Positions 1 through 64,000 of a stretch of DNA of 64,000 nucleotides are shown here, piece after piece (position 1 is the first letter of the stretch; each line of letters starts with the position of its first letter). The position numbers and the translations under genes were made by a program. Under the pieces are notes generated by a model, which saw only the letters and a list, made by a program, of their open reading frames with translations, searched no databases and was not told the DNA's origin. Source of the stretch: Clostridia bacterium (GTDB lineage: Bacteria; Bacillota; Clostridia; TANB77; CAG-508). Where the stretch lies: assembly GCA_045643465.1 (NCBI GenBank), contig JAZUKV010000021.1, positions 89,701 through 153,700 on the forward strand, written 5' to 3'.

Positions 1-573
1 CCAGTTGATCAACCATTCCTAATGCCTATCGAAGACGTATTCACTATTACAGGTAGAGGTACAGTTGTTACAGGTAGAGTTGAAAGAGGAACAGTTAAAT
101 TACAAGATGAAATTGAAATCGTTGGATTATCAAATGAATCTAAGAAAACAGTTGTTACTGGTGTAGAAATGTTCAGAAAATTATTAGACCAAGCTGAAGC
201 TGGAGATAATATCGGTGTTCTTTTAAGAGGTATTCAAAGAGAAGAAGTTGAAAGAGGACAAGTTTTAGCAAAACCAGGAACAATACATCCACATACAAAA
301 TTCACATCACAAGTATATGTATTAACTAAAGAAGAAGGTGGAAGACATACACCATTCTTCACAAACTACAGACCACAATTCTATTTCAGAACAACAGACG
401 TTACAGGTGTTATCGAATTACCACAAGGTGTAGAAATGTGTATGCCAGGTGATAACGTAGATATGACTATAACATTAATCACACCAATCGCTATCGAAAA
501 AGGATTAAGATTCGCTATTCTTGAAGCTGGAAGAACAGTAGCTTCAGGAGTTGTACCTGACGTTATTGAATAA
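1..573 (+). CDS. tuf: Elongation factor Tu, C-terminal ~190 aa (5' end outside window)
   Basis: Frame 1 is open from nt 1 ([30 protein letters not shown]). EF-Tu domain II/III motifs GGRHTPFF and [14 protein letters not shown] are present. Stop at 571-573. Confidence 0.97.
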
Positions 574-587
574 TAAAGCTAATAATA

Positions 588-625
588 GCAAGGGTTACAG
601 AAATTTGTAGCACCTTGCTATTTTT
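588..625 (+). terminator. Intrinsic terminator after tuf
   Basis: gcaagg (588-593) pairs with ccttgc (613-618), with further inner pairing, followed by tattttt. Confidence 0.55.
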
Positions 626-665
626 GTATTTCCCACATAATTCCCATATATAAAATATTATTTAT

Positions 666-702
666 AAAAAAAAAACAGGAAAATTAAATTTTCCTGTTTT
701 TT
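666..702. terminator. Bidirectional hairpin, copy 1 (A10 - 10-bp stem - T6)
   Basis: Core is acaggaaaat-taa-attttcctgt (675-697), flanked by an A-run and a T-run. The same 23-mer recurs at 3133-3155. Confidence 0.5.
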
Positions 703-710
703 ATCTTTAG

Positions 711-912
711 GCTAACTCCACAGCTAAGCTGAGGGAGTTCCATAACACTTATAGTTATGAGAGTTGTATCAAAAAAATGATATAATACTTTTAAGTTTGA
801 TGTCTTAAAAAATAAAATAACAAAGAAAGTGATTCGTATGACAAGTTCATACACAGATAGTTTAGTACATACAACATATGAATGTAATTGCAGTATTATA
901 GGTTTAAAATAG
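711..912 (+). mobile_element. Possible IS200/IS605-family relic (subterminal hairpin plus truncated TnpA N-terminus)
   Basis: Imperfect hairpin aactcc-a-cagc-taa-gctg-ag-ggagtt at 714-739. A 24-codon ORF at 838-912 (MTSSYTDSLVHTTYECNCSIIGLK) resembles the D-S-L-x-H-T-x-aromatic-x-C start of Y1 transposases, then stops. Confidence 0.3.
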
Positions 913-942
913 ATATGTCACATGTAAATTGAAAATAAAATA

Positions 943-971
943 TTGAAAAAAGAGTTTTTTGGTGTTACAAT
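943..971 (+). promoter_or_regulatory. Sigma-A-type promoter candidate
   Basis: TTGAAA (943-948), 17-nt spacer, TACAAT (966-971). Confidence 0.45.
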
Positions 972-1100
972 GTTGTGAATAGTAAAAAAATATACATAAT
1001 AAGAAATCTAAAAATATACAATAGCATAATATTTAATTAATACTAAAGATAATATTTAGCTAGGTGCTTGTGGAGAGAGACTACAAGGTAGAATTAATAT

Positions 1101-1152
1101 AGGAGGTAGAAAAATGAACCAATACCAAGTAATTGTTCAGTTAGACTTATAG
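1101..1152 (+). promoter_or_regulatory. Candidate leader-peptide mini-ORF (12 codons)
   Basis: AGGAGG at 1101-1106, 7-nt spacer, ATG at 1114. Encodes MNQYQVIVQLDL, stop 1150-1152. It lies between the promoter and the 1199-1234 terminator. Confidence 0.35.
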
Positions 1153-1198
1153 ACATAAACAATGATTTTTGGTATATCTACGAGCCATAAAAAGTTGA

Positions 1199-1234
1199 GC
1201 AGATAGTCTTACAATAAGGATTATCTGCTTTTTT
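1199..1234 (+). terminator. Intrinsic terminator / attenuator 20 nt upstream of the 1255 gene
   Basis: gcagatagtctt-acaata-aggattatctgc forms a 12-bp stem with 2 G-U pairs, followed by T6. The SD AGGAGG at 1237-1242 follows. Confidence 0.6.
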
Positions 1235-1254
1235 ATAGGAGGAATTAGTATAAA

Positions 1255-1806
1255 ATGTATAAAAATAAAAAAATAATATATATTTATGGAGCTAGTGGTG
1301 CAGGTTCCACTACATTAGGAGAGGCAATTATAAAAGAGAATAATGGTGTTCAGTTTGATACAGACTATTATTTTTGGAAACATTATAATGAACATCAAAA
1401 AAGAATGGATGATATGATTAATGATATAAAATCATGCAAAAGCAATTTTATGGTTATTACAGGTAGCTTTTGGAATTGGAAATGTGATTATTCTGAATTA
1501 ATAGATTATATAGACTATTATGTAAGAATAGTTTTGAATCACAATATTAGAATGGAAAGATTATTAAAAAGAGAAAAAGAAAGATATGGTAGTAGAATTG
1601 ATTTAGGTGGAGATTTATATGAAGTTAATAAACAAAGAATTGAATGGGCAAATAATTATGATAATGGAGGAATAGAAATAAGAAGTTTAAAATCACATAT
1701 GTATTATGAAGAAATTTATCATATTAAACCAATTATTATAGATTCAGCTAATAGTGTTAATGAAAATGTAAAAACAATAAAAAAAATATGGAGGGGAAAT
1801 GAATAA
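1255..1806 (+). CDS. P-loop NTPase/kinase-like protein (adenylate-kinase/FlaR-like fold), Walker A lacks Lys
   Basis: N-terminus is IIYIYGASGAGSTTLG followed by FDTDYYFW. Good SD. Size of 183 aa is typical of small nucleotide kinases. Confidence 0.6.
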   Translation: MYKNKKIIYIYGASGAGSTTLGEAIIKENNGVQFDTDYYFWKHYNEHQKRMDDMINDIKSCKSNFMVITGSFWNWKCDYSELIDYIDYYVRIVLNHNIRMERLLKREKERYGSRIDLGGDLYEVNKQRIEWANNYDNGGIEIRSLKSHMYYEEIYHIKPIIIDSANSVNENVKTIKKIWRGNE

Positions 1807-2869
1807 GTTGGGATATGGGTTATCTAAATTACCGACAAAATCAGATAATACAATCGATGAAGAAAAATCAATGAATCTTATAGAATATGCTTTGAAATGT
1901 AAAATTAATATTTTTGATACATCGCCTTTTTATATGAATGGACAAAGTGAATGTATTGTAGGGATGACACTAAAAAAAAATAAACAATCTCAAATTATTA
2001 CAAAAATTTCCTTAAAAGAAATAAATGATAAAGAAGATTTTTTGCGAGTGTTTAATGAGCAATTACAGAAATTGAATAGAGAATATATAGATTATTACCT
2101 GATTCATGGATTTGATAATAATAGAATTAATAAGTTTAAAGATATTAAAATAAATCAATGGTTAAACGAACTAAAAAATAGTGGGAAAATTAAAAATATA
2201 GGTTTTTCTTTTCACGGAAAATTAAATTTAATAAAAGAAGTTATAAAAATTTATAATTGGGATGTTTGTATGGTTAAATTTTCACCTTTTGAAGAGAATT
2301 TTGAGATTGGATATAATGGTATAAATTTATTAAAGGAAAACAAAATAAAGATTTTCATAATGCAACCGTATTTTGGTGGAATTTTTACGGATTTAGTAAA
2401 AAAAATAGATGAGAAAAAAGGAATGTTTTATTCTATATGGGATAATTATAAAATGGATACGATATTTTTTGGAACAAAGAGTATTACACATTTAAAAGAA
2501 AATATTGATATTTTAAATGATTATTATGATATAGATAAAAAAGAACAAGCTTTAAAAGAGTTTAATAAAGTAAAGGAAAATTACATTTCTAATAAAACTA
2601 TAAAGTGTGATGGATGTAGTGAATGTATTTGTTGCGAAAAAAAATCGCAATTCCATATATATTTATAATATATAATGTTTTTAAAATTACAGGAAACCAG
2701 AATAAATTTATACATGATTATGAAAATATAGTAAAAAAACATGGAAATTTCCGGAAATATTTGTGATAATTGTGGGGAATGTATAAAGAACTGTAAAAAT
2801 AAAATAAATATATCAGAATATATTAAAAATATACATAAAGAGTATATTGAAATAAAAGATAAACAATAA
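1799..2869 (+). pseudogene. Aldo/keto reductase with C-terminal 4Fe-4S domain, disrupted by two frameshifts
   Basis: AKR motifs are present (DTSPFY, ITKIS, YYLIHG). The first Cys cluster CDGCSEC..C runs into an A8 tract (2637-2644) and frame 0 stops at 2668. The sequence continues in another frame (IAIPYIFIIYN...), then returns to frame 0 (ICDNCGECIKNCKNKINI...), ending at 2869. Confidence 0.6.
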
Positions 2870-2911
2870 ATATGATTTTATAAAACGAATGCATGATAAT
2901 ATTTTATAAAT

Positions 2912-2986
2912 ATGATTGCTGATAAAACTATTGAAGTTGAAGATGGCGAAGTAACAGTTTTTCACGGGAATTATGAAAAAAAATAA
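2912..2986 (+). pseudogene. Short fragment resembling the C-terminal end of an ABC-F/ABC ATPase domain
   Basis: MIADKTIEVEDGEVTVFHGNYEKK resembles the ...i.l.dG.l..y.GNY... end of ABC-F ATPase cassettes. There is no upstream ATPase body. Confidence 0.3.
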
Positions 2987-3126
2987 ATAATACAGTCATG
3001 CAAGATTATATTACATAGTTTTTATCATAATCATGTATACTTAGTCATAGTTTTACCACAAAAAAAGCCAATAACTTGAAATCATGAAGGTTACAATCGA
3101 TTTACAGCTCACATAAAAGGAGTAAT

Positions 3127-3161
3127 AAAAAAACAGGAAAATTTAATTTTCCTGTTTTTTT
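3127..3161. terminator. Bidirectional hairpin, copy 2; terminator of mutS2
   Basis: A7 - acaggaaaat-tta-attttcctgt (3133-3155) - T7, located 7 nt beyond the mutS2 stop. Confidence 0.6.
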
Positions 3162-3167
3162 ATTAAA

Positions 3168-5540
3168 TTATTTGATAGTTACAATAGTTACACCCATTTC
3201 ACCTTCACCAAAAGTTCCTAATCTAAATGAAGAAACGTGAGGGTGATTTTTTAAATATTGATGTATTCCTTGGCGAAGTTTTCCAGTCCCTTTTCCATGC
3301 ACTATTCTAACTGTTTCAAGATTTGACAAAGCTGAGTCATCTAAAAATTTATCAATAATAAAAATTGCATCTTCAACATTTTGTCCAATAACATTAATTT
3401 CTGTTGTAGCTGTTTTAGATTTTAAGTTTTTTGAAGAAATTTTAGTAGTAGATTGTGTATTTTTAGTTGCTCCTTGTTGTTTCAAAACTACTAAATTATT
3501 AATAGTAACATTCATTTTCATATTACCAATTTGAATTTGAACTTCATTTGATTTATTAGGATTACTCAATAAAATTCCTTCTTGATTTAAAGTTTTTACT
3601 AAAACATGCATACCTATTTGAAGGTCTTTAGGAGTTTCAGATATTTCAGCATTACTATTATTTTCAGCAGATGAAATATCCTGAATATTTTCATTAAGTT
3701 TATTTCTAAGTAAATTAGCATTTTTTAAAGCATCAGAAGTTTCTGTTTTATATAATTGATTTAAATCTGAAATTATAGAGCTAGCATTTTTCTTAGCATT
3801 TAATAAAATTTCTCTAGCCTGCGATTTGGCTTTTTCAATTATTTCGTTTTCACGAGTTGTAAGAGCATTTAATTTAGTATCTAGTGATTTTCTTAACATT
3901 TCAATTTGATTAGAATTTTGTTTAATTAATTCTTTTTCTCTTTCAATTTCAACTTTATCGTCATAGATATTTTTAATTAGCTCTTCTAAATTTACAGTAT
4001 CATCTTTCATTAAGGATTCGGCTCTTTTTAATATAGAATCAGGCATTCCTAATCTTTTTGTTATAGCAAAGGCATTGCTTTTTCCAGGAACACCAACTAA
4101 TAATTTATAAGTAGGTTTTAAATGCTCTATATCAAATTCAGAGCTTGCATTTTCAAAGCCATTTGTTACAAGTGCATAGTTTTTTATTTCTTGGTAGTGT
4201 GTTGTAGCAAGTGAAATTGCACCTAAGTTGTGAAAATATTCTAAAATACTAATTGCTAAATTAGCTCCTTGTAAAGGATCTGTGCCAGATCCTAATTCAT
4301 CAACTAAAACAAGACTTTTGGCAGTTGCTTGTTTATAAATATCAATAATGTTTAACATATGTGAAGAAAAAGTACTAAGAGATTCTTGAATACTTTGTTC
4401 ATCTCCAATATCTGCAAAGACATTATCAAATACACAAAGTGAGCTACCATCTTTAGCTGGAATGTGAAGTCCACAATAAGCCATTAAGCATAATAATCCG
4501 GTAGTTTTTAGGCAAACTGTTTTTCCTCCAGTATTAGGTCCTGTAATAATAAGTGATGTAAATGATTTACCAATTTCTATATCAATTGGTATAACTATAT
4601 GTTTATCTATTAAAGGATGACGAGCTTCTTTTAAATCTATAATTTTTTCTTCATTTATAATAGGCTCTATACAGTTATTATCTTGTGAAAACTTAGCTTT
4701 AGCGAATATTAAATCAAGATTACCAATTGCATCAATCGATAATTTTAAATTATTAACAATCGGATATATAAGTTCAGAAAGATTTTTTAATATTTTTTCA
4801 ATTTCGATATTTTCTTCTAATTGTAGGCTATGAATTTGATTATTCATTTCGAAAATAGAAATAGGCTCTATAAAAACAGTAGAACCACTATATGACATAT
4901 CATGAATAAAACCTTTAATATTGTCCTTATATTCGATTTTAACAGGAATAACATATCTATCATTTCGTATAGTTATGATTGGATCCATCAAATATTTTGA
5001 ATAAGATGACGAATGTATGTATTTATTTAAAGTATCTTTAATAGAATTTTCTAAAGATAGTTTTTTTCTACGAATATTATGCAATGTTGAAGAAGCTTCA
5101 TCAGAAACAGTGTTTTCATCGATAATTGATCTAAAGATGGTATTTTCTAAATCAGTATTTGAATATAAAAGTTCAAAATAATTTGCAATACAGTCATATT
5201 TAGAGCTATCTTCTACTGATGAAAAATAATTTTTTAATTCTTTAGAGATTTTTAAAATTTTTCCAACAAAAAGTAAATTGCTACAAGAAAGTGTTGAGTT
5301 ACTTGATATTAATTTTAATAATAAAGAATGATTACTTATTTCTGCAATTGGAGGTTTTCCAGAAGTTGTAATTAATTGAGATGCTTGTGTAGTTTCTGAT
5401 AAAGTATGTTTTACCTCTAATATATTGTCTGAAGGTTTTAGTGATTGAGCTAATTCTTTTCCAATTTCTGTTATACAATAAGTTTTTAATAAATTTATAA
5501 TTATTGGTAATTCTAATTTTTGAAAATATTTTTCAAACAT
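3168..5540 (-). CDS. mutS2: Endonuclease MutS2 (MutS-family ATPase with C-terminal Smr domain)
   Basis: Walker A IITGPNTGGKTV, DELGSGTDP, and a C-terminal Smr domain (VRIVHGKGTGKLR). Start chosen at ATG 5540 (GGAG SD); the upstream in-frame extension to 5606 lacks an SD. Confidence 0.93.
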   Translation of the reverse strand: MFEKYFQKLELPIIINLLKTYCITEIGKELAQSLKPSDNILEVKHTLSETTQASQLITTSGKPPIAEISNHSLLLKLISSNSTLSCSNLLFVGKILKISKELKNYFSSVEDSSKYDCIANYFELLYSNTDLENTIFRSIIDENTVSDEASSTLHNIRRKKLSLENSIKDTLNKYIHSSSYSKYLMDPIITIRNDRYVIPVKIEYKDNIKGFIHDMSYSGSTVFIEPISIFEMNNQIHSLQLEENIEIEKILKNLSELIYPIVNNLKLSIDAIGNLDLIFAKAKFSQDNNCIEPIINEEKIIDLKEARHPLIDKHIVIPIDIEIGKSFTSLIITGPNTGGKTVCLKTTGLLCLMAYCGLHIPAKDGSSLCVFDNVFADIGDEQSIQESLSTFSSHMLNIIDIYKQATAKSLVLVDELGSGTDPLQGANLAISILEYFHNLGAISLATTHYQEIKNYALVTNGFENASSEFDIEHLKPTYKLLVGVPGKSNAFAITKRLGMPDSILKRAESLMKDDTVNLEELIKNIYDDKVEIEREKELIKQNSNQIEMLRKSLDTKLNALTTRENEIIEKAKSQAREILLNAKKNASSIISDLNQLYKTETSDALKNANLLRNKLNENIQDISSAENNSNAEISETPKDLQIGMHVLVKTLNQEGILLSNPNKSNEVQIQIGNMKMNVTINNLVVLKQQGATKNTQSTTKISSKNLKSKTATTEINVIGQNVEDAIFIIDKFLDDSALSNLETVRIVHGKGTGKLRQGIHQYLKNHPHVSSFRLGTFGEGEMGVTIVTIK

Positions 5541-5655
5541 GTTTTTCTCCATTTCTAAATTTAATATTATACAATAAATAGTATCATAAAATGTGCGATA
5601 AAACAAGGTTTAGAAGTGTAACTGTATTTTATGTAAAAAGAAAATTAAATTTTAA

Positions 5656-5684
5656 TTGAAAACAAATTAAAAATGTGATATTAT
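5656..5684 (+). promoter_or_regulatory. Promoter candidate for trmL
   Basis: TTGAAA, 17-nt spacer, TGaTATTAT (extended -10). Confidence 0.4.
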
Positions 5685-5715
5685 TTTTTTGAAGATATTG
5701 AAAGAGGAAGTAAAA

Positions 5716-6216
5716 GTGAAAATTAATATTGTGATGGTAGAGCCTGAAATACCACAAAATACAGGCAATATTGCGAGAACTTGTGCAATAACAGGAGCAA
5801 AATTGCATTTAGTACATCCATTAGGATTTAAAATAGATGACAAATCTTTAAAAAGGTCAGGGTTAGACTATTGGGATAAACTTGATATAGAAGAGCATAA
5901 ATCGTTGGAAGATTTTTTAGCTAAGTATAAACCAGAAACTAATAACATGTTTTTTGCAAGTACAAAAGCAACTCATTGTTATTCTGATGTAGATTATTCA
6001 AAATATGATGAAGTTTTTGTTTTATATGGAAAAGAAACAAAAGGTTTGCCAGAAGATTTATTAAAAAAATATATTAATCAAACAATTCGTATTCCAATGA
6101 GAAATACACTTAGATCATTAAATTTATCTAATTCTGTTGCAATTATAACATATGAAATGTTAAGACAAATTGGATTTGAAGATTTAAAAGAAACTCATGA
6201 GGATTATTGGGAATAA
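5716..6216 (+). CDS. trmL: tRNA (cytidine/uridine-2'-O)-methyltransferase TrmL (SpoU/TrmH family)
   Basis: EPEIPQNTGNIARTC and C-terminal knot motifs (RSLNLSNSVAI). GTG start at 5716 is preceded by AGAGGAAG. Confidence 0.85.
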   Translation: MKINIVMVEPEIPQNTGNIARTCAITGAKLHLVHPLGFKIDDKSLKRSGLDYWDKLDIEEHKSLEDFLAKYKPETNNMFFASTKATHCYSDVDYSKYDEVFVLYGKETKGLPEDLLKKYINQTIRIPMRNTLRSLNLSNSVAIITYEMLRQIGFEDLKETHEDYWE

Positions 6217-6240
6217 AAATATACAAAGGAGGAATAAAAA

Positions 6241-6438
6241 ATGAAAGAAAAATTAGGTAAAACTGTTGTTGATGGGAAAATAATTGATTTGGATACAGCA
6301 AGTCTTGAAGAATTAGAAAATAGCTATGAAAAGATAAAAAAACAAGAAGAAGATATCCAAAACAGAGTTTATAGAATGCTTGGACTTAAAGAAAAAAAGA
6401 AAAAAGTTGAAGAAAAAGTTGAAGAAGACGAAAGATAA
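6241..6438 (+). CDS. Small charged hypothetical protein (65 aa)
   Basis: Strong SD (AAGGAGG). Lys/Glu-rich coiled-coil-like sequence. No recognisable family. Confidence 0.5.
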   Translation: MKEKLGKTVVDGKIIDLDTASLEELENSYEKIKKQEEDIQNRVYRMLGLKEKKKKVEEKVEEDER

Positions 6439-6450
6439 GAGGTGAGTTTT

Positions 6451-7497
6451 ATGGAAAATAAAGATCAAAAAGAAAATTCAGAAAATATTAATTTTAAAGA
6501 GCTAATTAATTTGTTAAATCAATTAAAAGTATTAAAAGATCAAAGAAGAGCATTGGAGCAAGCTATAGCAGAAAAGAGAAGAGAAAAAATTAATGAGATG
6601 ATTGCAGAAAGTGGAAGTATTTATCAAGGGAAAAAAGCTGAGATAAATAGATTACAAGAGATATATAAAACAGCTTTAGAAAATGCCCAGAATACGTATG
6701 GTGAATATAAAGATGAGCTAAGAGCACAAAAAGAGCAATATGAAAGTGAATTAGTGGGATATGAAGGAGATTTAACAGAATCAAAAGTAAAATTAAATAA
6801 TCTAAAAAAAGAGCCTTTTGTTAAGCAGTATGAAGAAGTATATAATAGAAATTACAATATAAGAATGAAACTTATAAAAAAATTAGATAAAACTAATGAT
6901 GAGGTTGAAATAAAATATTTAAAATCAGAGATTAAAGATATTAATGAAACATTAAAACGTAATAGAGAGAGCTTTTATAAAACAGATGTAGGAAAATCTT
7001 ATAAAGAGCTTGAAGATAAAAAAATAATGGCTGAAGATGGAATTTATGCTACTAAAAATAATATAGCTGAAGTTAATGAAAAAGATGAAAATTTAGATAA
7101 TGATTATAAAGAATGGGTAAAGAAAATAGAAAATTCTAAAAAAGAAAAAATCGGAATGGTAAAGACAAATAAGCTTCAAACATTTATTGGGGGTATTAGA
7201 GCTAAATTAGGAATTGGAAAACATAAAGAAGAAAAAAATGTAAAAGACACCTTAAATTCTGCAATAAATGTTGCGAATAACTTTATTAATAGCGTTAAAG
7301 AAAAAGGCAAAAATGCAATGATGAATGTTAAGAATGTAGCAGATAAAGGAATGGATAAAGTTCAAACATTTGCTAAAAATAGAGAATCAGATGTAATTAG
7401 AAAATTAACTCAATTAGCAAAAGATAATATCCAAAAACAAACAGAGAAAAATAAAAAATTGGAAGAAAAGAATCATGGAGGAGTAGAAATAGGATAA
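6451..7497 (+). CDS. Coiled-coil hypothetical protein
   Basis: Long K/E/N-rich heptad-like sequence. ATG 6451 is preceded by AGAGGTGA. No recognisable catalytic motif. Confidence 0.55.
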   Translation: MENKDQKENSENINFKELINLLNQLKVLKDQRRALEQAIAEKRREKINEMIAESGSIYQGKKAEINRLQEIYKTALENAQNTYGEYKDELRAQKEQYESELVGYEGDLTESKVKLNNLKKEPFVKQYEEVYNRNYNIRMKLIKKLDKTNDEVEIKYLKSEIKDINETLKRNRESFYKTDVGKSYKELEDKKIMAEDGIYATKNNIAEVNEKDENLDNDYKEWVKKIENSKKEKIGMVKTNKLQTFIGGIRAKLGIGKHKEEKNVKDTLNSAINVANNFINSVKEKGKNAMMNVKNVADKGMDKVQTFAKNRESDVIRKLTQLAKDNIQKQTEKNKKLEEKNHGGVEIG

Positions 7498-7512
7498 AAT
7501 AGCATAAAAGTC

Positions 7513-7541
7513 TTGATTTTTTTTAATAAAAATAGTATAAT
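7513..7541 (+). promoter_or_regulatory. Promoter candidate of the rimP-nusA-infB operon
   Basis: TTGATT (7513-7518), 17-nt spacer, TATAAT (7536-7541). Confidence 0.5.
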
Positions 7542-7564
7542 AAATATGCTTAATAAAGATGACA

Positions 7565-7591
7565 GAAGAGTGGGAAAAAATCCCACTCTTC
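7565..7591 (+). promoter_or_regulatory. Leader stem-loop of the rimP-nusA operon
   Basis: Perfect 11-bp stem gaagagtggga / tcccactcttc with an A5 loop, between the promoter and the rimP SD. The U-tract is weak. Confidence 0.45.
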
Positions 7592-7617
7592 AATTATTGT
7601 ATAAGGAGGACATAGTA

Positions 7618-8085
7618 TTGGCAAATATAGAAGAAAAAATTGAAAATAGAGTATCTCCAATCATAGAAGATTTAGGATACAAACTATATGATGTTCAATA
7701 TGCAAAAGAAGGAAAAGATTATTTTTTGAGAATTTTTATTGAAAAAGAAAATGGAGAAATAGATTTAAATGATTGCGAAACAGTTAATAATGCGATAACA
7801 GATATTTTAGATGAAGATGATTATATAAAAGAGCAATATTTTTTAGAAGTTTCATCCACAGGTGTGGAGAAATTGATTAGAAAAGAAAAGCATATGCAAG
7901 AAAATTTAAATGAAATAGTTACTATAAATTTATTTAAACCAATAGATGGAAGTAAAGAATATATAGGTAAATTAACAGAATTTAATGATCAAATTTTAAA
8001 AATAGAATTGGAAGATGAAACAATTTTAGAATTAGAAAGAAAAAATATATCATTAATAAAAAAATATTATGATTGGAATAAATAA
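7618..8085 (+). CDS. rimP: Ribosome maturation factor RimP
   Basis: Position upstream of nusA. Motifs LGYKLYDVQY, YFLRIFIEK and FLEVSSTG. TTG start at 7618 follows AAGGAGGA. Confidence 0.85.
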   Translation: MANIEEKIENRVSPIIEDLGYKLYDVQYAKEGKDYFLRIFIEKENGEIDLNDCETVNNAITDILDEDDYIKEQYFLEVSSTGVEKLIRKEKHMQENLNEIVTINLFKPIDGSKEYIGKLTEFNDQILKIELEDETILELERKNISLIKKYYDWNK

Positions 8086-8101
8086 GGGGGAATTATAAAA
8101 A

Positions 8102-9250
8102 ATGAAAAAAGAAGAAAAAGCAAAACAAAGCAAATTAATAAATAGTAAGGAACTAATATTAGCATTAGAAGATTTAGAAAAAGAAAAAGGAATTAAAAAA
8201 GATTATATGTTGGAGTCAATAGAAACAGCTCTAGTTACAGCATATAAAAGAAATTATGATTCAAATTCAGAGAATGTCAAAGTTGTTATGAATTCTGAAA
8301 GCGGAGAAATACATGTTTATGCTGAAAAATTAGTTGTTGAAACAGTTGAAGATGACAAAATAGAAATCAATTTAGCAGATGCACAAAAAATTAATAAGAA
8401 ATTAACTTTAGGAGATACTGCACAAATAGAAATTATACCAAGGGATTTTGGAAGAATAGCAGCACAAACTGCTAAGCAAGTTATTATTCAAAAAATAAGA
8501 GAAGCATCAAGAAATGTTTTATTTGATGAATTTTCAGATAGAAAAGGTGAAATTGTTTCTGGATTAATTCAAAAAGCTGATAGTGGAATTGTTGTTGTTG
8601 ATTTAGGAAAGTTAGAAGGAGTTATGCCTTTAAAAGAGCAAATTGCTACAGAAACATATAAAGTTAATGATAAGATTAGAGCTTATATTATGAATGTCGA
8701 AAGAGGAGTTAAAGGTGCTCCACAAGTAATTATATCAAGAGCAAATGCAGATTTTGTTAGAAAATTATTTGAATTAGAAATACCGGAAATATTTGAGGGA
8801 GTTATTGAAATAAAAAGTGTTTCAAGAGATCCAGGTAGTAGAAGTAAAGTTGCAGTATATTCTCCAGATGAGAACATTGATCCAGTAGGATCTTGCGTAG
8901 GTCAAAAAGGTATAAGAATTCAAAATATAATTAATGAGTTAAGTGGTGAGAAAATTGATGTAATAGAATGGAACGCTGATCCTTCAATATACATATCAGC
9001 AGCATTATTACCAGCTCAAGTATTAGCAGTTGATATAAGTGAAGATGAAAAATTTGCACAAGTAATAGTTCCAGATGATCAACTATCATTAGCTATTGGA
9101 AAATCAGGTCAAAATGTTAGATTAGCAGCTAAACTTACAAATTGGAAAATTGATATAAAAAGCGAATCTCAATTTAGAAAAATGATAGAAGAAAAGAATG
9201 CAGAAGAATATGCTGACACAGAAAACGATGAAGAGCCTATAGAAGAATAA
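8102..9250 (+). CDS. nusA: Transcription termination/antitermination factor NusA
   Basis: S1 and KH domain motifs (GRIAAQTAKQVI, DPVGSCVGQKGIRIQ, AIGKSGQNVRLAAKLT). Confidence 0.95.
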   Translation: MKKEEKAKQSKLINSKELILALEDLEKEKGIKKDYMLESIETALVTAYKRNYDSNSENVKVVMNSESGEIHVYAEKLVVETVEDDKIEINLADAQKINKKLTLGDTAQIEIIPRDFGRIAAQTAKQVIIQKIREASRNVLFDEFSDRKGEIVSGLIQKADSGIVVVDLGKLEGVMPLKEQIATETYKVNDKIRAYIMNVERGVKGAPQVIISRANADFVRKLFELEIPEIFEGVIEIKSVSRDPGSRSKVAVYSPDENIDPVGSCVGQKGIRIQNIINELSGEKIDVIEWNADPSIYISAALLPAQVLAVDISEDEKFAQVIVPDDQLSLAIGKSGQNVRLAAKLTNWKIDIKSESQFRKMIEEKNAEEYADTENDEEPIEE

Positions 9251-9280
9251 TATTAAAAATTTGTATGAATACAATAGGAA

Positions 9281-9553
9281 GTGATTAAATTGAAAAAAAT
9301 ACCACAAAGAACTTGTTTAGGTTGCAATGTTCAAAAAAATAAAAATGAATTGATAAGAATAGTTATGAATAAAGAAGGCAAAATTTTTATTGATAAAACT
9401 GGTAAAGCTAATGGTAGAGGTGCATATATATGTGATAATCCAGAGTGCTTAGAGAAATTAATAAAATCTAAAAGATTAGAAAGAAATTTTGATACAACAA
9501 TAAATAGTGAAATTTATGAGGGGTTACGAAATGAAATTATAAAGAAAAATTAA
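9281..9553 (+). CDS. ylxR: YlxR/RnpM family RNA-binding protein (DUF448)
   Basis: PQRTCLGC...GRGAYIC motif. Sits at the conserved position between nusA and infB. The true start may be TTG 9290. Confidence 0.85.
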   Translation: MIKLKKIPQRTCLGCNVQKNKNELIRIVMNKEGKIFIDKTGKANGRGAYICDNPECLEKLIKSKRLERNFDTTINSEIYEGLRNEIIKKN

Positions 9554-9573
9554 TATTATGGGGGTGAAAGCTA

Positions 9574-12500
9574 TTGGCAAAGATTAAAATTCATGAAATA
9601 GCAAAAAAATTAAATCTAACCAGTAAAGATGTTTTGGAGAAAGCATTAGAATTAGGGATTGATGCTAAAAGCCATTTAAGTTCAATAGAGGATAATGAAG
9701 CAAAGATATTGGAACAAAAATTAACTGAAAAAACATCTAGCAAATCTAAAATTGAAAGCAATCAACAAGGAAAGAAAGAAATAAAAAAGGATAAGGAGAA
9801 AAAGAAAGAAAGTACTCCTGTGATTATAAGAAGAGAAGTTATTCTTTCAGAAGAAAATAATCAAGAAAAAGAAAATAAGAAAAATGAAAATAAACAAAAT
9901 ATAGGATTTGTTGAGAGAAAGAAAAATCAAAATTATAATATAGTTTATAGAAATAAACAGCAAAAACCTATGACTGTTAATGAATTATTTGGAATAAAAG
10001 ATAAGAAGAAAGAAGAAGAGCAAAAGAAACAAGAAGAAGAACGATTAAGAAAAGAAGAAGAAGCTAAGAAAATAGCAGAAGCTAAAAAAATAGCAGAACA
10101 AAATGAAAAAGAGCGAAAAGAGCTTGAAAACAATATTATAAAGGAGAAAACTGAAAAAACTGAAAATATAAATATGGATGCAACAGTTAAGAAAGAAATC
10201 AATAAAAGTGAAAATAGCTATGAAAGCAGAAAAAATTATAATAATTCTATGAATAATAGATATAATAATGATGGAAATAACAAATATAATAACGATAACA
10301 GAAATAGCAGATTTAATGCGGATAACAAAATTAATAATAGATATAATGCTGACGGCTCTAATAAATTTAATTCAGATCGAAACAATAAATATAATAACAA
10401 CGGGGAAAGAAAGTTTAATAATAGAGATGGAAATCAAGTAAATAATAATTATAAGAATAATAGATATAATAATGATGGAAATAACAGATTTAATAATAAT
10501 GGTAGATACAATAATAATCAAAATAAAGCTTTAGATGATAAGGGGATTGATAAAAATATCAAAAACATTATGTCTACAGAAATTGTAGAAAAAGAGTCTC
10601 AAAGGGATTATACAAGTAAATCTATAGATAAAGCAAAACAAAATAAATTTGAAGAAAATAAAGCTAATATCAATGCTAAAAAAGCAACTAAAAATAGAAA
10701 ACAAGATAGATTTTCTGAATTTGATGGTGGAAAATTAAAAGATTTAAAACAAGTAGATAAATTATCTCATATGTTTAATGAACAAGATGGTGGAATGCTT
10801 GATTATTATGATTTGACAACTGAAAGAGGAAAAAGAAATAAGAAAAAAATAAATAAAAATGATGAAGAAAGAAATAAACAAAAAATATTCCAATTAACAG
10901 AAATCACAATTCCAGAAAATATATCTGTTAAAGATTTAGCAATTGAGTTAAAGAAAACTAGTGGAGAAGTTATTACAAAATTAATGAGTCTAGGAATAAT
11001 GGCTACAATAAACAATGATTTAGATTTTGATACAGCTTATTTAGTAGCAAGTGAATTTGGAGTTAATGCAACAAAAAAAGAAGTTGTAAACGAAGAAGAT
11101 GTATTATTTGATGAATCAGAAGATAGAGATGAAGATTTATTACCAAGACCACCAGTTGTTGTTGTTATGGGTCACGTTGATCATGGTAAAACTTCTTTAC
11201 TTGATGCTATTAGAAAAACTAATGTTATTGAAGGTGAAGCAGGTGGAATTACACAACATATAGGTGCTTATAAAGTAAATGTAAATGGACGTGAAATTAC
11301 TTTCTTAGATACACCAGGACATGAAGCTTTTACAAGTATGAGAGCAAGGGGGGCTCAAATTACAGATATAGCTATATTAGTTGTTGCCGCTGATGATGGT
11401 GTTATGCCTCAAACAGTTGAAGCTATTAATCATGCTAAAGCAGCAGAAATTCCAATTATAGTTGCTGTTAATAAAATAGATTTACCAAATGCCAATATAG
11501 ATAAAATTAAACAAGATTTAATGCAATATGAATTAGTATCTGAAGAATGGGGAGGAGATACAATATTTGTTCCAATATCTGCTAAGAAAGGTTTAAATAT
11601 TAATAACTTATTAGAAATGGTATTATTAGTTGCAGATATGAAAGAGCTAAAAGCAAATCCTAACAAACAATCAAAAGGTGCTGTTATCGAAGCTAGATTA
11701 GATAAAGCTAAAGGTCCAATTGCATCAATACTTGTTCAACGTGGTACTTTAGATGTTGGTGATACAATTGTTGTTGGTACATCTATTGGTAGAATTAGAG
11801 CTATGAAAAATGATAGAGGTCAAAGCGTAAAAGAAGCTGGACCATCAACTCCTGTTGAAGTTATGGGATTGACAGAGCTACCAGAAGCTGGTGATACTTT
11901 CTATGAAGTTAAAAATGAAAAAATGGCTAAACATTTAATAGAAAAGAGAAAACTTCAAGAGAGAGAAAAATCATTAAATAATAATAGTGTTGTTACATTA
12001 AATAATTTATTTGAAAAAATGGCTAGTGATGATTTAAAACAATTAAACTTAATTGTAAAAGCAGATGTTCAAGGTTCTGCAGAAGCTATAAAACAATCAT
12101 TAGAGAAATTATCAAATGATGAAGTTAAGGTAAAAGTAATCCACTCTGTAGCTGGAGCTGTTAATGAATCAGATGTTCAACTTGCTAAAGCAGCAAAAGC
12201 TATAATCATAGCATTTAATGTTAGACCTGTTGGATCAGCTAAAGAAGTGGCTGAAAAAGAGGGAGTAGAAATAAAACAATATTCTATAATTTATAAAGCT
12301 TTAGAAGATGTTGAAGCTGCAATGAAAGGATTATTAGATCCTATATTTGAAGAAAAAGTTATAGGTAATGCATTAGTAAGACAGACATTCAAAGTTTCAA
12401 GTGTTGGAACAATTGCAGGATGTTTTGTAACAGATGGTAAAATTGAAAGAAATGCTGGAGTTAGAGTTATTCGTGAAGCTGTTGTTATTCATGAAGGTAA

Positions 12501-12642
12501 ACTTGCTTCATTAAAGAGATTTAAAGATGATGTTAAAGAAGTTACAAAAGGATATGAGTGTGGATGTCAAATTGAGAATTATAATGATCTTAAGGAAGAT
12601 GACGTTATAGAATTCTTTGTAATGGAAGAAGTTAAAAGATAA
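9574..12642 (+). CDS. infB: Translation initiation factor IF-2 with an expanded N-terminal region
   Basis: G-domain motifs [23 protein letters not shown]. The C-terminal IF-2 domains are present. TTG start follows GGGGTGA. Confidence 0.97.
10228..10524 (+). repeat. Asn-rich degenerate repeats inside infB
   Basis: About 100 codons of NN(R/K)(Y/F)NNDGNN-like units, for example [40 protein letters not shown]. Confidence 0.8.
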
Positions 12643-12715
12643 TTTGTGGTTGGGACAGGAGTTGATATAAAAATTATCTCCTGACCAATTAACAGTTAAA
12701 TAGAAAGGAAAGCGT

Positions 12716-13072
12716 ATGGCAAAAAACGAAACTAGGTTAAATAGAATAAATGAAGAGCTAAAAAAAGAGATTAGCCACGTACTAACATTTGAATTGAAAA
12801 ATCCAAATGTTACAGGTTTATTAAGTGTAACTAGAGCTAAGATAACACCTGATTTTAAATATGCAAAAGTTTACGTAAGTGTTTTAAATTCTAAAAATCT
12901 AGATAAAACTATGCAAGGATTGAAAGACTCAGCTGGTTTTATAAGAAGTCAAATAGCAAAAACAATTAATTTAAGAATAACACCAGAGCTAGTTTTTGAA
13001 TTAGATGATTCTGTTGAATACGGAATGAGAATTGATAATATATTAAAAGAAATTAAAGGTAAAAATAGTTAA
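12716..13072 (+). CDS. rbfA: Ribosome-binding factor A
   Basis: R..R..E.LK.EIS motif, size of 118 aa, and position after infB. Confidence 0.9.
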   Translation: MAKNETRLNRINEELKKEISHVLTFELKNPNVTGLLSVTRAKITPDFKYAKVYVSVLNSKNLDKTMQGLKDSAGFIRSQIAKTINLRITPELVFELDDSVEYGMRIDNILKEIKGKNS

Positions 13073-13087
13073 AAGAAAGAAGGATAC

Positions 13088-14047
13088 ATGGGAACTTTAG
13101 AGGAAATTTTTGAAAAGATTAAAAATGCTGAAACTATTGTTATTTTGACACATGAGAATCCTGACGGTGATGCAGTTGGAAGTAGTTTAGCATTGTATAA
13201 TGGATTAAAATTTTTTGGTAAAAATAAAGTAGATGTAATAATACCAGAATGTCCAAAAACATTTTTATTTTTGCCAGGAGCGGATGAGATAAAAAAAGAA
13301 TCTGATATCGAAAATTATGATTTAGCAATTGCTATTGATTGTTCAAATATAGAAATGCTAAATGGAGGAGATAGATATTTCGAAAATGCAGATAATACAG
13401 TTGTTATAGATCATCATAGCACTAACACAATGTATGGAGATCTTAATTTTGTAAATCCAGATGCTCCTGCTTGTGCAGAAGTTATGATTGTAGCATTAGA
13501 AAAGTTTGAAATGGAAATCGACAAGAGAATAGGTACATGTTTATTAGTAGGAATTATAACAGATACAGGTGGATTCAAATATCAAGGTGTTACAGCAGAA
13601 ACATTTGAGTTTGTAGCAGAGCTTCTAAATAAGGGGGTTAATGTTTCTGATACATATAGAAAAGTCTTACAAGTTAAAACAAAATCAGCATATGAGTTAG
13701 GAAGAATTGCTAATAATAGATTAGAATTTTTAGAGGATGGAAAAATAGCATTTACATATTTAACTTTAGAGGATTATGAGAATTATAATGCTAGTTATGG
13801 AGATCATGAAGGTATAGTTGATTTTGGTAGAGATGTAGAAGGTGTTGAAGTTTCAATTTTCATTAGAGAAATAAAAGGAAAAGGCTTAAAAGTTTCATTA
13901 AGATCTAACGAAAAAGTGGATGTTGATGATATTGCTTTATTATATGGAGGAGGAGGCCATCCAAAGGCAGCAGGTTTTTCTACAAATGATGATTTTGAAA
14001 CAATAAAATTTAAAATAATAAATGAAGTAAAACGAAATTTGGAATAA
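13088..14047 (+). CDS. nrnA: DHH/DHHA1 phosphoesterase (NrnA-like oligoribonuclease/pAp phosphatase)
   Basis: Motifs HENPDGDAVGS, DHH and GGGGHPKAAG. Confidence 0.8.
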   Translation: MGTLEEIFEKIKNAETIVILTHENPDGDAVGSSLALYNGLKFFGKNKVDVIIPECPKTFLFLPGADEIKKESDIENYDLAIAIDCSNIEMLNGGDRYFENADNTVVIDHHSTNTMYGDLNFVNPDAPACAEVMIVALEKFEMEIDKRIGTCLLVGIITDTGGFKYQGVTAETFEFVAELLNKGVNVSDTYRKVLQVKTKSAYELGRIANNRLEFLEDGKIAFTYLTLEDYENYNASYGDHEGIVDFGRDVEGVEVSIFIREIKGKGLKVSLRSNEKVDVDDIALLYGGGGHPKAAGFSTNDDFETIKFKIINEVKRNLE

Positions 14048-14056
14048 AGGAAAATT

Positions 14057-14938
14057 ATGGATGGAATAATTATTATAAATAAGCCGAAAGGTTTTACATC
14101 AAATAATATAGTAAATAAGGTAAAACATTTGCTTAATACAAAAGTGGGTCATACAGGAACGTTAGACCCAAATGCAACAGGTGTTTTGCCTTTACTATTA
14201 GGCCAAGGGACAAAATTTTCAAAATATTTAATAAATCATGATAAGAAATATTGTGCTGAACTTAAATTAGGAATTAAAACTACTACTGCAGATATAGAAG
14301 GAGAAGTAGTCGAAGAGCAAAATATTAATAAAGATATATTTGATAAGGCATATATAAATGATATATTAAATAGTTTTATTGGTAAGCAGATTCAAACACC
14401 ACCAGTTTATTCTGCAATAAAAATAAATGGAAAGAAGTTATATGAATATGCTAGAAATGGTTTGGAAGTAGAAGTTCCTAAAAGAGCAATAGAAATATAT
14501 AATATAGAATTAGTTGAATTTGATAAAGAAAAAAATTTAATTGTTTTTAATGTTGAATGTTCAAAGGGGACATATATTAGATCTTTATGTGAAGATATGG
14601 CAGAAAAATTAGGTACTATTGGGTATATGGAAAATCTTAATAGGCTTGTTGTAGGAAATTTTAAGATTGAAGATTCAGTGACAATTGATGAACTAGAAAA
14701 TAATAAAAATGATAATGAATGGATTAAAAATCACATTATCACATTGGAGCAATTATGCAGTAGCAAAGGAAAATATATATTAAAAAATGATGATATCCAT
14801 AAATTTATAAATGGTGTTAAATTGCATTGCGATTTACAAGATGGAGTTTATGCTGTTTATAATAATGATATGTTTGTTGGTAGTGGATATGTAGAGCATA
14901 AAACTATTAAAAGAGATATTGTAATAAATGAAAGGTAG
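14057..14938 (+). CDS. truB: tRNA pseudouridine(55) synthase TruB
   Basis: GHTGTLDPNATGVLP catalytic motif and YSAIKINGKKLYEYAR. Confidence 0.93.
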   Translation: MDGIIIINKPKGFTSNNIVNKVKHLLNTKVGHTGTLDPNATGVLPLLLGQGTKFSKYLINHDKKYCAELKLGIKTTTADIEGEVVEEQNINKDIFDKAYINDILNSFIGKQIQTPPVYSAIKINGKKLYEYARNGLEVEVPKRAIEIYNIELVEFDKEKNLIVFNVECSKGTYIRSLCEDMAEKLGTIGYMENLNRLVVGNFKIEDSVTIDELENNKNDNEWIKNHIITLEQLCSSKGKYILKNDDIHKFINGVKLHCDLQDGVYAVYNNDMFVGSGYVEHKTIKRDIVINER

Positions 14939-14946
14939 GGATTTTT

Positions 14947-15507
14947 ATGTATCTTATAGTAGGACTTGGAAATCCAGAATCAGATTATGCAAGAACAAGG
15001 CATAACATGGGTGTAGATGTTGTAAATCAATTAGCAGATAAATATAAAATTGCTATTTCACGTGAGAAGTTTAATGGATTATATGGTACAGGAGAAATTG
15101 AAGGTGAAAAAGTTATAATATTAAAACCACAAACTTTTATGAATTTAAGTGGTGACAGTGTAATTGAATTTGTTAATTTTTATAAAATAGATTTAAAAAA
15201 TGTTATAGTTGTTTATGATGATATAGATACAGATCCAGGTAAAATTAGAATAAGATCAAAAGGTGGACCGGGAACGCATAATGGTATGAAGTCTGTAGTA
15301 GCTAGATTAAATTCAGAAGATTTTCCAAGAGTTAGAGTTGGAATTGGAATGCCTGAATTTAAGCATGATTTAATAAATTATGTAATTGGCAATATTAATG
15401 ATGAAGATTATGAAGTTTTACAACAAGGAATACAAAAAGCTTCAGAAGCAGTTTCGTCAATAATTAAAGATGGAATAGGAAATGCAATGAATAAATATAA
15501 TGGATAA
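14947..15507 (+). CDS. pth: Peptidyl-tRNA hydrolase
   Basis: Motifs LIVGLGNP, TRHNMG and GTHNGMKS. Confidence 0.93.
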   Translation: MYLIVGLGNPESDYARTRHNMGVDVVNQLADKYKIAISREKFNGLYGTGEIEGEKVIILKPQTFMNLSGDSVIEFVNFYKIDLKNVIVVYDDIDTDPGKIRIRSKGGPGTHNGMKSVVARLNSEDFPRVRVGIGMPEFKHDLINYVIGNINDEDYEVLQQGIQKASEAVSSIIKDGIGNAMNKYNG

Positions 15508-15554
15508 ATTATAAAAATTTGATATTCCTAGATATAGCGGTTTACGGAGGCAAA

Positions 15555-16727
15555 ATGAGGGAAATTTTAATAAATAGTGACAATGAAAAAAATAATATAG
15601 TAATAACAGAAGATGGAAAAGTAATAGAAAAATATCAAGAATATAATGAAAACAGAACAATAGAAGGAAATATTTACTTAGGAAAGGTAGTAAGTGTTCT
15701 TGCAGGAATGCAAGCTGCTTTTGTGGATATTGGAGAAGAAAAAAATGCTTTTCTACATATAAAAGATATTTTACCGAAAGTAAGTGAAGTAACAGGAAAT
15801 AAGAATGAAAAAATAAGTAAATCAGATATTAAAAAATTTGTAAAAGTTGGTATGCCTATTATAGTTCAAGTAAAAAAAGACAAAGTTGAGACAAAGGGTG
15901 CCAGAATTTCTACTAATTTAAATATACCAGGTAAATATATGGCAATAGTATCAAATTCAAAATTTGTTACGATTTCTAGTAAAATCGAAGATGAAAAAGA
16001 AGCAATTCGACTAAAATCAATAGTTAAGAAAAACAATAAATCAGAAAATGGATTTATTGTTAGAACTGCAGCAGTTGGAAAATCAGAGCATATTCTTGTT
16101 GATGAACAAAAATCATTAGAGCTAGTGTATGAAAATATTTTGAAAAATGCAGATAAATGTATAAAACAAAATCAATATCCAACTAAGTTATATGAAACAG
16201 GTGGTATTATAAATAAAATATTACTTGGATTAGTTGAAAATGTTGAGAAAATTATTGTTAATAACGAAAATATATTTGATTTTATAATGAATGAGTATCC
16301 AGAGGCTAAAGAAAAATTACAAATTAATAATGATGCATTTTCTGACAATATAAAGGCACAAGTTGAAAAGTTGAAAAATAGAAAAATATGGCTTAATTGT
16401 GGTGGTTTTATAACTATAGATAAAACTGAAGCATTAACAGCAATAGATGTTAATACAGGGAAATATACAGGGAATGACAGTTTAGAAAAAACTGTATTAA
16501 AAGTTAATGAAGAAGCTACTGTAGAAATTGCTAAACAATTAAAAGCTAGAGATATTGGCGGAATTATAATTGTCGATTATATTGATATGGAAGAAAAAGA
16601 AAGTGAAGAGATAATTGTAAAATTATTGGAAAAAGAGCTAAAAAAAGATAGAGCGAAAACTCAAGTTATTGGTTTTACGCCATTACATTTGTTGGAAATG
16701 ACAAGAAAACATTTATATAGTAATTAA
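15555..16727 (+). CDS. rng: Ribonuclease E/G family protein (Rng-like, short form)
   Basis: N-terminal S1-like domain (GNIYLGKVVSVLAGMQAAFVDIG) and catalytic core (ALTAIDVNTGKY, GGIIIVDYIDM). ATG 15555 follows GGAGG. Confidence 0.8.
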   Translation: MREILINSDNEKNNIVITEDGKVIEKYQEYNENRTIEGNIYLGKVVSVLAGMQAAFVDIGEEKNAFLHIKDILPKVSEVTGNKNEKISKSDIKKFVKVGMPIIVQVKKDKVETKGARISTNLNIPGKYMAIVSNSKFVTISSKIEDEKEAIRLKSIVKKNNKSENGFIVRTAAVGKSEHILVDEQKSLELVYENILKNADKCIKQNQYPTKLYETGGIINKILLGLVENVEKIIVNNENIFDFIMNEYPEAKEKLQINNDAFSDNIKAQVEKLKNRKIWLNCGGFITIDKTEALTAIDVNTGKYTGNDSLEKTVLKVNEEATVEIAKQLKARDIGGIIIVDYIDMEEKESEEIIVKLLEKELKKDRAKTQVIGFTPLHLLEMTRKHLYSN

Positions 16728-16772
16728 TTTGAGTTAAAAAGAATTGATATGTAACTTAGAAGGAGAGATTAT

Positions 16773-18092
16773 ATGAACGTAGGATTTGTATCACTTGGAT
16801 GCAGCAAAAATTTATTAGATACAGAAATGACAATAGGTTTATTTAGAAATAAAAAATTTAATATTGTAAGTGATCCAGCACAAGCTGATATAATTGTTAT
16901 AAATACTTGTGGATTCATAGAGCCAGCAAAAGAAGAAGCTATTAATACGATTTTGGAGATGGCAGAATATAAAAATGACAAATGTAAGTTTTTAATTGTT
17001 ATGGGATGCTTAGTTGAGCGTTATAAAGAAGATTTGCAAAAATCAATCCCAGAAGTAGATTTATTTATAAAATTTAGCGAATATGATACTATATGGGAAC
17101 AAATAGAAGCGGTTATTGGTAAGTTATCTGATAGTAGTGATACTCAAACAGCAAAAAATCAATTAGATTTTATGGATAGAGCTGTTACCACAGGTGAAAA
17201 TTTTGCTTATCTAAGAATTGGTGAAGGATGTGATAATAATTGTACATATTGTGCTATTCCATATATTAGAGGTAAATATATTAGTAGAAAAATGGAAGAT
17301 ATATTGGAAGAAGCTAACATGCTTGCCAATAATGGAATTAAAGAGCTTATTGTTATAGCACAAGATACTACCAAATATGGGATTGATTTATATGGAGAAT
17401 CTAAATTAGCAGATCTATTAGAGGGGTTATGCAAAATTGATGGAATTAAATGGATTAGATTTTTATATTCATATCCAGAAACAATTACAGATGAATTAAT
17501 TAAAGTTGTAAAAAATAATGATAAGATTTGTAATTATTTTGATATTCCAATTCAACATATTGCTAACAAAGTTTTAAGAAGAATGAATAGACATAGTGAT
17601 GGTGAAAGTATAAGAAATGTTATTTCAAAAATAAGAAAAGAAATTCCAGATGTAATTATTAGAACTACAGTAATGGTTGGATTCCCAGGAGAAACAGAAG
17701 AGGATTTTAATGAACTTTATGATTTTGTTAAAGAAGCAAAGTTTGATAGAATGGGAGCATTTTCATATTCTAAAGAAGATGGAACTCCTGCTGCTAGAAT
17801 TAAGGAGCAAATTCATCCTATGACTAAAAAAAGCAGATATAATAAAATTATGAAATTGCAAGCTGAAATTTCAGAAGAAGTTACAAAAAATTATATAGGA
17901 AAAGAGCTTGAAGTTTTGCTAGAAGAGCGTAGTTTTGATGGTAAATATTATATTGCTAGAAGTTATATGGATGTTCCAGATATAGATGGTGTTATTTTTG
18001 TGAATTGCGATGAAGAAAATTTAGAAGGTCAATTTATAAAGGTAAAAATAACAGGTAGTAGTGAATATGATTTAATTGCAGAAAAACAATAA
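16773..18092 (+). CDS. rimO: Ribosomal protein S12 methylthiotransferase RimO
   Basis: SLGCSKN N-terminal cluster, radical-SAM CDNNCTYCAIP motif, and a C-terminal TRAM domain. Confidence 0.9.
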   Translation: MNVGFVSLGCSKNLLDTEMTIGLFRNKKFNIVSDPAQADIIVINTCGFIEPAKEEAINTILEMAEYKNDKCKFLIVMGCLVERYKEDLQKSIPEVDLFIKFSEYDTIWEQIEAVIGKLSDSSDTQTAKNQLDFMDRAVTTGENFAYLRIGEGCDNNCTYCAIPYIRGKYISRKMEDILEEANMLANNGIKELIVIAQDTTKYGIDLYGESKLADLLEGLCKIDGIKWIRFLYSYPETITDELIKVVKNNDKICNYFDIPIQHIANKVLRRMNRHSDGESIRNVISKIRKEIPDVIIRTTVMVGFPGETEEDFNELYDFVKEAKFDRMGAFSYSKEDGTPAARIKEQIHPMTKKSRYNKIMKLQAEISEEVTKNYIGKELEVLLEERSFDGKYYIARSYMDVPDIDGVIFVNCDEENLEGQFIKVKITGSSEYDLIAEKQ

Positions 18093-18099
18093 TTTAAAG

Positions 18100-18127
18100 C
18101 AGTTGCTAAAAAGCAACTGTTTTTTTG
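18100..18127 (+). terminator. Intrinsic terminator after rimO
   Basis: cagttgct-aaaa-agcaactg followed by T8. Confidence 0.7.
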
Positions 18128-18267
18128 TTTAATATTTCTGCTATTGTAAAAAAAATAGAATAATGATACAATCCGAGTGGAATAATTATATGAAGGTAAT
18201 AATATTTAAAGTCTGGCTTAAAATATGTGTAAACAATTTTTGAGCATAGCAGAAAGGATTGGTGCTG

Positions 18268-19695
18268 ATGGATAAAAAATATGATGCAATAGTTATTGGA
18301 ATGGGGCCAAGTGGAATATTTTTAGCATATGAATTAATTCAATTAAACAAAGCAAAAAATATTTTGCTAGTAGACCAAGGAAAAAGAGTTGAAGATAGAA
18401 ATTGTGCAATTGAAAAATGCGGAAAATGTATAAAGTGTAAGCCTTTTTGTAGTATTACAAATGGTTTTTCAGGTGCAGGTGCTTTTTCAGATGGTAAATT
18501 ATCTTTATATAATGAGGAAGATGATGATATTTATGTTGGAGGAATTCTACATGAATATATAGGTGTTGAGAATACTAAAAAATTAATAGACTATACAGAT
18601 AAAATATACTTACAGTTTGGGGCAGATAAGAAATTAGAAGGTGTTGAGTATAAAGAAGAAGTTTCAAAAATAAAGGAAAAAGCTAAAAAACAAGGAATTA
18701 ATTTAATTAATATTCCGATAAGACATTTAGGAACAGAAAAAGCTCATGAATTATATAAAAAATTGGAAGATTATTTAGAAGAAAATTCTATTAATATGAT
18801 GTTTGAAACAGAAGTTTTAGATTTAATAGTTGAAAATAATAAAGTAAAAGGAGTAAAAGTATCAGATAATAATAATAAAGAAGTTAAAGAAATTTTTTCA
18901 GACAATGTTGTTATTGCAGTTGGAAGAAAAGGTGCAAATTGGCTAGTAGAAATGTGTGATAAACACAATATTGTTACAAAATCAGGTTGTGTTGATATAG
19001 GAGTTAGATATGAACTTCCGGATAGCGTAATGAAGGACATAAATAAATATATGTATGAAGGAAAATTTATTGGATATCCACATCCATTTAAAGATAAAGT
19101 TAGAACGTTTTGTCAGAATCCTAGTGGTTTTGTTTCTTCAGAAGTTTATGATAATAATCTAACTTTAGTAAATGGACATTCATACAAAGATAAAAAAAGT
19201 AATAATACAAATTTAGCTATATTGGTTTCACATAATTTTACGTATCCATTTAATAAGCCAATTGAATATGGTAGAAATGTTGCAAGAAATTTGAACGAAC
19301 TAGCTGAGGGAAATGTTATAGTACAAAGATTGGGAGATATTTATAGGGGGAAAAGAACTTGGAAAGAAGAGCTTGAGAAAAATTCTGTAATTCCTACTTT
19401 AAAATCTGCAGTACCAGGAGATATAACATTTGCAATAGGATATAGAACAATGAATGATATTTTACAATTTATAAGAGAAATGGATAAAGTTGTTGAAGGT
19501 TTTGCAAATCCAGATAATTTATTATATGCGCCTGAAATAAAGTTCTATAGTAATAAGCTTGATATAAATGAAAATTTTGAGTCAAGTATTAAAGGATTAT
19601 ATTCAATAGGAGATGGGGGAGGAATGACTAGAGGATTGATGATGGCATCTTGCTCTGGTGTTCAGATGGCTAGAATTTTAGCTGAAAAATTATAA
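18268..19695 (+). CDS. FAD-dependent oxidoreductase (COG2509-like NAD(FAD)-utilising dehydrogenase)
   Basis: N-terminal dinucleotide fold YDAIVIGMGPSG, a CxxCxxC-like patch (CGKCIKCKPFC), and C-terminal GDGGG. Confidence 0.7.
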   Translation: MDKKYDAIVIGMGPSGIFLAYELIQLNKAKNILLVDQGKRVEDRNCAIEKCGKCIKCKPFCSITNGFSGAGAFSDGKLSLYNEEDDDIYVGGILHEYIGVENTKKLIDYTDKIYLQFGADKKLEGVEYKEEVSKIKEKAKKQGINLINIPIRHLGTEKAHELYKKLEDYLEENSINMMFETEVLDLIVENNKVKGVKVSDNNNKEVKEIFSDNVVIAVGRKGANWLVEMCDKHNIVTKSGCVDIGVRYELPDSVMKDINKYMYEGKFIGYPHPFKDKVRTFCQNPSGFVSSEVYDNNLTLVNGHSYKDKKSNNTNLAILVSHNFTYPFNKPIEYGRNVARNLNELAEGNVIVQRLGDIYRGKRTWKEELEKNSVIPTLKSAVPGDITFAIGYRTMNDILQFIREMDKVVEGFANPDNLLYAPEIKFYSNKLDINENFESSIKGLYSIGDGGGMTRGLMMASCSGVQMARILAEKL

Positions 19696-19707
19696 ATATA
19701 TAAAAAT

Positions 19708-19745
19708 AAAAGGTTCTACTTTCTAAAAAGCAGAACCTTTTATTT
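19708..19745. terminator. Bidirectional terminator between convergent genes
   Basis: aaaaggttct...agaacctttt hairpin flanked by A and T runs. Confidence 0.6.
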
Positions 19746-22130
19746 TTAATTATCTATTTTAATTTTTGCATATTTTTTTAGTTTTTCGTAAGCTAAATAA
19801 TTTACACTTCCGGCAGGGAAGTTTCCGTTTAAATCTTTTTTTCCGGCAGGAACACCAGTTAATAATTCAATACCTTCATCAATAGTGCTAATTGCATAAA
19901 TGTGGAATTTTCCATCTTTAACAGCTTGAACAACTTCATCTGATAAATTTAAATTAGGTACATTTTGGATTGGTATCATAACAGAATGTTTTCCGTTAAG
20001 ACCTCTCATTTTACAAATTTGATAGAAACCTTCGATTTTTTCATTAACGCCACCAATTGGTTGAATTTCACCTTTTTGATTTACAGATCCTGTTATAGCA
20101 AATGATTGATTAATTGGAACTCCAGATAAACTAGAAAGTATAGCATAAAGCTCTGTACTAGAAGCACTATCTCCATCAACGCCATTATATAACTGTTCAA
20201 AACATAAACTTGCAGTAAGTGATAATGGAATATCTTGAGCAAATTTTTCACCTAAGTATCCACTTAAAATGTAAACACCTTTTGAGTGGGTAGATCCAGA
20301 TAAATCAACTTCACGCTCTATATTTATAACACCAGTTTTTCCGGTATAAGTGTTAGCAGTTATTTTTACTGGTTTTCCAAATGTATAATCACCAATATTC
20401 ATTACAGTTAAACCATTTATTTGACCTACTTTAAATCCAGTAGTATCAATTAATAAAGTATTTTCTTTTATCATTTCTGTATACATAGAATCATATTTTT
20501 TAATTCTATTTGCTCTTTCTGATAATGCCATATTAATATATTCTGCTGTAACAATTTTTGATTTATTCATTGTAGCCCAAGTTGCTGCTTCACCAATTAT
20601 TTGAGATAAATCATTAAATTTGGTTGATAATTTATTTTGATTATCTGCTAATCGAGAAGAATATTCAATAATTTTAGCTACAGCTCCTGCATCTAAGTGA
20701 GGAAGCTCTTCTTCTTCACAAAAACCATGAATAAATTGTGCGATTTTGTTCATATTTTCTTCAGTGTTATCTGAAGAATCTTCAAATTCAACTTTTATTT
20801 TAAACAATTTTCTAAAATCTTCATCAACAGCCAAAAGGGTTTGATATATTTGTTCACTACCAATAATGATGACTTTTAAATCAAGTGGAATTGGCTCAGG
20901 TTTTAAAGATATCATAACCATTGCAGAGCGTGGGTCTGCTGTATTTTCAATTAATAATTGTTTTTGGCGTAATGATTTTTTTAGTGTTTCATAGCAAATA
21001 CCATTTTCAATAAGGTCATGAGCTTGGAATATTATATATCCACCGTTAGCTTGGTGTAATAATCCAGGTTTTAACATTGTATAATCAGTTTTTAAAGATC
21101 CATAATAATTTTCATATTCTAATTTACCAAATAAATTGTGATAAGAGTAATCTGAGTCCATTATAACTGGAGCACCTTCCTGATTGCTATTATCTATAAA
21201 AAGATTAACCCTATAATTTTGCCATGGTTTCTGAGGCTCTGCTTTTGGCCCAGGTTGCGTTTGAGCATCTTGTTTTGAATCTTCTAGAAAACAGTCGATA
21301 TTTTTTAAAATGTCTTTTTTAATATTTTCTAAAAAGATTCCAATTTTTTTATTTCTTTTAAATTGTGATCTAATATAGTTAATATGTGCATTTATTGTTA
21401 ATAAAGCAACATTTGATTGCCATTCTGATAATTTTTTCTTTGTTTCTCTTTCTATGTCTTTAATTTCACTAATAACTTGTAAAATTTGCTCTTGAACTAT
21501 AGAAGAATTATTTTCAAAGCTTTGTTTTGTTTCGTCATCTAATTTATCAAATTCTTCTTGCTCAATGGCTTTTCCATTAATAATAGGCATCATGTAAATT
21601 CCATTTTGTGCAGATTTAACTTGGAAACCATATTTTTCAGATTTTTTATTTAATTTGTCCATTAAGGCAGTTCTTTTTTCTTCATAAGTTTGTGTAATTA
21701 AAGCTTTTTCTTTTTCAAAATCATCATTATCAAAAGTATTTTTTAAATCAACTCTAATATCTTTTATGAAAGATTCCATATAATCTCTAAATTCTTTACC
21801 TTGACCTGCATGTAATGAAACTGCTATAGGCTCATTAGGATTATCAAAATTATAAATATAGCACCAATCACAAGGAGTTTTTTTCTTTTTTGATAATTTG
21901 TCTAGGTAATGTTTGGTATACATTGTTTTTCCAACACCACTTGGACCTTCTAGATATAAATTATAGCCCTTGATATCAACATTTAATCCAAATTCTAAAG
22001 CTTTGATTCCACGGTCTTGACCAATACCTGTGTGAATACCAGTTAGCTCTTCAGTTGTTTCAAATTTGAAGATTTTAGGGTTACAATTAATTTTTAAATT
22101 TTTATAACTTAATTCATTTTTATTTTTCAT
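19746..22130 (-). CDS. Lon-family ATP-dependent protease (AAA+ N-terminal part, Lon_C Ser-Lys protease domain)
   Basis: Walker A LEGPSGVGKT. C-terminal VDGDSASSTELYAILSSLSG ... GGVNEKIEGF carries the Ser-Lys dyad region. Confidence 0.8.
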   Translation of the reverse strand: MKNKNELSYKNLKINCNPKIFKFETTEELTGIHTGIGQDRGIKALEFGLNVDIKGYNLYLEGPSGVGKTMYTKHYLDKLSKKKKTPCDWCYIYNFDNPNEPIAVSLHAGQGKEFRDYMESFIKDIRVDLKNTFDNDDFEKEKALITQTYEEKRTALMDKLNKKSEKYGFQVKSAQNGIYMMPIINGKAIEQEEFDKLDDETKQSFENNSSIVQEQILQVISEIKDIERETKKKLSEWQSNVALLTINAHINYIRSQFKRNKKIGIFLENIKKDILKNIDCFLEDSKQDAQTQPGPKAEPQKPWQNYRVNLFIDNSNQEGAPVIMDSDYSYHNLFGKLEYENYYGSLKTDYTMLKPGLLHQANGGYIIFQAHDLIENGICYETLKKSLRQKQLLIENTADPRSAMVMISLKPEPIPLDLKVIIIGSEQIYQTLLAVDEDFRKLFKIKVEFEDSSDNTEENMNKIAQFIHGFCEEEELPHLDAGAVAKIIEYSSRLADNQNKLSTKFNDLSQIIGEAATWATMNKSKIVTAEYINMALSERANRIKKYDSMYTEMIKENTLLIDTTGFKVGQINGLTVMNIGDYTFGKPVKITANTYTGKTGVINIEREVDLSGSTHSKGVYILSGYLGEKFAQDIPLSLTASLCFEQLYNGVDGDSASSTELYAILSSLSGVPINQSFAITGSVNQKGEIQPIGGVNEKIEGFYQICKMRGLNGKHSVMIPIQNVPNLNLSDEVVQAVKDGKFHIYAISTIDEGIELLTGVPAGKKDLNGNFPAGSVNYLAYEKLKKYAKIKIDN

Positions 22131-22146
22131 TCGTTCCTCCTTAAAT

Positions 22147-22596
22147 TTATAAATACAAAGTCATTAGTATAGCTGAGTCAGTATTATTGTAATATTTTTT
22201 TCTAATACCTACAGTTTCAAATTTAAATTTTTCATAAAGTTTTATTGCTGGTAAGTTATGTTCATTTACTTCTAATGTTATTGATTTCATATTTTTATTT
22301 TTAGATATTTCAATAAGTTCATTTAAAAGTAGAGAGCCGATACCTAAATTTCGTTTATTTTTTTTAGTTACAATATTCATTATATTGGCTTCATCTATTA
22401 TTGTTAAGATACCTGCAAATCCTATTATTTCTGTATTTTGTTTAGCAACTATATATGTAGTATTTTCATTGGAAAATTCTTTTTCTAATATTGAGTATGT
22501 CCAAAAATCATCAAAATCACAAATTAAATTATTTTTTAATTCAAGTAAATCATTTGATGTCATAATACTAATTTCTATATTATTATTTTTCGCCAT
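22147..22596 (-). CDS. rimI: Ribosomal-protein-alanine N-acetyltransferase RimI (GNAT)
   Basis: GNAT motif RNLGIGSLLL. Conserved position after tsaE-tsaB. Confidence 0.8.
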   Translation of the reverse strand: MAKNNNIEISIMTSNDLLELKNNLICDFDDFWTYSILEKEFSNENTTYIVAKQNTEIIGFAGILTIIDEANIMNIVTKKNKRNLGIGSLLLNELIEISKNKNMKSITLEVNEHNLPAIKLYEKFKFETVGIRKKYYNNTDSAILMTLYL

Positions 22597-23275
22597 CTAA
22601 ATTTCTTTCTGCTTGGGATTTTTTTAAATAAATAGGTAATAATGAATTTGAATCTCCATAAATTTGATTTTTGAATTTATTATATGCAGATTTTCCAATG
22701 CTAATACTTGTTTGTAGATTTTGATTTTCATTTGCAAAAATAGGATTTTTGATTAATAATTTAATTTTATCTAAATATACTGGAACAGCATCTCCAACAA
22801 AGATTAAAGAATCATCATAAACAGAAAGTTCATCCAATATATTGGAAATATTATCAGATTTATATTCTCCAATTTGTGTATATGTAGTTCCATTATTTGA
22901 AAATAATGAATAATAAACATTTTCATTTTTTGCGTCAATTAAACTTACAATTAAACCAGGTTGATCTATATTATAAGCTAAACTTTCTAATGAAGTTATG
23001 CCAACAACAGGAATATTTTTGCTATCAGCAAAAGCTTTTATTGTTGCAATTCCAATTCTAATACCGGTAAAAGATCCTGGACCTTGTCCACAAGCTAATA
23101 AATCAATATTATCTAGTGTTAAATTAGTTTCTTTAAATAATTCTTCTATTAGAGGCATTAAATTTTGTGAATGCGTTTTTTCATTTGTTGAGTGTTTTTC
23201 TAAGATTACAGTATTATCTTCTAAAATAGATACAGAGCATATTTTTGAAGATGTATCAATTGCTAATATTTTCAT
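22583..23275 (-). CDS. tsaB: tRNA t6A biosynthesis protein TsaB
   Basis: MKILAIDTSS and GPGSFTGIRIG motifs. Confidence 0.88.
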   Translation of the reverse strand: MKILAIDTSSKICSVSILEDNTVILEKHSTNEKTHSQNLMPLIEELFKETNLTLDNIDLLACGQGPGSFTGIRIGIATIKAFADSKNIPVVGITSLESLAYNIDQPGLIVSLIDAKNENVYYSLFSNNGTTYTQIGEYKSDNISNILDELSVYDDSLIFVGDAVPVYLDKIKLLIKNPIFANENQNLQTSISIGKSAYNKFKNQIYGDSNSLLPIYLKKSQAERNLDGEK

Positions 23276-23294
23276 GATTAGTCCTTTCTACGTA

Positions 23295-23756
23295 TTATAT
23301 ATTATTAGAAAATAGGTTATTAAACTTATTTCCTACAGTTTGTATTTTTAGTAAACGATAATTTTCATTTTCATTATCTTTTTCAAATGTAATATGAATA
23401 TAATCTTTAGGTAAAGCATCTTGTATAATTTCGCCCCACTCTATTATGCATATGCCATTTTCAAAATATTCTTCACCACCGATTGCATAGAATTCATCAG
23501 AATCAGATAATCTATAAACATCAAAATGATATATGTTAAGATTATTTGGTGCATTATATTCATTTACTATTGTAAAAGTAGGGCTAGAAATTTCTTTTTC
23601 AAGTCCATAATATTCTAGAAAACCTTGTGTAAATTTAGTTTTACCAGATCCAAGTTCTCCAGTTAAAACAATTACATCAGTTTTATTTAATTTTGATGCA
23701 AGATTTTTTGCAAAATTTATTGTGTCTGATTCAGATTTTGATATAAAATTATACAT
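23295..23756 (-). CDS. tsaE: tRNA t6A biosynthesis ATPase TsaE
   Basis: LTGELGSGKT Walker A, SPTFTIVNEY, and HFDVYRL. Confidence 0.88.
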   Translation of the reverse strand: MYNFISKSESDTINFAKNLASKLNKTDVIVLTGELGSGKTKFTQGFLEYYGLEKEISSPTFTIVNEYNAPNNLNIYHFDVYRLSDSDEFYAIGGEEYFENGICIIEWGEIIQDALPKDYIHITFEKDNENENYRLLKIQTVGNKFNNLFSNNI

Positions 23757-23926
23757 AATTCCACCTTATAACTTAAAATTTTCTAAGGATATTTTATATT
23801 AATAATGCTAATTTGTAAATAAAAAACACATAAAATTTAAGGAATAAGTTGTGTGAATATATTATTGATTAATAAGGAACAATATGATAATATTTCAATA
23901 AATTTTGAAAGTGAGGAAAATGTTTT

Positions 23927-24382
23927 ATGATTATGAATTTAGGAATAGAAGAAGCTAGAAAAACAATGAATCAAGATTTAGGAGGTCCATTTGGTGCTGT
24001 TATTGTGAAAAATGACGAAGTTATTTCAATTGCTTCAAATACTGTATTGGGAAGTCATGATCCAACTGCTCATGCAGAGATTAATGCTATTAGAAAAGCA
24101 GCAGAAAAACTTGGAACTCATGATTTAACAGGTTGCATATTATATGCAACAGGATATCCTTGTCCAATGTGTTTATCTGCGATTATGTGGGCTAACATTA
24201 AAGAGATATATTATGGAACTGAGCTAAAAGATGCTGAAAAAATAGGATTTAGAGATGATTTTATTTATAATTTTATTAAGAAAAATAATAATGGTGATGA
24301 ATTGAGTATTAAGAATATAAATAGAGCAGAATGTTTGAAATTATTTGAAGAATATAAAGAAAAAGGGAAAATGATTTATTAG
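23927..24382 (+). CDS. guaD: Guanine deaminase-like CDA-fold zinc deaminase
   Basis: GGPFGAVIVK, DPTAHAE, PCPMCLSAI and GFRDDFIY match the small GuaD-type deaminases as I recall them. Confidence 0.8.
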   Translation: MIMNLGIEEARKTMNQDLGGPFGAVIVKNDEVISIASNTVLGSHDPTAHAEINAIRKAAEKLGTHDLTGCILYATGYPCPMCLSAIMWANIKEIYYGTELKDAEKIGFRDDFIYNFIKKNNNGDELSIKNINRAECLKLFEEYKEKGKMIY

Positions 24383-24409
24383 GATGTGCTATCTGGAGCA
24401 GTAGATAAG

Positions 24410-24438
24410 TTGATAAGTAGACATAAATATGATATAAT
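24410..24438 (+). promoter_or_regulatory. Promoter candidate for the 24509 ORF
   Basis: TTGATA (24410-24415), 17-nt spacer, TGaTATAAT (24433-24438). Confidence 0.45.
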
Positions 24439-24508
24439 TATATTGATGTGGCAGATTGTCACACGTAAAAATTTTTATCCCTGTATTATAGGGAGGAAGG
24501 AGCCTATT

Positions 24509-24709
24509 ATGGTAGACAACAGAGAATTCACAGCGGCAATTAGTTCTTTAGAGCGGAAATTAACTGCAATTTCAAAGGAAAGTGAAAGAACAAGAGGTGA
24601 AGTTCACGAATTAAGAGAAGATTTTAACCACTACATGGAAGAAATCTTGAAACAGCAAAAAGAACAGACAAAGTTGTTAAAAGCAATTGCGGAATCACTT
24701 AAAAAGTGA
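24509..24709 (+). CDS. Small helical hypothetical protein (66 aa), compositionally atypical
   Basis: ATG 24509 follows GGAAGGAG. Visibly higher GC and G/C-ending codons than its neighbours. The ORF-track extension to 24386 lacks an SD. Confidence 0.5.
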   Translation: MVDNREFTAAISSLERKLTAISKESERTRGEVHELREDFNHYMEEILKQQKEQTKLLKAIAESLKK

Positions 24710-24730
24710 GCCAGATGGGCTCCAAAAAGG

Positions 24731-24763
24731 GAACAGATAAAAATCTGCTCTCTTTTCTTTTTT
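24731..24763 (+). terminator. Intrinsic terminator
   Basis: gaacagat-aaaa-atctgctc followed by tcttttctttttt. Confidence 0.55.
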
Positions 24764-24855
24764 ATCAGAATTATAAAATTGCTTGACTTTTTTTATAAAA
24801 AGTATAAAAATAAAGATGAATTTTGAATATATATGATTATAGAAAGGAATGCAAA

Positions 24856-25521
24856 ATGGAAAGTTGTAAAATAAAAAATTTATATAATTTAGAAGAATGT
24901 ATGGCTAAAAAAATATTCGAAGGATGTGAATATCCATGGGAGGTATTACCTAAAATAAAAGATTTTATTTTAGAATTAGGTAAAACATTATCCCTAGATG
25001 AATATGAAAAAATAGGGGAAAATGTGTGGATTGCTAAATCTGCAAAAGTTGCTCCAACAGCATTTATAAATGGTCCAACTATAATAGGGAAAAATGCAGA
25101 AATTAGACATTGTGCATTTATTAGAGGAAATGCAATTGTAGGAGAAAATTCAGTAGTAGGGAATTCTACTGAACTAAAAAATGTTATTTTATTTAACAAT
25201 GTTCAAGTTCCACATTATAACTATGTAGGAGACTCTATACTAGGCTATAAATCTCATATGGGAGCAGGATCAATTACTTCAAATGTTAAATCTGATAAAA
25301 AGTTAGTAGTGGTGAAATATGGAGAAGAGCGTATAGAAACAGGTCTAAAAAAATTTGGAGCAATGATAGGTGATAATGTTGAAGTTGGTTGTGGCTCTAT
25401 TTTAAATCCTGGAAGTGTTATAGGAAGAAATACAAATATTTATCCATTATCATCTGTAAGGGGAGTTATTAAAGAAAATAGTATTTATAAGAAACAAGGG
25501 GAAATTGTAGAAAAAATGTAA
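24856..25521 (+). CDS. Left-handed beta-helix (hexapeptide-repeat) transferase, GlmU C-terminal-like
   Basis: Repeated [LIV]-G-x4 hexapeptides (IGKNAEIRHCAFIRGNAIVGENSVVGNSTELKN...). Confidence 0.7.
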   Translation: MESCKIKNLYNLEECMAKKIFEGCEYPWEVLPKIKDFILELGKTLSLDEYEKIGENVWIAKSAKVAPTAFINGPTIIGKNAEIRHCAFIRGNAIVGENSVVGNSTELKNVILFNNVQVPHYNYVGDSILGYKSHMGAGSITSNVKSDKKLVVVKYGEERIETGLKKFGAMIGDNVEVGCGSILNPGSVIGRNTNIYPLSSVRGVIKENSIYKKQGEIVEKM

Positions 25522-25537
25522 AAAATAAAGCAAGTAC

Positions 25538-25566
25538 TTGATTTTATTTTTTATATTTGATAAAAT
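25538..25566 (+). promoter_or_regulatory. Promoter candidate for the 25598 ORF
   Basis: TTGATT, 17-nt spacer, TGaTAAAAT (extended -10). Confidence 0.4.
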
Positions 25567-25597
25567 TAATGAATCAAATTTTAGGAGGGAAGTCCCC

Positions 25598-25963
25598 ATG
25601 GTAGTAGAAGGTAGTATATTGAACGACATTGACGTTCAAAAAGCTTTAAAAGGCTCAGTCAGTTTAGATGAAAAAATGGTAAAATGTGGTGAAATATTCC
25701 GGAAAAAATGCTATGAAGAGTCAAACCAACTGATTGAATACGTGTATTTGTCACCAGGTAGTGAAACTGAACAATATATAAGTGCTCAGTACTCAGAGCA
25801 AATATACGATATCAATAAGTTTGCTGATCTGAAACTTTCAGAGCTAATTGAAAAAATTAAGCAGAAGGCCTGCCCGTGCGAAGTTATTTTTAAGGGCAAA
25901 TTAAGCAGCATAAAAAACAAAAGTTCTAATTGCTGGGGAGTAGTCCTCAGAATTAGATACTAA
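25598..25963 (+). CDS. Hypothetical protein (121 aa), compositionally atypical
   Basis: ATG 25598 follows AGGAGGGAAG. Contains GC-rich patches (gaaggcctgcccgtgcgaag). No recognisable family. Confidence 0.5.
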   Translation: MVVEGSILNDIDVQKALKGSVSLDEKMVKCGEIFRKKCYEESNQLIEYVYLSPGSETEQYISAQYSEQIYDINKFADLKLSELIEKIKQKACPCEVIFKGKLSSIKNKSSNCWGVVLRIRY

Positions 25964-25974
25964 AATTAATTTGT

Positions 25975-26013
25975 AAAAAAACACATATAACATTATGTTA
26001 TGTGTGTTTTTTT
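25975..26013 (+). terminator. Intrinsic terminator
   Basis: aaacacatataac-attat-gttatgtgtgttt followed by a T-run. Confidence 0.7.
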
Positions 26014-26075
26014 ATATCATAAATATAAAATAATTAAATATAATGTTATGAGTTAAAAATTAAGGAGGTACAAGT

Positions 26076-26357
26076 ATGATTAAACCAATACTAGATAGAG
26101 TTTTAGTTAAATTAATTAATTGTGAAAATAAAACCAAAAGTGGAATTATTCTTAATAATGCAGACAAGAGCAAAACACAAATTGCAGAAGTATTAGAAGT
26201 TGGAACAGGTGATTATATAGATGGAAAGAAAAATGAAATGTATGTAAAAAAAGGGGATAAAGTTTTATTAAATAAATATTCTGGTATAGATGTAAAATTT
26301 GAAGAAGAAGATTTTATTATTATAAAGCAAAGTGAGATTTTAGCTATAGTTGAATAG
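26076..26357 (+). CDS. groES: Co-chaperonin GroES
   Basis: IKPILDRVLVK start, 93 aa, immediately upstream of groEL. Confidence 0.95.
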   Translation: MIKPILDRVLVKLINCENKTKSGIILNNADKSKTQIAEVLEVGTGDYIDGKKNEMYVKKGDKVLLNKYSGIDVKFEEEDFIIIKQSEILAIVE

Positions 26358-26364
26358 CAAATAA

Positions 26365-28002
<1,638 letters not shown>

Positions 28003-28020
28003 TATTTGTTAAACGAATTT

Positions 28021-28058
28021 AAAAAACAGCTATAAATAGGTTTATAGTTGTTTTTTTA
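28021..28058 (+). terminator. Intrinsic terminator after groEL
   Basis: aacagctataaa-tagg-tttatagttgtt followed by a T-run. Confidence 0.7.
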
Positions 28059-28132
28059 TTTTTTATTCACAATATAGACATATTCCGACTTTATAATGTA
28101 TAATAACGTAAGTGAAAGAAGGTAGTGGAATT

Positions 28133-28813
28133 ATGGCTGATATTAATATTTTAATAGTTGATGATGAATCAAGAATGAGAAAATTAATAAAAGATTTTTT
28201 AAAAGTAAAAGGATATGAAATACTAGAAGCGGCTGATGGAGAAGAAGCTTTAGAAATATTCGAAAAACATGGAAATAAATTAAATTTAATTTTATTAGAT
28301 GTAATGATGCCAAAGTTAGATGGTTGGTCAGTTTTGAGACAAATCAGACAAACTTCAAGTGTACCAATAATAATGCTTACGGCAAGAGGAGAAGAGCAGG
28401 ATGAATTATTTGGTTTTGAATTAGGTGTTGATGAATACATATCAAAGCCATTTAGTCCTAAAATATTAGTAGCAAGAATTGAAGCTATTTTAAAAAGAAC
28501 AATTATACCAGAAAAAGAAGTAAAAAATTTAGGTGGTATTGTAATAGATTCAGATGGTAGAACTGTTGAGGTAGATTCTAAGAAGATAGATTTAAGTTTG
28601 CGTGAATATGAATTATTAAAATATTTAATAGACAATAATGGAATTGCATTATCAAGAGATAAAATATTAAATAATGTTTGGAACTATGACTATTATGGAG
28701 ATTCTAGAACAATAGATAGCCATATAAAGAAAATTAGACATAAATTAGGAAAAAAAGGAAAGTATATTCATACAATGAGAGGAGTTGGATATAAGTTTGA
28801 AGTTGATGAATAA
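28133..28813 (+). CDS. OmpR-family response regulator
   Basis: Receiver domain (ILIVDDE, LLDVMMPKLDG, SKPF) and winged-helix domain (REYELLKYL, RTIDSHIKKIR, GVGYKF). Confidence 0.9.
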   Translation: MADINILIVDDESRMRKLIKDFLKVKGYEILEAADGEEALEIFEKHGNKLNLILLDVMMPKLDGWSVLRQIRQTSSVPIIMLTARGEEQDELFGFELGVDEYISKPFSPKILVARIEAILKRTIIPEKEVKNLGGIVIDSDGRTVEVDSKKIDLSLREYELLKYLIDNNGIALSRDKILNNVWNYDYYGDSRTIDSHIKKIRHKLGKKGKYIHTMRGVGYKFEVDE

Positions 28814-30323
28814 TTCTAACTTGAAAGTTCAAAAGATAAAATCAGTAAGAGTTAAATTATTTTTATCACTATGTGTTACTATAATTGTGACTATTTTCTT
28901 TTTAATAATTATTAATAGTATTGTTTTAGAAAATTTTTATATTTATAACAAAAAAGAAGAAGTAAAAGAAATCTATGAACAATTGAATTCAAAGTATAAC
29001 GAGAAATTGCAAAGTGAAGAAATTGAAGTTTATATAAAAGAGGAAAGCTCAAAAAACAATTTAGATATATTGATTAAAGATATTGAAAAAAATGATTTAA
29101 TTATAAATAATAAGACAAAGCTAGAGTCAATGGAAAAAATGAAGTCAATAATAGATTTTAATGATAATAGCAAATGGGGTGATACATTATATCAATCTGA
29201 TAATGCGATAATAAGGATAGTTAAAGAAAATTCAACTCAGATAAATTATATTGTAATGATGGCTAAATTAGATAATGGAAACGAATTATATATAAGAACT
29301 CCTGTATCAGCGATAAAAGATAGCCTAAAAGTAAGTAATCAAGTTTTAATATTAGTTGGTTTAATTTCAATATTAATTTCAGCAATTATTGCATCAATAG
29401 TTTCTAGACGTTTTTCTGAGCCTATATTAGAGCTAAATAGTATTGCAAAAAAAATGTTAAAATTAGATTTTTCACAGAAATATATGCCAAATGGATCAGA
29501 TGACGAGTTAGATGAGCTTGGAAATAGTATAAATTTGATGTCTGATAAATTAGAGCATACAATAAATGAGCTTAGAGAAAACAATGATGAACTAGAGCGA
29601 GATATAAAAGAAAAATCAAAAATAGATGAAATGAGAACACAATTTATTTCAGATGTATCTCATGAATTAAAAACACCAATAGCATTAATCCAAGGATATG
29701 CAGAAGGGCTTATTGAAAATGTAAATACAGATGAAGAATCAAGAAAATTTTATTCAGAAGTTATATTAGATGAAGCAAATAAAATGGACAAATTAGTAAA
29801 ACAATTATTAGATTTATTAAGATTGGAATATGGCAAAAGAGAATTTAATAATAAAGTTTTTGATATTGTTGCTTTAATTAAAGAAGTTTTAAGAAATTGT
29901 GATGTTATGATAAAAGAGCAAAACATAAAATTAGAATTTGAATGTAACGAAATAAATGAAGTATTTGCAGATGATTTTTATATAGAGCAAGTAGTTACAA
30001 ATTATATAACTAATGCAATAAAATATTCAGAAGAAATAAATGGAAAAAGATTGATAAAAATAAATGTTATTCCAAAAGATGACGGATTTATTAGAGTTTC
30101 TGTTTACAATACTTGTAAGCATTTATCAGAGCAAGATATGAAGTCAATATGGGGAAGATTTTATAAGATAGATACTTCAAGAAATAGAGAAAATGGAGGA
30201 ACTGGAATAGGTTTAGCTCTAGTAAAAGCTGTTATGAATAATTATCAAAATAGATATGGAGTTCAAAATAGTGAAGATGGTGTAGAATTTTATTTTGAGT
30301 TAGAGAAAAAACAATTGACATAA
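28806..30323 (+). CDS. Sensor histidine kinase (2 TM, HAMP, HisKA, HATPase_c)
   Basis: H-box FISDVSHELKTP and N/G boxes (NAIKYS, GGTGIGLALV). The start overlaps the regulator stop (ATGA). Confidence 0.88.
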   Translation: MNNSNLKVQKIKSVRVKLFLSLCVTIIVTIFFLIIINSIVLENFYIYNKKEEVKEIYEQLNSKYNEKLQSEEIEVYIKEESSKNNLDILIKDIEKNDLIINNKTKLESMEKMKSIIDFNDNSKWGDTLYQSDNAIIRIVKENSTQINYIVMMAKLDNGNELYIRTPVSAIKDSLKVSNQVLILVGLISILISAIIASIVSRRFSEPILELNSIAKKMLKLDFSQKYMPNGSDDELDELGNSINLMSDKLEHTINELRENNDELERDIKEKSKIDEMRTQFISDVSHELKTPIALIQGYAEGLIENVNTDEESRKFYSEVILDEANKMDKLVKQLLDLLRLEYGKREFNNKVFDIVALIKEVLRNCDVMIKEQNIKLEFECNEINEVFADDFYIEQVVTNYITNAIKYSEEINGKRLIKINVIPKDDGFIRVSVYNTCKHLSEQDMKSIWGRFYKIDTSRNRENGGTGIGLALVKAVMNNYQNRYGVQNSEDGVEFYFELEKKQLT

Positions 30324-30394
30324 GAATAGCAAAAATATATAATTTAAGCGTGAAAACTTATAATTTTCACAAATTCTGTGAGAGGAAATAACGT

Positions 30395-31915
30395 ATGAAG
30401 AAAAAAGTAATAATAGGGTTAATTGCTATAGTTGTATTAATTAGTTGTATAATTATTATAAATATTAATAAAAATAATAAATTTGAATATTCAGTTGAAC
30501 AAATAAAAGAAAAAAATTATTTTTTATACATGAAAGATAATAAATATGGAGTAATAGATAGAAACGGAGAAGTAATAATTGATCCGATACATGATATAAT
30601 TGAAATTCCAAATCCAAGCAAAGATTTATTTATATGTAAAAATAATTATAATGCTGAAAAAGATGAATATAATGTTCAGGTTTTTGATAAAAATAAAAAT
30701 CCAATATTATACCAATATTATGATATTGGTGCCATTGAATTAAATGGTGTTCAAAATAATGGTTTTTACGAAAAAAGTGTATTAAAATATAAATCAAATG
30801 GATTATATGGATTAGTAAATATTTCCGGAGAAAAAATAACAGATGCAGAATACGAAAGTATTGAAGGATTTCAATATAATGAAGGATTATTTCTTGTAAA
30901 AAAATCAGGAAAATTTGGAATAATCAATATGAATGGTGCTACTGTTATAAAAGAAAAGTATGATGAAATTTTAAGTGATGGTTATTATCAAGATAATTAC
31001 AAAAAAAGTGGCTATATTGTTGGTACAAGAACAAATAATGGAATGAGATATGGATACATAGATAATAATAGAAAAGTCTTATTAAAAAATGAATATAATG
31101 ATATTTATAGAATTAATGATAAATCAGACAATGAAGTTTATATAGTTGCTTATAAAAATGGTAAAGCTGGAATGTATAAAAATAAAAAAATAATTATTAA
31201 TCATGATTATGAAGATATAATATATAACGGAGAAAATGATTTACTAGTATTACAAAAAGGTTCAAAGCAAGGAATTTCAAAATTTGATGGTTCAATTATA
31301 ATTCCAATTGAATATGATAATATTTTATTTGCAGGGAACTATATAAATGCACAAAAAGGTGAAAAAATTGAAATTTTTGATACAAATGGAAAAAATGAAA
31401 GTGATTCGGGATATATAAGTAGACAAAATGTTGCTGATAATAAATACCAAATAGTTTCAACTTCAAATGGCCAATATAAAATAATTGTTACAGGAACTGG
31501 AGAAATAGTAGAAAATGAATATTCATATATTCAATATCTATTCGATGATTATTTTATAGTACAAAAAGGAGGATATTCAGGAATTATTGATAAAAAGGGC
31601 AACAAAATAATAGATTTTAAATATATTGCAATTCAAAATGTGTATGAATTTCCAGTAGTAGAGCTAGTAAATGATAAAGGAAATATTACTTTATTAAATA
31701 AAGAGCTAAAAGAAATAATTACAACTAAAACAGAGAATGTTAAAATTTATGAAAATTATATAAAAGTAGTTAAAGATAAAAAAATTAATTATATTGATAA
31801 AAATGGAAAATTATTAGATGAACCAGTATACAGTTTGTTAGATATGCCAGATATGATTAAGAATTATGAAAAAGTTGATTTAGGATATGGTGAGCCATAT
31901 TACAAAGATAAATAA
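30395..31915 (+). CDS. Membrane-anchored WG/KWG-repeat protein
   Basis: N-terminal TM helix, then repeated units of the type YGVIDRNGEVIIDPIHDxI, YGLVNISGEKITDAEYESI and FGIINMNGATVIKEKYDEI. Confidence 0.7.
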   Translation: MKKKVIIGLIAIVVLISCIIIININKNNKFEYSVEQIKEKNYFLYMKDNKYGVIDRNGEVIIDPIHDIIEIPNPSKDLFICKNNYNAEKDEYNVQVFDKNKNPILYQYYDIGAIELNGVQNNGFYEKSVLKYKSNGLYGLVNISGEKITDAEYESIEGFQYNEGLFLVKKSGKFGIINMNGATVIKEKYDEILSDGYYQDNYKKSGYIVGTRTNNGMRYGYIDNNRKVLLKNEYNDIYRINDKSDNEVYIVAYKNGKAGMYKNKKIIINHDYEDIIYNGENDLLVLQKGSKQGISKFDGSIIIPIEYDNILFAGNYINAQKGEKIEIFDTNGKNESDSGYISRQNVADNKYQIVSTSNGQYKIIVTGTGEIVENEYSYIQYLFDDYFIVQKGGYSGIIDKKGNKIIDFKYIAIQNVYEFPVVELVNDKGNITLLNKELKEIITTKTENVKIYENYIKVVKDKKINYIDKNGKLLDEPVYSLLDMPDMIKNYEKVDLGYGEPYYKDK

Positions 31916-31977
31916 TGAAAAACAGAGCTTATAAAAGCTCTGTTTAATAAATATATAACTAGTGAAAGGATAATGGG

Positions 31978-33225
31978 ATGTATAAAGAATTTGGAATAAA
32001 TGATGAAGTTTTAAAGTTATCAGAAAGAGTCGAAAAAGAGCTTTCTACAATTTTTGAAGATATTAATAAAAGATGTGAAGTAAATAGTTTAAAAGTATTA
32101 GAAGCTTTTAAAAAATATAATATTTCAGATATGCATTTTGGAAGTACTTCAGGATATGGGTATGGAGATGTTGGAAGAGATACAATTGAAAAAGTTTTTG
32201 CAGATATATTAGGAGCTGAAGATAGTGTAGTTAGAAGCCAATTTATTTCCGGGACACATGCTTTAACAGTAGCATTATTTGCGTTTTTAAGACCAAATGA
32301 CACATTACTAAGTATTTGTGGAAAACCTTATGATACTTTAGACGAGGTTATAGGAATTGTTGAAAATAAAAGCTCTTTGAAATCATTTGGTGTAAAATAC
32401 GAACAAATAGATTTAGTAGATGACGATTTTGATTATGATAAAATAATTGAAAGAGCAAGTAAAGGTAATATTAAAGTAATTGAAATACAACGCTCTAGAG
32501 GATATGCGTTAAGAAAAAGTATTACATTAGATAAAATGGAAAAAGCAATTAATGCGATAAGGTCTGTAAATAAAGATGTAATAATAATGGTAGATAATTG
32601 TTATGGAGAATTTGTTGATAGCAAAGAGCCTTTAGCAATTGGAGCAGATGTTATAGTTGGATCACTTATAAAAAATCTTGGAGGAGGAATAGCTCCTAAT
32701 GGTGCATATATTGCCGGTAAAAAAGAGCTAGTAGAGCTTGCAGCAGAAAGATTGACAGCCCCAGGACTTGGAAAAGAAGTTGGACCAACATTAGGAATAA
32801 ATAAGTCAATTTTGCAAGGTTTATTTATGGCTCCTTCAGTAGTAGCGAGTAGTTTAAAAACTGCTATTTATGCAAGCAAAATGTTAGAAGAGCTAGGATA
32901 TAAAGCAGTTCCAAGATTTAATGAGAAGAGATCAGACATAGTTCAAACAATTGAGTTTGGAGATAAGGAAAAGTTAATAAAATATTGTCAGGGCATTCAA
33001 ATGGGATCACCAGTTGATTCAAATTCAATACCTGAGCCATGGGATATGCCAGGATATACAGATCAAGTTATAATGGCTGCAGGTGCTTTTACACAGGGGT
33101 CATCAATTGAACTTTCTTGTGATGCACCAATAAGGCCACCATATTTAGCATTTATGCAAGGTGGACTAACTTTTGAATATGGAAAACTTGGAGTTATGAA
33201 AGCAATTTCAAATATAATTATGTAA
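31978..33225 (+). CDS. ynbB: PLP-dependent methionine gamma-lyase-family protein (YnbB / aluminium-resistance type)
   Basis: Motifs SGYGYGDVGRD, FISGTHAL and GSLIKNLGGGIAPNG, typical of this family as I recall it. Confidence 0.7.
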   Translation: MYKEFGINDEVLKLSERVEKELSTIFEDINKRCEVNSLKVLEAFKKYNISDMHFGSTSGYGYGDVGRDTIEKVFADILGAEDSVVRSQFISGTHALTVALFAFLRPNDTLLSICGKPYDTLDEVIGIVENKSSLKSFGVKYEQIDLVDDDFDYDKIIERASKGNIKVIEIQRSRGYALRKSITLDKMEKAINAIRSVNKDVIIMVDNCYGEFVDSKEPLAIGADVIVGSLIKNLGGGIAPNGAYIAGKKELVELAAERLTAPGLGKEVGPTLGINKSILQGLFMAPSVVASSLKTAIYASKMLEELGYKAVPRFNEKRSDIVQTIEFGDKEKLIKYCQGIQMGSPVDSNSIPEPWDMPGYTDQVIMAAGAFTQGSSIELSCDAPIRPPYLAFMQGGLTFEYGKLGVMKAISNIIM

Positions 33226-33291
33226 AAAATTTGAATGAAATGGATATTGATTAGATAGTATACATTTTTTAAATTCATATATAAATTGTAA

Positions 33292-33335
33292 TTGAGCTTC
33301 AATAATTTTTATAAGAAGCTCAATATTTGTATTTA
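33292..33335 (+). terminator. Stem-loop / terminator after ynbB
   Basis: ttgagcttc (33292-33300) pairs with gaagctcaa (33315-33323), followed by tatttgtattt. Confidence 0.5.
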
Positions 33336-33356
33336 TGAAAATAATAGGAGGAAAAA

Positions 33357-34664
33357 GTGAAAGTTGTAGTTATTGGTGGTGGACCAGCAGGAATATTAAG
33401 TGCTATTTCTGCTAGACAAAGTGGAGATGATGTAATACTTTTAGAAAAAAATGAAACATTAGGTAAAAAATTATTAATAACAGGAAAAGGAAGATGCAAT
33501 ATTACTAGTGGCATAGAAATTTCAAAATTTATTAATAATATTCCAGGAAATGGCAAGTTTTTATTTAGTGCATTTCAAAATTATACCAATGATGATATTA
33601 TTAAATTGTTAAATAAGCATGGTGTAAAAGTTAAAGAAGAGCGTGGAAATAGAATTTTTCCAGTAAGTGATAAATCAAAAGATGTATTAGATGCATTATA
33701 TAAAGAGCTAAGAGCGCTTAATGTAAAAGTTTATACTAAGACTAAAGTAGAAAAAATATATACAGAGCAAAGTTCAGTAAAAAAAGTAGAATATTCTTAT
33801 TTAGGTAATAAATATATATTAGATTGCGATAAAGTAATATTAGCAACCGGTGGAAAAAGTTATCCAACAACAGGCTCAACTGGAGATGGATATGAAATAG
33901 CAAAAAATCTTGGACATACAATAACTGATATAAGGCCTTCGCTTATACCAATTGTAGCTAATGATAATATCAATGTCGAAAGTGTTAATTTAAGAGAATT
34001 TTTAACATCAAAAGATCTTTGCAAAAGTTTACAAGGTTTAAGTTTAAGAAATGTAAAAATAAGCATAGTAGATTTAGAAAAAAATAAAGTTATCTATGAT
34101 GATTTTGGAGAGCTGTTATTTACTCATTTTGGGGTGTCAGGTCCAACAATTTTGAGTGCTACAGCACATATAATTAGATATAAAAATATCTCAGATTTAT
34201 TAAAAAATGGCAAAATAGTTTTAAAAATAGATTTGAAACCAGCTTTGGATAATGAAAAAATAGATACTAGAATATTAAGAGATTTCGAAAATGCTAAAAA
34301 TAAATTGTATAAAAATAGTTTAGATGAATTATTACCACAAAAATTAATAAGTCCAATAATTTCTTTATCTGGTATAAATCAAAATAAAATGGTAAATGAA
34401 ATATCAAAAAAGGAAAGAGCTGTATTAGTAAATTTATTAAAGAATTTTACAATTACAATTAGTGGATTTAGACCTGTGGAAGAAGCAATTATTACAGCTG
34501 GTGGAGTTAATATAAAAGAAATAAATCCTAAAACGATGGAATCAAAAATTATTAAGGGGCTATTTTTTGCAGGTGAAATTATAGATGTAGATGCTTATAC
34601 AGGTGGATTTAATTTACAAATTGCATATTCAACAGGTTATACAGCAGGATTAAATAATGAATAA
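33357..34664 (+). CDS. NAD(P)/FAD-dependent oxidoreductase, HI0933/BaiN-like
   Basis: VVIGGGPAG, GKGRCNIT, and the C-terminal GGFNLQ motif. GTG start follows AGGAGG. Confidence 0.8.
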   Translation: MKVVVIGGGPAGILSAISARQSGDDVILLEKNETLGKKLLITGKGRCNITSGIEISKFINNIPGNGKFLFSAFQNYTNDDIIKLLNKHGVKVKEERGNRIFPVSDKSKDVLDALYKELRALNVKVYTKTKVEKIYTEQSSVKKVEYSYLGNKYILDCDKVILATGGKSYPTTGSTGDGYEIAKNLGHTITDIRPSLIPIVANDNINVESVNLREFLTSKDLCKSLQGLSLRNVKISIVDLEKNKVIYDDFGELLFTHFGVSGPTILSATAHIIRYKNISDLLKNGKIVLKIDLKPALDNEKIDTRILRDFENAKNKLYKNSLDELLPQKLISPIISLSGINQNKMVNEISKKERAVLVNLLKNFTITISGFRPVEEAIITAGGVNIKEINPKTMESKIIKGLFFAGEIIDVDAYTGGFNLQIAYSTGYTAGLNNE

Positions 34665-34679
34665 TATATAGAGGTGGAT

Positions 34680-35330
34680 ATGAATATATTTAAAACAATT
34701 TTGGAAAAAGAAATTTCAGCAGAAATAGTTGAAAAAAAGTCTAAATTTATTGCTACTTTATTTTTTATAGAATCTGAAGAAGAAGCTGAAGAAAAAATTA
34801 AATGTATTAAAAAGAAATATTTTGATGCTAAGCATAATTGTTTTGCTTATATTGTTAATAATAATAATACGATAAATAAAAGATTTAGTGATGATGGAGA
34901 GCCAAGTGGAACAGCAGGAGCACCTATGTTAGAAATATTAGAAAAGCAAGGGCTAGGGAATGTTTTGGTAATAGTTACAAGATATTTTGGAGGAATATTA
35001 TTAGGTACAGGTGGACTTGTAAGGGCATACTCAGATGCTCTAAAAAAAGCTTTAGAAAAAGCCAGTATAGTGATTCAAGAGCATGGATATGAAATTAATG
35101 TAGAATTAAATTATTCAGATTTAGAGAATTTTAAATATTATTGTGGAAAAAATGGGATAAGAATATTAAATCAAGAATACTTAGAAACAGTAATTTGTAA
35201 AATCGAATTAAATGATGTAAAAAAATCTGAGTTAGAGCAACAGTTAAAAAATCAGAATGTATTAAGAATTATAAGCATCGACATTATTCGACAAAAGAAC
35301 ATATCAGTGTTGTCGAATAATGTAGATTAA
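34680..35330 (+). CDS. yigZ: YigZ/IMPACT-family protein (UPF0029)
   Basis: Motifs KSKFIA, AKHNCFAY, DDGEPSGTAG and VTRYFGGILLG. Confidence 0.8.
   Translation: MNIFKTILEKEISAEIVEKKSKFIATLFFIESEEEAEEKIKCIKKKYFDAKHNCFAYIVNNNNTINKRFSDDGEPSGTAGAPMLEILEKQGLGNVLVIVTRYFGGILLGTGGLVRAYSDALKKALEKASIVIQEHGYEINVELNYSDLENFKYYCGKNGIRILNQEYLETVICKIELNDVKKSELEQQLKNQNVLRIISIDIIRQKNISVLSNNVD
35282..35322. promoter_or_regulatory. Paired inverted Spo0A boxes
   Basis: cattaTTCGACAa (35282-35294) and tTGTCGAAtaatg (35310-35322) are perfect 13-nt inverted repeats 15 nt apart. Each contains the TGTCGAA 0A-box consensus. Confidence 0.55.
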
Positions 35331-35366
35331 TATCGCACGAAACCTTGCAAAATATGTGTTTTTATA

Positions 35367-35395
35367 TTGCAATACAATAAAAAAGAAAGTATAAT
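35367..35395 (+). promoter_or_regulatory. Sigma-A-type promoter candidate for spo0A
   Basis: TTGCAA (35367-35372), 17-nt spacer, TATAAT (35390-35395). Confidence 0.45.
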
Positions 35396-35429
35396 CTGGA
35401 ATGTAAAAAAGATATTAGGAGGTTTTAAT

Positions 35430-36254
35430 GTGAATAAAAAAATAACAGTATTAATTGCAGATGATAATAGTGAATTTTCTGCAACATTAGCTAGCTACGT
35501 AAGAGCTGAGGATGATTTAGAATTAATAGGAACCGCAAGAGACGGGATAGAAGCTTTTGATTTTATTAAAAATGCTGAACCAGATGTTGTACTGTTAGAT
35601 GTAATAATGCCAAGATTAGATGGATTAGGGGTTTTAGAAAAAATTAATGAAAGCGGTATGACAAAAATGCCTATGTGCATAATGTTATCTGCTGTAGGAC
35701 AGGATAAAATAACACAAAGGGCAATTAACTTAGGTGCCCAATATTATATAGTAAAACCTTTTGAAATAGATGTATTAATCAAAAGAATAAAAGATTTAAA
35801 ATATTTTCAACCCATGCCAGTGAATAATAGTAATTCATATGTTAGCAGAGAAATAAAAACAACGTACATAGAATTACCGGTAACTGAAATGAAAAACGAG
35901 GATAATTTAGAAGCTTTAGTAACAAATATAATTCATGAGATAGGAGTTCCAGCACATATTAAAGGATATCAATATTTAAGAGAAGCCATAATGATGGTAG
36001 TTACTAATATTGATATTATAAATCAAATAACAAAACAATTATATCCAGAAATAGCACATAAATATCACACAACACCATCTAGGGTTGAACGTGCAATTCG
36101 TCATGCGATAGAAGTTGCTTGGGGAAGAGGTCAACAAGATGTTGTAGAAACTATATTTGGTTATACAATTTCAGCTGCAAAAGGCAAACCAACAAACTCA
36201 GAATTTATAGCTATGATTGCTGATAAATTAAGATTAGAATTAAAAACAGCATAA
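35430..36254 (+). CDS. spo0A: Sporulation master regulator Spo0A
   Basis: Receiver domain ([22 protein letters not shown]) plus the diagnostic C-terminal domain ([32 protein letters not shown]). GTG start follows AGGAGG. Confidence 0.95.
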
Positions 36255-36258
36255 AAAA

Positions 36259-36299
36259 ATTCTTCTTTTACTCAATAGAGTAAAAGGAGAATTTTTTTT
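36259..36299 (+). terminator. Intrinsic terminator after spo0A
   Basis: 15-bp stem attcttcttttactc / gagtaaaaggagaat with loop aata and T8. Confidence 0.75.
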
Positions 36300-36319
36300 A
36301 TTTTATGAATAAAAAGTAT

Positions 36320-36435
36320 TGTAGATTAATGGGTAATAAAAAATGTAAAACTTTGTAAAATTTTGTATATTTCAAAAAATAATTTTAATGTATAAAATGT
36401 AAATATTTTCTTGATATTTTATGTATTGTAGTGTA
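36320..36435 (+). promoter_or_regulatory. Phased TGTA(A/T)A motif array
   Basis: Nine TGTA tetramers, starting at 36320, 36344, 36354, 36364, 36389, 36398, 36422, 36427 and 36432. Three consecutive 10-bp units sit at 36344-36373. Confidence 0.4.
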
Positions 36436-36439
36436 TTAT
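36411..36439 (+). promoter_or_regulatory. Promoter candidate for the 36486-43095 gene string
   Basis: TTGATA (36411-36416), 17-nt spacer, TATTAT (36434-36439). Confidence 0.45.
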
Positions 36440-36485
36440 ATAATAAGTTAAAATATTCAATACTGGGAATTGAAAGGAGAAAAAA

Positions 36486-36956
36486 ATGTATAAATTTAAG
36501 GGAAAATGTATAATAATAATTGCAACAGTAATATTATTATTAACATCTACAGTTTCTTTAGCAACAGAAAATAATATAATAGAAACGAATAATACTACAA
36601 CGACAAGTGTAAAAAAAGATACAACAAGTGAACAAAATTTAACTCAAGAAAGTACATCATCAAAGATAGTTCAAATAAGAGATGATCAATTAAAAACTAT
36701 AGAAGATTATAAAGCTAAATATGGATCTGATACATATGGATTAATAGCATATATATTACATGTAATTCAATGGTGGAGTATACCACTAGGACTATTATTT
36801 TTAGCAATCAGTGCAATTTTCCAATATGTAATTGGATTAAAGAGATTAGATTTAAGGGATAAAGGGTTTAATTCAATGATTGCGTTGGTAACAATAATTA
36901 TAATTTGCCAAGTGCTACCATTGATATTTGCTATTGTTGTAAAATCAAATGATTAA
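36486..36956 (+). CDS. Small secreted/membrane protein (signal peptide, Thr-rich linker, two C-terminal TM helices)
   Basis: N-terminal KGKCIIIIATVILLLTSTVSLA, then NNTTTTSVKKDTTSEQ, then hydrophobic stretches WWSIPLGLLFLAISAIFQYVIG and MIALVTIIIICQVLPLIFAIVV. Strong SD. Confidence 0.6.
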   Translation: MYKFKGKCIIIIATVILLLTSTVSLATENNIIETNNTTTTSVKKDTTSEQNLTQESTSSKIVQIRDDQLKTIEDYKAKYGSDTYGLIAYILHVIQWWSIPLGLLFLAISAIFQYVIGLKRLDLRDKGFNSMIALVTIIIICQVLPLIFAIVVKSND

Positions 36957-36975
36957 AAAATAAGGAGTTAACAAA

Positions 36976-37833
36976 ATGAGAGTACTTTTTGCAGTAAGTA
37001 ATAATGAAAATAGCAATACAGATATTGTAGATGCTATATTAAATGAATATCAAAGAATGTATAAGAAGATAATATCATATAAAAGAGCTTTCTATTATGA
37101 TGCCATTATAAATGAGATAAAATCATCAAGAGACAATCAATATGACATAATTGTTATAAGTGAAGATCTAGAAAAAAAACCAGAAGATGGATATGATGCA
37201 GAAGATAGAAACTTATATAGGCATATGGATGAAATTACAGATGAAGCATATAAAGAAGATGGAACAGGGATACCTATCATTTTAATATGTAATGATCGAA
37301 GAAGTGAAAGGGATGCAATTATTCCACAATTATTTTCATTAGGAATGTATAATATTTTATATGGTAAAGATAGGACTATTCAAAATGTATGTGCTTTAAT
37401 TGAAAGACCAAGGAACAAGAAAAAAGCTAAAATGGTGTATAATATTAATCCAAAAGCGGCAGTATATGTAGCTGAAAATGCAGAGAAAAAAATAAGCGAT
37501 AAAGAATTATTGAGTATATTAAAATTTTTTAATTTAAATAAAGCAAATACAGAGAAATGTGTAAAAGGATTCTCAAAATTATATAAAGAATATAAAGAAG
37601 ATCAATTAAATTTTTTAATAGAAAATTTACCAATTGATATAAAAATAATTTTAGAAGAAAATTCAAAGGAATATTTAAGTGTGGCGAAAGAGCGTGTTAT
37701 AAGAAAATCAGAGCTAAATAATGCAAGCACTTTAGTAGAAAAAAATTTAACAAGAGATTTAAATAGTAGTGGCTCAGAAGTAATAATACCAGGACAACAA
37801 ACAAAGAGGAGCTTATTCGGAAAGAAAAACTAA
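36976..37833 (+). CDS. Receiver-like (pseudo-REC) domain protein, paralogous to the N-terminus of the next gene
   Basis: MRVLFAV...YDIIVISEDLE...IPIILICND...ERPRNKKKAKMVYNI aligns with MKVLFAI...YDRIVITDDFDE...IPIIYVGAN...NKPRTKQEAKEYYQI of the 37873 product. Confidence 0.55.
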   Translation: MRVLFAVSNNENSNTDIVDAILNEYQRMYKKIISYKRAFYYDAIINEIKSSRDNQYDIIVISEDLEKKPEDGYDAEDRNLYRHMDEITDEAYKEDGTGIPIILICNDRRSERDAIIPQLFSLGMYNILYGKDRTIQNVCALIERPRNKKKAKMVYNINPKAAVYVAENAEKKISDKELLSILKFFNLNKANTEKCVKGFSKLYKEYKEDQLNFLIENLPIDIKIILEENSKEYLSVAKERVIRKSELNNASTLVEKNLTRDLNSSGSEVIIPGQQTKRSLFGKKN

Positions 37834-37872
37834 ATAGGATAAAACGTAAAAAATAAACGGAGGTAAAAACTA

Positions 37873-40800
37873 ATGAAAGTGTTATTTGCAATAAAAGATA
37901 ATAACAAAGTTGTTGATAGTCTAGTACGTAAATATCAAAAAGATTTTAATAAAGATTTAAAATATAAGGAAGTAAAAAGTTTTGGAGCAATTACAAGTGA
38001 ATTGCAAAATAATAATTATGACAGAATCGTTATAACAGATGATTTTGATGAAAAATATAATAAGTTAGATGACAAAAATGAAAGAATAATAAAAAAACTT
38101 AAAAATATTGTTTCTGTAGCCAAAAATAAATCTAACAAAAATATTCCTATAATATACGTAGGTGCAAATAAAAAAATGATAAAATCATTATATGAAATGG
38201 AAATATATAATGGTGTTTTAGGAAATGAAAAAATAAAATCTAATATATATGAATTAATAAATAAACCAAGAACAAAGCAGGAAGCAAAAGAATATTATCA
38301 AATTAGCTCTGTAGATGGTAAAAAAAATGAAGGAAAAACAGTAAAAAAGGAAATGCCAAAAGAAGTAAATAAAAAAAGCGAAAATGTTAAAAAAGATACT
38401 ACTATTAAAGTAAAAAAACAAAAAATAAATCCAGAAAGTATAACAGAAAAAGAAATACAAGAGCCTAAGAAAAGAGGAAGAGGAAGACCTCGTAAAGAAG
38501 TAAAGGAAATTCCTGAAGAGGCAGTAGTTGAGGTAAAAAGAGGAAGAGGAAGACCTCGTAAAAATCCTATTGAAGTTGTTGAAGAAAATCAAAAAAATAA
38601 TAAAAAGACAGTAAAGGCTGTTAGCAAAAAAACAGAAAAGCCAATTAAATCTGAAAAAACGGTAAAAACTGAGCAAAAAGAAAATAAAGTAAAAAAAGAA
38701 GTCAATAAAAAAGAAAATGTAAAAAAAGAATTAAAAGCAACGGATTCTAAAAAAGGAAATTCAGCTAAAAAGAAAGTTTCTGATGAAAAATTAGTTAAAA
38801 AAGCAGATAGCTCAGATAAAAAGCAAAAAGTAAAAAGTGCAGCAGGAATAGCTGCAACAGCAGTATTGGGAGCTGAAATAGTAAAGAAATCAAATAAAAA
38901 GAAAGAGCTTGATGAAGAAGATGATGATGATTGGTTTGATTTTGATGAAATAAATGATAATTTAAAAGAAGACATAAGTGCAAAGAATGAAAAAGATGCT
39001 GAAAAAGGAAAATTTATTGATATTGATGATGATTTTGAAATAGAAGATGATGATAATGATTTCGAGATTGAACTAGATGATGATGAAAATGAAATTATTG
39101 ACGCTAACGATGATTTTGAATTAGAAGATGACGACGAAGAGCAAGAAATTGTTGATGATGACGATGATTTCGAGTTAGAAGATGACGACGAGGAAGAAGA
39201 AATTGTTAATGATGACTATGATTTCGAGTTAGAAGATGACGACGAGGAAGAAGAAATTGTTGATGATGACGATGATTTCGAAATAGAAGATGACGACGAG
39301 GAAGAAGAAATTGTTGATGATGACGATGATTTCGAGTTAGAAGATGATGATGATATCGAATTAGATGATGACGATGAGATAGAGCTTGATGAAGAAGATG
39401 ATGATATCGAATTAGATGATGACGATGAGATAGAGCTTGATGAAGAAGATGATGATATCGAATTAGATGATGACGATGAGATTGAGCTTGATGAAGAAGA
39501 TGATGATATCGAATTAGATGATGACGATGAGATTGAGCTTGATGAAGAGGATGATGATATCGAGTTAGATGATGACGATGAGATAGAGCTTGATGAAGAA
39601 GATGATGACATCGAGTTAGATGATGACGATGAAATTGAGCTTGATGAAGAGGATGATGATATCGAGTTAGATGATGATAATAAAGAAGACGACGATATTC
39701 TAAATCTAGATGACGAAGAAGAAGACGACGATATTCTAAATCTAGATGACGAAGAAGATGACGACGATATGCTAAATCTAGATGACGAAGAAGAAGACGA
39801 TGATATTCTAAATCTAGATGATGACGAAGAAGAAGACGATGATATTCTAAATCTAGATGATGACGAAGAAGAAAACGAAGAAGAAGAAATCGAACTAGAT
39901 GATGATAATGAAGAAGATGATGATATTCTAAATCTAGATGAAGATGACGATAATTTAAATTTTGATGATGAGCAAGATGAAGAGCTAAAAATAGATGATA
40001 CTGTATCAGGAATTAAAAATAAAAATTATATTCCTAATTATGATATATCAAAGCAATTAAATGAAATTGATGATGATGTTAAGATAGAAGATAAAAATGA
40101 AATAAGTATTATTAATAAAACAGAAGATATTGCTCTTACTGAAACAAATTTAAAAATTAATGAAGGTCAAAGAATAATTGCTTTTGTCGGAGCACATGGA
40201 AATGGAACATCATTTATTATAAATAATATGGCTCAATTGTTATCAGAGCAAGGAATAAAAACAGCAATATTAGATTTAACAAAAAATAAAAATTCATATT
40301 ATATTTATACTGAAAATGAAGAAAATTTAAGATCAATAGCTTATTCTTGCTTTGAAAAATTAGAGAGCGGAATATCAGATGGGATAAAAGTTTCAAAGAA
40401 TTTAACAGTATATACATCATTACCAACAACAGATAATGATATAGAAAATAAAGAAATGGCAATTAATACTTTACTAAACAACTATTCTTTGATATTATTA
40501 GATTGCGATTTTGATACAGATTTTGAATATTTTAAATTAGCACAAGAGCTTTACTTAGTACAATCATTTGATATTTTAACAATTCAACCAATAACATCAT
40601 TTGTAAAAAAATTAAAAATGAACAGTATAGTAAATGAAGAAAAATTTAAAATAATAATAAATAAAAGCTTATATGTAAGTGGAATAAATGAGCGAACAAT
40701 AGTTGCTGCAATGTCAGTATATAATTCTCCAGACACAACATACCAATTAGATTTATTTGATAGAAATAAAGTTGAATATTTTGAGATTCCTTTTGAAGAA

Positions 40801-40938
40801 AAAAATTATTCTAAATATTTGGATGAATTGGTAAAATGTAAATTGACATTAAGAGGATATACAAAAGGCTTATTAAATAGTTTTAATAAATTAGCTAAAT
40901 CAATATATCCAATAAATAAAAAGAAAAAATCAAAATAA
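37873..40938 (+). CDS. 1021-aa multidomain protein: pseudo-REC, Lys-rich region with 2 AT-hooks, ~360-aa polyacidic repeats, ParA/MinD/CpaE-like domain with degenerate Walker A
   Basis: The ORF is uninterrupted with a good SD (ACGGAGGT). It contains KKRGRGRPRK and KRGRGRPRK, D/E repeats, and a C-terminal domain RIIAFVGAHGNGTSF...ILDLT...LILLDCD...YLVQSFD in the order expected for a MinD/ParA fold. Confidence 0.7.
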   Translation: MKVLFAIKDNNKVVDSLVRKYQKDFNKDLKYKEVKSFGAITSELQNNNYDRIVITDDFDEKYNKLDDKNERIIKKLKNIVSVAKNKSNKNIPIIYVGANKKMIKSLYEMEIYNGVLGNEKIKSNIYELINKPRTKQEAKEYYQISSVDGKKNEGKTVKKEMPKEVNKKSENVKKDTTIKVKKQKINPESITEKEIQEPKKRGRGRPRKEVKEIPEEAVVEVKRGRGRPRKNPIEVVEENQKNNKKTVKAVSKKTEKPIKSEKTVKTEQKENKVKKEVNKKENVKKELKATDSKKGNSAKKKVSDEKLVKKADSSDKKQKVKSAAGIAATAVLGAEIVKKSNKKKELDEEDDDDWFDFDEINDNLKEDISAKNEKDAEKGKFIDIDDDFEIEDDDNDFEIELDDDENEIIDANDDFELEDDDEEQEIVDDDDDFELEDDDEEEEIVNDDYDFELEDDDEEEEIVDDDDDFEIEDDDEEEEIVDDDDDFELEDDDDIELDDDDEIELDEEDDDIELDDDDEIELDEEDDDIELDDDDEIELDEEDDDIELDDDDEIELDEEDDDIELDDDDEIELDEEDDDIELDDDDEIELDEEDDDIELDDDNKEDDDILNLDDEEEDDDILNLDDEEDDDDMLNLDDEEEDDDILNLDDDEEEDDDILNLDDDEEENEEEEIELDDDNEEDDDILNLDEDDDNLNFDDEQDEELKIDDTVSGIKNKNYIPNYDISKQLNEIDDDVKIEDKNEISIINKTEDIALTETNLKINEGQRIIAFVGAHGNGTSFIINNMAQLLSEQGIKTAILDLTKNKNSYYIYTENEENLRSIAYSCFEKLESGISDGIKVSKNLTVYTSLPTTDNDIENKEMAINTLLNNYSLILLDCDFDTDFEYFKLAQELYLVQSFDILTIQPITSFVKKLKMNSIVNEEKFKIIINKSLYVSGINERTIVAAMSVYNSPDTTYQLDLFDRNKVEYFEIPFEEKNYSKYLDELVKCKLTLRGYTKGLLNSFNKLAKSIYPINKKKKSK
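38470..38562 (+). repeat. Exact 27-nt direct repeat encoding the two AT-hooks
   Basis: aaaagaggaagaggaagacctcgtaaa occurs at 38470-38496 and again at 38536-38562. Confidence 0.85.
39100..39354 (+). repeat. In-frame 54-bp tandem repeat (~4.7 copies; DDDDDFELEDDDEEEEIV)
   Basis: Read directly from the DNA and its translation. Confidence 0.85.
39355..39678 (+). repeat. In-frame 51-bp tandem repeat (6 copies plus partial; IELDDDDEIELDEEDDD)
   Basis: Unit starts (atc) at 39355, 39406 and 39457 are exactly 51 nt apart. Copies are protein-identical and differ at synonymous sites. Confidence 0.9.
39685..39972 (+). repeat. In-frame 36-39-bp tandem repeat (~6 copies; EDDDILNLDDEE)
   Basis: Read directly from the DNA and its translation. 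Confidence 0.85.
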
Positions 40939-40956
40939 ATTTTGAAATATTGGTAG

Positions 40957-42078
40957 GTGAATAATTTGAATACTTCTATGATTGTATTAATATTTATACT
41001 TATATTATTATTAATAGTATTAGCCGTAATGGCGTTAAAGATATATACAATGGGCTTAAATTGTAAAAAATTAAAAAGTACAAGTCAAAGAGTAAATGCT
41101 TTAAGTATATTACAAGATTTTTTAGAAATAATAGGTAATAGTTCAGAGAATACACAAGAAAAGATGAATAAAATAAATGAAACATTAATTGAAAAATATG
41201 AAATTAAATATTCTACGATAGTTGTATTTGATGGAACAAATTATAATGTAGAAGCTTCAAATGTAAGTGAAAAACATTGGAAAATGTTTAAAGAGCTTCA
41301 TACACAGGAAATATTTATGGAGAGCATTAAAAATGCTACTCCTAAATATGTTACTGTAAAAAAGGAAGAAACATTACCATACTTAGATATGGAATTTGAA
41401 AGAGCAAAATCTGCAATATTCTTTCCATTATATGTAGACAATGTATATATAGGTTATTGGCTAATAGAAGGTAGCCAACCTCATGAATTTGATGCAAATG
41501 ATACAACTTTATTAAATGTAATAAAAAATAATATAACATATGCAATTAGAATTATTAAATCACAAAGAGTATTAGAAAATTTAGCAAGAATAGATACCAG
41601 AACAGGTTTATACACATATGAATATTTATTAGGAAGTGCAAGAAAAGTATTTGACAAATATCCAACATCTATAGTATCATTAATAAAAATTACAAATCTA
41701 GCTCAGATTGAAGAAAAAATAAGCAAAAAAGTAGCAGATGCGGTATTGAACAAATTTGTAAGCATAATAAAATCAAATTTGTCAACAGAGTATCTATTTG
41801 TTAAATATTCTGAAAACGAATATGCAATTGTTTTTTCCGGAATTGATATAGATGGAGTTGGTAATTTTTTGGAAGACCTAAAAAACACTATAGAAAAAAC
41901 AAAAATCAAAATTATTGGTGCACAAAAGGAAAGTATGAATGGACTTGCAATAGCTAGCAAACTAAATATTTATTTAACATCATATTACAAAGAAACATCA
42001 ATAGAAAGTGTTTTAAGTACATTAGGAAAATATCTAAATAATGCTAATTCAGAAGAAAGTGATATTACATGTGTATAA
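40957..42078 (+). CDS. Membrane-anchored GAF-like / degenerate GGDEF-domain protein
   Basis: N-terminal TM helix (MIVLIFILILLLIVLAVMAL). GGDEF-domain entry motif RIDTRTGLYTYEYL. The active-site position reads YSENEYAIVF instead of GG(D/E)EF. Confidence 0.65.
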   Translation: MNNLNTSMIVLIFILILLLIVLAVMALKIYTMGLNCKKLKSTSQRVNALSILQDFLEIIGNSSENTQEKMNKINETLIEKYEIKYSTIVVFDGTNYNVEASNVSEKHWKMFKELHTQEIFMESIKNATPKYVTVKKEETLPYLDMEFERAKSAIFFPLYVDNVYIGYWLIEGSQPHEFDANDTTLLNVIKNNITYAIRIIKSQRVLENLARIDTRTGLYTYEYLLGSARKVFDKYPTSIVSLIKITNLAQIEEKISKKVADAVLNKFVSIIKSNLSTEYLFVKYSENEYAIVFSGIDIDGVGNFLEDLKNTIEKTKIKIIGAQKESMNGLAIASKLNIYLTSYYKETSIESVLSTLGKYLNNANSEESDITCV

Positions 42079-42089
42079 GGAGGTAATGT

Positions 42090-42344
42090 ATGGCAACAGA
42101 TCAAACAGTAAGTTTTCACGTAGAAAGAGAAAAAAATATTAAGACAAAAGAAATTTTGAAAAATGTTTATCAAGCCTTGGAAGAAAAAGGATATAATCCT
42201 ATAAATCAAATAGTAGGATATATATTATCTGGAGATCCAACTTATATAACAAGTCATAACAATGCTCGAAATTTAATAAGAGAAGTAGAAAGAGATGAAT
42301 TATTAGAAATAATGGTTAAATCATATATAGGAATGGATGAATAA
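42090..42344 (+). CDS. ireB: IreB/UPF0297 family protein
   Basis: Motifs [27 protein letters not shown]. Conserved position upstream of ruvX. Confidence 0.85.
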
Positions 42345-42788
42345 ATGAGGATATTAGGTATTGATTATGGAGATGCTAGAGTAGGAGTATCTATGACAGA
42401 TCCGTTAGGAATTACAGCGCAAGGAATAGAAACCATTCATCATAAGGGCAATGACAAAATTGTTTTAAAAAGATTAGAAGAGCTTATAAATCAATACGAA
42501 ATTAAAACAATTGTTATAGGTATGCCAATAAATATGAATGGAACTAAGACCGAAAGAGCAGAAGTTACAGAAAAATTTATACATAAGTTAAAATGTAAAT
42601 TTGGTAAAATAAACATAGAAAGAATAGACGAAAGACTAACAACGGTAGAAGCACATAAAACTATGAATTATTTAAATGTAAATAAGTTTAAGAAAAGAGG
42701 CATAGTAGATACAATATCTGCAGTCTATATTCTTGAAACCTATATAAGAAAAGCAAAAATAGGAGAGGAGAAAAATAATAATGAGTAA
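42345..42788 (+). CDS. ruvX: Holliday-junction resolvase-like nuclease RuvX (YqgF)
   Basis: MRILGIDYGDARVGV, IVIGMPINMNG and DERLTT motifs. Confidence 0.9.
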   Translation: MRILGIDYGDARVGVSMTDPLGITAQGIETIHHKGNDKIVLKRLEELINQYEIKTIVIGMPINMNGTKTERAEVTEKFIHKLKCKFGKINIERIDERLTTVEAHKTMNYLNVNKFKKRGIVDTISAVYILETYIRKAKIGEEKNNNE

Positions 42789-43095
42789 AGATTTTTTTGG
42801 AGAAGAGGAAGTTGATAACAAAGATTTAGTATTGGATGATGACAATTTATTTGTATTAAATGATGAAGATGGAAACGAAATCAAATTCGAGTTTTTAGAT
42901 TTAATAGAATTAGAAAACGAAAACTATGTTGTTTTATATCCAGTTGAAAATGATAGTGAAGAAGTTGTTATTTTACGAGTTCAAGAAACAGAAGGCGAAT
43001 TAGATGAATATTTAAGTGTTGACGAAAAAACACTACAAGCAGTATATGCAATATTTAAAGAAAAATTCAAAGATGTTTATGATTTCCAAGATTAA
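42781..43095 (+). CDS. DUF1292 family protein (YrzB-like)
   Basis: Acidic 104-aa protein with motifs such as DEDGNEIKFEFLDLIELENENYVVL. Conserved position after ruvX. Confidence 0.8.
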   Translation: MSKDFFGEEEVDNKDLVLDDDNLFVLNDEDGNEIKFEFLDLIELENENYVVLYPVENDSEEVVILRVQETEGELDEYLSVDEKTLQAVYAIFKEKFKDVYDFQD

Positions 43096-43110
43096 AAATT
43101 AGTATAAAAC

Positions 43111-43156
43111 GCACAAAAATATTTGATGTTTTAGTTAAATATTTTTGTGCTTTATT
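43111..43156 (+). terminator. Intrinsic terminator
   Basis: 14-bp stem gcacaaaaatattt / aaatatttttgtgc followed by tttatt. Confidence 0.75.
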
Positions 43157-43224
43157 CATATAAATAGTTCTAAAAAATAATTTTATATAATATTGTAAAA
43201 TAGAGATTTTTAGGAGGATTTTTT

Positions 43225-43590
43225 ATGGATAAAATGTTTGTGTACATAAAAGGAATTGTAATTTCTTTAATAGTAACATTTGGAGGAATACTAATTTTTT
43301 CTATTTTTTTAGAAAAGAATAATATTAGTGAGAATTATATTGATACGGTAATAATTATTATTGCAGGAATAAGTATATTTGTGGGATCGTTTTTTTCAAC
43401 TAATAGACAGGGGAAAAGAGGTTTTATAACAGGAATAGCTGTAGCAAGCATATATATGTTTAGCATATATATTATTTCAAGTATTGTAGTTTCTAATTTT
43501 TCGGTTAATTTTAATACAATATTAATGTTTTTGATAGGAGAAATATTAGGTGCATTAGGAGGCATTTTGAGTGTTAATATAAAATCTTAA
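43225..43590 (+). CDS. Small 4-TM membrane protein (TIGR04086/YrzE-like)
   Basis: Four hydrophobic helices with a Gly-rich loop (NRQGKRGFITG). The family assignment is tentative. Confidence 0.5.
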   Translation: MDKMFVYIKGIVISLIVTFGGILIFSIFLEKNNISENYIDTVIIIIAGISIFVGSFFSTNRQGKRGFITGIAVASIYMFSIYIISSIVVSNFSVNFNTILMFLIGEILGALGGILSVNIKS

Positions 43591-43736
43591 AATTTTATAA
43601 AATAAGGTTGATATTTTTTAGAATTTAATATAAAATTTGAAAATGTGAGAGGCTTTTATATTAAAAAGTCAACATAAGATTAGTTAATAATTAATGATAC
43701 AATTATTATAAAAAAGGATAAAAAGGAGGAAACAAA

Positions 43737-45044
43737 GTGAAAAAGAATTACACATTAAAACTTGTATTAGCAATGTTAGTCGTTGTGTTAGTATCCTTAG
43801 TATCATTTGTAGGTGTATACAAAGGAAAAAATCTATTAAAAGAATATTCTTTTGGAAAGGATTTTGAACAAAGAAAAGTGTTTATTTTTTCAGGAGAAGT
43901 AATTGAAGAGGAGAAAAAAGAAGAAAAAACAGAAGAATCTTCAAACGAAAATAATGGAGAAGAAAACGCAAGTCAAGAAGAGAATAAGAATGAAGATACA
44001 GAAATTTCAGAAGAGGAAAAAGCTGAAAAAAATAAGAAAAGCTTTAAAGAAGCAAAAAATATAATTGCAAAAAGATTAACTGCAATGAAATCAGAAGAAT
44101 ATGATATAAGATTAGATGAAAAAACAGGTAAATTAGTTATAGAGGTACCTTCAGATATAGATTCATCTTATATAAGTGAAATTGTAACTGTAGGTAAAGT
44201 ACAAATAATAAATGAAAGTAATAAAGATGTTATAGTAGATACAAATGGATTTAAAAGTGCATCTGCTGCATATGATACAACATCTACAACAAAACCAATA
44301 GTTGCATTTAATGTAAAATTTAGTAAAGATGGAAAAAAGGTATTAAAAGAATGTAATAAAATGGATACTGATGATGAAGGAAATCAAACAGAATCAACAT
44401 TTGCATTTGTAATAGATGGACAAACATTATATTCAGCTAAAGCTTCAAGCTTTGCAGAAGCAGCTGAAAAAGGTGAATTAGAATTAATGTTAGGCCAAAA
44501 TGATGAAGGTATAGAGCTAGAAAAAGATTATCAAGAAGCATTAGCAATAACAGCTATAATAAAATCTGGAAAAATCCCAGTAAATTATGAGATAGAAGAT
44601 CTTAAATATGTTAATTCAAATATAAGCATAAAAACAATTGTAATTATATCAATTATTGTAGGAGCTTGCCTATTATTATTTGCAACATATAAATTTAAAG
44701 TTAAAGGTGCATTATCAGTATTATCATTAGTAGGACTTTTGGCTTCAATATTATTAGTTTTAAGATATACTAATGTAAAAATAACTTTATTTACAGTATT
44801 AGGACTAGCTATAGTTATGTTATTTAATTATATATTTGTAATCAAAAATTTGAATAGTGGAAAAAAATACAAAGAAGATTTAGTAGAATTGTTAAATATT
44901 TTAATACCATGTATTATAGTTGCAATAATATTCTGTTGTGCACCATATTTACAATTAGCAAGTTTTGGAATGGCAATATTCTGGGGAATATTAGTAACTT
45001 GTATTTATGATACAATAATTACTAAAATATTTTTAGATAAATAA
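43737..45044 (+). CDS. SecD-like membrane protein (divergent)
   Basis: N-terminal TM helix. The periplasmic-type domain shows SecD P1-like patterns (IIAKRLTAMKSEEYDIRLD...LVIEVP, FAFVIDGQTLYSA, GKIPVNYEIE). Five C-terminal TM helices follow. Confidence 0.5.
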   Translation: MKKNYTLKLVLAMLVVVLVSLVSFVGVYKGKNLLKEYSFGKDFEQRKVFIFSGEVIEEEKKEEKTEESSNENNGEENASQEENKNEDTEISEEEKAEKNKKSFKEAKNIIAKRLTAMKSEEYDIRLDEKTGKLVIEVPSDIDSSYISEIVTVGKVQIINESNKDVIVDTNGFKSASAAYDTTSTTKPIVAFNVKFSKDGKKVLKECNKMDTDDEGNQTESTFAFVIDGQTLYSAKASSFAEAAEKGELELMLGQNDEGIELEKDYQEALAITAIIKSGKIPVNYEIEDLKYVNSNISIKTIVIISIIVGACLLLFATYKFKVKGALSVLSLVGLLASILLVLRYTNVKITLFTVLGLAIVMLFNYIFVIKNLNSGKKYKEDLVELLNILIPCIIVAIIFCCAPYLQLASFGMAIFWGILVTCIYDTIITKIFLDK

Positions 45045-45065
45045 TTATAGGAAGAGGTGTAAAAT

Positions 45066-45917
45066 ATGAAGAAAAAACTATGTATTGCATCAATATTAGT
45101 TGTTATTATTGCTATAATTATTGTTGCAGTTAAAGGCTTCAATGTTGAATTAAAATACAAAGATCATAAAGTTGTTAATGTTCAAGTTGGAACAGAATAT
45201 AATGAAAAAGAAATAAATTCTATAGTAAAAGAAGTATTAGGTAAAGAAAAATTTGAGATAGAAAAATCAGGTATTTATGGAGATGAATTTATTATAAATA
45301 CTGAAAATATTTCTGATGAACAAATTGAATCAATTAAAAATAAAATTAATGAAAAATATAATGTAAAACAAAAAATTTCTGTAAAGATTAAAGAAGGATT
45401 TAATGTTGATGATGTTAAATCTATAGCAAATGAAACTTTCGGTAAAGAAGATATGATTGTTGAAAAATCAAAGGATTCTGAGAGTTATGCTACAATAGAA
45501 ACAGGAATTGTTTCAGATGCTGATTTAGAAAAATTAAATACAAAAATAAATGAAAAATTCGAATTAACAAACAAAGTATCATCAATAAATGTTTATCAAA
45601 AAATAGAAAATACAGATATACCTAAAGTTAAAATAACAGATATGTTAAAACAATATGTATTATATACAGTAATTTCATTTATTGTAATATTTATATATTT
45701 TATAATTAGATTTATAAAATTAGGAATTAAAAATGTTGCATTAGATGTAATAAAAGCATTTGCATTTTCAGAATTATTATATGCAGCAATTATTGCAATA
45801 GTTAGAATTCCAGTTAATAAATTAAGTTTCTTAGGAGCATTTGCTATATATATTGCAATAGCAACATTCTTAAACAAAAAATTTATTAATGAATCTGTAA
45901 AAAAGGTATCGAAGTAA
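45066..45917 (+). CDS. SecF-like membrane protein (divergent, short)
   Basis: N-terminal TM helix plus GFNVELKY (compare the GiDFtGG region), then IYFIIRFIKLG. The C-terminal half of canonical SecF is not recognisable. Confidence 0.4.
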   Translation: MKKKLCIASILVVIIAIIIVAVKGFNVELKYKDHKVVNVQVGTEYNEKEINSIVKEVLGKEKFEIEKSGIYGDEFIINTENISDEQIESIKNKINEKYNVKQKISVKIKEGFNVDDVKSIANETFGKEDMIVEKSKDSESYATIETGIVSDADLEKLNTKINEKFELTNKVSSINVYQKIENTDIPKVKITDMLKQYVLYTVISFIVIFIYFIIRFIKLGIKNVALDVIKAFAFSELLYAAIIAIVRIPVNKLSFLGAFAIYIAIATFLNKKFINESVKKVSK

Positions 45918-45942
45918 AAATTTTAATAAGTACAAAATAAAA

Positions 45943-45979
45943 AATAACGAATATAATATAATGTATTCGTTATTTTTTT
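45943..45979 (+). terminator. Intrinsic terminator
   Basis: aataacgaata / tattcgttatt stem followed by T7. Confidence 0.7.
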
Positions 45980-46024
45980 GCGCTTAGAAAGAAGTGTAAA
46001 ATATTATTATAGTAATTCAGAGAG

Positions 46025-46366
46025 GTGAGAAAAATAAGAAGATTTTGCAGATGCAGACAATGTTATACAAATGATACAAGGTATAATTCAAAAGATATTA
46101 ATTATAATGAAATGCAACAATTAATTAGACAATATAGTTGTGTTGTTATAGATGTTAGAAGTAGACAAGAATTTAGAGAAGGACATTTTGATGGTGCTAT
46201 TAATATTCCATTAGATGAAATCGAAAGAAGTATTTGCAATATAGTAAAAGATAAAAATATAAATATTATAGTATATTGCTCTTATGGAGGTAGAAGCAAA
46301 AAGTCGCAAATGATTTTGAATTCTTTAGGATACAATAATGTGTATAATTTAGAGCATGGAATTTAA
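46025..46366 (+). CDS. Single-domain rhodanese (sulfurtransferase)
   Basis: VVIDVRSRQEFREGHFDGAINIP and active-site loop YCSYGGRS. The start codon is uncertain (GTG 46025 or ATG 46112; neither has a clear SD). Confidence 0.75.
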   Translation: MRKIRRFCRCRQCYTNDTRYNSKDINYNEMQQLIRQYSCVVIDVRSRQEFREGHFDGAINIPLDEIERSICNIVKDKNINIIVYCSYGGRSKKSQMILNSLGYNNVYNLEHGI

Positions 46367-46372
46367 AAGAAT

Positions 46373-46438
46373 AAAAATAGGTAATTAGTTAATATTGACG
46401 AATTTAATTAAATATATTAACTAATTACCTATTTTTTT
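46373..46438. terminator. Bidirectional terminator between convergent genes
   Basis: 20-bp perfect stem aataggtaattagttaatat / atattaactaattacctatt with A and T flanks. Confidence 0.75.
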
Positions 46439-47259
46439 ATGTGTACATATTGAGAATTACATATTTCACAATTTGTGCAAAAAATAATTTTATCTGTAAA
46501 AATTAATTTCAAAAATCGGATAAAGTTATCTTCTTCAGTGTTTAAATGTATAATTATTTTTTCAGGTAAATATGAAAGTAAAGAATTTAAAATAAAATCA
46601 TTAGATGAAAATGTAATATCAGAAATATATTTTAAATTTTCATCATTTGTAATAATTTCTTTTGAATTATCAAGAAGCATTTTAGTAGTGTCAGAATAAA
46701 TTAAATGTACTAAATCTGTTTGAGTATTTTGTGTAGCTATATAATTTTTTAGTAAATCAACATATTCACAATATTCTTTATTAAGAACATAATTATTAAT
46801 TTCTTTTTCCAAGATTAAATTTATATAATGTTTATAATCTGCAATTCGAAAGTTAATGAAACCATCAATATTACATATATTATTAGATTCAAAATAGTTT
46901 TGGAGAGCACTTATTAGCAAATCTTTTTTTGTGTTAAAGTTTGTTGGAATATTTAATGAGTTTTCTAAGAAAAGCATAATTTGTTTTCGCTCTTTTTGCG
47001 AAAAATAAAAAAAGTCATATTCAAATTGCTTTGTAATCAAAATTTTTTCAAAATTTTCTATGATTGCTTCAGCAATAATATTATTCAATAATGTATAAAA
47101 TTTTTTTATTTTGGTTCCAGTATAGTGAATAATAATATTATAAAAATGTTTAAATTTTTTTTGTGAATAAAGAATATTTTCAAATTCAAGATTATCTAGA
47201 TGTTGCTCTATAGTATTTAAGTATTTTTTATTTAAACTTTTTACACAAATTGAAATCAT
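46429..47259 (-). CDS. Hypothetical protein, possibly YtxC-like sporulation protein
   Basis: 276 aa, soluble, N/K/I-rich. The YtxC assignment rests only on size and general resemblance. SD is AAGGAG. Confidence 0.35.
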   Translation of the reverse strand: MISICVKSLNKKYLNTIEQHLDNLEFENILYSQKKFKHFYNIIIHYTGTKIKKFYTLLNNIIAEAIIENFEKILITKQFEYDFFYFSQKERKQIMLFLENSLNIPTNFNTKKDLLISALQNYFESNNICNIDGFINFRIADYKHYINLILEKEINNYVLNKEYCEYVDLLKNYIATQNTQTDLVHLIYSDTTKMLLDNSKEIITNDENLKYISDITFSSNDFILNSLLSYLPEKIIIHLNTEEDNFIRFLKLIFTDKIIFCTNCEICNSQYVHIKK

Positions 47260-47337
47260 AAAAACTCCTTTCTTGAATAATTATAGTATTCACAAAAAAA
47301 TTTTTGATATACATATAATATTCAAAAAGGAGTTTTT
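47260..47337 (-). promoter_or_regulatory. Long-range hairpin sequestering the SD of the 47259 gene
   Basis: 47260-47279 pairs with 47319-47337 (19 bp with one bulged C). On the minus-strand RNA the 3' arm contains the AAGGAG SD directly upstream of the ATG. Confidence 0.45.
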
Positions 47338-47347
47338 TGAAACTTGT

Positions 47348-48223
47348 TTATGCATTAAATAAATTATAAAAAGGTAATTGTTTTTTTGATAATGTATAAG
47401 TATTTAGATAATATAAAGGAGAGCTATTATTAAATTTGAAATTTAGGCTATAGCTGCATAGTAATTGCTCTTTTTTCTTAAAAGACTTATTTATTTGATT
47501 TATACCATATTTTCCATCACCAATTATAGGATGACCAATATGTGCTAAATGAGCTCTTATTTGATGAGTTCTTCCAGTTTCTAAAGTTATATCTAAAAGG
47601 CATATGTTGTGAGGCAAGTTCTTTTTTAATATTTTATAGGAAGTAATGATTTTTTGATAGCCCCTTAACTGTTTGTCAGATATATAGACTAAGGATTTTT
47701 TTGAATCTTTAAACAAATATGATTCTAATCTTTGAGAGCTTTTTGTTGGAATTCCGTAAACAACGCAAATATAATGCTTTTCAACCAAATGATTTTTGAA
47801 AGCAGAAAGAAGTTCATCTAAAGCAATTTTATTTTTCGCAAACAAAACAAGTCCAGATGTATTTCTATCTAATCTATGGCAAGGTTCAATAAAAGCATAA
47901 TTTAAAGATTTTGCATAACTTGTTAAAGAATTTTCACCAGTCACTTCAATTCCAACAGGTTTATCGAAAACTAGAATATTATCATCTTCAAAAATTATTG
48001 GAATATCAATTTGTTTTTCTAATAAATCATCTGTTATATAAATTTTTATTTCATCTCCAGTCTGTAACAAACAATTTTCAGATATTCTTTTATCATTAAT
48101 TTTAATATCCTTTTTACGCAAAGTTTTATAGATAAGCGAATTTGAAAGATTATTAAAATTATCTTGAAGAAATGATATTAATTTTTTATTATTATATTTT
48201 TCATCAACTTTTAATATTTTCAT
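47348..48223 (-). CDS. RluA-family 23S rRNA pseudouridine synthase with S4-like N-terminal domain
   Basis: HRLDRNTSGLVLFAKN catalytic motif and GRTHQIRAHL. Start taken at ATG 48223. Confidence 0.85.
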   Translation of the reverse strand: MKILKVDEKYNNKKLISFLQDNFNNLSNSLIYKTLRKKDIKINDKRISENCLLQTGDEIKIYITDDLLEKQIDIPIIFEDDNILVFDKPVGIEVTGENSLTSYAKSLNYAFIEPCHRLDRNTSGLVLFAKNKIALDELLSAFKNHLVEKHYICVVYGIPTKSSQRLESYLFKDSKKSLVYISDKQLRGYQKIITSYKILKKNLPHNICLLDITLETGRTHQIRAHLAHIGHPIIGDGKYGINQINKSFKKKEQLLCSYSLNFKFNNSSPLYYLNTYTLSKKQLPFYNLFNA

Positions 48224-48229
48224 AAATCT

Positions 48230-48257
48230 ATTATAACACATTTTATAGTGGTTACAA
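48230..48257 (-). promoter_or_regulatory. Promoter candidate placing the transcription start at or near ATG 48223 (possible leaderless mRNA)
   Basis: On the minus strand: TTGTAA (48257-48252), 16-nt spacer, TGtTATAAT (-10 at 48235-48230), then 6 nt, then ATG. No SD precedes either candidate ATG. Confidence 0.4.
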
Positions 48258-48269
48258 TAGCAAAATTAA

Positions 48270-48375
48270 AGCAGGCGGAAATGTGGAAAACGGGACGGTT
48301 CTTATTTCCACAAAAGTGGAAATAAGAGCCGTCTCGGTTTCCATTTCCCGTTTTCGTTTTCCGGTTTCCACTTTT
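48270..48375 (+). other. GC-rich composite palindromic element (candidate sRNA, REP/MITE-like or protein-binding element)
   Basis: 28-nt arms at 48284-48311 and 48316-48343 around an AAAA loop. Additional GGAAA/TTTCC-containing partial copies lie on both sides, and a T6 run at 48372-48377. Confidence 0.5.
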
Positions 48376-48386
48376 TTAAAAAAGTA

Positions 48387-48415
48387 TTGATAAATGGGGA
48401 GATTTTTGATATTAT
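48387..48415 (+). promoter_or_regulatory. Promoter candidate for lepA
   Basis: TTGATA (48387-48392), 17-nt spacer, TATTAT (48410-48415). Confidence 0.45.
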
Positions 48416-48462
48416 TATTATGCATAAAAATAGGGCGTTTGTACGCTTTGGGAGGAATTTTA

Positions 48463-50277
48463 GTGGAAAATAGAAAGTCACATATTAGGAATTTTAGCAT
48501 TATAGCTCATATTGATCATGGTAAGTCTACTTTAGCTGATAGATTGATTGAGATGACGGGGGTTCTTTCAAAAAGAGAGATGGAAAGTCAAGTTCTTGAT
48601 AATATGGATATTGAGAAAGAGCGTGGTATTACTATTAAATCTCAAGCTGTTAGAATGTTATATAAGGCTAAAGATGGACAAGAATATGAATTTAATTTAA
48701 TAGATACACCAGGACATGTTGATTTTAATTATGAAGTTTCAAGAAGTTTGGCAGCTTGTGATGGTGCAATTTTAGTTGTTGATAGTAGTCAAGGTGTTGA
48801 AGCTCAAACACTTGCAAATGTATATTTGGCTTTAGATAATAATCTTGAAATTATACCGGTTCTTAATAAAATTGATTTACCAAGTGCAAGACCGCAAGAG
48901 GTTAAAGATGAAATAGAAGAGATTATCGGAATTCCATCTCAAGATGCTCCTTGTATTTCTGCTAAAACTGGATTAAATGTTGAAGAAGTTTTAGAAAGAA
49001 TTGTAACTGATATTCCAGCACCAGCAGGAGATGAAAATGCAAATTTGCAATGTTTGATATTTGATTCTTTGTATGATAATTATAAAGGTGCTTTAGCGTA
49101 TGTTAGAGTAAAAAACGGAACTGTAAAAGTTGGGGATGAAATATTATTGATGTCTTCTAAAAAAGTTTTTTCTGTAACTGAAGTAGGATATTTTGAACCT
49201 GGCACATATGTTCCAACAAATCAATTAGAAGCTGGTGATGTTGGATATATTGCTGCTAGTATAAAAAGTTTAACAGATATACGTGTAGGAGATACAATTA
49301 CATTAGCAGAAAATCCTGCCGAACAGCCATTACCTGGATATAAAAAAGTAAATCCAATGGTTTATTGTGGTTTATATCCAATAGATGGAAGCGATTATGA
49401 AAATTTAAAAGTAGCTTTAGAAAAATTGCAATTAAATGATGCTGCTTTAGAATATGAGCAAGAAACATCTGCTGCTTTAGGATTTGGTTTTAGATGTGGA
49501 TTTCTAGGGTTGCTTCATCTAGAAATAATTGAAGAAAGATTAGACAGAGAATTTGATTTAGGATTAATAACAACATCACCATCTGTTATATATAAAGTTC
49601 ACAAAACTGATGGTGAAGTAATAGATTTATATAATCCTTCAGAACTACCAGATCCATCAGATATTTCATATATAGAAGAGCCTTTTGTAAAGGCTGAAAT
49701 AATAACCCCAAGAGATTATGTTGGAAATATAATGGAAATTTGCCAAAATAGACGTGGAATATATGTGGATATGAAATATTTAGATGCTAATAGAGTCACA
49801 TTAGAATATGAATTACCATTAAACGAAATTATATATGACTTTTTTGATAGTTTAAAATCTAAAACTAAAGGTTATGCTTCCTTTGATTATGAGTTCAAAG
49901 AATATAGAAGATCAGATCTTGTAAAATTAGATATTTTAATTAATGGAGAAGGTGTTGATGCTCTTTCATTTATAGTTCATAAAGACAATAGCTATGATAG
50001 AGGAAAGAAAATGGTTGAAAAGTTAAAAAATGTAATACCAAGACATTTATTTGTAATTCCTATTCAAGCTGCTATTGGCGGAAAGATAATAGCAAGAGAA
50101 ACAATTTCTGCAATGAGAAAAGATGTATTAGCTAAATGTTATGGTGGAGATATTTCTAGAAAGAAAAAGTTATTAGAGAAGCAGAAACGTGGAAAGAAAA
50201 AAATGCGTGAAATTGGAAATGTAGAAATTCCTCAAGAAGCATTTTTATCAGTATTAAAATTAGATGAAGAAGATTAA
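48463..50277 (+). CDS. lepA: Translation elongation factor 4 (LepA)
   Basis: [33 protein letters not shown], and the LepA-specific C-terminus. GTG 48463 follows GGGAGG. Confidence 0.96.
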
Positions 50278-50295
50278 ATTGGAGATTATTTTGAG

Positions 50296-50820
50296 ATGAG
50301 TAAAGAAATTGAAATAGAAAAGAAATATAAGGTAAAAAAATTACCTGAAAATATTGAAGAATATGAGCATATTACTATAGAGCAGTCTTATTTTAATAAA
50401 GGTGGTGCGCCTATAAGGATAAGAAAATTTATTAGTAGTGATGAAATTAAATGTCTTATTTCAAAAAAATTTAAAAGTGATGATGAGTCAATTAAAAATA
50501 TTGAATATAATATTGATATTACAGAAGAGCTTTATGATAAATTTGTCGAGGCAAGAGAAGGTAAAATTATAAAAAAGACGAGATATAAAATACCATTACA
50601 GGAAGGCTTATATGTTGATTTAGATGTGTTTCATGGATTTTTGGAAGGAGTTTGCATCGCAGAAATAGAATACGAATCAATTGAACAAGCTGAAAGCTAC
50701 AAAATTCCTGAGTGGATTGAAGAGGTTAATTTTGATAAGGAATTGATTACTAATATATATATGGCAACTAAATTACAGAGTATAAATGAATTAAAAGATT
50801 TTTTATTAAAGGAAAAATAA
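50296..50820 (+). CDS. CYTH-domain protein (triphosphatase/class IV cyclase fold)
   Basis: N-terminal EIEKKYKV (ExExK signature). Size 174 aa. Confidence 0.75.
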   Translation: MSKEIEIEKKYKVKKLPENIEEYEHITIEQSYFNKGGAPIRIRKFISSDEIKCLISKKFKSDDESIKNIEYNIDITEELYDKFVEAREGKIIKKTRYKIPLQEGLYVDLDVFHGFLEGVCIAEIEYESIEQAESYKIPEWIEEVNFDKELITNIYMATKLQSINELKDFLLKEK

Positions 50821-50846
50821 AAGTTTAAAAGATTGAAAGGATTTTT

Positions 50847-51620
50847 ATGAGTAAGAATTTTAAAAATGAAAGACAAGAAAAAACATATAACGATCAGATA
50901 GAAGGTAGAAATGCTGTTATAGAGCTATTAGAATCAGGTAGAGATATTAATAAAATATTTGTAAGCAATGGTGAAAAAAATGGCTCTATCACTAAGATAC
51001 TAGCAATGGCCAAAGATAAGAGAATTATTATAACAGAAGTTAGCAAAAGCAAAATTGAAGAGATGGCTCAAAGTGATAACCATCAAGGTGTAATTGCAAT
51101 AGTTCCACCATTTGAATATTGTGATGTAGATGATATTTTAGATGTAGCTAAAAGTAGAAATGAAGATCCATTTATATTGATATTAGATGGGATTGAAGAT
51201 CCGCATAATTTAGGTGCAATAATTAGAACTGCAGAAACTGCAGGTGTTCATGGAATAATTATTCCAAAAAGAAGAGCTGCTTGTGTTAATAGTACTGTAG
51301 CAAAAGTAGCAGCTGGAGCAGTTGAGCATATGAAAATTGCAAGAGTAAATAATATTACAGAAACAATAAGATATCTAAAAGGAAATGATGTATGGGTTTG
51401 TGGAACAGATATGCACACAAATACATATTATTATAATCAAGATTATAAGATGCCAATAGCAATAGTTATAGGAAGTGAAGGTTATGGAATGGGAAGATTA
51501 GTGCAAGAAAATTGTGATTTTCTTGTTAAAATTCCAATGAAAGGGAAAATTACTTCTCTAAATGCATCTGTTTCAGCGGGTATAGTAATATATGAGGTGG
51601 TTAAACAAAGGATTAAATAG
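50847..51620 (+). CDS. rlmB: 23S rRNA (guanosine-2'-O)-methyltransferase RlmB (TrmH family)
   Basis: IEGRNAVIELL, DGIEDPHNLGAIIRTA, and LNASVSAGIVIYE. Confidence 0.85.
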   Translation: MSKNFKNERQEKTYNDQIEGRNAVIELLESGRDINKIFVSNGEKNGSITKILAMAKDKRIIITEVSKSKIEEMAQSDNHQGVIAIVPPFEYCDVDDILDVAKSRNEDPFILILDGIEDPHNLGAIIRTAETAGVHGIIIPKRRAACVNSTVAKVAAGAVEHMKIARVNNITETIRYLKGNDVWVCGTDMHTNTYYYNQDYKMPIAIVIGSEGYGMGRLVQENCDFLVKIPMKGKITSLNASVSAGIVIYEVVKQRIK

Positions 51621-51644
51621 AGTTATATATCTAGGAGGAAAATA

Positions 51645-52934
51645 TTGAAAAAAAAGAGTACTATAAGCATTGTATTTATAATAATTTTAGGATTAATATT
51701 ATCTGGAATATATTTTTCAGTAGGTAAAGAGCTTACTTTTTGGAAATATGCTATAAAAAATAAAGAGCTTACAAATATTTTTTCTAGTAATGAAATATCA
51801 GAATTTAATAAAAAGAAACAAGAAAATTCATATATAACAAATAGTGAATTGGCAATTAATAATAACAATAATCAATATAAATGTGTATCTGTATCAAAGG
51901 CAAAATCTAATAATGACAAATTAACAAATTTTAGAATTTTAAAAAATGATAAAGATTTCATTGATGCAAATGTAATAACACGTAATGATTTGTTAGGTAT
52001 AAAAATACGTAATTTCAATGATAATTATGTGATAGTAGAAAACAACAATTTAAAGGAATTAGCAAAAAATATTGGAATTCAAGATACGAGTAAAATACCA
52101 GAAAAAATTAATACTATAAATTTTGATGATTTATTAAAGCTGGAAGATGATGATATTCAGTATATTTCAAAAAAATATTCAAAATTAATAATGAAAAATA
52201 TTAGTTCGAATAACTATTCAAAAAATATAGATAAAAATAATAGTACATCATATTCGTTAACACTTACAGAAAATGAAGTAAAAAAAGTTTTATCAGAATT
52301 GTATAAAAAAATTTCAACAGATGAAAGGGTATTAAATATAATTTATTCAAAACTTAAATTAATAAATATTGGAGAAGAAAAGAATAATGTTGGTAATATC
52401 TCAAGAAAATTTCAAGAAATGTCCAAAACAGTATTGGATGCAGAAACAACAAATGATATACTTTTAGAAATAACAGTTTATATAGAGAATAATGAATTAT
52501 TGCAAACTGATATTAAAATTAAAGATAAAAAAGTAATTAAAATAGTTTATGATAAAGAAAATAATAATCTTAATATTAAACAACAATTAGTAAAACCAGA
52601 TGGTCATAGACTAAATATTTCAATATCCAATTATTTAAATACGATATTAAATAAGATTGAAGAGATAAGCATAACAAAAAAAATTAGTGATGATAGTAAA
52701 GAGCAAAAAACAGATATAGAAATAATGTGCAATAATGGTATAGATATTAAATTTTATACTTGTACAAAAATTTTAAATGAACAAATAATGCATTTAGAAT
52801 ATGAAGATGATTCAAAAGTAATTTTAAATGATTTGTCAGAAGATGAATTGAAAAAATTATATGAAGATAATAAAATTAAATTGATACAGTTATATGAAAT
52901 TTGGAGGGATACATATGAATTGGGAATTAAATGA
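51645..52934 (+). CDS. Membrane-anchored hypothetical protein
   Basis: TTG start follows AGGAGG. One N-terminal TM helix, then an N/K/I-rich extracytoplasmic region with no recognisable family. Confidence 0.5.
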   Translation: MKKKSTISIVFIIILGLILSGIYFSVGKELTFWKYAIKNKELTNIFSSNEISEFNKKKQENSYITNSELAINNNNNQYKCVSVSKAKSNNDKLTNFRILKNDKDFIDANVITRNDLLGIKIRNFNDNYVIVENNNLKELAKNIGIQDTSKIPEKINTINFDDLLKLEDDDIQYISKKYSKLIMKNISSNNYSKNIDKNNSTSYSLTLTENEVKKVLSELYKKISTDERVLNIIYSKLKLINIGEEKNNVGNISRKFQEMSKTVLDAETTNDILLEITVYIENNELLQTDIKIKDKKVIKIVYDKENNNLNIKQQLVKPDGHRLNISISNYLNTILNKIEEISITKKISDDSKEQKTDIEIMCNNGIDIKFYTCTKILNEQIMHLEYEDDSKVILNDLSEDELKKLYEDNKIKLIQLYEIWRDTYELGIK

Positions 52935-53610
52935 TAAATTTGCAGATTGGAATGGAGAAATAGCAAATAAGGAAGAAAAAATAGTAATAGCAAAAAAAAT
53001 AGCAGAAAAAGTTAAAGACGGAGATGTAATAGGTTTTGGATCAGGTTCAACATCATATTTAGCAATTATTGAAATAGCTAAAAAAATAAAAGAGGAGCAT
53101 TTAAATATAATTGCTATACCAACTTCATATGAAATAAAATTGTTATGCAGTAAATTAAATATCAGAACATCATCAATTTTAGAGCAAAAACCAGATTGGA
53201 GTTTTGACGGAACTGATGAATTTGACAATAATAATTGGTTGATAAAAGGGCGAGGAGCAGCCATGTTTAAAGAAAAATTAAATATTGTAAGTTCAAAAAA
53301 AGTATATATTCTTGCTGATTCAACAAAATGTGTTAATAAATTAGGAGAAAAGTTTTATATACCTGTAGAATGTTACCCAGAAACAATTAATTTAGTACAG
53401 GAGCAATTAAAATTAATTGGAGCAACAGAGTGCATATTAAGAAAAGGCAAAGGAAAAGATGGTCCTATTGTTACTGAAAATAATAATTTAATTATAGATG
53501 TAAAATTTGAAAATATAGATAATAATTTAGAGCAAAAGATAAAATCAATACCAGGTGTTATTGAATCAGGATTATTCACAAATTATAATAATATAGAAAT
53601 TGTAAAGTAG
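52915..53610 (+). CDS. rpiA: Ribose-5-phosphate isomerase A
   Basis: GFGSGSTS, DGTDE and KGRGAAMFKEK motifs. ATG 52915 follows GGAGGG. Confidence 0.85.
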   Translation: MNWELNDKFADWNGEIANKEEKIVIAKKIAEKVKDGDVIGFGSGSTSYLAIIEIAKKIKEEHLNIIAIPTSYEIKLLCSKLNIRTSSILEQKPDWSFDGTDEFDNNNWLIKGRGAAMFKEKLNIVSSKKVYILADSTKCVNKLGEKFYIPVECYPETINLVQEQLKLIGATECILRKGKGKDGPIVTENNNLIIDVKFENIDNNLEQKIKSIPGVIESGLFTNYNNIEIVK

Positions 53611-53625
53611 CAAAGGAGAATTTTT

Positions 53626-54693
53626 ATGTGGGGAGATATAGCAATAGCATTTGTTTTAGCATTTATAACATCATATGTACTTGTTCCATATTCAATGAGA
53701 TTAGCAAAGAAGATAAGAGCTGTAGATGTTCCTTCTGAAAGAAGAATTAATAAAGTTGAAATGCCAAGATTAGGTGGATTAGCAATAATTGCAGGATTTT
53801 TTATTTCAATGATATATTTATTGATATCTATGGAACTAGAAAATAAAACCGCTCTTGACGGATATCATTGGAAAATTATAGGATTATTTTTAGGACTAAC
53901 AATAATAGCTTTAATAGGTTTTATAGATGATTGGAAAGGAGTACATCCTTTATTAAAATTATTAGGACAAAGTGTAGCAGCAGTAGTTGTAATGTGTTTT
54001 GGAATAACAATAGGGGATTTTAATATACCAGTATTAAATCATTTTATTGAACTTAATGGTATATTAGATTATATATTAACTTGGTTATGGATTGTAGGAA
54101 TTACGAATGCTATTAATTTAACTGATGGCTTAGATGGTTTATCATCTGGAATAACCTTGATCGCATGTATATCATTATTGATAATTTTTGCAAGTAATGG
54201 TTCACCAATTATTTCAATTATTTTGATAACAGCATTAGCAGGAGGAATTATTGGATTTTTACCATTTAATTATAATCCTGCAAAAACATATATGGGAGAT
54301 TCAGGATCTAATTTCTTAGGTTTTTCTATTGCTATAATTTCTATATTAGGAGTAGCAAAAACATATACAGTTATTGTAATAGTAGCACCATTGATTGTTT
54401 TAGGTTTGCCAATACTTGATACAATTTTTGCAATAATTAGAAGAATAATTAAAGGTAAATCAATAAAAGCTGTATTCCAAGCAGATAGAGGACATTTACA
54501 CCACAAATTAATCGATTATGGATATAGTCAAAAAGAATCAGTATTAATTTTATATGGAATAGCAACAACTTTAGGTATGTTTGCAATAATATTGTTAGAA
54601 AGTGGAATATGGAAGGCTATATCATTTGCCTTATTAATAATAGCTATTTTTGCAATGGGATATAAAGACTTACTAAAGAAAAATAAAAATTAA
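53626..54693 (+). CDS. tagO: Undecaprenyl-phosphate GlcNAc-1-phosphate transferase (MraY/WecA/TagO family)
   Basis: Polytopic membrane protein with NAINLTDGLDGL and YMGDSGSNFLG motifs. Confidence 0.85.
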   Translation: MWGDIAIAFVLAFITSYVLVPYSMRLAKKIRAVDVPSERRINKVEMPRLGGLAIIAGFFISMIYLLISMELENKTALDGYHWKIIGLFLGLTIIALIGFIDDWKGVHPLLKLLGQSVAAVVVMCFGITIGDFNIPVLNHFIELNGILDYILTWLWIVGITNAINLTDGLDGLSSGITLIACISLLIIFASNGSPIISIILITALAGGIIGFLPFNYNPAKTYMGDSGSNFLGFSIAIISILGVAKTYTVIVIVAPLIVLGLPILDTIFAIIRRIIKGKSIKAVFQADRGHLHHKLIDYGYSQKESVLILYGIATTLGMFAIILLESGIWKAISFALLIIAIFAMGYKDLLKKNKN

Positions 54694-54709
54694 AGGAAGG
54701 TTTTTTATT

Positions 54710-55180
54710 ATGAAAAAAGTATTGTTTATATCAAGTACAGGTGGTCATTTTAGTGAATTATTACAGCTTAAATCATTATTTAGCAAATATGATTCATATA
54801 TAATAACAGAGAAAGATAAAACAAATGAAAATTATAAATTAGTTTATGGTGATAAAATGTTTTTTTTACCATATGGGACAAGAAGTAAAATATTTTCATA
54901 TATCTTTAAATATTTTTATTTATGTTTAAAAACAATATATTTATTTATAAAAATAAGACCTAAGTATATTGTAACAACTGGAACGCATACAGCAGTTCCG
55001 ATGTGCTATTTAGGAAAACTATTTAGAAGGAAAATAATTTTTATAGAAACATTTGCAAGTTCAAAAGCAAAAACTTTATCAGGAAGAATGGTTTATCCAA
55101 TAGCAGATTTATTTATAGTACAATGGGAGGAAATGCTTAAATTATATCCAAAAGCCGTATATGGTGGCTCAATATATTAA
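54710..55180 (+). CDS. Alg14-like glycosyltransferase membrane subunit (PssD/Cps14F type)
   Basis: FISSTGGHFSEL N-terminus, about 156 aa, paired with an Alg13-like gene. Confidence 0.7.
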   Translation: MKKVLFISSTGGHFSELLQLKSLFSKYDSYIITEKDKTNENYKLVYGDKMFFLPYGTRSKIFSYIFKYFYLCLKTIYLFIKIRPKYIVTTGTHTAVPMCYLGKLFRRKIIFIETFASSKAKTLSGRMVYPIADLFIVQWEEMLKLYPKAVYGGSIY

Positions 55181-55195
55181 GAAGGATGGTTTTAA

Positions 55196-55675
55196 ATGAT
55201 TTTAGTATTATTAGGTACACAGAATAATAATTTTAATAGATTACTTGAAGAGCTTCAAAATTGTATAGATAAGAAGTTAATTGCTGATGAAGTGGTAGTT
55301 CAAGCAGGTTTTACAAAATTTGAATCCAAGGATATGAAAATATTTGATTTTATAGATAAAGATGAGATGTCTAAATTGGTAGAAAAGGCAGATTTAATAA
55401 TAACTCATGGTGGTGTTGGTTCAATAATATTGGCATTAAAAAATGGCAAAAAAACTATAGTTGTTCCAAGATCAAAGAAAAATGATGAACATGTAAATAG
55501 TCATCAATTCCAAATAGCAAGAAGATTTGAGAAAGAAGGGTATGTTAAAAGTGTTGTCAATATAAAAAATCTAGGAAAAGTTATTAAATCAATGGACAAT
55601 TTTGTTCCAAAGGCCTATGAAAAAAGAAAAAGTGATGTAATAACATTAGTAGAAAATTTTATTGATAATAATTAA
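55196..55675 (+). CDS. Alg13-like glycosyltransferase catalytic subunit (GT28 C-terminal domain; PssE/Cps14G type)
   Basis: ILVLLGTQ, ITHGGVGS, and DEHVNSHQ (compare the ..HQ motif). Confidence 0.7.
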   Translation: MILVLLGTQNNNFNRLLEELQNCIDKKLIADEVVVQAGFTKFESKDMKIFDFIDKDEMSKLVEKADLIITHGGVGSIILALKNGKKTIVVPRSKKNDEHVNSHQFQIARRFEKEGYVKSVVNIKNLGKVIKSMDNFVPKAYEKRKSDVITLVENFIDNN

Positions 55676-55693
55676 TTTTTAATTAGGAGAAAA

Positions 55694-57586
55694 ATGAAAA
55701 AAATTAAATGGGGTAATATTAAATTTTATATAAATAAAATAGTAAATTCAGAACTTTTTATTATTTTCACAGCAATAGCTCTTTTTATAAAGATGTTTTT
55801 CTTTTATGAGAGCACTATTTATTTTGGAGATACATTAAATAGAGAAATAATGGAAAAAACTTTTATTTTTTCTATGTTTATAGTTACATTTTTATTTATA
55901 TTTAAAAATAAAGCAAGATTTATATTAACATATATAATAAATATTATATTTAGTATAATAATGTTTGCTGATAATTTATATTATAATTATTCAACAAGTT
56001 TTTTATCAGTATCGCAAATAAGCAATTTGCAATATTCTGAAGAAATATCAACAGCTATAAAAGACTTATTTTCAGCGATGCAACTTTTATATTTTTTAGA
56101 TATAATTTTGATTTTAATTTTATTAATATGTAGATATATAAAAATAGAAAAGATAAAAGAAAAAAGATGGAAGCCAGCTTTGCTGTATATATCATTAATG
56201 ACAATAATATATAGCTCAACAATTCATCAATATGTTGATGCAGCGAGTGCTTTTACATATAATAAAAAGTTACAGTTAGAGGCAGGAACATTATACACAT
56301 TTCACTATTTAGATGTAAAAACAAATATTAATTTAAAAAAGAATGCAAAATATGCAACTAATAGTGATGTAATGGAAGCATATAATGATTTAAAGAATAT
56401 TTATAATGAAAAATATGAAGAAGATATATATAATTTTGGAGGTATAGCACAAGGCAAAAATGTAATAGCTCTTCAATTAGAGTCTTTTCAAGATTTTTTA
56501 TTATTTAAATCTATAAATGGGAAAGAAATAACACCGAATTTAAATAAATTTATGAAAGAAAATGTGCAAATCGACAATTTAATTATTCAAAGTTATTCAA
56601 CAACTGCAGATTCTGAGCATTCTGCATTATCATCTTTGTATCCACTAGATAATGGAATGGCTTTTGCTCAATATAGTGGAAATAAATATGATGATTTTTT
56701 TGGAGAATTTCATGATGCAGGATATTACACAATGTATATGCATGGGAATGTAGGAACATTTTGGAATAGAAATAATGTATATGGATCAATGGATATTGAT
56801 GAATTAGATTTTATTGATAGTTTTGATGAGAATAGTCAATTAATTAATGATTGGATTTCAGATGAATCATTATATATACAAGCTGCTGAGAAAATAAACA
56901 ATGTAGGGGCACCGTTTTTTGTTAATATAATAGCAGCATCATCACATAATGCATTTGATTTGCCAGGATTAGAAAACAAATATGATTACGTTGATATAGA
57001 TGTTGGAAAATACAAAGAGACATATTTTGGTAATTATTTAGAAGCAATTAATTATTCCGATAGAGCATTTGGAATTTTCATAGATAAATTGAAAGAATCA
57101 GGGCTATATGATAATACAGTTATTATGGTATATGGAGATCATTATGGAATGCAAATGTACAATTCAGAAATGCTTGAGTTTATTGAAGAAGCGGATCATA
57201 AATATGATATGGTTGAAACTGAAATAAACTATGTTAATACTGCATGTGGAATTCACATTCCTGGGGTAGAGCATATTGAAATAACAAAACCAATAAGCAA
57301 ATTAGATATAAAACCAACTCTATGCTATTTAACAGGAGTAACTGATGGAGTTTCACTAGGTAGTAATATGTTTGGAAATAAAGATTTTGCATGTTTAAAT
57401 AATGGCATAATAATAGCAGAGGATTATTATTACAATGGAGTATGGTATAATAAATCTAATGGGGAGAAAGTTAATTTAGAGCAAATAGATGATGAAACAA
57501 AATATCTACTTAAATTTTATGAAGATTCAATGGATAAAGAGCTTTCAATATCACTTTCAATTGTTTTAAATAATTTACTGAAATAA
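55694..57586 (+). CDS. LTA-synthase-family sulfatase-domain protein (phosphoglycerol transferase-like)
   Basis: Five N-terminal TM helices plus an extracellular sulfatase fold (LQLESFQ, STTADSEH, YGDHYG). Confidence 0.8.
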   Translation: MKKIKWGNIKFYINKIVNSELFIIFTAIALFIKMFFFYESTIYFGDTLNREIMEKTFIFSMFIVTFLFIFKNKARFILTYIINIIFSIIMFADNLYYNYSTSFLSVSQISNLQYSEEISTAIKDLFSAMQLLYFLDIILILILLICRYIKIEKIKEKRWKPALLYISLMTIIYSSTIHQYVDAASAFTYNKKLQLEAGTLYTFHYLDVKTNINLKKNAKYATNSDVMEAYNDLKNIYNEKYEEDIYNFGGIAQGKNVIALQLESFQDFLLFKSINGKEITPNLNKFMKENVQIDNLIIQSYSTTADSEHSALSSLYPLDNGMAFAQYSGNKYDDFFGEFHDAGYYTMYMHGNVGTFWNRNNVYGSMDIDELDFIDSFDENSQLINDWISDESLYIQAAEKINNVGAPFFVNIIAASSHNAFDLPGLENKYDYVDIDVGKYKETYFGNYLEAINYSDRAFGIFIDKLKESGLYDNTVIMVYGDHYGMQMYNSEMLEFIEEADHKYDMVETEINYVNTACGIHIPGVEHIEITKPISKLDIKPTLCYLTGVTDGVSLGSNMFGNKDFACLNNGIIIAEDYYYNGVWYNKSNGEKVNLEQIDDETKYLLKFYEDSMDKELSISLSIVLNNLLK

Positions 57587-57622
57587 AATGTTCAAAAGAA
57601 AAATAATTTGGAGGAAATTTTA

Positions 57623-58624
57623 ATGGAAAATAATCAAATTATGAATCCAGAAATAGAAGATTCTATTGAAGAAAATCTTGAAACTTCTATAAGACCAAAA
57701 ATGCTAGAAGAATATATAGGTCAAACAAAAGTAAAAGAAAATATGAAGATATATATAGAAGCAGCAAAGAGAAGAGGAGATCCTCTTGATCATGTTTTAT
57801 TATATGGACCACCAGGACTTGGGAAAACTACACTTGCAAATATTATAGCAAATGAGATGAATTCAAATATAAAAGTAACATCTGGACCTGCAATAGAAAA
57901 AGCTGGAGATTTAGCTGCATTACTCACAAATTTAAAAGAAAATGATGTTGTTTTTATAGATGAAATACATAGATTAAATAAAAGTGTTGAAGAAATATTA
58001 TATCCTGCTTTAGAAGATTTTACTTTAGATATAGTAATTGGAAAAGGACCTACTTCTAGATCTATTAGAATTGATTTACCAAAATTCACATTAATAGGAG
58101 CTACTACAAAAGCAGGTTCATTATCTACTCCTTTAAGGGATAGATTTGGTATTGTAAATAGATTAGAGCTTTATGATACAGCACAACTTAAATTGATAGT
58201 GAAGAGAACAGCTAAAATTTTAAATGTTGAAATAGATGATAAATCAGCAGAAGAAATCGCAAGAAGATCTAGAGGAACACCTAGAATTGCGAATAGATTA
58301 TTAAAAAGAGTAAGAGATTATGCTATAGTTTTTTCAGATAATAATATTGATTTAAAACTAACAAAAATTGCTTTAAATAGATTGGAAATTGATGAAATAG
58401 GCCTTGATGATATAGATAGAAAAATATTAGAAACTATGATAGAAAAATATGGAGGAAGACCAGTTGGAATAGAAACGTTAGCGACAACAATTGGTGAAGA
58501 GGTTGATACATTAGAAGATGTATATGAACCATATTTGATACAAATAGGATTTATATCAAGGACTGTAAGAGGAAGAATACCATTACCAGCAGCATATGCT
58601 CATATGGGATATGAGATGAAATAA
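57623..58624 (+). CDS. ruvB: Holliday junction DNA helicase RuvB
   Basis: [28 protein letters not shown] and [16 protein letters not shown]. Confidence 0.96.
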
Positions 58625-58646
58625 TAATGAAAGGATTGATTAAAAC

Positions 58647-60215
58647 ATGAAAAAATCAAGAAAAATAATATTTTGGTGTGGAATAATTTTAACATTGATA
58701 ACTGTAATTTTTTCAAAACCATTATCAAATTTAGATGAACTATGGAATTTTAATTTTGCAAGATGTATTGCTAATGGCCTAGTTCCATATAAAGATATAA
58801 GTATGATAATAACACCATTATCAAGTTTTTTATTGGCAATACCATTAAAAATATTTGGATCAGAGCTATTTATATCAAGAATTATGGCTGTAATTTTATC
58901 TACACTAGTTTTAATTTTTGTGTATAAATCTTTTAGAAAAAGTAGTGCAAATGAAAGTATATCATACATGATAACATTAATATTTGAGATTTTATTGTTA
59001 AATGTATTTTGCTATGACTATAATTTCCTAATTTTACTATTAGCATTGTTTATAATTATTTTAGAGCTAAAAATGGATGAAGTAAAAGACCCTAAAAAAA
59101 GAATTTTTTTCAATATACTAATTGGTTTAATTGGTGGTTTTGCAATATGTACAAAGCAAACAATAGGATTAATTTTATGTTTTATCATATTAGTAAATAA
59201 ATGTTTCTTTATTAAAGAAAAGAAAGATATTAAGCCAATCTTAAAAGATATATTATTTAGATTTATAGGTATACTTATGCCAGTTGCTGCATTAGCTATA
59301 TATTTGCTAGCTAATAATGCTTTTTCAGATTTTATGAATTATTGTGTAAAAGGAATAAAGGATTTTTCAAATAAAATATCATATTTTGATTTATTAAAAT
59401 GCAAAAATTTAATTTATATAATATTAGCAATATTAGTACCAGTAATATTATTAGCAGGTGTAGGATTAAATGTTTTCAAAAAAATTAAAAATAAAGTAGA
59501 TTATAAATTATATATATTAACAATATATGCATTAGCAGTATTTGTTATGGTATATCCAATTGCAGATTATGCACATTTTTTAACAGCAATTATTCCTGCA
59601 ATCATATTAGGAACATATATAATGTTATTAGTAAAAAGAAAATATATTAAGTTTAATTGTTCAATTATAAATGAGATTTTTAAAGTGGTAACAATTTTAT
59701 TAATTATAGGTTCAACTTTATATATTGAGTATTCTAATTATCAAGCACTTAGTGAATTAAGTAAATATAGATCAAATAATCATTTCAAATTTATAACAAC
59801 ATCAAATACTTTAAAAGCTGATATAGATGCTGTGGATAATTTTATTAAAAATTCTGATGTTAATGTATATATTATTGATGCAGAAGCTGCAGTATATATG
59901 ATTCCTGCAGATAAGTATAATAAAAATTATGATATGTTTTTATTAGGTAATATAGGATTTGATGGAGAAACAAAAACAATTGAAAAGATTAAAAACGAAG
60001 AAGCTTTATATCTAATTAAAGAAAATGATGAAAATTTAAATTGGCAATTAGTTAATAATGTTAGAGCATATATAAAAGAAAACTTAACAAAAGAAAATAC
60101 AGTAGGGCAATATTCTGTGTATAGAGGAAAAATTCAAAATCCTCCAGTAACAGAAAATGCGGAAAATACTGAGAATAATGAAAATGTAGAGCAAATTACA
60201 GAAAATAATCAGTAA
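58647..60215 (+). CDS. Polytopic GT-C-type glycosyltransferase-like membrane protein (ArnT/PMT-like)
   Basis: At least 10 predicted TM helices, then a soluble C-terminal domain and an E/N-rich tail. The family assignment rests on topology only. Confidence 0.5.
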   Translation: MKKSRKIIFWCGIILTLITVIFSKPLSNLDELWNFNFARCIANGLVPYKDISMIITPLSSFLLAIPLKIFGSELFISRIMAVILSTLVLIFVYKSFRKSSANESISYMITLIFEILLLNVFCYDYNFLILLLALFIIILELKMDEVKDPKKRIFFNILIGLIGGFAICTKQTIGLILCFIILVNKCFFIKEKKDIKPILKDILFRFIGILMPVAALAIYLLANNAFSDFMNYCVKGIKDFSNKISYFDLLKCKNLIYIILAILVPVILLAGVGLNVFKKIKNKVDYKLYILTIYALAVFVMVYPIADYAHFLTAIIPAIILGTYIMLLVKRKYIKFNCSIINEIFKVVTILLIIGSTLYIEYSNYQALSELSKYRSNNHFKFITTSNTLKADIDAVDNFIKNSDVNVYIIDAEAAVYMIPADKYNKNYDMFLLGNIGFDGETKTIEKIKNEEALYLIKENDENLNWQLVNNVRAYIKENLTKENTVGQYSVYRGKIQNPPVTENAENTENNENVEQITENNQ

Positions 60216-60241
60216 AATATGAAGTTTAAGAGGAGATTTTT

Positions 60242-60799
60242 ATGAAATTATTAATGCATACATGTTGTGCACCTTGTAGTGTATATTGCATAGATGAATT
60301 AAGAAGTGAAGGAATTGAGCCAACTATATATTGGTTTAATCCTAATATTCATCTATACATGGAGTATAAAGCAAGAAGGGATTGTTTAAAAGATTATACT
60401 GAAAGTATAAATGTAGCAGCAATATTTGAAGAAAATTACGGATTAGATGAATTTTGCAAAAATGTTATTAGTGATTTAGAAAATAGATGTTCAAATTATT
60501 GCTATAAAGTTCGAATGGAACAAACTGCAAAATATGCTAAGGAAAATGGATATGATACTATAACTACAACTCTTTTAGTTAGTCCATATCAAAAACATGA
60601 AGAGCTTAAAACAATTTGTGAAGAGATAGCCAAAAGGTATGGGTTAACTTTTTTATACAGAGATTTTAGAATTGGATTTAGAGCAGGACAGGCTAAAGCA
60701 AGAGAGCTAGGTTTATATATGCAAAAATATTGTGGTTGTGTATTTTCTGAGGAGGAACGATATCAAAAACAAATAAAGCAAGATAAAGAATATAAATAA
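60242..60799 (+). CDS. queH: Epoxyqueuosine reductase QueH (DUF208)
   Basis: LLMHTCCAPCS N-terminus, LVSPYQ, and YCGCVFSE. Confidence 0.88.
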   Translation: MKLLMHTCCAPCSVYCIDELRSEGIEPTIYWFNPNIHLYMEYKARRDCLKDYTESINVAAIFEENYGLDEFCKNVISDLENRCSNYCYKVRMEQTAKYAKENGYDTITTTLLVSPYQKHEELKTICEEIAKRYGLTFLYRDFRIGFRAGQAKARELGLYMQKYCGCVFSEEERYQKQIKQDKEYK

Positions 60800-60803
60800 T
60801 ATT

Positions 60804-60843
60804 AAAAGTGCCTTATATAATAAATATATAAGGTGCTTTTTTT
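60804..60843 (+). terminator. Intrinsic terminator after queH
   Basis: agtgccttatata / tatataaggtgct stem followed by T7. Confidence 0.7.
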
Positions 60844-60971
60844 GTCGAAAAAAAGTGGCATGAAAAATAAAAAAAATATTTACAATTAAAGAGCAATATA
60901 ATAGAATAGCAAAGTATATTTAACATTTTGATAAATGAATAAAAGTACAACAGAATTAAGGAGGAAGAAAG

Positions 60972-61964
60972 ATGAAGACTTTCGCTAAAAAAGCAATAGC
61001 ATGTGTATTGCTAGCTAGCATGTTACTAGTGATGTTGCAAAGTATTTCCTTTGCAAAAAGTGAAAAAGTACAAATGATAAAAAAAGGAGAAAATGAATAC
61101 ATATTATATGTAGCAGATTTGTTGAACACAGAATTTGAATTCGCATTTTCAAACAATTCAAACGAAGATAAGGCAAATTTAAAATTTCAAAATTCAGCAA
61201 AAGATTCTTTAGATATTGGAAATAATATAGCTTATGTTGATAATGCTTTATATGAAGAATATTTTAAGAATAAAGAAAATACATATTTATGGATTAAGGA
61301 TGAATCTGATTATCAATTAGAAGCAAAAAAAATAGATTTATCAGATTCTTTAACAGAAGATGAAGTAAAAAAATGTAATAATATAACAAAAACTATAAAT
61401 GCTAAGGTAGGAGAAAAAGAGCTACCACAAGAAAATGTAGATGGAGTAAAAATTACTAGAAGAATTAATACGCTAATAATTGAAGATAGTAAATTAAAAA
61501 ATCTTCAATATAGTATAGTAAAAAGTAAGCCTGATACAGATTTTGCTAAGTTGATAGAATTAGCGAATAAATTGAATGAGCTAAAAGATGACAATATGCT
61601 TAATAAAATATCAACATATAAGCAATTTTATAGTATGTATGAAAAATTAATGCCAACTACTTGGATGAATGTTGAAAATAGTACTATATTACAACCAAAT
61701 GATTCTAAGGAGAATGATCAATATGTTGTTTTCCTAAAAGCACAAGATGAAAATGGAAAAACAATTACAGATTTACAAATATTAACATGTACTAATGCAT
61801 ATAGTGCAGAATTTGAAAATCAAAAAATAGTGAAAAAAGAAGTATCAAAAATGCCTGTAACAGGTGATAGCTATATATTAATAATAATAGCAGGGATATT
61901 AGTTTTACTAATAGCTATTTTTGGTATACTTAAAATTAAAAACAAAAAAACTATGGGTAAATAG
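60972..61964 (+). CDS. Secreted cell-wall-sorted protein with MPVTG sorting signal
   Basis: Signal peptide, then a C-terminal MPVTG (61851-61865), a hydrophobic helix and a KIKNKKTMGK tail. Confidence 0.6.
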   Translation: MKTFAKKAIACVLLASMLLVMLQSISFAKSEKVQMIKKGENEYILYVADLLNTEFEFAFSNNSNEDKANLKFQNSAKDSLDIGNNIAYVDNALYEEYFKNKENTYLWIKDESDYQLEAKKIDLSDSLTEDEVKKCNNITKTINAKVGEKELPQENVDGVKITRRINTLIIEDSKLKNLQYSIVKSKPDTDFAKLIELANKLNELKDDNMLNKISTYKQFYSMYEKLMPTTWMNVENSTILQPNDSKENDQYVVFLKAQDENGKTITDLQILTCTNAYSAEFENQKIVKKEVSKMPVTGDSYILIIIAGILVLLIAIFGILKIKNKKTMGK

Positions 61965-61965
61965 T

Positions 61966-62562
61966 ATGAAAAATAAGATATATAATAGGATACTTATATT
62001 TTTAGTTATTGCATTAGTAATTGTTGGAATATTGATAGCTTTAAAATATTTTAGAAACCAACAAAAGGATGAAGAGCTAAAAAGTGTAGTGCAAGATTTT
62101 AAAAATCAAATAAAAGAGCTAAATTCAAATAGTGAAGATGAACTAAAAAAAGTAGATTTGACATATAAAGGTTATAACGTAGTAGGAATTATAGAAATAC
62201 CGAAATTGAATTTACAGTATCCTATAATAGACCATACGGATGAATCTGCGATGAAAGTTTCAATAACGAAATTTTGGGGAAATAATGTTAATGATATAGG
62301 AAATTTTTCAATGGCAGGACACAATAATTTAGACGGAACTATGTTTGGTGGAACTAAAAATCTTGAAGTTGGAGATATAATTAAGATGACTGATTTATCA
62401 GGTCATACAATAGATTATAAAATATTTGATAAATATATAATAGATCCAAATGATGTTGAATGTGTAAAAAGTATTCAAGGAGATACTCGAGAAATTACAA
62501 CAATAACTTGCAAAAATGGAAGAAGTAATAGGCTTGTTTTAAAAGCAAGAGAGGTAATTTAA
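61966..62562 (+). CDS. Sortase (class not determined)
   Basis: N-terminal TM anchor, conserved His (FSMAGHN), TITCKNG catalytic Cys, and downstream Arg (NRLVLKA). Confidence 0.8.
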   Translation: MKNKIYNRILIFLVIALVIVGILIALKYFRNQQKDEELKSVVQDFKNQIKELNSNSEDELKKVDLTYKGYNVVGIIEIPKLNLQYPIIDHTDESAMKVSITKFWGNNVNDIGNFSMAGHNNLDGTMFGGTKNLEVGDIIKMTDLSGHTIDYKIFDKYIIDPNDVECVKSIQGDTREITTITCKNGRSNRLVLKAREVI

Positions 62563-62584
62563 TTTTCAAAAGAGGGGGAGAACA

Positions 62585-64000
62585 ATGAAAGAAAAACTCA
62601 GCTATAAAAGCAAGAGAAATATTATAATTGCTGCAATTTGTGTCGTATTAGTAGCAATTATTTCAATAGGTACATATTTTTATGTTAAAAGTGATAATGT
62701 TGCATCTGCTCAAGAGAATAATAAATTGGGTTCAGCCCAAACTGCATATGCAAATAACCAAGAAAATAATCAGATTGTAAATGGTGAAAATAATCAAATA
62801 CAAAATCAATCAGGCGAAAACAATAATGTAAATAATGGTGAAGTTAATAATAATGGAACTATAACAAATAATAACGGAACAGTTAATAATGGGACTGCAA
62901 ATAATAATGGTATTGTAAATAATAATGGAACAACAGTACAAGGAACAAATAACAACAATAATAATGGTGCAGTTGCAATAAATAACGGAAATAATAATAA
63001 TCAAAATGATACAGGAACAACAACTCAAACAACAGGTAATGTTCCAAACCAAGATTATGTTAGTGAAACAGTAGAAGAGCAAGAAGTATTAGTAAGTGAA
63101 GATTTTGATTTGGGTTGGAAATTATTAGATGTTAATGCATCAATACCAACAGATAATCTTTTTATTATACGTCCAATTTTTGAAACCAAAAAGACTACTA
63201 ATAAAACAGCAGTTGTATCAGGAGAAAAATTAGAATATACAATCACAGTAAGTAATATAGGAAATATAAATGGAAAAACAAAAGTAAGGGATGACATACC
63301 AGAGGGGACAACATTTGTAGAAGGAAGTATAAAAGTAAATGGAAATGTAGTTGAAAATACAGCAGAAAGTTTAAAAGAAGGAATTGAAGTTGAAGTAAAT
63401 GCTGGTAAAGAAGCTACAGTAAGTTTTGAAGTAACAGTAAATGAAGATGCAAAAGGAACAATAAAAAATAAAGCAACAGTAGATGGAAAAGAAACAGAAG
63501 AAACAAAAAATCCAGTAATAACATTTACAAAGAAAGCAGATAAAGAAACAGTAAAAGCAGGGGAAAACATTAAATATACAATAACTATAGAAAATACAGG
63601 AGATGTAGAAGGAAAAGCAATAGTAAAAGATGATGCCCCAGAAGGAACAACATTAGTAGAAGGAAGCTTAAAAGTAAATGAAAGCTCTAGCAAAGAAGAT
63701 ATAAAAGATGGAATTGAAATAGAAGTTCCAGCAAAAGGAAAAGTAGAAGTAAGCTTTGAAGTAGTTGCAGAAGATTTAGAAGATGGAGCAAAGATAGAAA
63801 ATACAGCAAAAGTAAATGAAAAAGAAACAAATAAAACAGAAACAACATATCAAGAAGCAATAATAACAGCTGAAAAGACATCAAATAAAACAGCAGTAGC
63901 AGCAGGAGAAGATTTAGAATATACAATAACAGTAAGTAATACAGGAAGTGCAAGCGGAAATACAATAGTAAAAGATGAAATCCCAGAAGGAACAACATTT
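62585..64000 (+). CDS. Large surface protein with Asn-rich linker and DUF11-type repeat domains (3' end outside window)
   Basis: Not in the ORF track because it is open-ended. ATG 62585 follows GAGGGGGAG. There is a TM/signal helix and an N-rich region. Repeated modules follow, such as TNKTAVVSGEKLEYTITVSNIGN...VRDDIPEGTTFVEGS, KADKETVKAGENIKYTITIENTGD...VKDDAPEGTTLVEGS and TSNKTAVAAGEDLEYTITVSNTGS...VKDEIPEGTTF. Confidence 0.7.
   Translation, partial: MKEKLSYKSKRNIIIAAICVVLVAIISIGTYFYVKSDNVASAQENNKLGSAQTAYANNQENNQIVNGENNQIQNQSGENNNVNNGEVNNNGTITNNNGTVNNGTANNNGIVNNNGTTVQGTNNNNNNGAVAINNGNNNNQNDTGTTTQTTGNVPNQDYVSETVEEQEVLVSEDFDLGWKLLDVNASIPTDNLFIIRPIFETKKTTNKTAVVSGEKLEYTITVSNIGNINGKTKVRDDIPEGTTFVEGSIKVNGNVVENTAESLKEGIEVEVNAGKEATVSFEVTVNEDAKGTIKNKATVDGKETEETKNPVITFTKKADKETVKAGENIKYTITIENTGDVEGKAIVKDDAPEGTTLVEGSLKVNESSSKEDIKDGIEIEVPAKGKVEVSFEVVAEDLEDGAKIENTAKVNEKETNKTETTYQEAIITAEKTSNKTAVAAGEDLEYTITVSNTGSASGNTIVKDEIPEGTTF

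Follow-up and report, generated by a model that had tools for sequence, protein, structure and literature searches.

Within the 64,000-nucleotide stretch of DNA analysed here (the window), four genes downstream of spo0A, whose products we call P1 to P4, are, as judged by comparison of related loci, a split, derived version of a conserved operon of uncultured, very low-GC gut Clostridia, an operon that is undescribed and unstudied. We tentatively propose, with a probability of roughly 40%, that the large protein of this operon is a non-hydrolysing ParA/MinD-like scaffold that would link AT-rich DNA to a site at the membrane. The features of the locus are as follows.

35367-36254: spo0A (TIGR02875, E 4e-112)
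36254-36297, plus strand: intrinsic terminator-like hairpin closing the spo0A unit (20-pair stem, then a T run)
36406-36450, plus strand: putative operon promoter, sigma-A type, conserved (sequence and recurrence of the motif upstream of P1)
36486-36956, plus strand: P1, 156 aa, small membrane protein (open reading frame; alignment of 23 orthologues)
36976-37833, plus strand: P2, 285 aa (AlphaFold model, alignment)
37873-40938, plus strand: P3, 1021 aa
38473-38562, plus strand: two AT-hooks RGRGRPRK in P3, aa 201-208 and 223-230 (sequence, charge profile)
38905-40032, plus strand: polyacidic tract of P3, about aa 345-720 (repeat and charge analysis)
40168-40902, plus strand: ParA/MinD-fold (SIMIBI P-loop) domain of P3 with degenerate Walker A (model, Foldseek)
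40957-42078, plus strand: P4, 373 aa
42090-43095, plus strand: ireB-ruvX-DUF1292 housekeeping genes (profile matches)
43111-43150, plus strand: terminator-like hairpin closing the seven-gene unit

Organisation and transcription of the locus

All four open reading frames of the block lie on the plus strand, and every coordinate was rechecked on the window; the positions, gaps, terminators and promoter location given in an earlier note on this DNA were all correct. The genes are separated by 19, 39 and 18 nt, and 11 nt separate P4 from ireB (42090-42344, E 1e-39), which is followed by ruvX (42345-42788, E 2e-40) and the DUF1292 gene (42781-43095, E 2e-12). The hairpin behind spo0A comes directly after the spo0A stop codon (36254), and no plus-strand terminator was found between it and the hairpin at 43111-43150. 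The promoter has a -35 element TTGATA (36411-36416), a spacer of 17 nt and a -10 element TATTAT (36434-36439), with flanks TTTTC...ATTTT and ATAATAAGT that are likewise conserved. By itself TTGATA-17-TATTAT is not significantly enriched (97 sites, expectation 83), but of 73 related loci 66 carry the extended motif TTCTTG[C/A]TATTTT-N9-TATTGTAT[G/T]ATATAATAAGT upstream of P1, mostly 45-95 nt ahead of the P1 start. In a separate count the motif matched 67 times in front of P1 and never within the 300 nt before ireB. Read-through into ireB-ruvX-DUF1292, as previously suggested, is strongly supported by its conservation in every lineage and by the lack of a recurrent promoter motif before ireB. 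The best explanation of these sequence features is a single sigma-A-driven operon running from P1 through DUF1292, with the block as its front half. The base composition of the block is that of the flanking DNA and no plasmid or phage relatives of it were found; on present sequence evidence it is not a mobile element.

Conservation of the operon

The ParA-like domain is encoded in at least 590 species-level genomes, all of which are MAGs of uncultured gut Clostridia. A survey of gene neighbourhoods shows that the genes occur together in one constant order and very close to each other: P1, the big protein, P4, ireB, ruvX and DUF1292 follow one another in 84 of 84 TANB77-type loci, at median distances of 4, 24 and 15 nt, the last lying between P4 and ireB. 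The big protein is encoded in 68 loci by a single gene that corresponds to P2 plus P3, the fused product ranging from 733 to 1702 aa and normally measuring about 800 aa. The split is specific to the subclade of the window, and in the window the N-terminal domain is duplicated. The block described earlier is therefore a conserved unit, but its four-gene form is derived and the usual form has three genes, one of which spans both P2 and P3. In a more distant subfamily, four loci contain only P1, the big protein and ireB-ruvX-DUF1292. Since P4 is absent there, it is an add-on and not part of the core, and on this comparison the most widely conserved core is the pair formed by P1 and the big protein. 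The P1 stop codon lies 3-4 nt from the start of the big gene in most loci, and the two genes are predicted to be translationally coupled. Searches of Pfam, NCBIfam, PADLOC, Rfam and PDB sequences place only the GGDEF domain of P4, in agreement with the earlier view that the block belongs to no described system.

Domain structure of the big protein

In the AlphaFold model of P2, aa 1-150 form an N-terminal pseudo-receiver with a flavodoxin-like (beta-alpha)5 fold (pLDDT 77.9), followed by a five-helix domain (aa 175-236) and a disordered tail. P3 begins with a second pseudo-receiver (aa 1-146), which is followed by a lysine-rich basic block, the two AT-hooks, the polyacidic tract and the C-terminal ParA/MinD-fold domain. 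The N-terminal domains of P2 and P3 are 30% identical (E 6e-20), which bears out their proposed paralogy, and both lack the signature residues of receivers. The description 'receiver-like' holds at the level of fold only, since no Pfam match to a receiver-like domain was found and the best PDB matches of the P2 domain, the REC domains of ComE, RcsB and PleD, score E 1e-3 or weaker (1.2e-3 for ComE, the best).

Sequence and charge profile confirm the AT-hooks and the polyacidic tract. The hooks sit inside a basic block (aa 161-320) with a net charge of about +27; the Pfam AT_hook model scores only E 0.16 on P3, and two GRP[RK] motifs are present in 65 of 72 family members. The acidic tract carries a net charge of about -240, is almost devoid of K/R (none across aa 401-600) and is encoded by tandem DNA repeats across 39046-39941 (54 nt x5.6, 51 nt x7.2 and 36 nt x7.2). 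An acidic stretch follows the hooks throughout the main group and is greatly expanded only in the subclade of the window and in loci L012, L036 and L056. AT-hooks with an acidic stretch are the published hallmark of HMGA, with one bacterial precedent, CarD (PMC2919716), and the big protein of the main group resembles both in having AT-hooks followed by an acidic stretch. Neither feature is present in the distant subfamily, so the core cannot originally have served to tether DNA.

The C-terminal domain of P3 was modelled with a pLDDT of 86.6, and its Foldseek matches are Borrelia ParA, MinD, FleN, FlhG, Soj and NifH (E 6e-9 to 1e-7, 13-19% identity). Its P-loop, GAHGNGTS (aa 773-780, nt 40189-40212), has threonine in place of the canonical Walker lysine, so that model, structural matches and P-loop uphold the earlier assignment of a ParA/MinD-like domain without this residue. 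The lysine is likewise replaced in most relatives, whose P-loop reads GTSKNGTS. The family is sharply set apart from ordinary ParA/MinD proteins: a search of 1.84 billion representatives yields just 432 at E<=1e-3. No variation is seen, however, in the glycines and serine of the P-loop or in the Walker-B-like aspartates, which speaks for a pocket that is retained and structured. The family also has a conserved C-terminal tail, FSxxMNxTLNKMKxxY, a candidate helix for membrane targeting. In general, C-terminal regions allow ParA/MinD proteins to exploit the nucleoid or the membrane as a matrix (PMC11407121). The P3 of the window lacks both this tail and the lysine at position 4 of the P-loop, which the rest of the family keeps, and so may work differently or be decaying.

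P1, IreB and the cell envelope

P1 consists, in order, of a cleavable signal peptide, a variable Thr/Ser/Asn-rich linker, a conserved juxtamembrane segment and a two-helix membrane hairpin; sequence and orthologue alignment agree with the signal peptide, Thr-rich linker and two C-terminal TM helices recognised earlier. The cleavage site lies between SLA and TE (family consensus VYA followed by T). The most conserved part in the 23 orthologues is a short cytoplasmic loop, G-[IL]-[RK]-[KR]-L-D-x-R-D-K-G-F, and the residues L121, D122, G127, S98-I99-P100, Q142 and P145 are invariant. P1 is an orphan, with no family found in Pfam, NCBIfam or the PDB, and homologues occur even in the distant subfamily.

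The alignment also shows that P1 exposes a conserved extracytoplasmic segment, which would suit an envelope-homeostasis adaptor with little role at the chromosome: placed at the membrane, it would organise or sense wall synthesis and pass signals into the IreB/ReoM branch of PASTA-kinase signalling. As a substrate of the PASTA kinase, IreB/ReoM governs the stability of MurA and the synthesis of peptidoglycan (PMC8528326), and its gene, predicted to be co-transcribed with the block, stands directly after it in every lineage, including those without AT-hooks and P4. Upstream genes are often of cell-wall type (PBP5-type carboxypeptidases at L085 and L087, a G5-SH3-glucosaminidase at L004, SLH and SH3 proteins at L088). 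This is, however, guilt by association: ireB-ruvX-DUF1292 is a housekeeping trio of Firmicutes in general, so adjacency may mean only a shared promoter, the operon contains no kinase, phosphatase or Mur gene, and the AT-hooks are hard to fit with a purely envelope role. We consider an adaptor of this kind fairly unlikely. For the scaffold reading preferred below a like caution applies, in that the position next to ireB may reflect only a convenient housekeeping promoter.

P4 and nucleotide signalling

P4 comprises a transmembrane anchor (aa 8-30), a central domain (aa 40-200) and a degenerate GGDEF domain (aa 206-364); basic residues after the anchor indicate that the remainder is probably cytoplasmic. 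The anchor and the degenerate GGDEF domain stand as first described, but the 'GAF-like' label of the central domain is not established, GAF_2 scoring E 0.3 on the window protein and giving weak matches in only 5 of 23 homologues. The GGDEF match (Pfam E 1.3e-6) scores above Pfam's cut-off, and a profile search against the PDB gives E 1e-11.

Degenerate GGDEF domains are known nucleotide receptors, and P4 might thus be a receptor in a cyclic-di-GMP or other nucleotide module that controls the ParA-like protein, comparable to FleQ-FleN or to BcsE-BcsQ, a pair found in cellulose secretion systems. Such a module is favoured by GGDEF homology in all 23 P4 orthologues, with several positions invariant, and by the high rank of FleN among structures that match the ParA-like domain. 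The active-site motif is nevertheless SENEY (aa 285-289, nt 41809-41823), the family consensus MGPKF aligns with GGEEF, and P4 has neither a GG[DE]EF motif nor an RxxD I-site and has lost the aspartates of the metal-binding DxD position, so that it does not have the contacts through which c-di-GMP and GTP are usually bound. Pfam scans of the long, non-overlapping ORFs showed an intact cyclase or phosphodiesterase neither in the operon nor elsewhere in the window, and the distant subfamily lacks P4, which makes a nucleotide module improbable.

Tad pili, sporulation and tyrosine kinases

A receiver-like domain combined with a ParA-like domain bearing an atypical Walker A is the architecture of TadZ/CpaE, and a Tad-like pilus cluster is conserved in TANB77 genomes (PMC11680825, which also names CAG-492 species without it); the big protein might accordingly be the localisation factor of a Tad/Flp pilus whose genes lie elsewhere in the genome, and P1 its pilin-like subunit. 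The resemblance noted earlier extends to architecture only: there are no Pfam matches at E<=1, TadZ and CpaE models included, and the 50 best structural matches do not contain TadZ. Pfam scans of the long, non-overlapping ORFs of the window found no Tad, flagellar, ParB or cellulose-synthase genes, as the earlier note had reported; CpaF/TadA, TadB/C, CpaB and prepilin peptidase genes are missing from the window and also from eight loci with Pfam-annotated neighbours. Moreover, a TadZ-like protein (231 aa) and a CpaE-like protein (280 aa) are already encoded in the Tad cluster published for TANB77 (PMC11680825), and the signal-peptidase-I site and two-helix hairpin of P1 are unlike the organisation of Flp prepilins. 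We regard a Tad role as still less probable than nucleotide signalling.

A sporulation module under Spo0A control is very improbable. In the window and its close relatives (L001, L008, L009 and L011) spo0A immediately precedes the block, carriers have sporulation genes (spo0A; SpoIIID, YunB and SipL in L004), and at the distant locus L087 spo0A is within 5 kb, there on the downstream side, after DUF1292. The adjacency is, however, limited to the subclade of the window, and about 70 of the 84 loci have other upstream genes; a terminator parts spo0A from the block, no 0A box was found in the upstream region of the window, and the genes downstream are vegetative housekeeping genes. The -35 and -10 elements of the conserved promoter are of sigma-A type and are not known as motifs of sporulation sigma factors. 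The tie to Spo0A suggested earlier thus finds no support. Scarcely credible is an origin in a polysaccharide co-polymerase/tyrosine-kinase system, with the big protein as a pseudo-BY-kinase paired with a membrane modulator. In its favour, a PDB sequence search with the ParA-like domain matches nothing but the BY-kinase CapB of Staphylococcus (E 1e-3 to 3e-3), where the alignment pairs G-T-S with the G-K-S of CapB; a small membrane protein is its partner, and tyrosines abound in the C-terminal linkers of the main group. However, the domain lacks the Walker lysine that a kinase requires for activity, the structural neighbours are ParA, MinD and FleN with no BY-kinase in the top 50, the Tyr/Asn-rich linkers look like low-GC composition bias because the higher-GC distant subfamily lacks them, the topology of P1 (cleaved signal peptide, both termini outside) is unlike that of a Wzz-type modulator, and polysaccharide genes are not linked.

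A putative scaffold between nucleoid and membrane

As a conserved unit with this domain make-up, the operon fits the nucleoid- or envelope-associated part of the earlier proposal, without its developmental link. In the scaffold reading that we prefer, the big protein would be static and not ATP-cycling, its ParA-like domain turning over no ATP. Against this, the relocated lysine of GTSKNGTS could still support ATP hydrolysis, by analogy with some ParA/MinD proteins in which lysines are placed elsewhere (PMC11407121). The long disordered linker would carry the HMGA-like module, in which the AT-hooks may bind DNA and hold the protein on the AT-rich chromosome. The acidic tract that follows would serve as a spacer, or as an internal competitor or partner platform for basic ligands; acidic repeat hubs such as HubP bind ParA-like proteins (PMC8789113). 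The folded ParA-like and pseudo-receiver domains would mediate self-association and docking at the membrane, with the conserved cytoplasmic loop of the P1 hairpin as the candidate target, and the membrane-anchored pseudo-GGDEF protein P4 may join the docking in this clade. The outcome would be a nucleoid-to-membrane tether or landmark, co-expressed with IreB and RuvX.

Results

Organisation of the locus

Re-examination of open reading frames, gaps and flanking signals downstream of spo0A showed that all of the coordinates in the earlier note are correct. The features of this region are as follows:

36254-36297 and 43111-43150, terminator-like hairpins
36486-36956, + strand, P1, small membrane protein, ORF of 156 aa
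36976-37833, + strand, P2, pseudo-receiver protein, ORF of 285 aa
37873-40938, + strand, P3, giant ParA-like protein, ORF of 1021 aa
40957-42078, + strand, P4, GGDEF-like protein, ORF of 373 aa

The gaps between P1, P2, P3 and P4 are 19, 39 and 18 nt, with 11 nt separating P4 from the next gene, and no + strand terminators were found between the two hairpins. The flanking genes spo0A, ireB, ruvX and DUF1292 have strong family scores in Pfam and NCBIfam. Pfam scans identified the other long ORFs in the window as ordinary housekeeping genes, for example tuf, mutS2, rimP-nusA-infB-rbfA, truB, pth, tsaE/B, groEL, lepA, ruvB, and genes for RNase G, LonC, a two-component system and a sortase; they also upheld the remark that Tad, flagellar, ParB and cellulose-synthase genes are missing from the window. 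Since there were no plasmid or phage matches and the base composition of the block is the same as that of its surroundings, we rejected a plasmid or phage origin. No riboswitch or known RNA was found in the operon leader. The promoter-like site at 36411-36439 is uninformative when taken alone at 26% GC, as 97 such sites were observed compared with 83 expected.

Other observations concern the remainder of the window. Just 3' of DUF3792 are two conserved ORFs without a Pfam family, at 43737-45044 (435 aa, with a membrane helix at the N-terminus, a low-complexity stretch rich in Glu/Lys and several helices at the C-terminus) and 45066-45917 (283 aa); their equivalents in the related locus L001 are 451 and 280 aa in length. 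The IF-2 gene (9574-12642) encodes 1022 aa, with approximately 445 residues ahead of the first recognised IF2_N domain, making it a further example in this low-GC genome of a long N-terminal extension. A LonC/LonB-like protease (19746-22130, - strand; AAA_32, LonC_helical and Lon_C domains) is encoded beside rimI-tsaB-tsaE, on the opposite strand. ORFs of 180-350 aa with no Pfam match at E<=1e-5 are located at 6442-7497, 1255-1806, 60972-61964 and 63055-63693, the third of which overlaps the start of the sortase gene and may encode a sortase substrate or partner.

Conservation of the operon

The ParA-like domain of P3 has 532 database relatives, and in a scan of one genome per species, at least 590 genomes contained relatives; of the best 80 among these, nearly all are titled as metagenome-assembled genomes of uncultured gut Clostridia. 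The carriers include Clostridium sp. CAG:273, CAG:571, Candidatus Merdicola and one complete chromosome of 1.70 Mb; going by the GTDB names CAG-273, CAG-571 and Merdicola, the carriers presumably belong to the order TANB77, and a literature search matched TANB77, CAG-508 and Merdicola in a single paper. The survey of related genomes that the earlier note proposed bears out co-occurrence of the block genes, which tblastn found together and in the same order across 84 loci: P1, receiver-like, ParA-like, P4, ireB, ruvX and DUF1292, wherever the contig allows. The description of a block of four genes is correct for the window, but in 68 loci the P2-like and P3-like sequences form one ORF of 733-1702 aa (the big protein, encoded by the big gene). 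Separate P2 and P3 genes with a duplicated N-terminal domain are present only in the window and loci L001, L008, L009 and L011, which together constitute the window's subclade. The suggested linkage to spo0A is likewise confined to this subclade, the only one with spo0A and yigZ upstream; elsewhere an amylase, a glucosaminidase or another gene occupies this position. Linkage of the block to ireB is universal.

Median gaps are 4 nt between P1 and the big gene, 24 nt between the big gene and P4 and 15 nt between P4 and ireB. An extended sigma-A-type promoter, TTCTTG[C/A]TATTTT-N9-TATTGTAT[G/T]ATATAATAAGT, precedes P1 in 66 of 73 loci, and a stricter version of this pattern gave 67 matches upstream of P1 and none within 300 nt before ireB. 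The constant gene order, the short gaps and a promoter before P1 but none before ireB argue for the read-through into ireB-ruvX-DUF1292 that had been suspected, and the comparative evidence that these genes probably form a single operon is as strong as it could be short of transcripts.

The most divergent members of the family, found in a distant subfamily of loci, are 714-980 aa in length; pseudo-receiver, helical and ParA-like domains are all retained, and the P-loop reads GANK[AS]GT[ST]. The linkers of these proteins are rich in either Glu/Lys/Ala/Gln or Ser/Gly/Tyr and lack AT-hooks and an acidic tract, and the C-termini are KKGLFG-type tails. The order at distant loci is P1-like, big protein, ireB, ruvX and DUF1292, with no P4, and the small proteins encoded upstream are clearly homologous to P1. 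In one of these loci, L087, a block comprising Met-gamma-lyase, HI0933, yigZ and spo0A is located downstream of DUF1292, and the same block is upstream in the window. The spo0A region and the operon are old neighbours and not a functional unit, spo0A being occasionally adjacent because this ancient neighbourhood was rearranged. The block occupies 31978-36254 in the window, 8031-10479 in L085, 11405-13908 in L086 and 11550-15685 in L087; in L085-L087 it encodes a Met-gamma-lyase-like protein and an HI0933-like flavoprotein (yigZ, spo0A) and is 3' of DUF1292.

The pseudo-receiver domain of P2 and P3

P2 is paralogous to the N-terminus of P3 (30% identity, E 6e-20). In the AlphaFold model of P2 (pLDDT 77.9), residues 1-150 form a five-stranded flavodoxin-like domain with strands alternating with helices, which corresponds to the (beta-alpha)5 receiver fold, and residues 175-236 form a five-helix domain that is followed by a disordered tail. 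The closest PDB matches include the REC domains of ComE, RcsB and PleD, as well as dehydroquinase and the AdiA wing domain, and all are weak (E>=1e-3). The REC phosphorylation pocket comprises an acidic pair after beta1, Asp after beta3, Thr/Ser after beta4 and Lys after beta5. The P2 family conserves just one of these four signature positions, as an acidic pair after beta3 (E63-D64), and has VSN after beta1, Cys after beta4 and no conserved Lys after beta5. Pfam Response_reg does not match P2 or P3, the neighbouring Spo0A scoring E 8e-23, and a PDB search with the P2 profile found nothing. The term 'receiver-like' in the earlier note is therefore apt for the modelled fold but not for the signature residues or the Pfam family, and since the receiver residues are mostly absent, this domain is a pseudo-receiver at best.

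The linker of P3

The P3 linker contains a lysine-rich basic block carrying two RGRGRPRK AT-hooks (aa 201-208 and 223-230) and an acidic tract of approximately 375 residues with a net charge of about -240, in which K/R are nearly absent (none in aa 401-600) and whose coding sequence is made up of tandem repeats with 54, 51 and 36 nt units. Two AT-hooks followed by a net-acidic stretch, an HMGA-like composition, are present in 65 of 72 members; the Pfam AT_hook score (E 0.16) is below the cut-off, as is usual for a 13-residue model. AT-hooks with a flanking acidic region are a hallmark of HMGA and of Myxococcus CarD, which in 2010 was called essentially the only prokaryotic example of this design (PMC2919716). 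P3 shares with these proteins R-G-R-P cores in a basic context and a highly acidic region alongside, with two hooks compared with three in HMGA2 and four in CarD, and differs from them in that its acidic part can reach at least 350 residues. Unlike CarD, the module is present in hundreds of Clostridia species and is an internal linker of a putative ParA-like scaffold, rather than part of an RNA-polymerase-binding transcription factor. Acidic repeat regions also enable Vibrio HubP to bind ParA-like proteins (PMC8789113). HubP/FimV resemble P3 in their large Asp/Glu-rich acidic repeats and in association with ParA/MinD-like proteins and the membrane, but have no sequence homology with it; in HubP the repeats are on a LysM-/TM-anchored protein that recruits separate ParA1, FlhG and ParC, whereas here the repeats and the ParA-like domain share one soluble polypeptide and the membrane components are separate small proteins.

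A short hydrophobic-Pro-Gly-hydrophobic motif leading into acidic residues (LPGFEEDEDD, TELPGLDDDEEDDE, DLFGLGSDE) recurs in the acidic regions of the main group, the TANB77-type loci (L004 ~9400-10300; L002 ~9614-10000; fused protein of L074, aa 400-480), its counterpart in the window's tract being F-E-L, I-E-L or L-N-L between Asp/Glu runs. This may be a docking motif present in repeated copies. The tandem repeats also interfere with assembly of the big gene (window 38905-40032; L002 8229-9760; L004 ~9717-10340), which is interrupted or incomplete in most metagenome assemblies; L002 and L004 have N runs within it, an exact-match protein is on a 2.9 kb contig, and gene callers consequently report C-terminal fragments only. 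The best 120 database matches are 234-487 aa, compared with true lengths of ~750-1700 aa.

The ParA/MinD-fold domain of P3

The C-terminal 280 residues of P3 have the SIMIBI-class ParA/MinD fold. The AlphaFold model (pLDDT 86.6) gave ParA, MinD, FleN, FlhG, Soj and NifH as top Foldseek matches in the PDB (probability 1.00, E 6e-9 to 1e-7), with 13-19% identity and TM-scores of at most 0.68 (query) and 0.79 (target). The sole solved relative found by sequence or profile is the CapB tyrosine kinase (E ~2e-3), and as G-T-S in the window aligns opposite G-K-S in the kinase, the Walker lysine of P3 is replaced, which agrees with the loss originally read from the P-loop, GAHGNGTS. The consensus is GTSKNGTS (59 of 72 main-group members), and the lysine at position 4, found in 68 of 72 members, is absent in the window's subclade. 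Members of the ParA/MinD family act as ATP-dependent dimers on the nucleoid or membrane, and their hallmark is the deviant Walker A motif KGGxxGK[S/T] with signature and catalytic lysines (PMC11407121). Although the fold, the P-loop glycines and serine and the Walker-B-like aspartates are kept here, as in MinD, FleN, FlhG, ParA and Soj, both hallmark lysines are absent. No Pfam or NCBIfam model (CbiA, AAA_31, ParA, MipZ and similar) matches P3 of the window at E<=1, and the family profile retrieved 432 of 1.84 billion representative proteins at E<=1e-3; so few matches imply that the ParA-like family is a discrete island, well apart from ordinary ParA/MinD proteins, which this profile misses. 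A further difference is that the domain terminates a giant multidomain protein, with no MinC/MinE- or ParB-like partner encoded next to it. In the distant carrier L086, a conventional set of Wzz, BY-kinase (AAA_31/CbiA) and CpsB phosphatase is encoded 3 kb upstream of the operon (2880-5128), so that canonical P-loop relatives are present alongside the degenerate protein.

Following a flexible linker, most of the main group conserve a short C-terminal tail, FSxxMNxTLNKMKxxY, at the location of the membrane-targeting helix in MinD. It could serve as a membrane-targeting helix of the MinD kind or as a peptide that binds a partner; a test of its hydrophobic moment had low power, the MinD and FtsA reference sequences themselves scoring poorly. 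P3 of the window does not have this tail and ends in YPINKKKKSK. The acidic stretch is typically modest in the main group (~100 residues). Members of the window's subclade have lost the position-4 lysine and the tail, their acidic tract is several-fold larger and the gene is split; the window's version of the operon is derived.

The membrane proteins P1 and P4

P1 begins with a standard signal peptide, which is followed by a variable linker rich in Thr, Ser and Asn and by a membrane hairpin of two helices. The best-conserved parts in an alignment of 23 orthologues are the segment before helix 1 (YG..TYG...YSIP) and, between the two helices, a 12-residue loop (G-[IL]-[RK]-[KR]-L-D-x-R-D-K-G-F), which is predicted from the positive-inside rule to face the cytoplasm. 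No family in Pfam, NCBIfam or the PDB fits the 23 orthologues, TrbC/VirB2 included, and a PDB profile search returned noise only. ABC2_membrane, which matched 8 of the 23 (best E 5.6e-6) together with a scatter of others, was rejected, and as no family is consistent across members, we attribute the weak Pfam and NCBIfam matches to hydrophobic-hairpin bias. The earlier comparison with VirB2-like pilins thus stands for architecture (signal peptide and two TM helices) but not for homology or genetic linkage, since Pfam scans of the window detected no T4SS genes near the block and no plasmid or phage relatives were found.

P4 comprises an N-terminal membrane anchor, basic residues, a central domain and a GGDEF homologue, in that order, and because basic residues follow the anchor, the remainder is predicted to be probably cytoplasmic. 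Homology to GGDEF domains is established by Pfam (E 1.3e-6, above the gathering score), by profile comparison with the PDB (E 1.4e-11) and by matches in 23 of 23 orthologues (best 2e-12). At the active site, SENEY (window) or MGPKF (most relatives) aligns with GGEEF, the metal-binding DxD position reads K-I-x-N, and the RxxD site is absent, with S-T-E-Y-L or S-N-E-Y-F as the five residues before the motif. A TM segment with a degenerate GGDEF domain had been proposed and is confirmed, whereas the 'GAF-like' part was not established by domain searches. The NCBIfam GdpS match is weak (E 2.8e-4), and matches to HTH_60 and the EzrA N-terminus fall on the TM helix and the next helix and are not meaningful. 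P4 resembles GdpS and BcsE GGDEF* in keeping the fold with the catalytic motif lost. Unlike such degenerate GGDEF proteins, it has one N-terminal anchor in place of a multi-pass sensor domain, lacks an I-site and has an unassigned central domain; it is clade-restricted and is always encoded between the big protein and ireB.

Discussion

The simplest reading of the operon, to which we assign a probability of roughly 0.4, is that it provides a nucleoid-to-membrane tether or landmark. Because the fold and a conserved pocket are kept while both lysines are absent, a static scaffold is more likely than a cycling ATPase. The AT-hooks would bind almost anywhere on a chromosome of 26% GC, and the big protein would work with the translationally coupled hairpin P1, whose most conserved part is the predicted cytoplasmic loop, and with the membrane-anchored pseudo-GGDEF protein P4. 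DNA binding, membrane docking, the absence of ATP turnover and the cellular role are each points that we infer. In a far-reaching version of the tether, which we judge quite improbable, a hydrolysis-independent assembly of pseudo-receiver, pseudo-MinD and pseudo-GGDEF would organise or segregate the chromosome across the whole order of reduced-genome, uncultured gut Clostridia, would use an HMGA-like module that is the first to be widespread in prokaryotes beyond the myxobacteria and would physically couple chromosome position to IreB/PASTA-kinase wall control, perhaps replacing Min, Noc or ParAB.

The main rival, which we consider rather unlikely, is that the scaffold acts with IreB in envelope homeostasis, IreB being a PASTA-kinase substrate and a regulator of MurA (PMC8528326). 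This would account for the frequent cell-wall genes upstream of the operon and for the distant subfamily without the DNA-binding module.

Compared with TadZ as described in secondary sources, the big protein has a similar fold-level arrangement of an N-terminal atypical, non-phosphorylatable receiver-like domain and a C-terminal ParA/MinD fold with an atypical Walker A, and is likewise presumed to be a landmark, not a motor; the static scaffold that we propose is also the presumed role of TadZ. It differs from TadZ/CpaE in the ~300-900 aa disordered linker with AT-hooks and an acidic tract between its domains and in its partners, P1 and P4, fixed in an operon with ireB-ruvX-DUF1292. Pfam and NCBIfam gave no match to TadZ/CpaE, TadZ is not among the top 50 structural matches, and neither the window nor eight Pfam-annotated loci contain CpaF/TadA, TadB/C, CpaB or Flp pilin genes. 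Hence the TadZ/CpaE resemblance raised in the earlier note survives as fold-level architecture but not as sequence similarity or tad/cpa linkage. TANB77 bacteria contain a separate, clade-restricted Tad-like pilus cluster with CpaB, TadZ-like, CpaE-like, TadA, fused TadB/C and seven pilin-like genes, one pilin of which is reported to enhance anti-PD-1 therapy in mice (PMC11680825). This cluster is not in the window, and since it has TadZ/CpaE-like genes of its own, a TadZ role for the big protein is less likely. Also less likely are a pseudo-BY-kinase (the Walker lysine is absent, Tyr-rich linkers occur only in low-GC members and P1 is not Wzz-like), c-di-GMP signalling through the degenerate GGDEF domain of P4, and Spo0A-controlled sporulation, no 0A box (Spo0A box) being present upstream of the operon in the window.

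We found no description of these proteins in papers or curated families, and source labels are hypothetical, except for one automatic 'MinD-like ATPase'; searches for known families in Pfam, NCBIfam, PADLOC and the PDB place only the GGDEF domain of P4. The folds themselves are familiar, and the architecture recalls that of TadZ/CpaE. Databases systematically mis-record the family as hypothetical proteins of 300-480 aa. TANB77 is an uncultured order of small-genome gut bacteria with a reported link to cancer-immunotherapy response (PMC11680825). Given the presence of the family in at least 590 species-level genomes, its near-invariant layout and its core housekeeping neighbours, it probably performs a basic cellular function. 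It is noteworthy for being near-universal in a clinically noted uncultured order, for its three 'dead' domains and for its bacterial HMGA-like module. The family would add to the ParA/MinD fold a member without the defining lysines, and the HMGA design, held to be nearly absent from bacteria, is common in a major gut lineage.

Follow-up and report, generated by a model that had tools for sequence, protein, structure and literature searches.

We show that the 1021-aa open reading frame at 37873-40938 of the window (the whole 64,000-nucleotide stretch of DNA analysed here) encodes a genuine protein, conserved among uncultured gut Clostridia but so far uncharacterised. The family to which it belongs has a fixed plan, in which a receiver-fold module is followed by a very long, low-complexity and hypervariable linker and then by a MinD/ParA-fold domain without the Walker lysine. 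Two predicted AT-hooks of the HMGA type form a conserved pair in the linker of the TANB77-type subfamily. By analogy with known systems, the giant protein probably serves as a long tether or hub and keeps nucleotide bound rather than hydrolysing it. All features described below lie on the + strand.

The gene, its family and its neighbours

The giant open reading frame begins with an ATG that lies 9 nt downstream of a GGAGG ribosome-binding site of the Shine-Dalgarno type. Orthologues of 1266, 1051 and 1149 aa (loci L005, L006 and L007) run uninterrupted in independent metagenome-assembled genomes (MAGs). Because independent assemblies hold intact orthologues, the open reading frame is not an assembly artefact, which answers a worry voiced in the preliminary description of the locus; the feature coordinates given there for 37873-40938 were all reproduced. 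The family extends to at least 582 species-level genomes, all of them MAGs of TANB77-type gut Clostridia, and is represented by only 420 clusters in a set of 1.84 billion representatives. Its named members are called 'hypothetical protein' in every case. The family is therefore closed and unnamed, with hosts among uncultured gut Clostridia of TANB77-type and related lineages.

The gene sits in one transcription unit, bounded upstream by the intrinsic terminator of spo0A (36254-36297; a 20-bp stem, then a T run) and downstream by a terminator-like hairpin at 43111-43150, the first that a hairpin scan finds on the + strand past 36297. The assignment of spo0A comes from TIGR02875 (E 4e-112). A sequence scan of the AT-rich leader (36300-36485) reveals a promoter-like TTGATA-17-TATTAT at 36411-36439 and nine copies of TGTA at 36320-36435, the densest TGTA cluster in the window; an Rfam search of the leader returned no match. 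The TGTA array had been suggested as a binding target for the giant protein, a suggestion that loses ground in the loci of other genomes, where the array is not conserved beside the gene.

Several neighbours of the giant open reading frame are shared across the family's loci. The small membrane protein u156 (36486-36956) has a signal peptide, two TM helices and a conserved cytoplasmic loop, GxKRLDxRDKGF, and matches nothing in Pfam or NCBIfam. Its gene stands directly 5' of the long-protein gene in 68 of 80 loci, and does so at L081 and L082, two distant loci, as well. At 40957-42078, a membrane-anchored protein combines a conserved central sensor-like domain with a dead GGDEF domain (Pfam GGDEF, E 1.3e-6), in which the motif reads SENEY here and MGPKF in the family consensus and in which RxxD is absent. 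This gene is present in all 80 TANB77-type loci and missing from L081 and L082. Profile matches and locus comparison identify ireB, ruvX and DUF1292 (42090-43095) as conserved downstream genes of the unit. At the core, conservation extends to a module of two genes, always paired, for a u156-type membrane protein and a protein of the giant family, just 5' of ireB-ruvX.

Residues 1-145 (37873-38307) had been described as receiver-like, and both the AlphaFold model (pLDDT 88.8) and Foldseek bear this out. The Foldseek matches are receiver domains, among them 4myr and 4n0p, which are N-domains of CpaE, and the FrzS pseudo-receiver; the (beta-alpha)5 receiver fold is present, the matches being weak at E near 1e-3 and TM near 0.55, and Pfam Response_reg does not match these residues. 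Read from the strand ends of the AlphaFold model, the phospho-acceptor pocket of this degenerate domain (REC') is incomplete: strand 1 is followed by KDNN, with no acidic pair, strand 3 by D56-D57, strand 4, where a receiver has Thr/Ser, by GAN and strand 5 by VLG, with the lysine absent. REC' also carries a 5-aa deletion and lacks the family-invariant DRR and GxDR residues, which are retained in u285 (36976-37833), a stand-alone REC-like plus helical N-terminal module encoded by the adjacent gene. The REC-like part of u285 (residues 1-158) is 29% identical to the N-terminus of the giant protein, and in most loci the u285 sequence maps within a single long open reading frame, as its N-terminus. 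On sequence comparison, the giant protein's N-terminal domain is a degenerate duplicate of the u285 module, the duplication and split being placed in the window's clade.

The C-terminal domain and its altered P-loop

Residues 766-1021 (40168-40938) are predicted to form a MinD/ParA-fold domain of the SIMIBI class (AlphaFold pLDDT 90, pTM 0.89). Foldseek matches include ParA, MinD, FleN, FlhG, Soj, NifH, HypB, McdA and TadZ (E about 1e-8 to 2e-6, TM about 0.6); the best 50 are all SIMIBI proteins, with MinD, ParA (Soj) and FlhG-FleN as the best structural matches (TM 0.6-0.7). The ParA/MinD-like character first proposed for the C-terminus thus stands. Matches at the sequence level are weak, namely to CapB (E 0.0015) and to CbiA (in 16 of 22 members, best E 1.2e-4), and none of the curated ParA/MinD models reaches threshold, Pfam MipZ giving E 0.05-0.07 and NCBIfam no match. 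The P-loop, the switch I Asp, the Walker B Asp and the hhhhN[KR] strand follow one another in the domain as they do in the MinD/ParA/FlhG-FleN group, and some distant family members also share the group's basic-hydrophobic C-terminal tail. In contrast to that group, the family lacks both lysines of KGGxGK[ST] and has Thr in place of the second switch I Asp.

The P-loop of the giant protein reads GAHGNGTS (aa 773-780; 40189-40212). When HMMER aligns it with CapB, a BY-kinase, Thr779 falls on the Walker lysine, and the family consensus, G-[TA]-x-[KGNR]-x-G-[TN]-[ST]-F, has Thr or Asn at that position in every examined member. Both results uphold the earlier reading of a P-loop without catalytic and signature lysines; the deviant Walker A motif xKGGxGK[ST], which holds the two, occurs neither here nor in the family. 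The wording 'lysine-less domain', on the other hand, was too broad, since the C-terminal 256 aa contain 27 lysines and only the P-loop has none. Most members read GTSKNGTS, with a lysine three residues upstream of the canonical position; in the window's clade that residue is G, N or R (GAHGNGTS, GAHNSGNS and GARRNGTS). Strand 2 and switch I (AILDLT; 40264-40281) contain the invariant D801 and Thr803 (D52 and T54 in the model numbering of A2/A4, both of them invariant columns), Thr803 occupying the place expected of the second switch I Asp in the ParA/MinD DxD. The Walker B-like LILLDCD (40489-40509), identified by the CapB alignment and family conservation, contains the invariant D877 and D879.

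A strict pseudo-ATPase would be a fully dead scaffold, in which the C-domain binds no nucleotide at all and serves purely as a fold for protein-protein interaction. The absence of both the signature and the catalytic lysine, the P-loop of the window's clade with no lysine whatsoever, the replacement of the second switch I Asp by Thr803 and the subthreshold scores of the curated models all fit such a scaffold, which we nevertheless judge somewhat unlikely. A decayed nucleotide site would not be expected to leave the SIMIBI pocket residues (the P-loop glycines, S780, D801, D877/D879 and N930-K931) as the most conserved of the family. Among them, the invariance of G773, G778, S780, D801, D877, D879 and N930-K931 speaks for a ligand site that has been kept. 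Furthermore, BcsQ, which has the same change of the cis-acting Walker lysine to Thr, binds ATP tightly as a stable dimer with weak ATPase activity and is recruited via the small membrane protein BcsF (PMC7840130). The premise that ParA/MinD ATPases need the P-loop lysine is therefore too strong to establish a dead domain.

The likeness to BcsQ extends to its partners, as the degenerate REC*-GGDEF* protein BcsE and the small membrane protein BcsF parallel the pseudo-receiver, the dead-GGDEF neighbour and u156. The two systems also differ. BcsQ retains R10-G-G, whereas the giant protein does not; the giant protein fuses its receiver domain to the SIMIBI domain and leaves GGDEF in a separate membrane protein, whereas the BcsQ system is arranged otherwise; and the dead-GGDEF neighbour departs from the parallel in lacking RxxD and in being missing from distant members of the family. 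No bcs genes (BcsR, BcsE or BcsA) are found in the window segment or the compared loci.

AT-hooks and acidic repeats of the linker

A lysine-rich basic segment (residues 146-345; 38308-38907), with a composition of 28.5% Lys and a net charge of +33, contains both AT-hooks, KKRGRGRPRK (aa 199-208; 38467-38496) and KRGRGRPRK (aa 222-230; 38536-38562), at exactly the positions originally reported. The latter motif is also that of the first hook of human HMGA1. Pfam AT_hook matches the giant protein in these two stretches with 18.6 bits against a cut-off of 17.4. The hook starts lie 22 residues apart, a spacing typical of the relatives: of the 66 that are full-length, 65 have two or more RGRP hooks separated by about 22 residues. 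These are genuine, strongly conserved AT-hook motifs. Given the size of the giant protein, RGRP is expected in it about 0.001 times, and two copies arose in none of 20,000 shuffles of the giant protein, which excludes a chance origin of the pair; the long open reading frames of the window hold no RGRP beyond these two.

The combination of multiple K/R-flanked RGRP hooks with an adjacent, highly acidic region is shared with HMGA and with Myxococcus CarD, the latter described, together with its Stigmatella orthologue, as the only prokaryotic HMGA-like protein (PMC2919716). Unlike those of HMGA and CarD, however, the hooks of the giant protein sit in a 1021-aa multidomain protein in which the CarD_CdnL_TRCF domain is absent. 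Its acidic region is also about 360 residues long, as against about 15-40, and only some lineages of the family are acidic.

The acidic region spans residues 346-705 (38908-39987), and its composition (68% D/E, about 22% I/L/F/V and a net charge of -238) agrees with the near-pure D/E stretch punctuated by I, L and F that was first noted there. Its units include DDDFELEDD, DDDEIELDEEDDDIELD and DDDILNLDDEE. In the DNA, Tandem Repeats Finder resolves three adjoining tandem arrays (39046-39941), the first with 5.6 copies of 54 nt (39046-39347), the second with 7.2 copies of 51 nt at 94% identity (39316-39677) and the third with about 7 copies of 36 nt (39668-39941). The same protein, with a 100% identical C-terminus, occurs with fewer repeat copies in two other assemblies, and because assemblies differ in copy number, the exact repeat number and the length of the open reading frame are uncertain.

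Neutral repeat slippage in a tolerant linker, or in part a product of assembly, could generate such a tract, leaving it with a spacing role alone. The three tandem arrays, the high identity of one of them and the varying copy number accord with this possibility, as do contigs that frequently end at the acidic-tract repeats and the hugely variable length and composition of the family's linkers: D/E content ranges from 11 to 56% across full-length relatives, and the linkers of distant members consist of helical-type E/R/K/Q repeats or are rich in S/G/Y. We find it distinctly unlikely, however, that slippage is the whole account. The acidic-hydrophobic units stay in frame, and all differences among the 51-nt units are synonymous. 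The DDDILNLD unit is common to the giant protein and L005, the relative that shares it having a C-domain only 64% identical, and acidic expansions arose separately in several lineages (L010, L037, L043 and L056). As judged from these comparisons, the acidic tract is a lineage-specific tandem-repeat expansion of 360 residues within a hypervariable linker, and neither the tract nor the AT-hooks are ancestral to the family.

Proposed function of the giant protein

If the C-domain acts like TadZ or BcsQ, it would bind nucleotide with slow or no hydrolysis and, instead of cycling as an ATPase, would provide a stable module for dimerisation and docking, probably docking at the membrane via the conserved cytoplasmic loop of u156. 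The paired AT-hooks would fasten the giant protein to the minor groove of a chromosome of ~26% GC, and the linker would form an extended spacer between the two ends of the protein. In the window's lineage, the polyacid would be self-repelling and rich in short acidic-hydrophobic motifs. These could recruit basic clients in the manner of the acidic repeats of HubP, which bind ParA1, ParC and FlhG (PMC8789113); or the polyacid could fold back onto the Lys/AT-hook segment and damp DNA binding, much as the acidic tail of HMGA2 binds that protein's own AT-hooks (PMC4482583). The net role would be that of a nucleoid-to-envelope tether or positional hub.

HubP/FimV hubs present very acidic Asp/Glu-rich repeats as a platform for ParA/MinD-type proteins, but there the platform is a different protein from its ParA-like clients, and HubP also includes LysM, TM and TPR parts; the resemblance is one of analogy without homology. 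Analogy likewise makes it plausible that the acidic tract acts as an autoinhibitor, mimic or spacer, and that the protein is the pseudo-ATPase scaffold on AT-rich DNA envisaged in the preliminary description. The mechanism as a whole (nucleotide-holding dimer, membrane docking, hook-fastened chromosome and spacer linker) is quite possible, and we advance it tentatively.

Alternatively, the protein might be a working ATPase of the ParA/MinD type, using a relocated lysine (the K of G-T-S-K-N-G-T-S) or a partner residue, with nucleoid cycling that positions cargo or the division site. D801 and D877 are kept, most members have the lysine three residues upstream of the canonical site, the AT-hooks would provide a nucleoid matrix, and distant members end in KKGLFG, which resembles the membrane-targeting tail of MinD. 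This alternative is nonetheless improbable. The relocated lysine is not essential, because G, N or R replaces it in the window's clade; binding by AT-hooks is constitutive rather than ATP-gated and fits a ParA-type ratchet poorly; and the module holds no partner or activator gene of the MinC/MinE, ParB or McdB-like kinds.

The giant protein shares with TadZ/CpaE, at the level of the fold, a plan in which an atypical receiver precedes a ParA-like domain, and adds to it a 600-residue linker; TadZ, too, is thought to be a hub and not a cycling ATPase. TadZ keeps K/R-G-G at the start of its motif, K/RGGxGxS/T, behind an atypical receiver domain (bioRxiv 10.64898/2026.07.08.737194), whereas the giant family lacks K/R-G-G, and TadZ has no long disordered linker, AT-hooks or acidic tract and no sequence-level match to the giant protein. 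That the protein is an orthologue of TadZ/CpaE, a hub for localising a Tad/Flp pilus machine to which u156 would contribute a pilin-like subunit, is very improbable despite the common two-domain logic with a Lys-less Walker A, the Foldseek matches to the CpaE N-domains and to TadZ (3fkq), and the signal peptide and hydrophobic helices of u156: tadA/cpaF, tadBC, cpaB and prepilin peptidase are near the gene in none of more than 80 loci, whereas TadZ adjoins TadA in tad loci, TadZ is just 34th among the fold matches of the C-domain (TM 0.49), and a separate Tad cluster in TANB77 genomes encodes short TadZ-like and CpaE-like proteins of its own (PMC11680825).

Returning to the tether or hub, the broader proposal that in uncultured gut Clostridia the giant protein and u156 constitute a system, not recognised before, for chromosome-to-envelope tethering or positioning is, as it stands, unlikely. 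If it were true, a non-cycling, nucleotide-holding domain derived from MinD/ParA would be the dimeric anchor, with HMGA-type AT-hooks replacing ATP-gated DNA binding, and the linker, a polyelectrolyte that evolves fast (as polyacid, E/R/K helix or S/G/Y low complexity), would set the distance or drive condensate formation. The family would then be the first large bacterial one to combine HMGA-like hooks with an acidic region outside myxobacterial CarD. Distant members of the family have no AT-hooks, so its ancestral or universal role cannot be to tether the chromosome. The window's clade has lost the tail conserved at the C-terminus (TLNKMKxxY or KKGLFG) and, with both this tail and the non-canonical lysine gone, may be the most degenerate branch.

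Gene and domain architecture

The giant ORF occupies positions 37873-40938 of the forward strand and encodes 1021 aa, with an ATG start and a GGAGG Shine-Dalgarno sequence 9 nt 5' of it. It is a real gene of uncertain exact length, and we hold its anatomy and family assignment with high confidence. Its polyacidic tract consists of three adjoining tandem DNA arrays: a 54-nt unit in 5.6 copies (39046-39347), a 51-nt unit in 7.2 copies at 94% identity (39316-39677) and a 36-nt unit in about 7 copies (39668-39941). In other assemblies, two partial proteins match the C-terminus of the giant ORF at 100% identity and contain fewer repeat units, and many MAG contigs terminate within the acidic or low-complexity linker (among the homologous loci fetched from other genomes, L001-L004, L008, L014, L015, L018, L032 and L076), so that short-read collapse or strain variation is the likely source of the differences in repeat number. 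An artefact is disfavoured because the same plan recurs in uninterrupted ORFs of relatives that were assembled independently (1266 aa in L005, 1051 aa in L006 and 1149 aa in L007). The repeat unit DDDILNLD is common to the giant ORF and L005 despite a C-domain identity of only 64%. A database look-up of the exact protein gave no record. On the minus strand (38254-39611), opposite the basic and acidic tracts, three antisense ORFs of 128-140 aa are not genes; they result from the repetitive GAT/GAA/AAA make-up of the coding strand. At L044 (8578-10954), the long protein appears as two overlapping ORFs of 332 and 463 aa, reflecting either a frameshift or an assembly error inside the linker.

The preliminary description had proposed structure prediction of the terminal domains as a check, and its three domain calls are right at fold level, given AlphaFold models of both end domains and their structure matches to receiver and SIMIBI proteins. 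The model of residues 1-151 (pLDDT 88.8) is receiver-like and matches CheY-type receiver domains, the structure matches including the pseudo-receiver domains of CpaE (4myr, 4n0p) and FrzS. This N-domain has no acidic pair after strand 1 and no Lys after strand 5; receiver-family sequence models gave no match to it, nor did a PDB search with the N-module profile. The model of residues 750-1021 (pLDDT 90, pTM 0.89) is ParA/MinD-like, and its best PDB structure matches are all of the SIMIBI class: ParA (5tvk, 3ea0), MinD (4v02, 4v03), FleN/FlhG, Soj, NifH and McdA, with TadZ (3fkq) at rank 34. By sequence, this C-domain is very divergent. A PDB sequence search with it, as a single sequence and as a profile, matched only the BY-kinase CapB (E about 1e-3; 0.0015), in an alignment that sets Thr779 against the Walker lysine and LILLDCD against Walker B. 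Pfam CbiA and MipZ gave sub-threshold matches only; when the whole protein and each domain were scanned against Pfam and NCBIfam, AT_hook alone exceeded its threshold. A search of the 64-kb window for a canonical MinD/ParA gene to compare directly found none.

Between the end domains lie a basic segment, residues 146-345 (28.5% Lys, net charge +33), and the acidic tract, residues 346-705 (68% Asp/Glu, net -238, about 22% I/L/F/V). The basic segment carries two forward-strand AT-hooks, KKRGRGRPRK (aa 199-208, nt 38467-38496) and KRGRGRPRK (aa 222-230, nt 38536-38562), which the preliminary description had called and which are borne out as motifs by Pfam AT_hook (18.6 bits against a curated cut-off of 17.4, in two stretches); its coordinates for the hooks and the P-loop proved exact on re-check. 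A chance origin of the hooks is excluded because about 1e-3 occurrences of RGRP are expected in a protein of this size and two copies appeared in 0 of 20,000 shuffles of it. Among the window's long ORFs, RGRP is found only in these two copies. A short uncharged hydrophobic patch, SAAGIAATAVLGAEIV (aa 323-338, nt 38839-38886), sits at the exact junction of the Lys-rich and polyacidic segments.

Family extent and gene neighbourhood

Searching with the C-domain yields at least 582 species-representative genomes that encode a relative. All of these are MAGs from uncultured gut Clostridia, and the gene in them is conserved, single-copy and part of a core neighbourhood. Among them are Clostridium sp. 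CAG:273 and Ca. Merdicola faecigallinarum, the latter of order TANB77, family CAG-508 (PMC13106387). When 1.84 billion representatives were searched exhaustively with a profile, only 420 clusters came up at E <= 1e-3, and a search with the N-module profile for other domain contexts returned only fragments of the same family. The family is closed, with no gradation into ordinary ParA/MinD, and its members, distant clusters included, are unnamed or 'hypothetical protein' throughout in their sources. In a large protein collection it is represented almost wholly by fragments of <=540 aa (P0001-P0120), many from internal Met codons in the repeats. Database entries are mostly truncated because assemblies break in repeats, and the contig breaks in the linker together with these fragmentary entries indicate that the family is systematically mis-called in public data.

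The full-length set comprises 66 genomic homologues of 746-1702 aa. The N-terminal start MKVLFAV... is found in all 66, the P-loop is nearly always FVGTSKNGTSF, and 65 of the 66 carry two or more [KR]x-RGRP-[KRP]K hooks, usually spaced about 22 residues. Across the family, the linker ranges in D/E content from 11% to 56% and in length from about 190 to 1150 residues, with strong acidic expansions in the window's clade and separate ones in L010, L037, L043 and L056. Both end domains are kept in the most distant members (P0263-P0292 from the protein collection, L081:8001-10379 and L082:8001-10145), which have no AT-hooks and whose linkers consist of E/R/K/Q-rich repeats of helical type or, in P0290, of S/G/Y-rich low complexity. 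Given these hookless members with other linkers, the AT-hooks were gained within the TANB77-type subfamily, which is very AT-rich, and the polyacid arose later as a lineage-specific repeat expansion. The C-terminal tail is basic-hydrophobic and conserved in distant members (KKGLFG/KKFFG) and reads TLNKMKxxY in the TANB77 type, and both tail types are lost in the window's clade.

Between a strong terminator after spo0A (36254-36297) and the next terminator on the + strand (43111-43150) lie, with gaps of 0-39 nt, the small two-TM membrane protein gene u156 (36486-36956), u285 (36976-37833; REC-like plus helical module), the giant ORF, a GGDEF-like gene, ireB, ruvX and DUF1292. Essentially all 80 fetched loci show the series u156 - long protein - GGDEF-like - ireB - ruvX - DUF1292. 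In the distant loci L081 and L082 the GGDEF-like gene is missing, and the long protein, preceded by the small membrane protein, is followed by ireB, ruvX and DUF1292. The u156-type proteins are homologous across loci and have a conserved cytoplasmic loop between their two TM helices, which in u156 is GLKRLDLRDKGF. Since the same small-protein/long-protein pair persists in the distant loci, the conserved core is a two-gene module of small membrane protein and long protein. Its adjacency to spo0A is confined to the window's clade.

The GGDEF-like protein (40957-42078), encoded in 80/80 TANB77-type loci and in neither distant locus, is membrane-anchored, with a dead GGDEF domain and a strongly conserved central sensor-like domain that is weakly GAF-like. 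The GGDEF motif position reads SENEY in the window and MGPKF in most relatives, and there is no RxxD, which rules out an active cyclase or an I-site receptor.

In most genomes, the REC-like and helical module forms the N-terminus of a single long protein. The REC-like part of u285 is 29% identical to the giant-ORF N-terminus, and u285 is a paralogue of the N-terminal module. It retains D-R-R and G-x-D-R, residues that are invariant in the family and lie at the active-site end of the fold. The giant-ORF N-domain, a relaxed duplicate, has lost both and carries a 5-residue deletion. In the window's clade the N-module is duplicated, with one copy split off as its own gene (36976-37833, beside 37873-38307), and the helical sub-domain, on both copies in L005, is missing from the giant-ORF copy in the window genome.

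Proposed role and competing readings

We consider it possible, as a tentative proposal by analogy and the likeliest of the readings weighed here, that the giant-ORF product acts as a nucleoid-to-envelope tether or hub. The proposal draws on precedents in other proteins and on what is seen here: an invariant pocket, a pair of hooks, a partner at the membrane and a spacer-like linker. BcsQ, which has Thr for the cis-acting Lys, forms a stable sandwich dimer with tightly bound ATP and weak ATPase activity; it has a degenerate REC*-GGDEF* partner, and a small membrane protein recruits it (PMC7840130). In HMGA2, the acidic tail binds the protein's own AT-hooks (PMC4482583), in HubP, acidic repeats form a platform for ParA1, ParC and FlhG (PMC8789113), and TadZ is a comparable hub. 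The C-domain would hold nucleotide and serve as a dimerising docking module, the AT-hooks would bind the AT-rich chromosome, and the polyacid would be an extended spacer that possibly also damps hook binding or recruits basic clients. With linkers so varied between constant end domains, the comparison across members favours an extended spacer as the main role of the linker.

An unlikely alternative is that the C-domain is a fully dead scaffold. Lys occupies the Walker position in 0 of the examined family members, and the pocket residues G773, G778, S780, F781, D801, T803, D877, D879 and N930-K931 are family-invariant, in distant members too. That the acidic tract reflects neutral repeat slippage is less probable again. 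Differences among six 51-nt units in the window are all synonymous, and the recurrent acidic-hydrophobic units (IELDD, FELEDD and ILNLDD in the window's clade; LPGFED or VNLFDL in other members) suggest a short-motif array rather than pure filler. A working ATPase using a relocated Lys seems slightly more doubtful still. The description of the C-domain as lysine-less stands for its P-loop (GAHGNGTS, aa 773-780, nt 40189-40212) and fails for the domain, which holds 27 lysines; in the window's clade the fourth-position P-loop Lys is also gone (GAHGNGTS, GAHNSGNS, GARRNGTS). A TadZ orthologue, the Tad-pilus identity expected from the REC + ParA layout and Lys-less Walker A that the family shares with TadZ/CpaE, is very improbable because the K/R-G-G of the TadZ motif K/R-G-G-x-G-x-S/T (bioRxiv 10.64898/2026.07.08.737194) is absent from the family, no tad genes lie near the module in any locus examined, and TANB77 genomes have a separate Tad cluster with its own short TadZ-like and CpaE-like proteins (PMC11680825).

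The folds are already known, as is the concept of a hub of the ParA/MinD class that lacks the Walker lysine. New are the family itself, a P-loop variant of its own, the hypervariable giant linker, the fusion of a ParA/MinD fold with HMGA-type AT-hooks, and the fixed pairing with a small membrane protein beside ireB-ruvX. The family enlarges the small set of ParA/MinD-class proteins without the Walker lysine (TadZ, BcsQ) and places HMGA-type AT-hooks in a structural protein of bacteria. Among prokaryotic proteins, HMGA-like domains have been described as confined to CarD and its Stigmatella orthologue (PMC2919716). A literature search for the AT-hook and ParA combination in bacteria found nothing relevant. 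The natural series of linkers on one fixed end-domain pair (polyacid, charged-helix, S/G/Y-rich and N/Q-rich) is a ready system for probing the role of disordered linkers in bacterial positioning proteins. In practical terms, this is a locus where short-read MAGs break systematically and gene calls err. To our knowledge, almost nothing is known of TANB77 cell biology. The order is prevalent in the gut, uncultured, reduced in genome and linked to immunotherapy response (PMC11680825).

Leader and flanking genes

The leader between the spo0A terminator and u156 holds, at 36320-36435, nine TGTA motifs in 141 nt, the densest cluster in the window, with those at 36344, 36354 and 36364 phased about 10 nt apart. 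A promoter-like TTGATA-17-TATTAT lies at 36411-36439, and an Rfam search of the leader gave no family match. The array as a conserved operator is ruled out, the cluster not being kept upstream of the module in other genomes; TGTA there is merely mildly enriched in the closest clade. Further upstream in the window (31978-36254) is a block of methionine gamma-lyase-like, HI0933-like flavoprotein, UPF0029 and spo0A genes. The methionine gamma-lyase-like to spo0A block sits downstream of DUF1292 in L081 (11550-15685), as do its first two genes only in L082 (11405-13908), and this shift is a local rearrangement around the conserved module.
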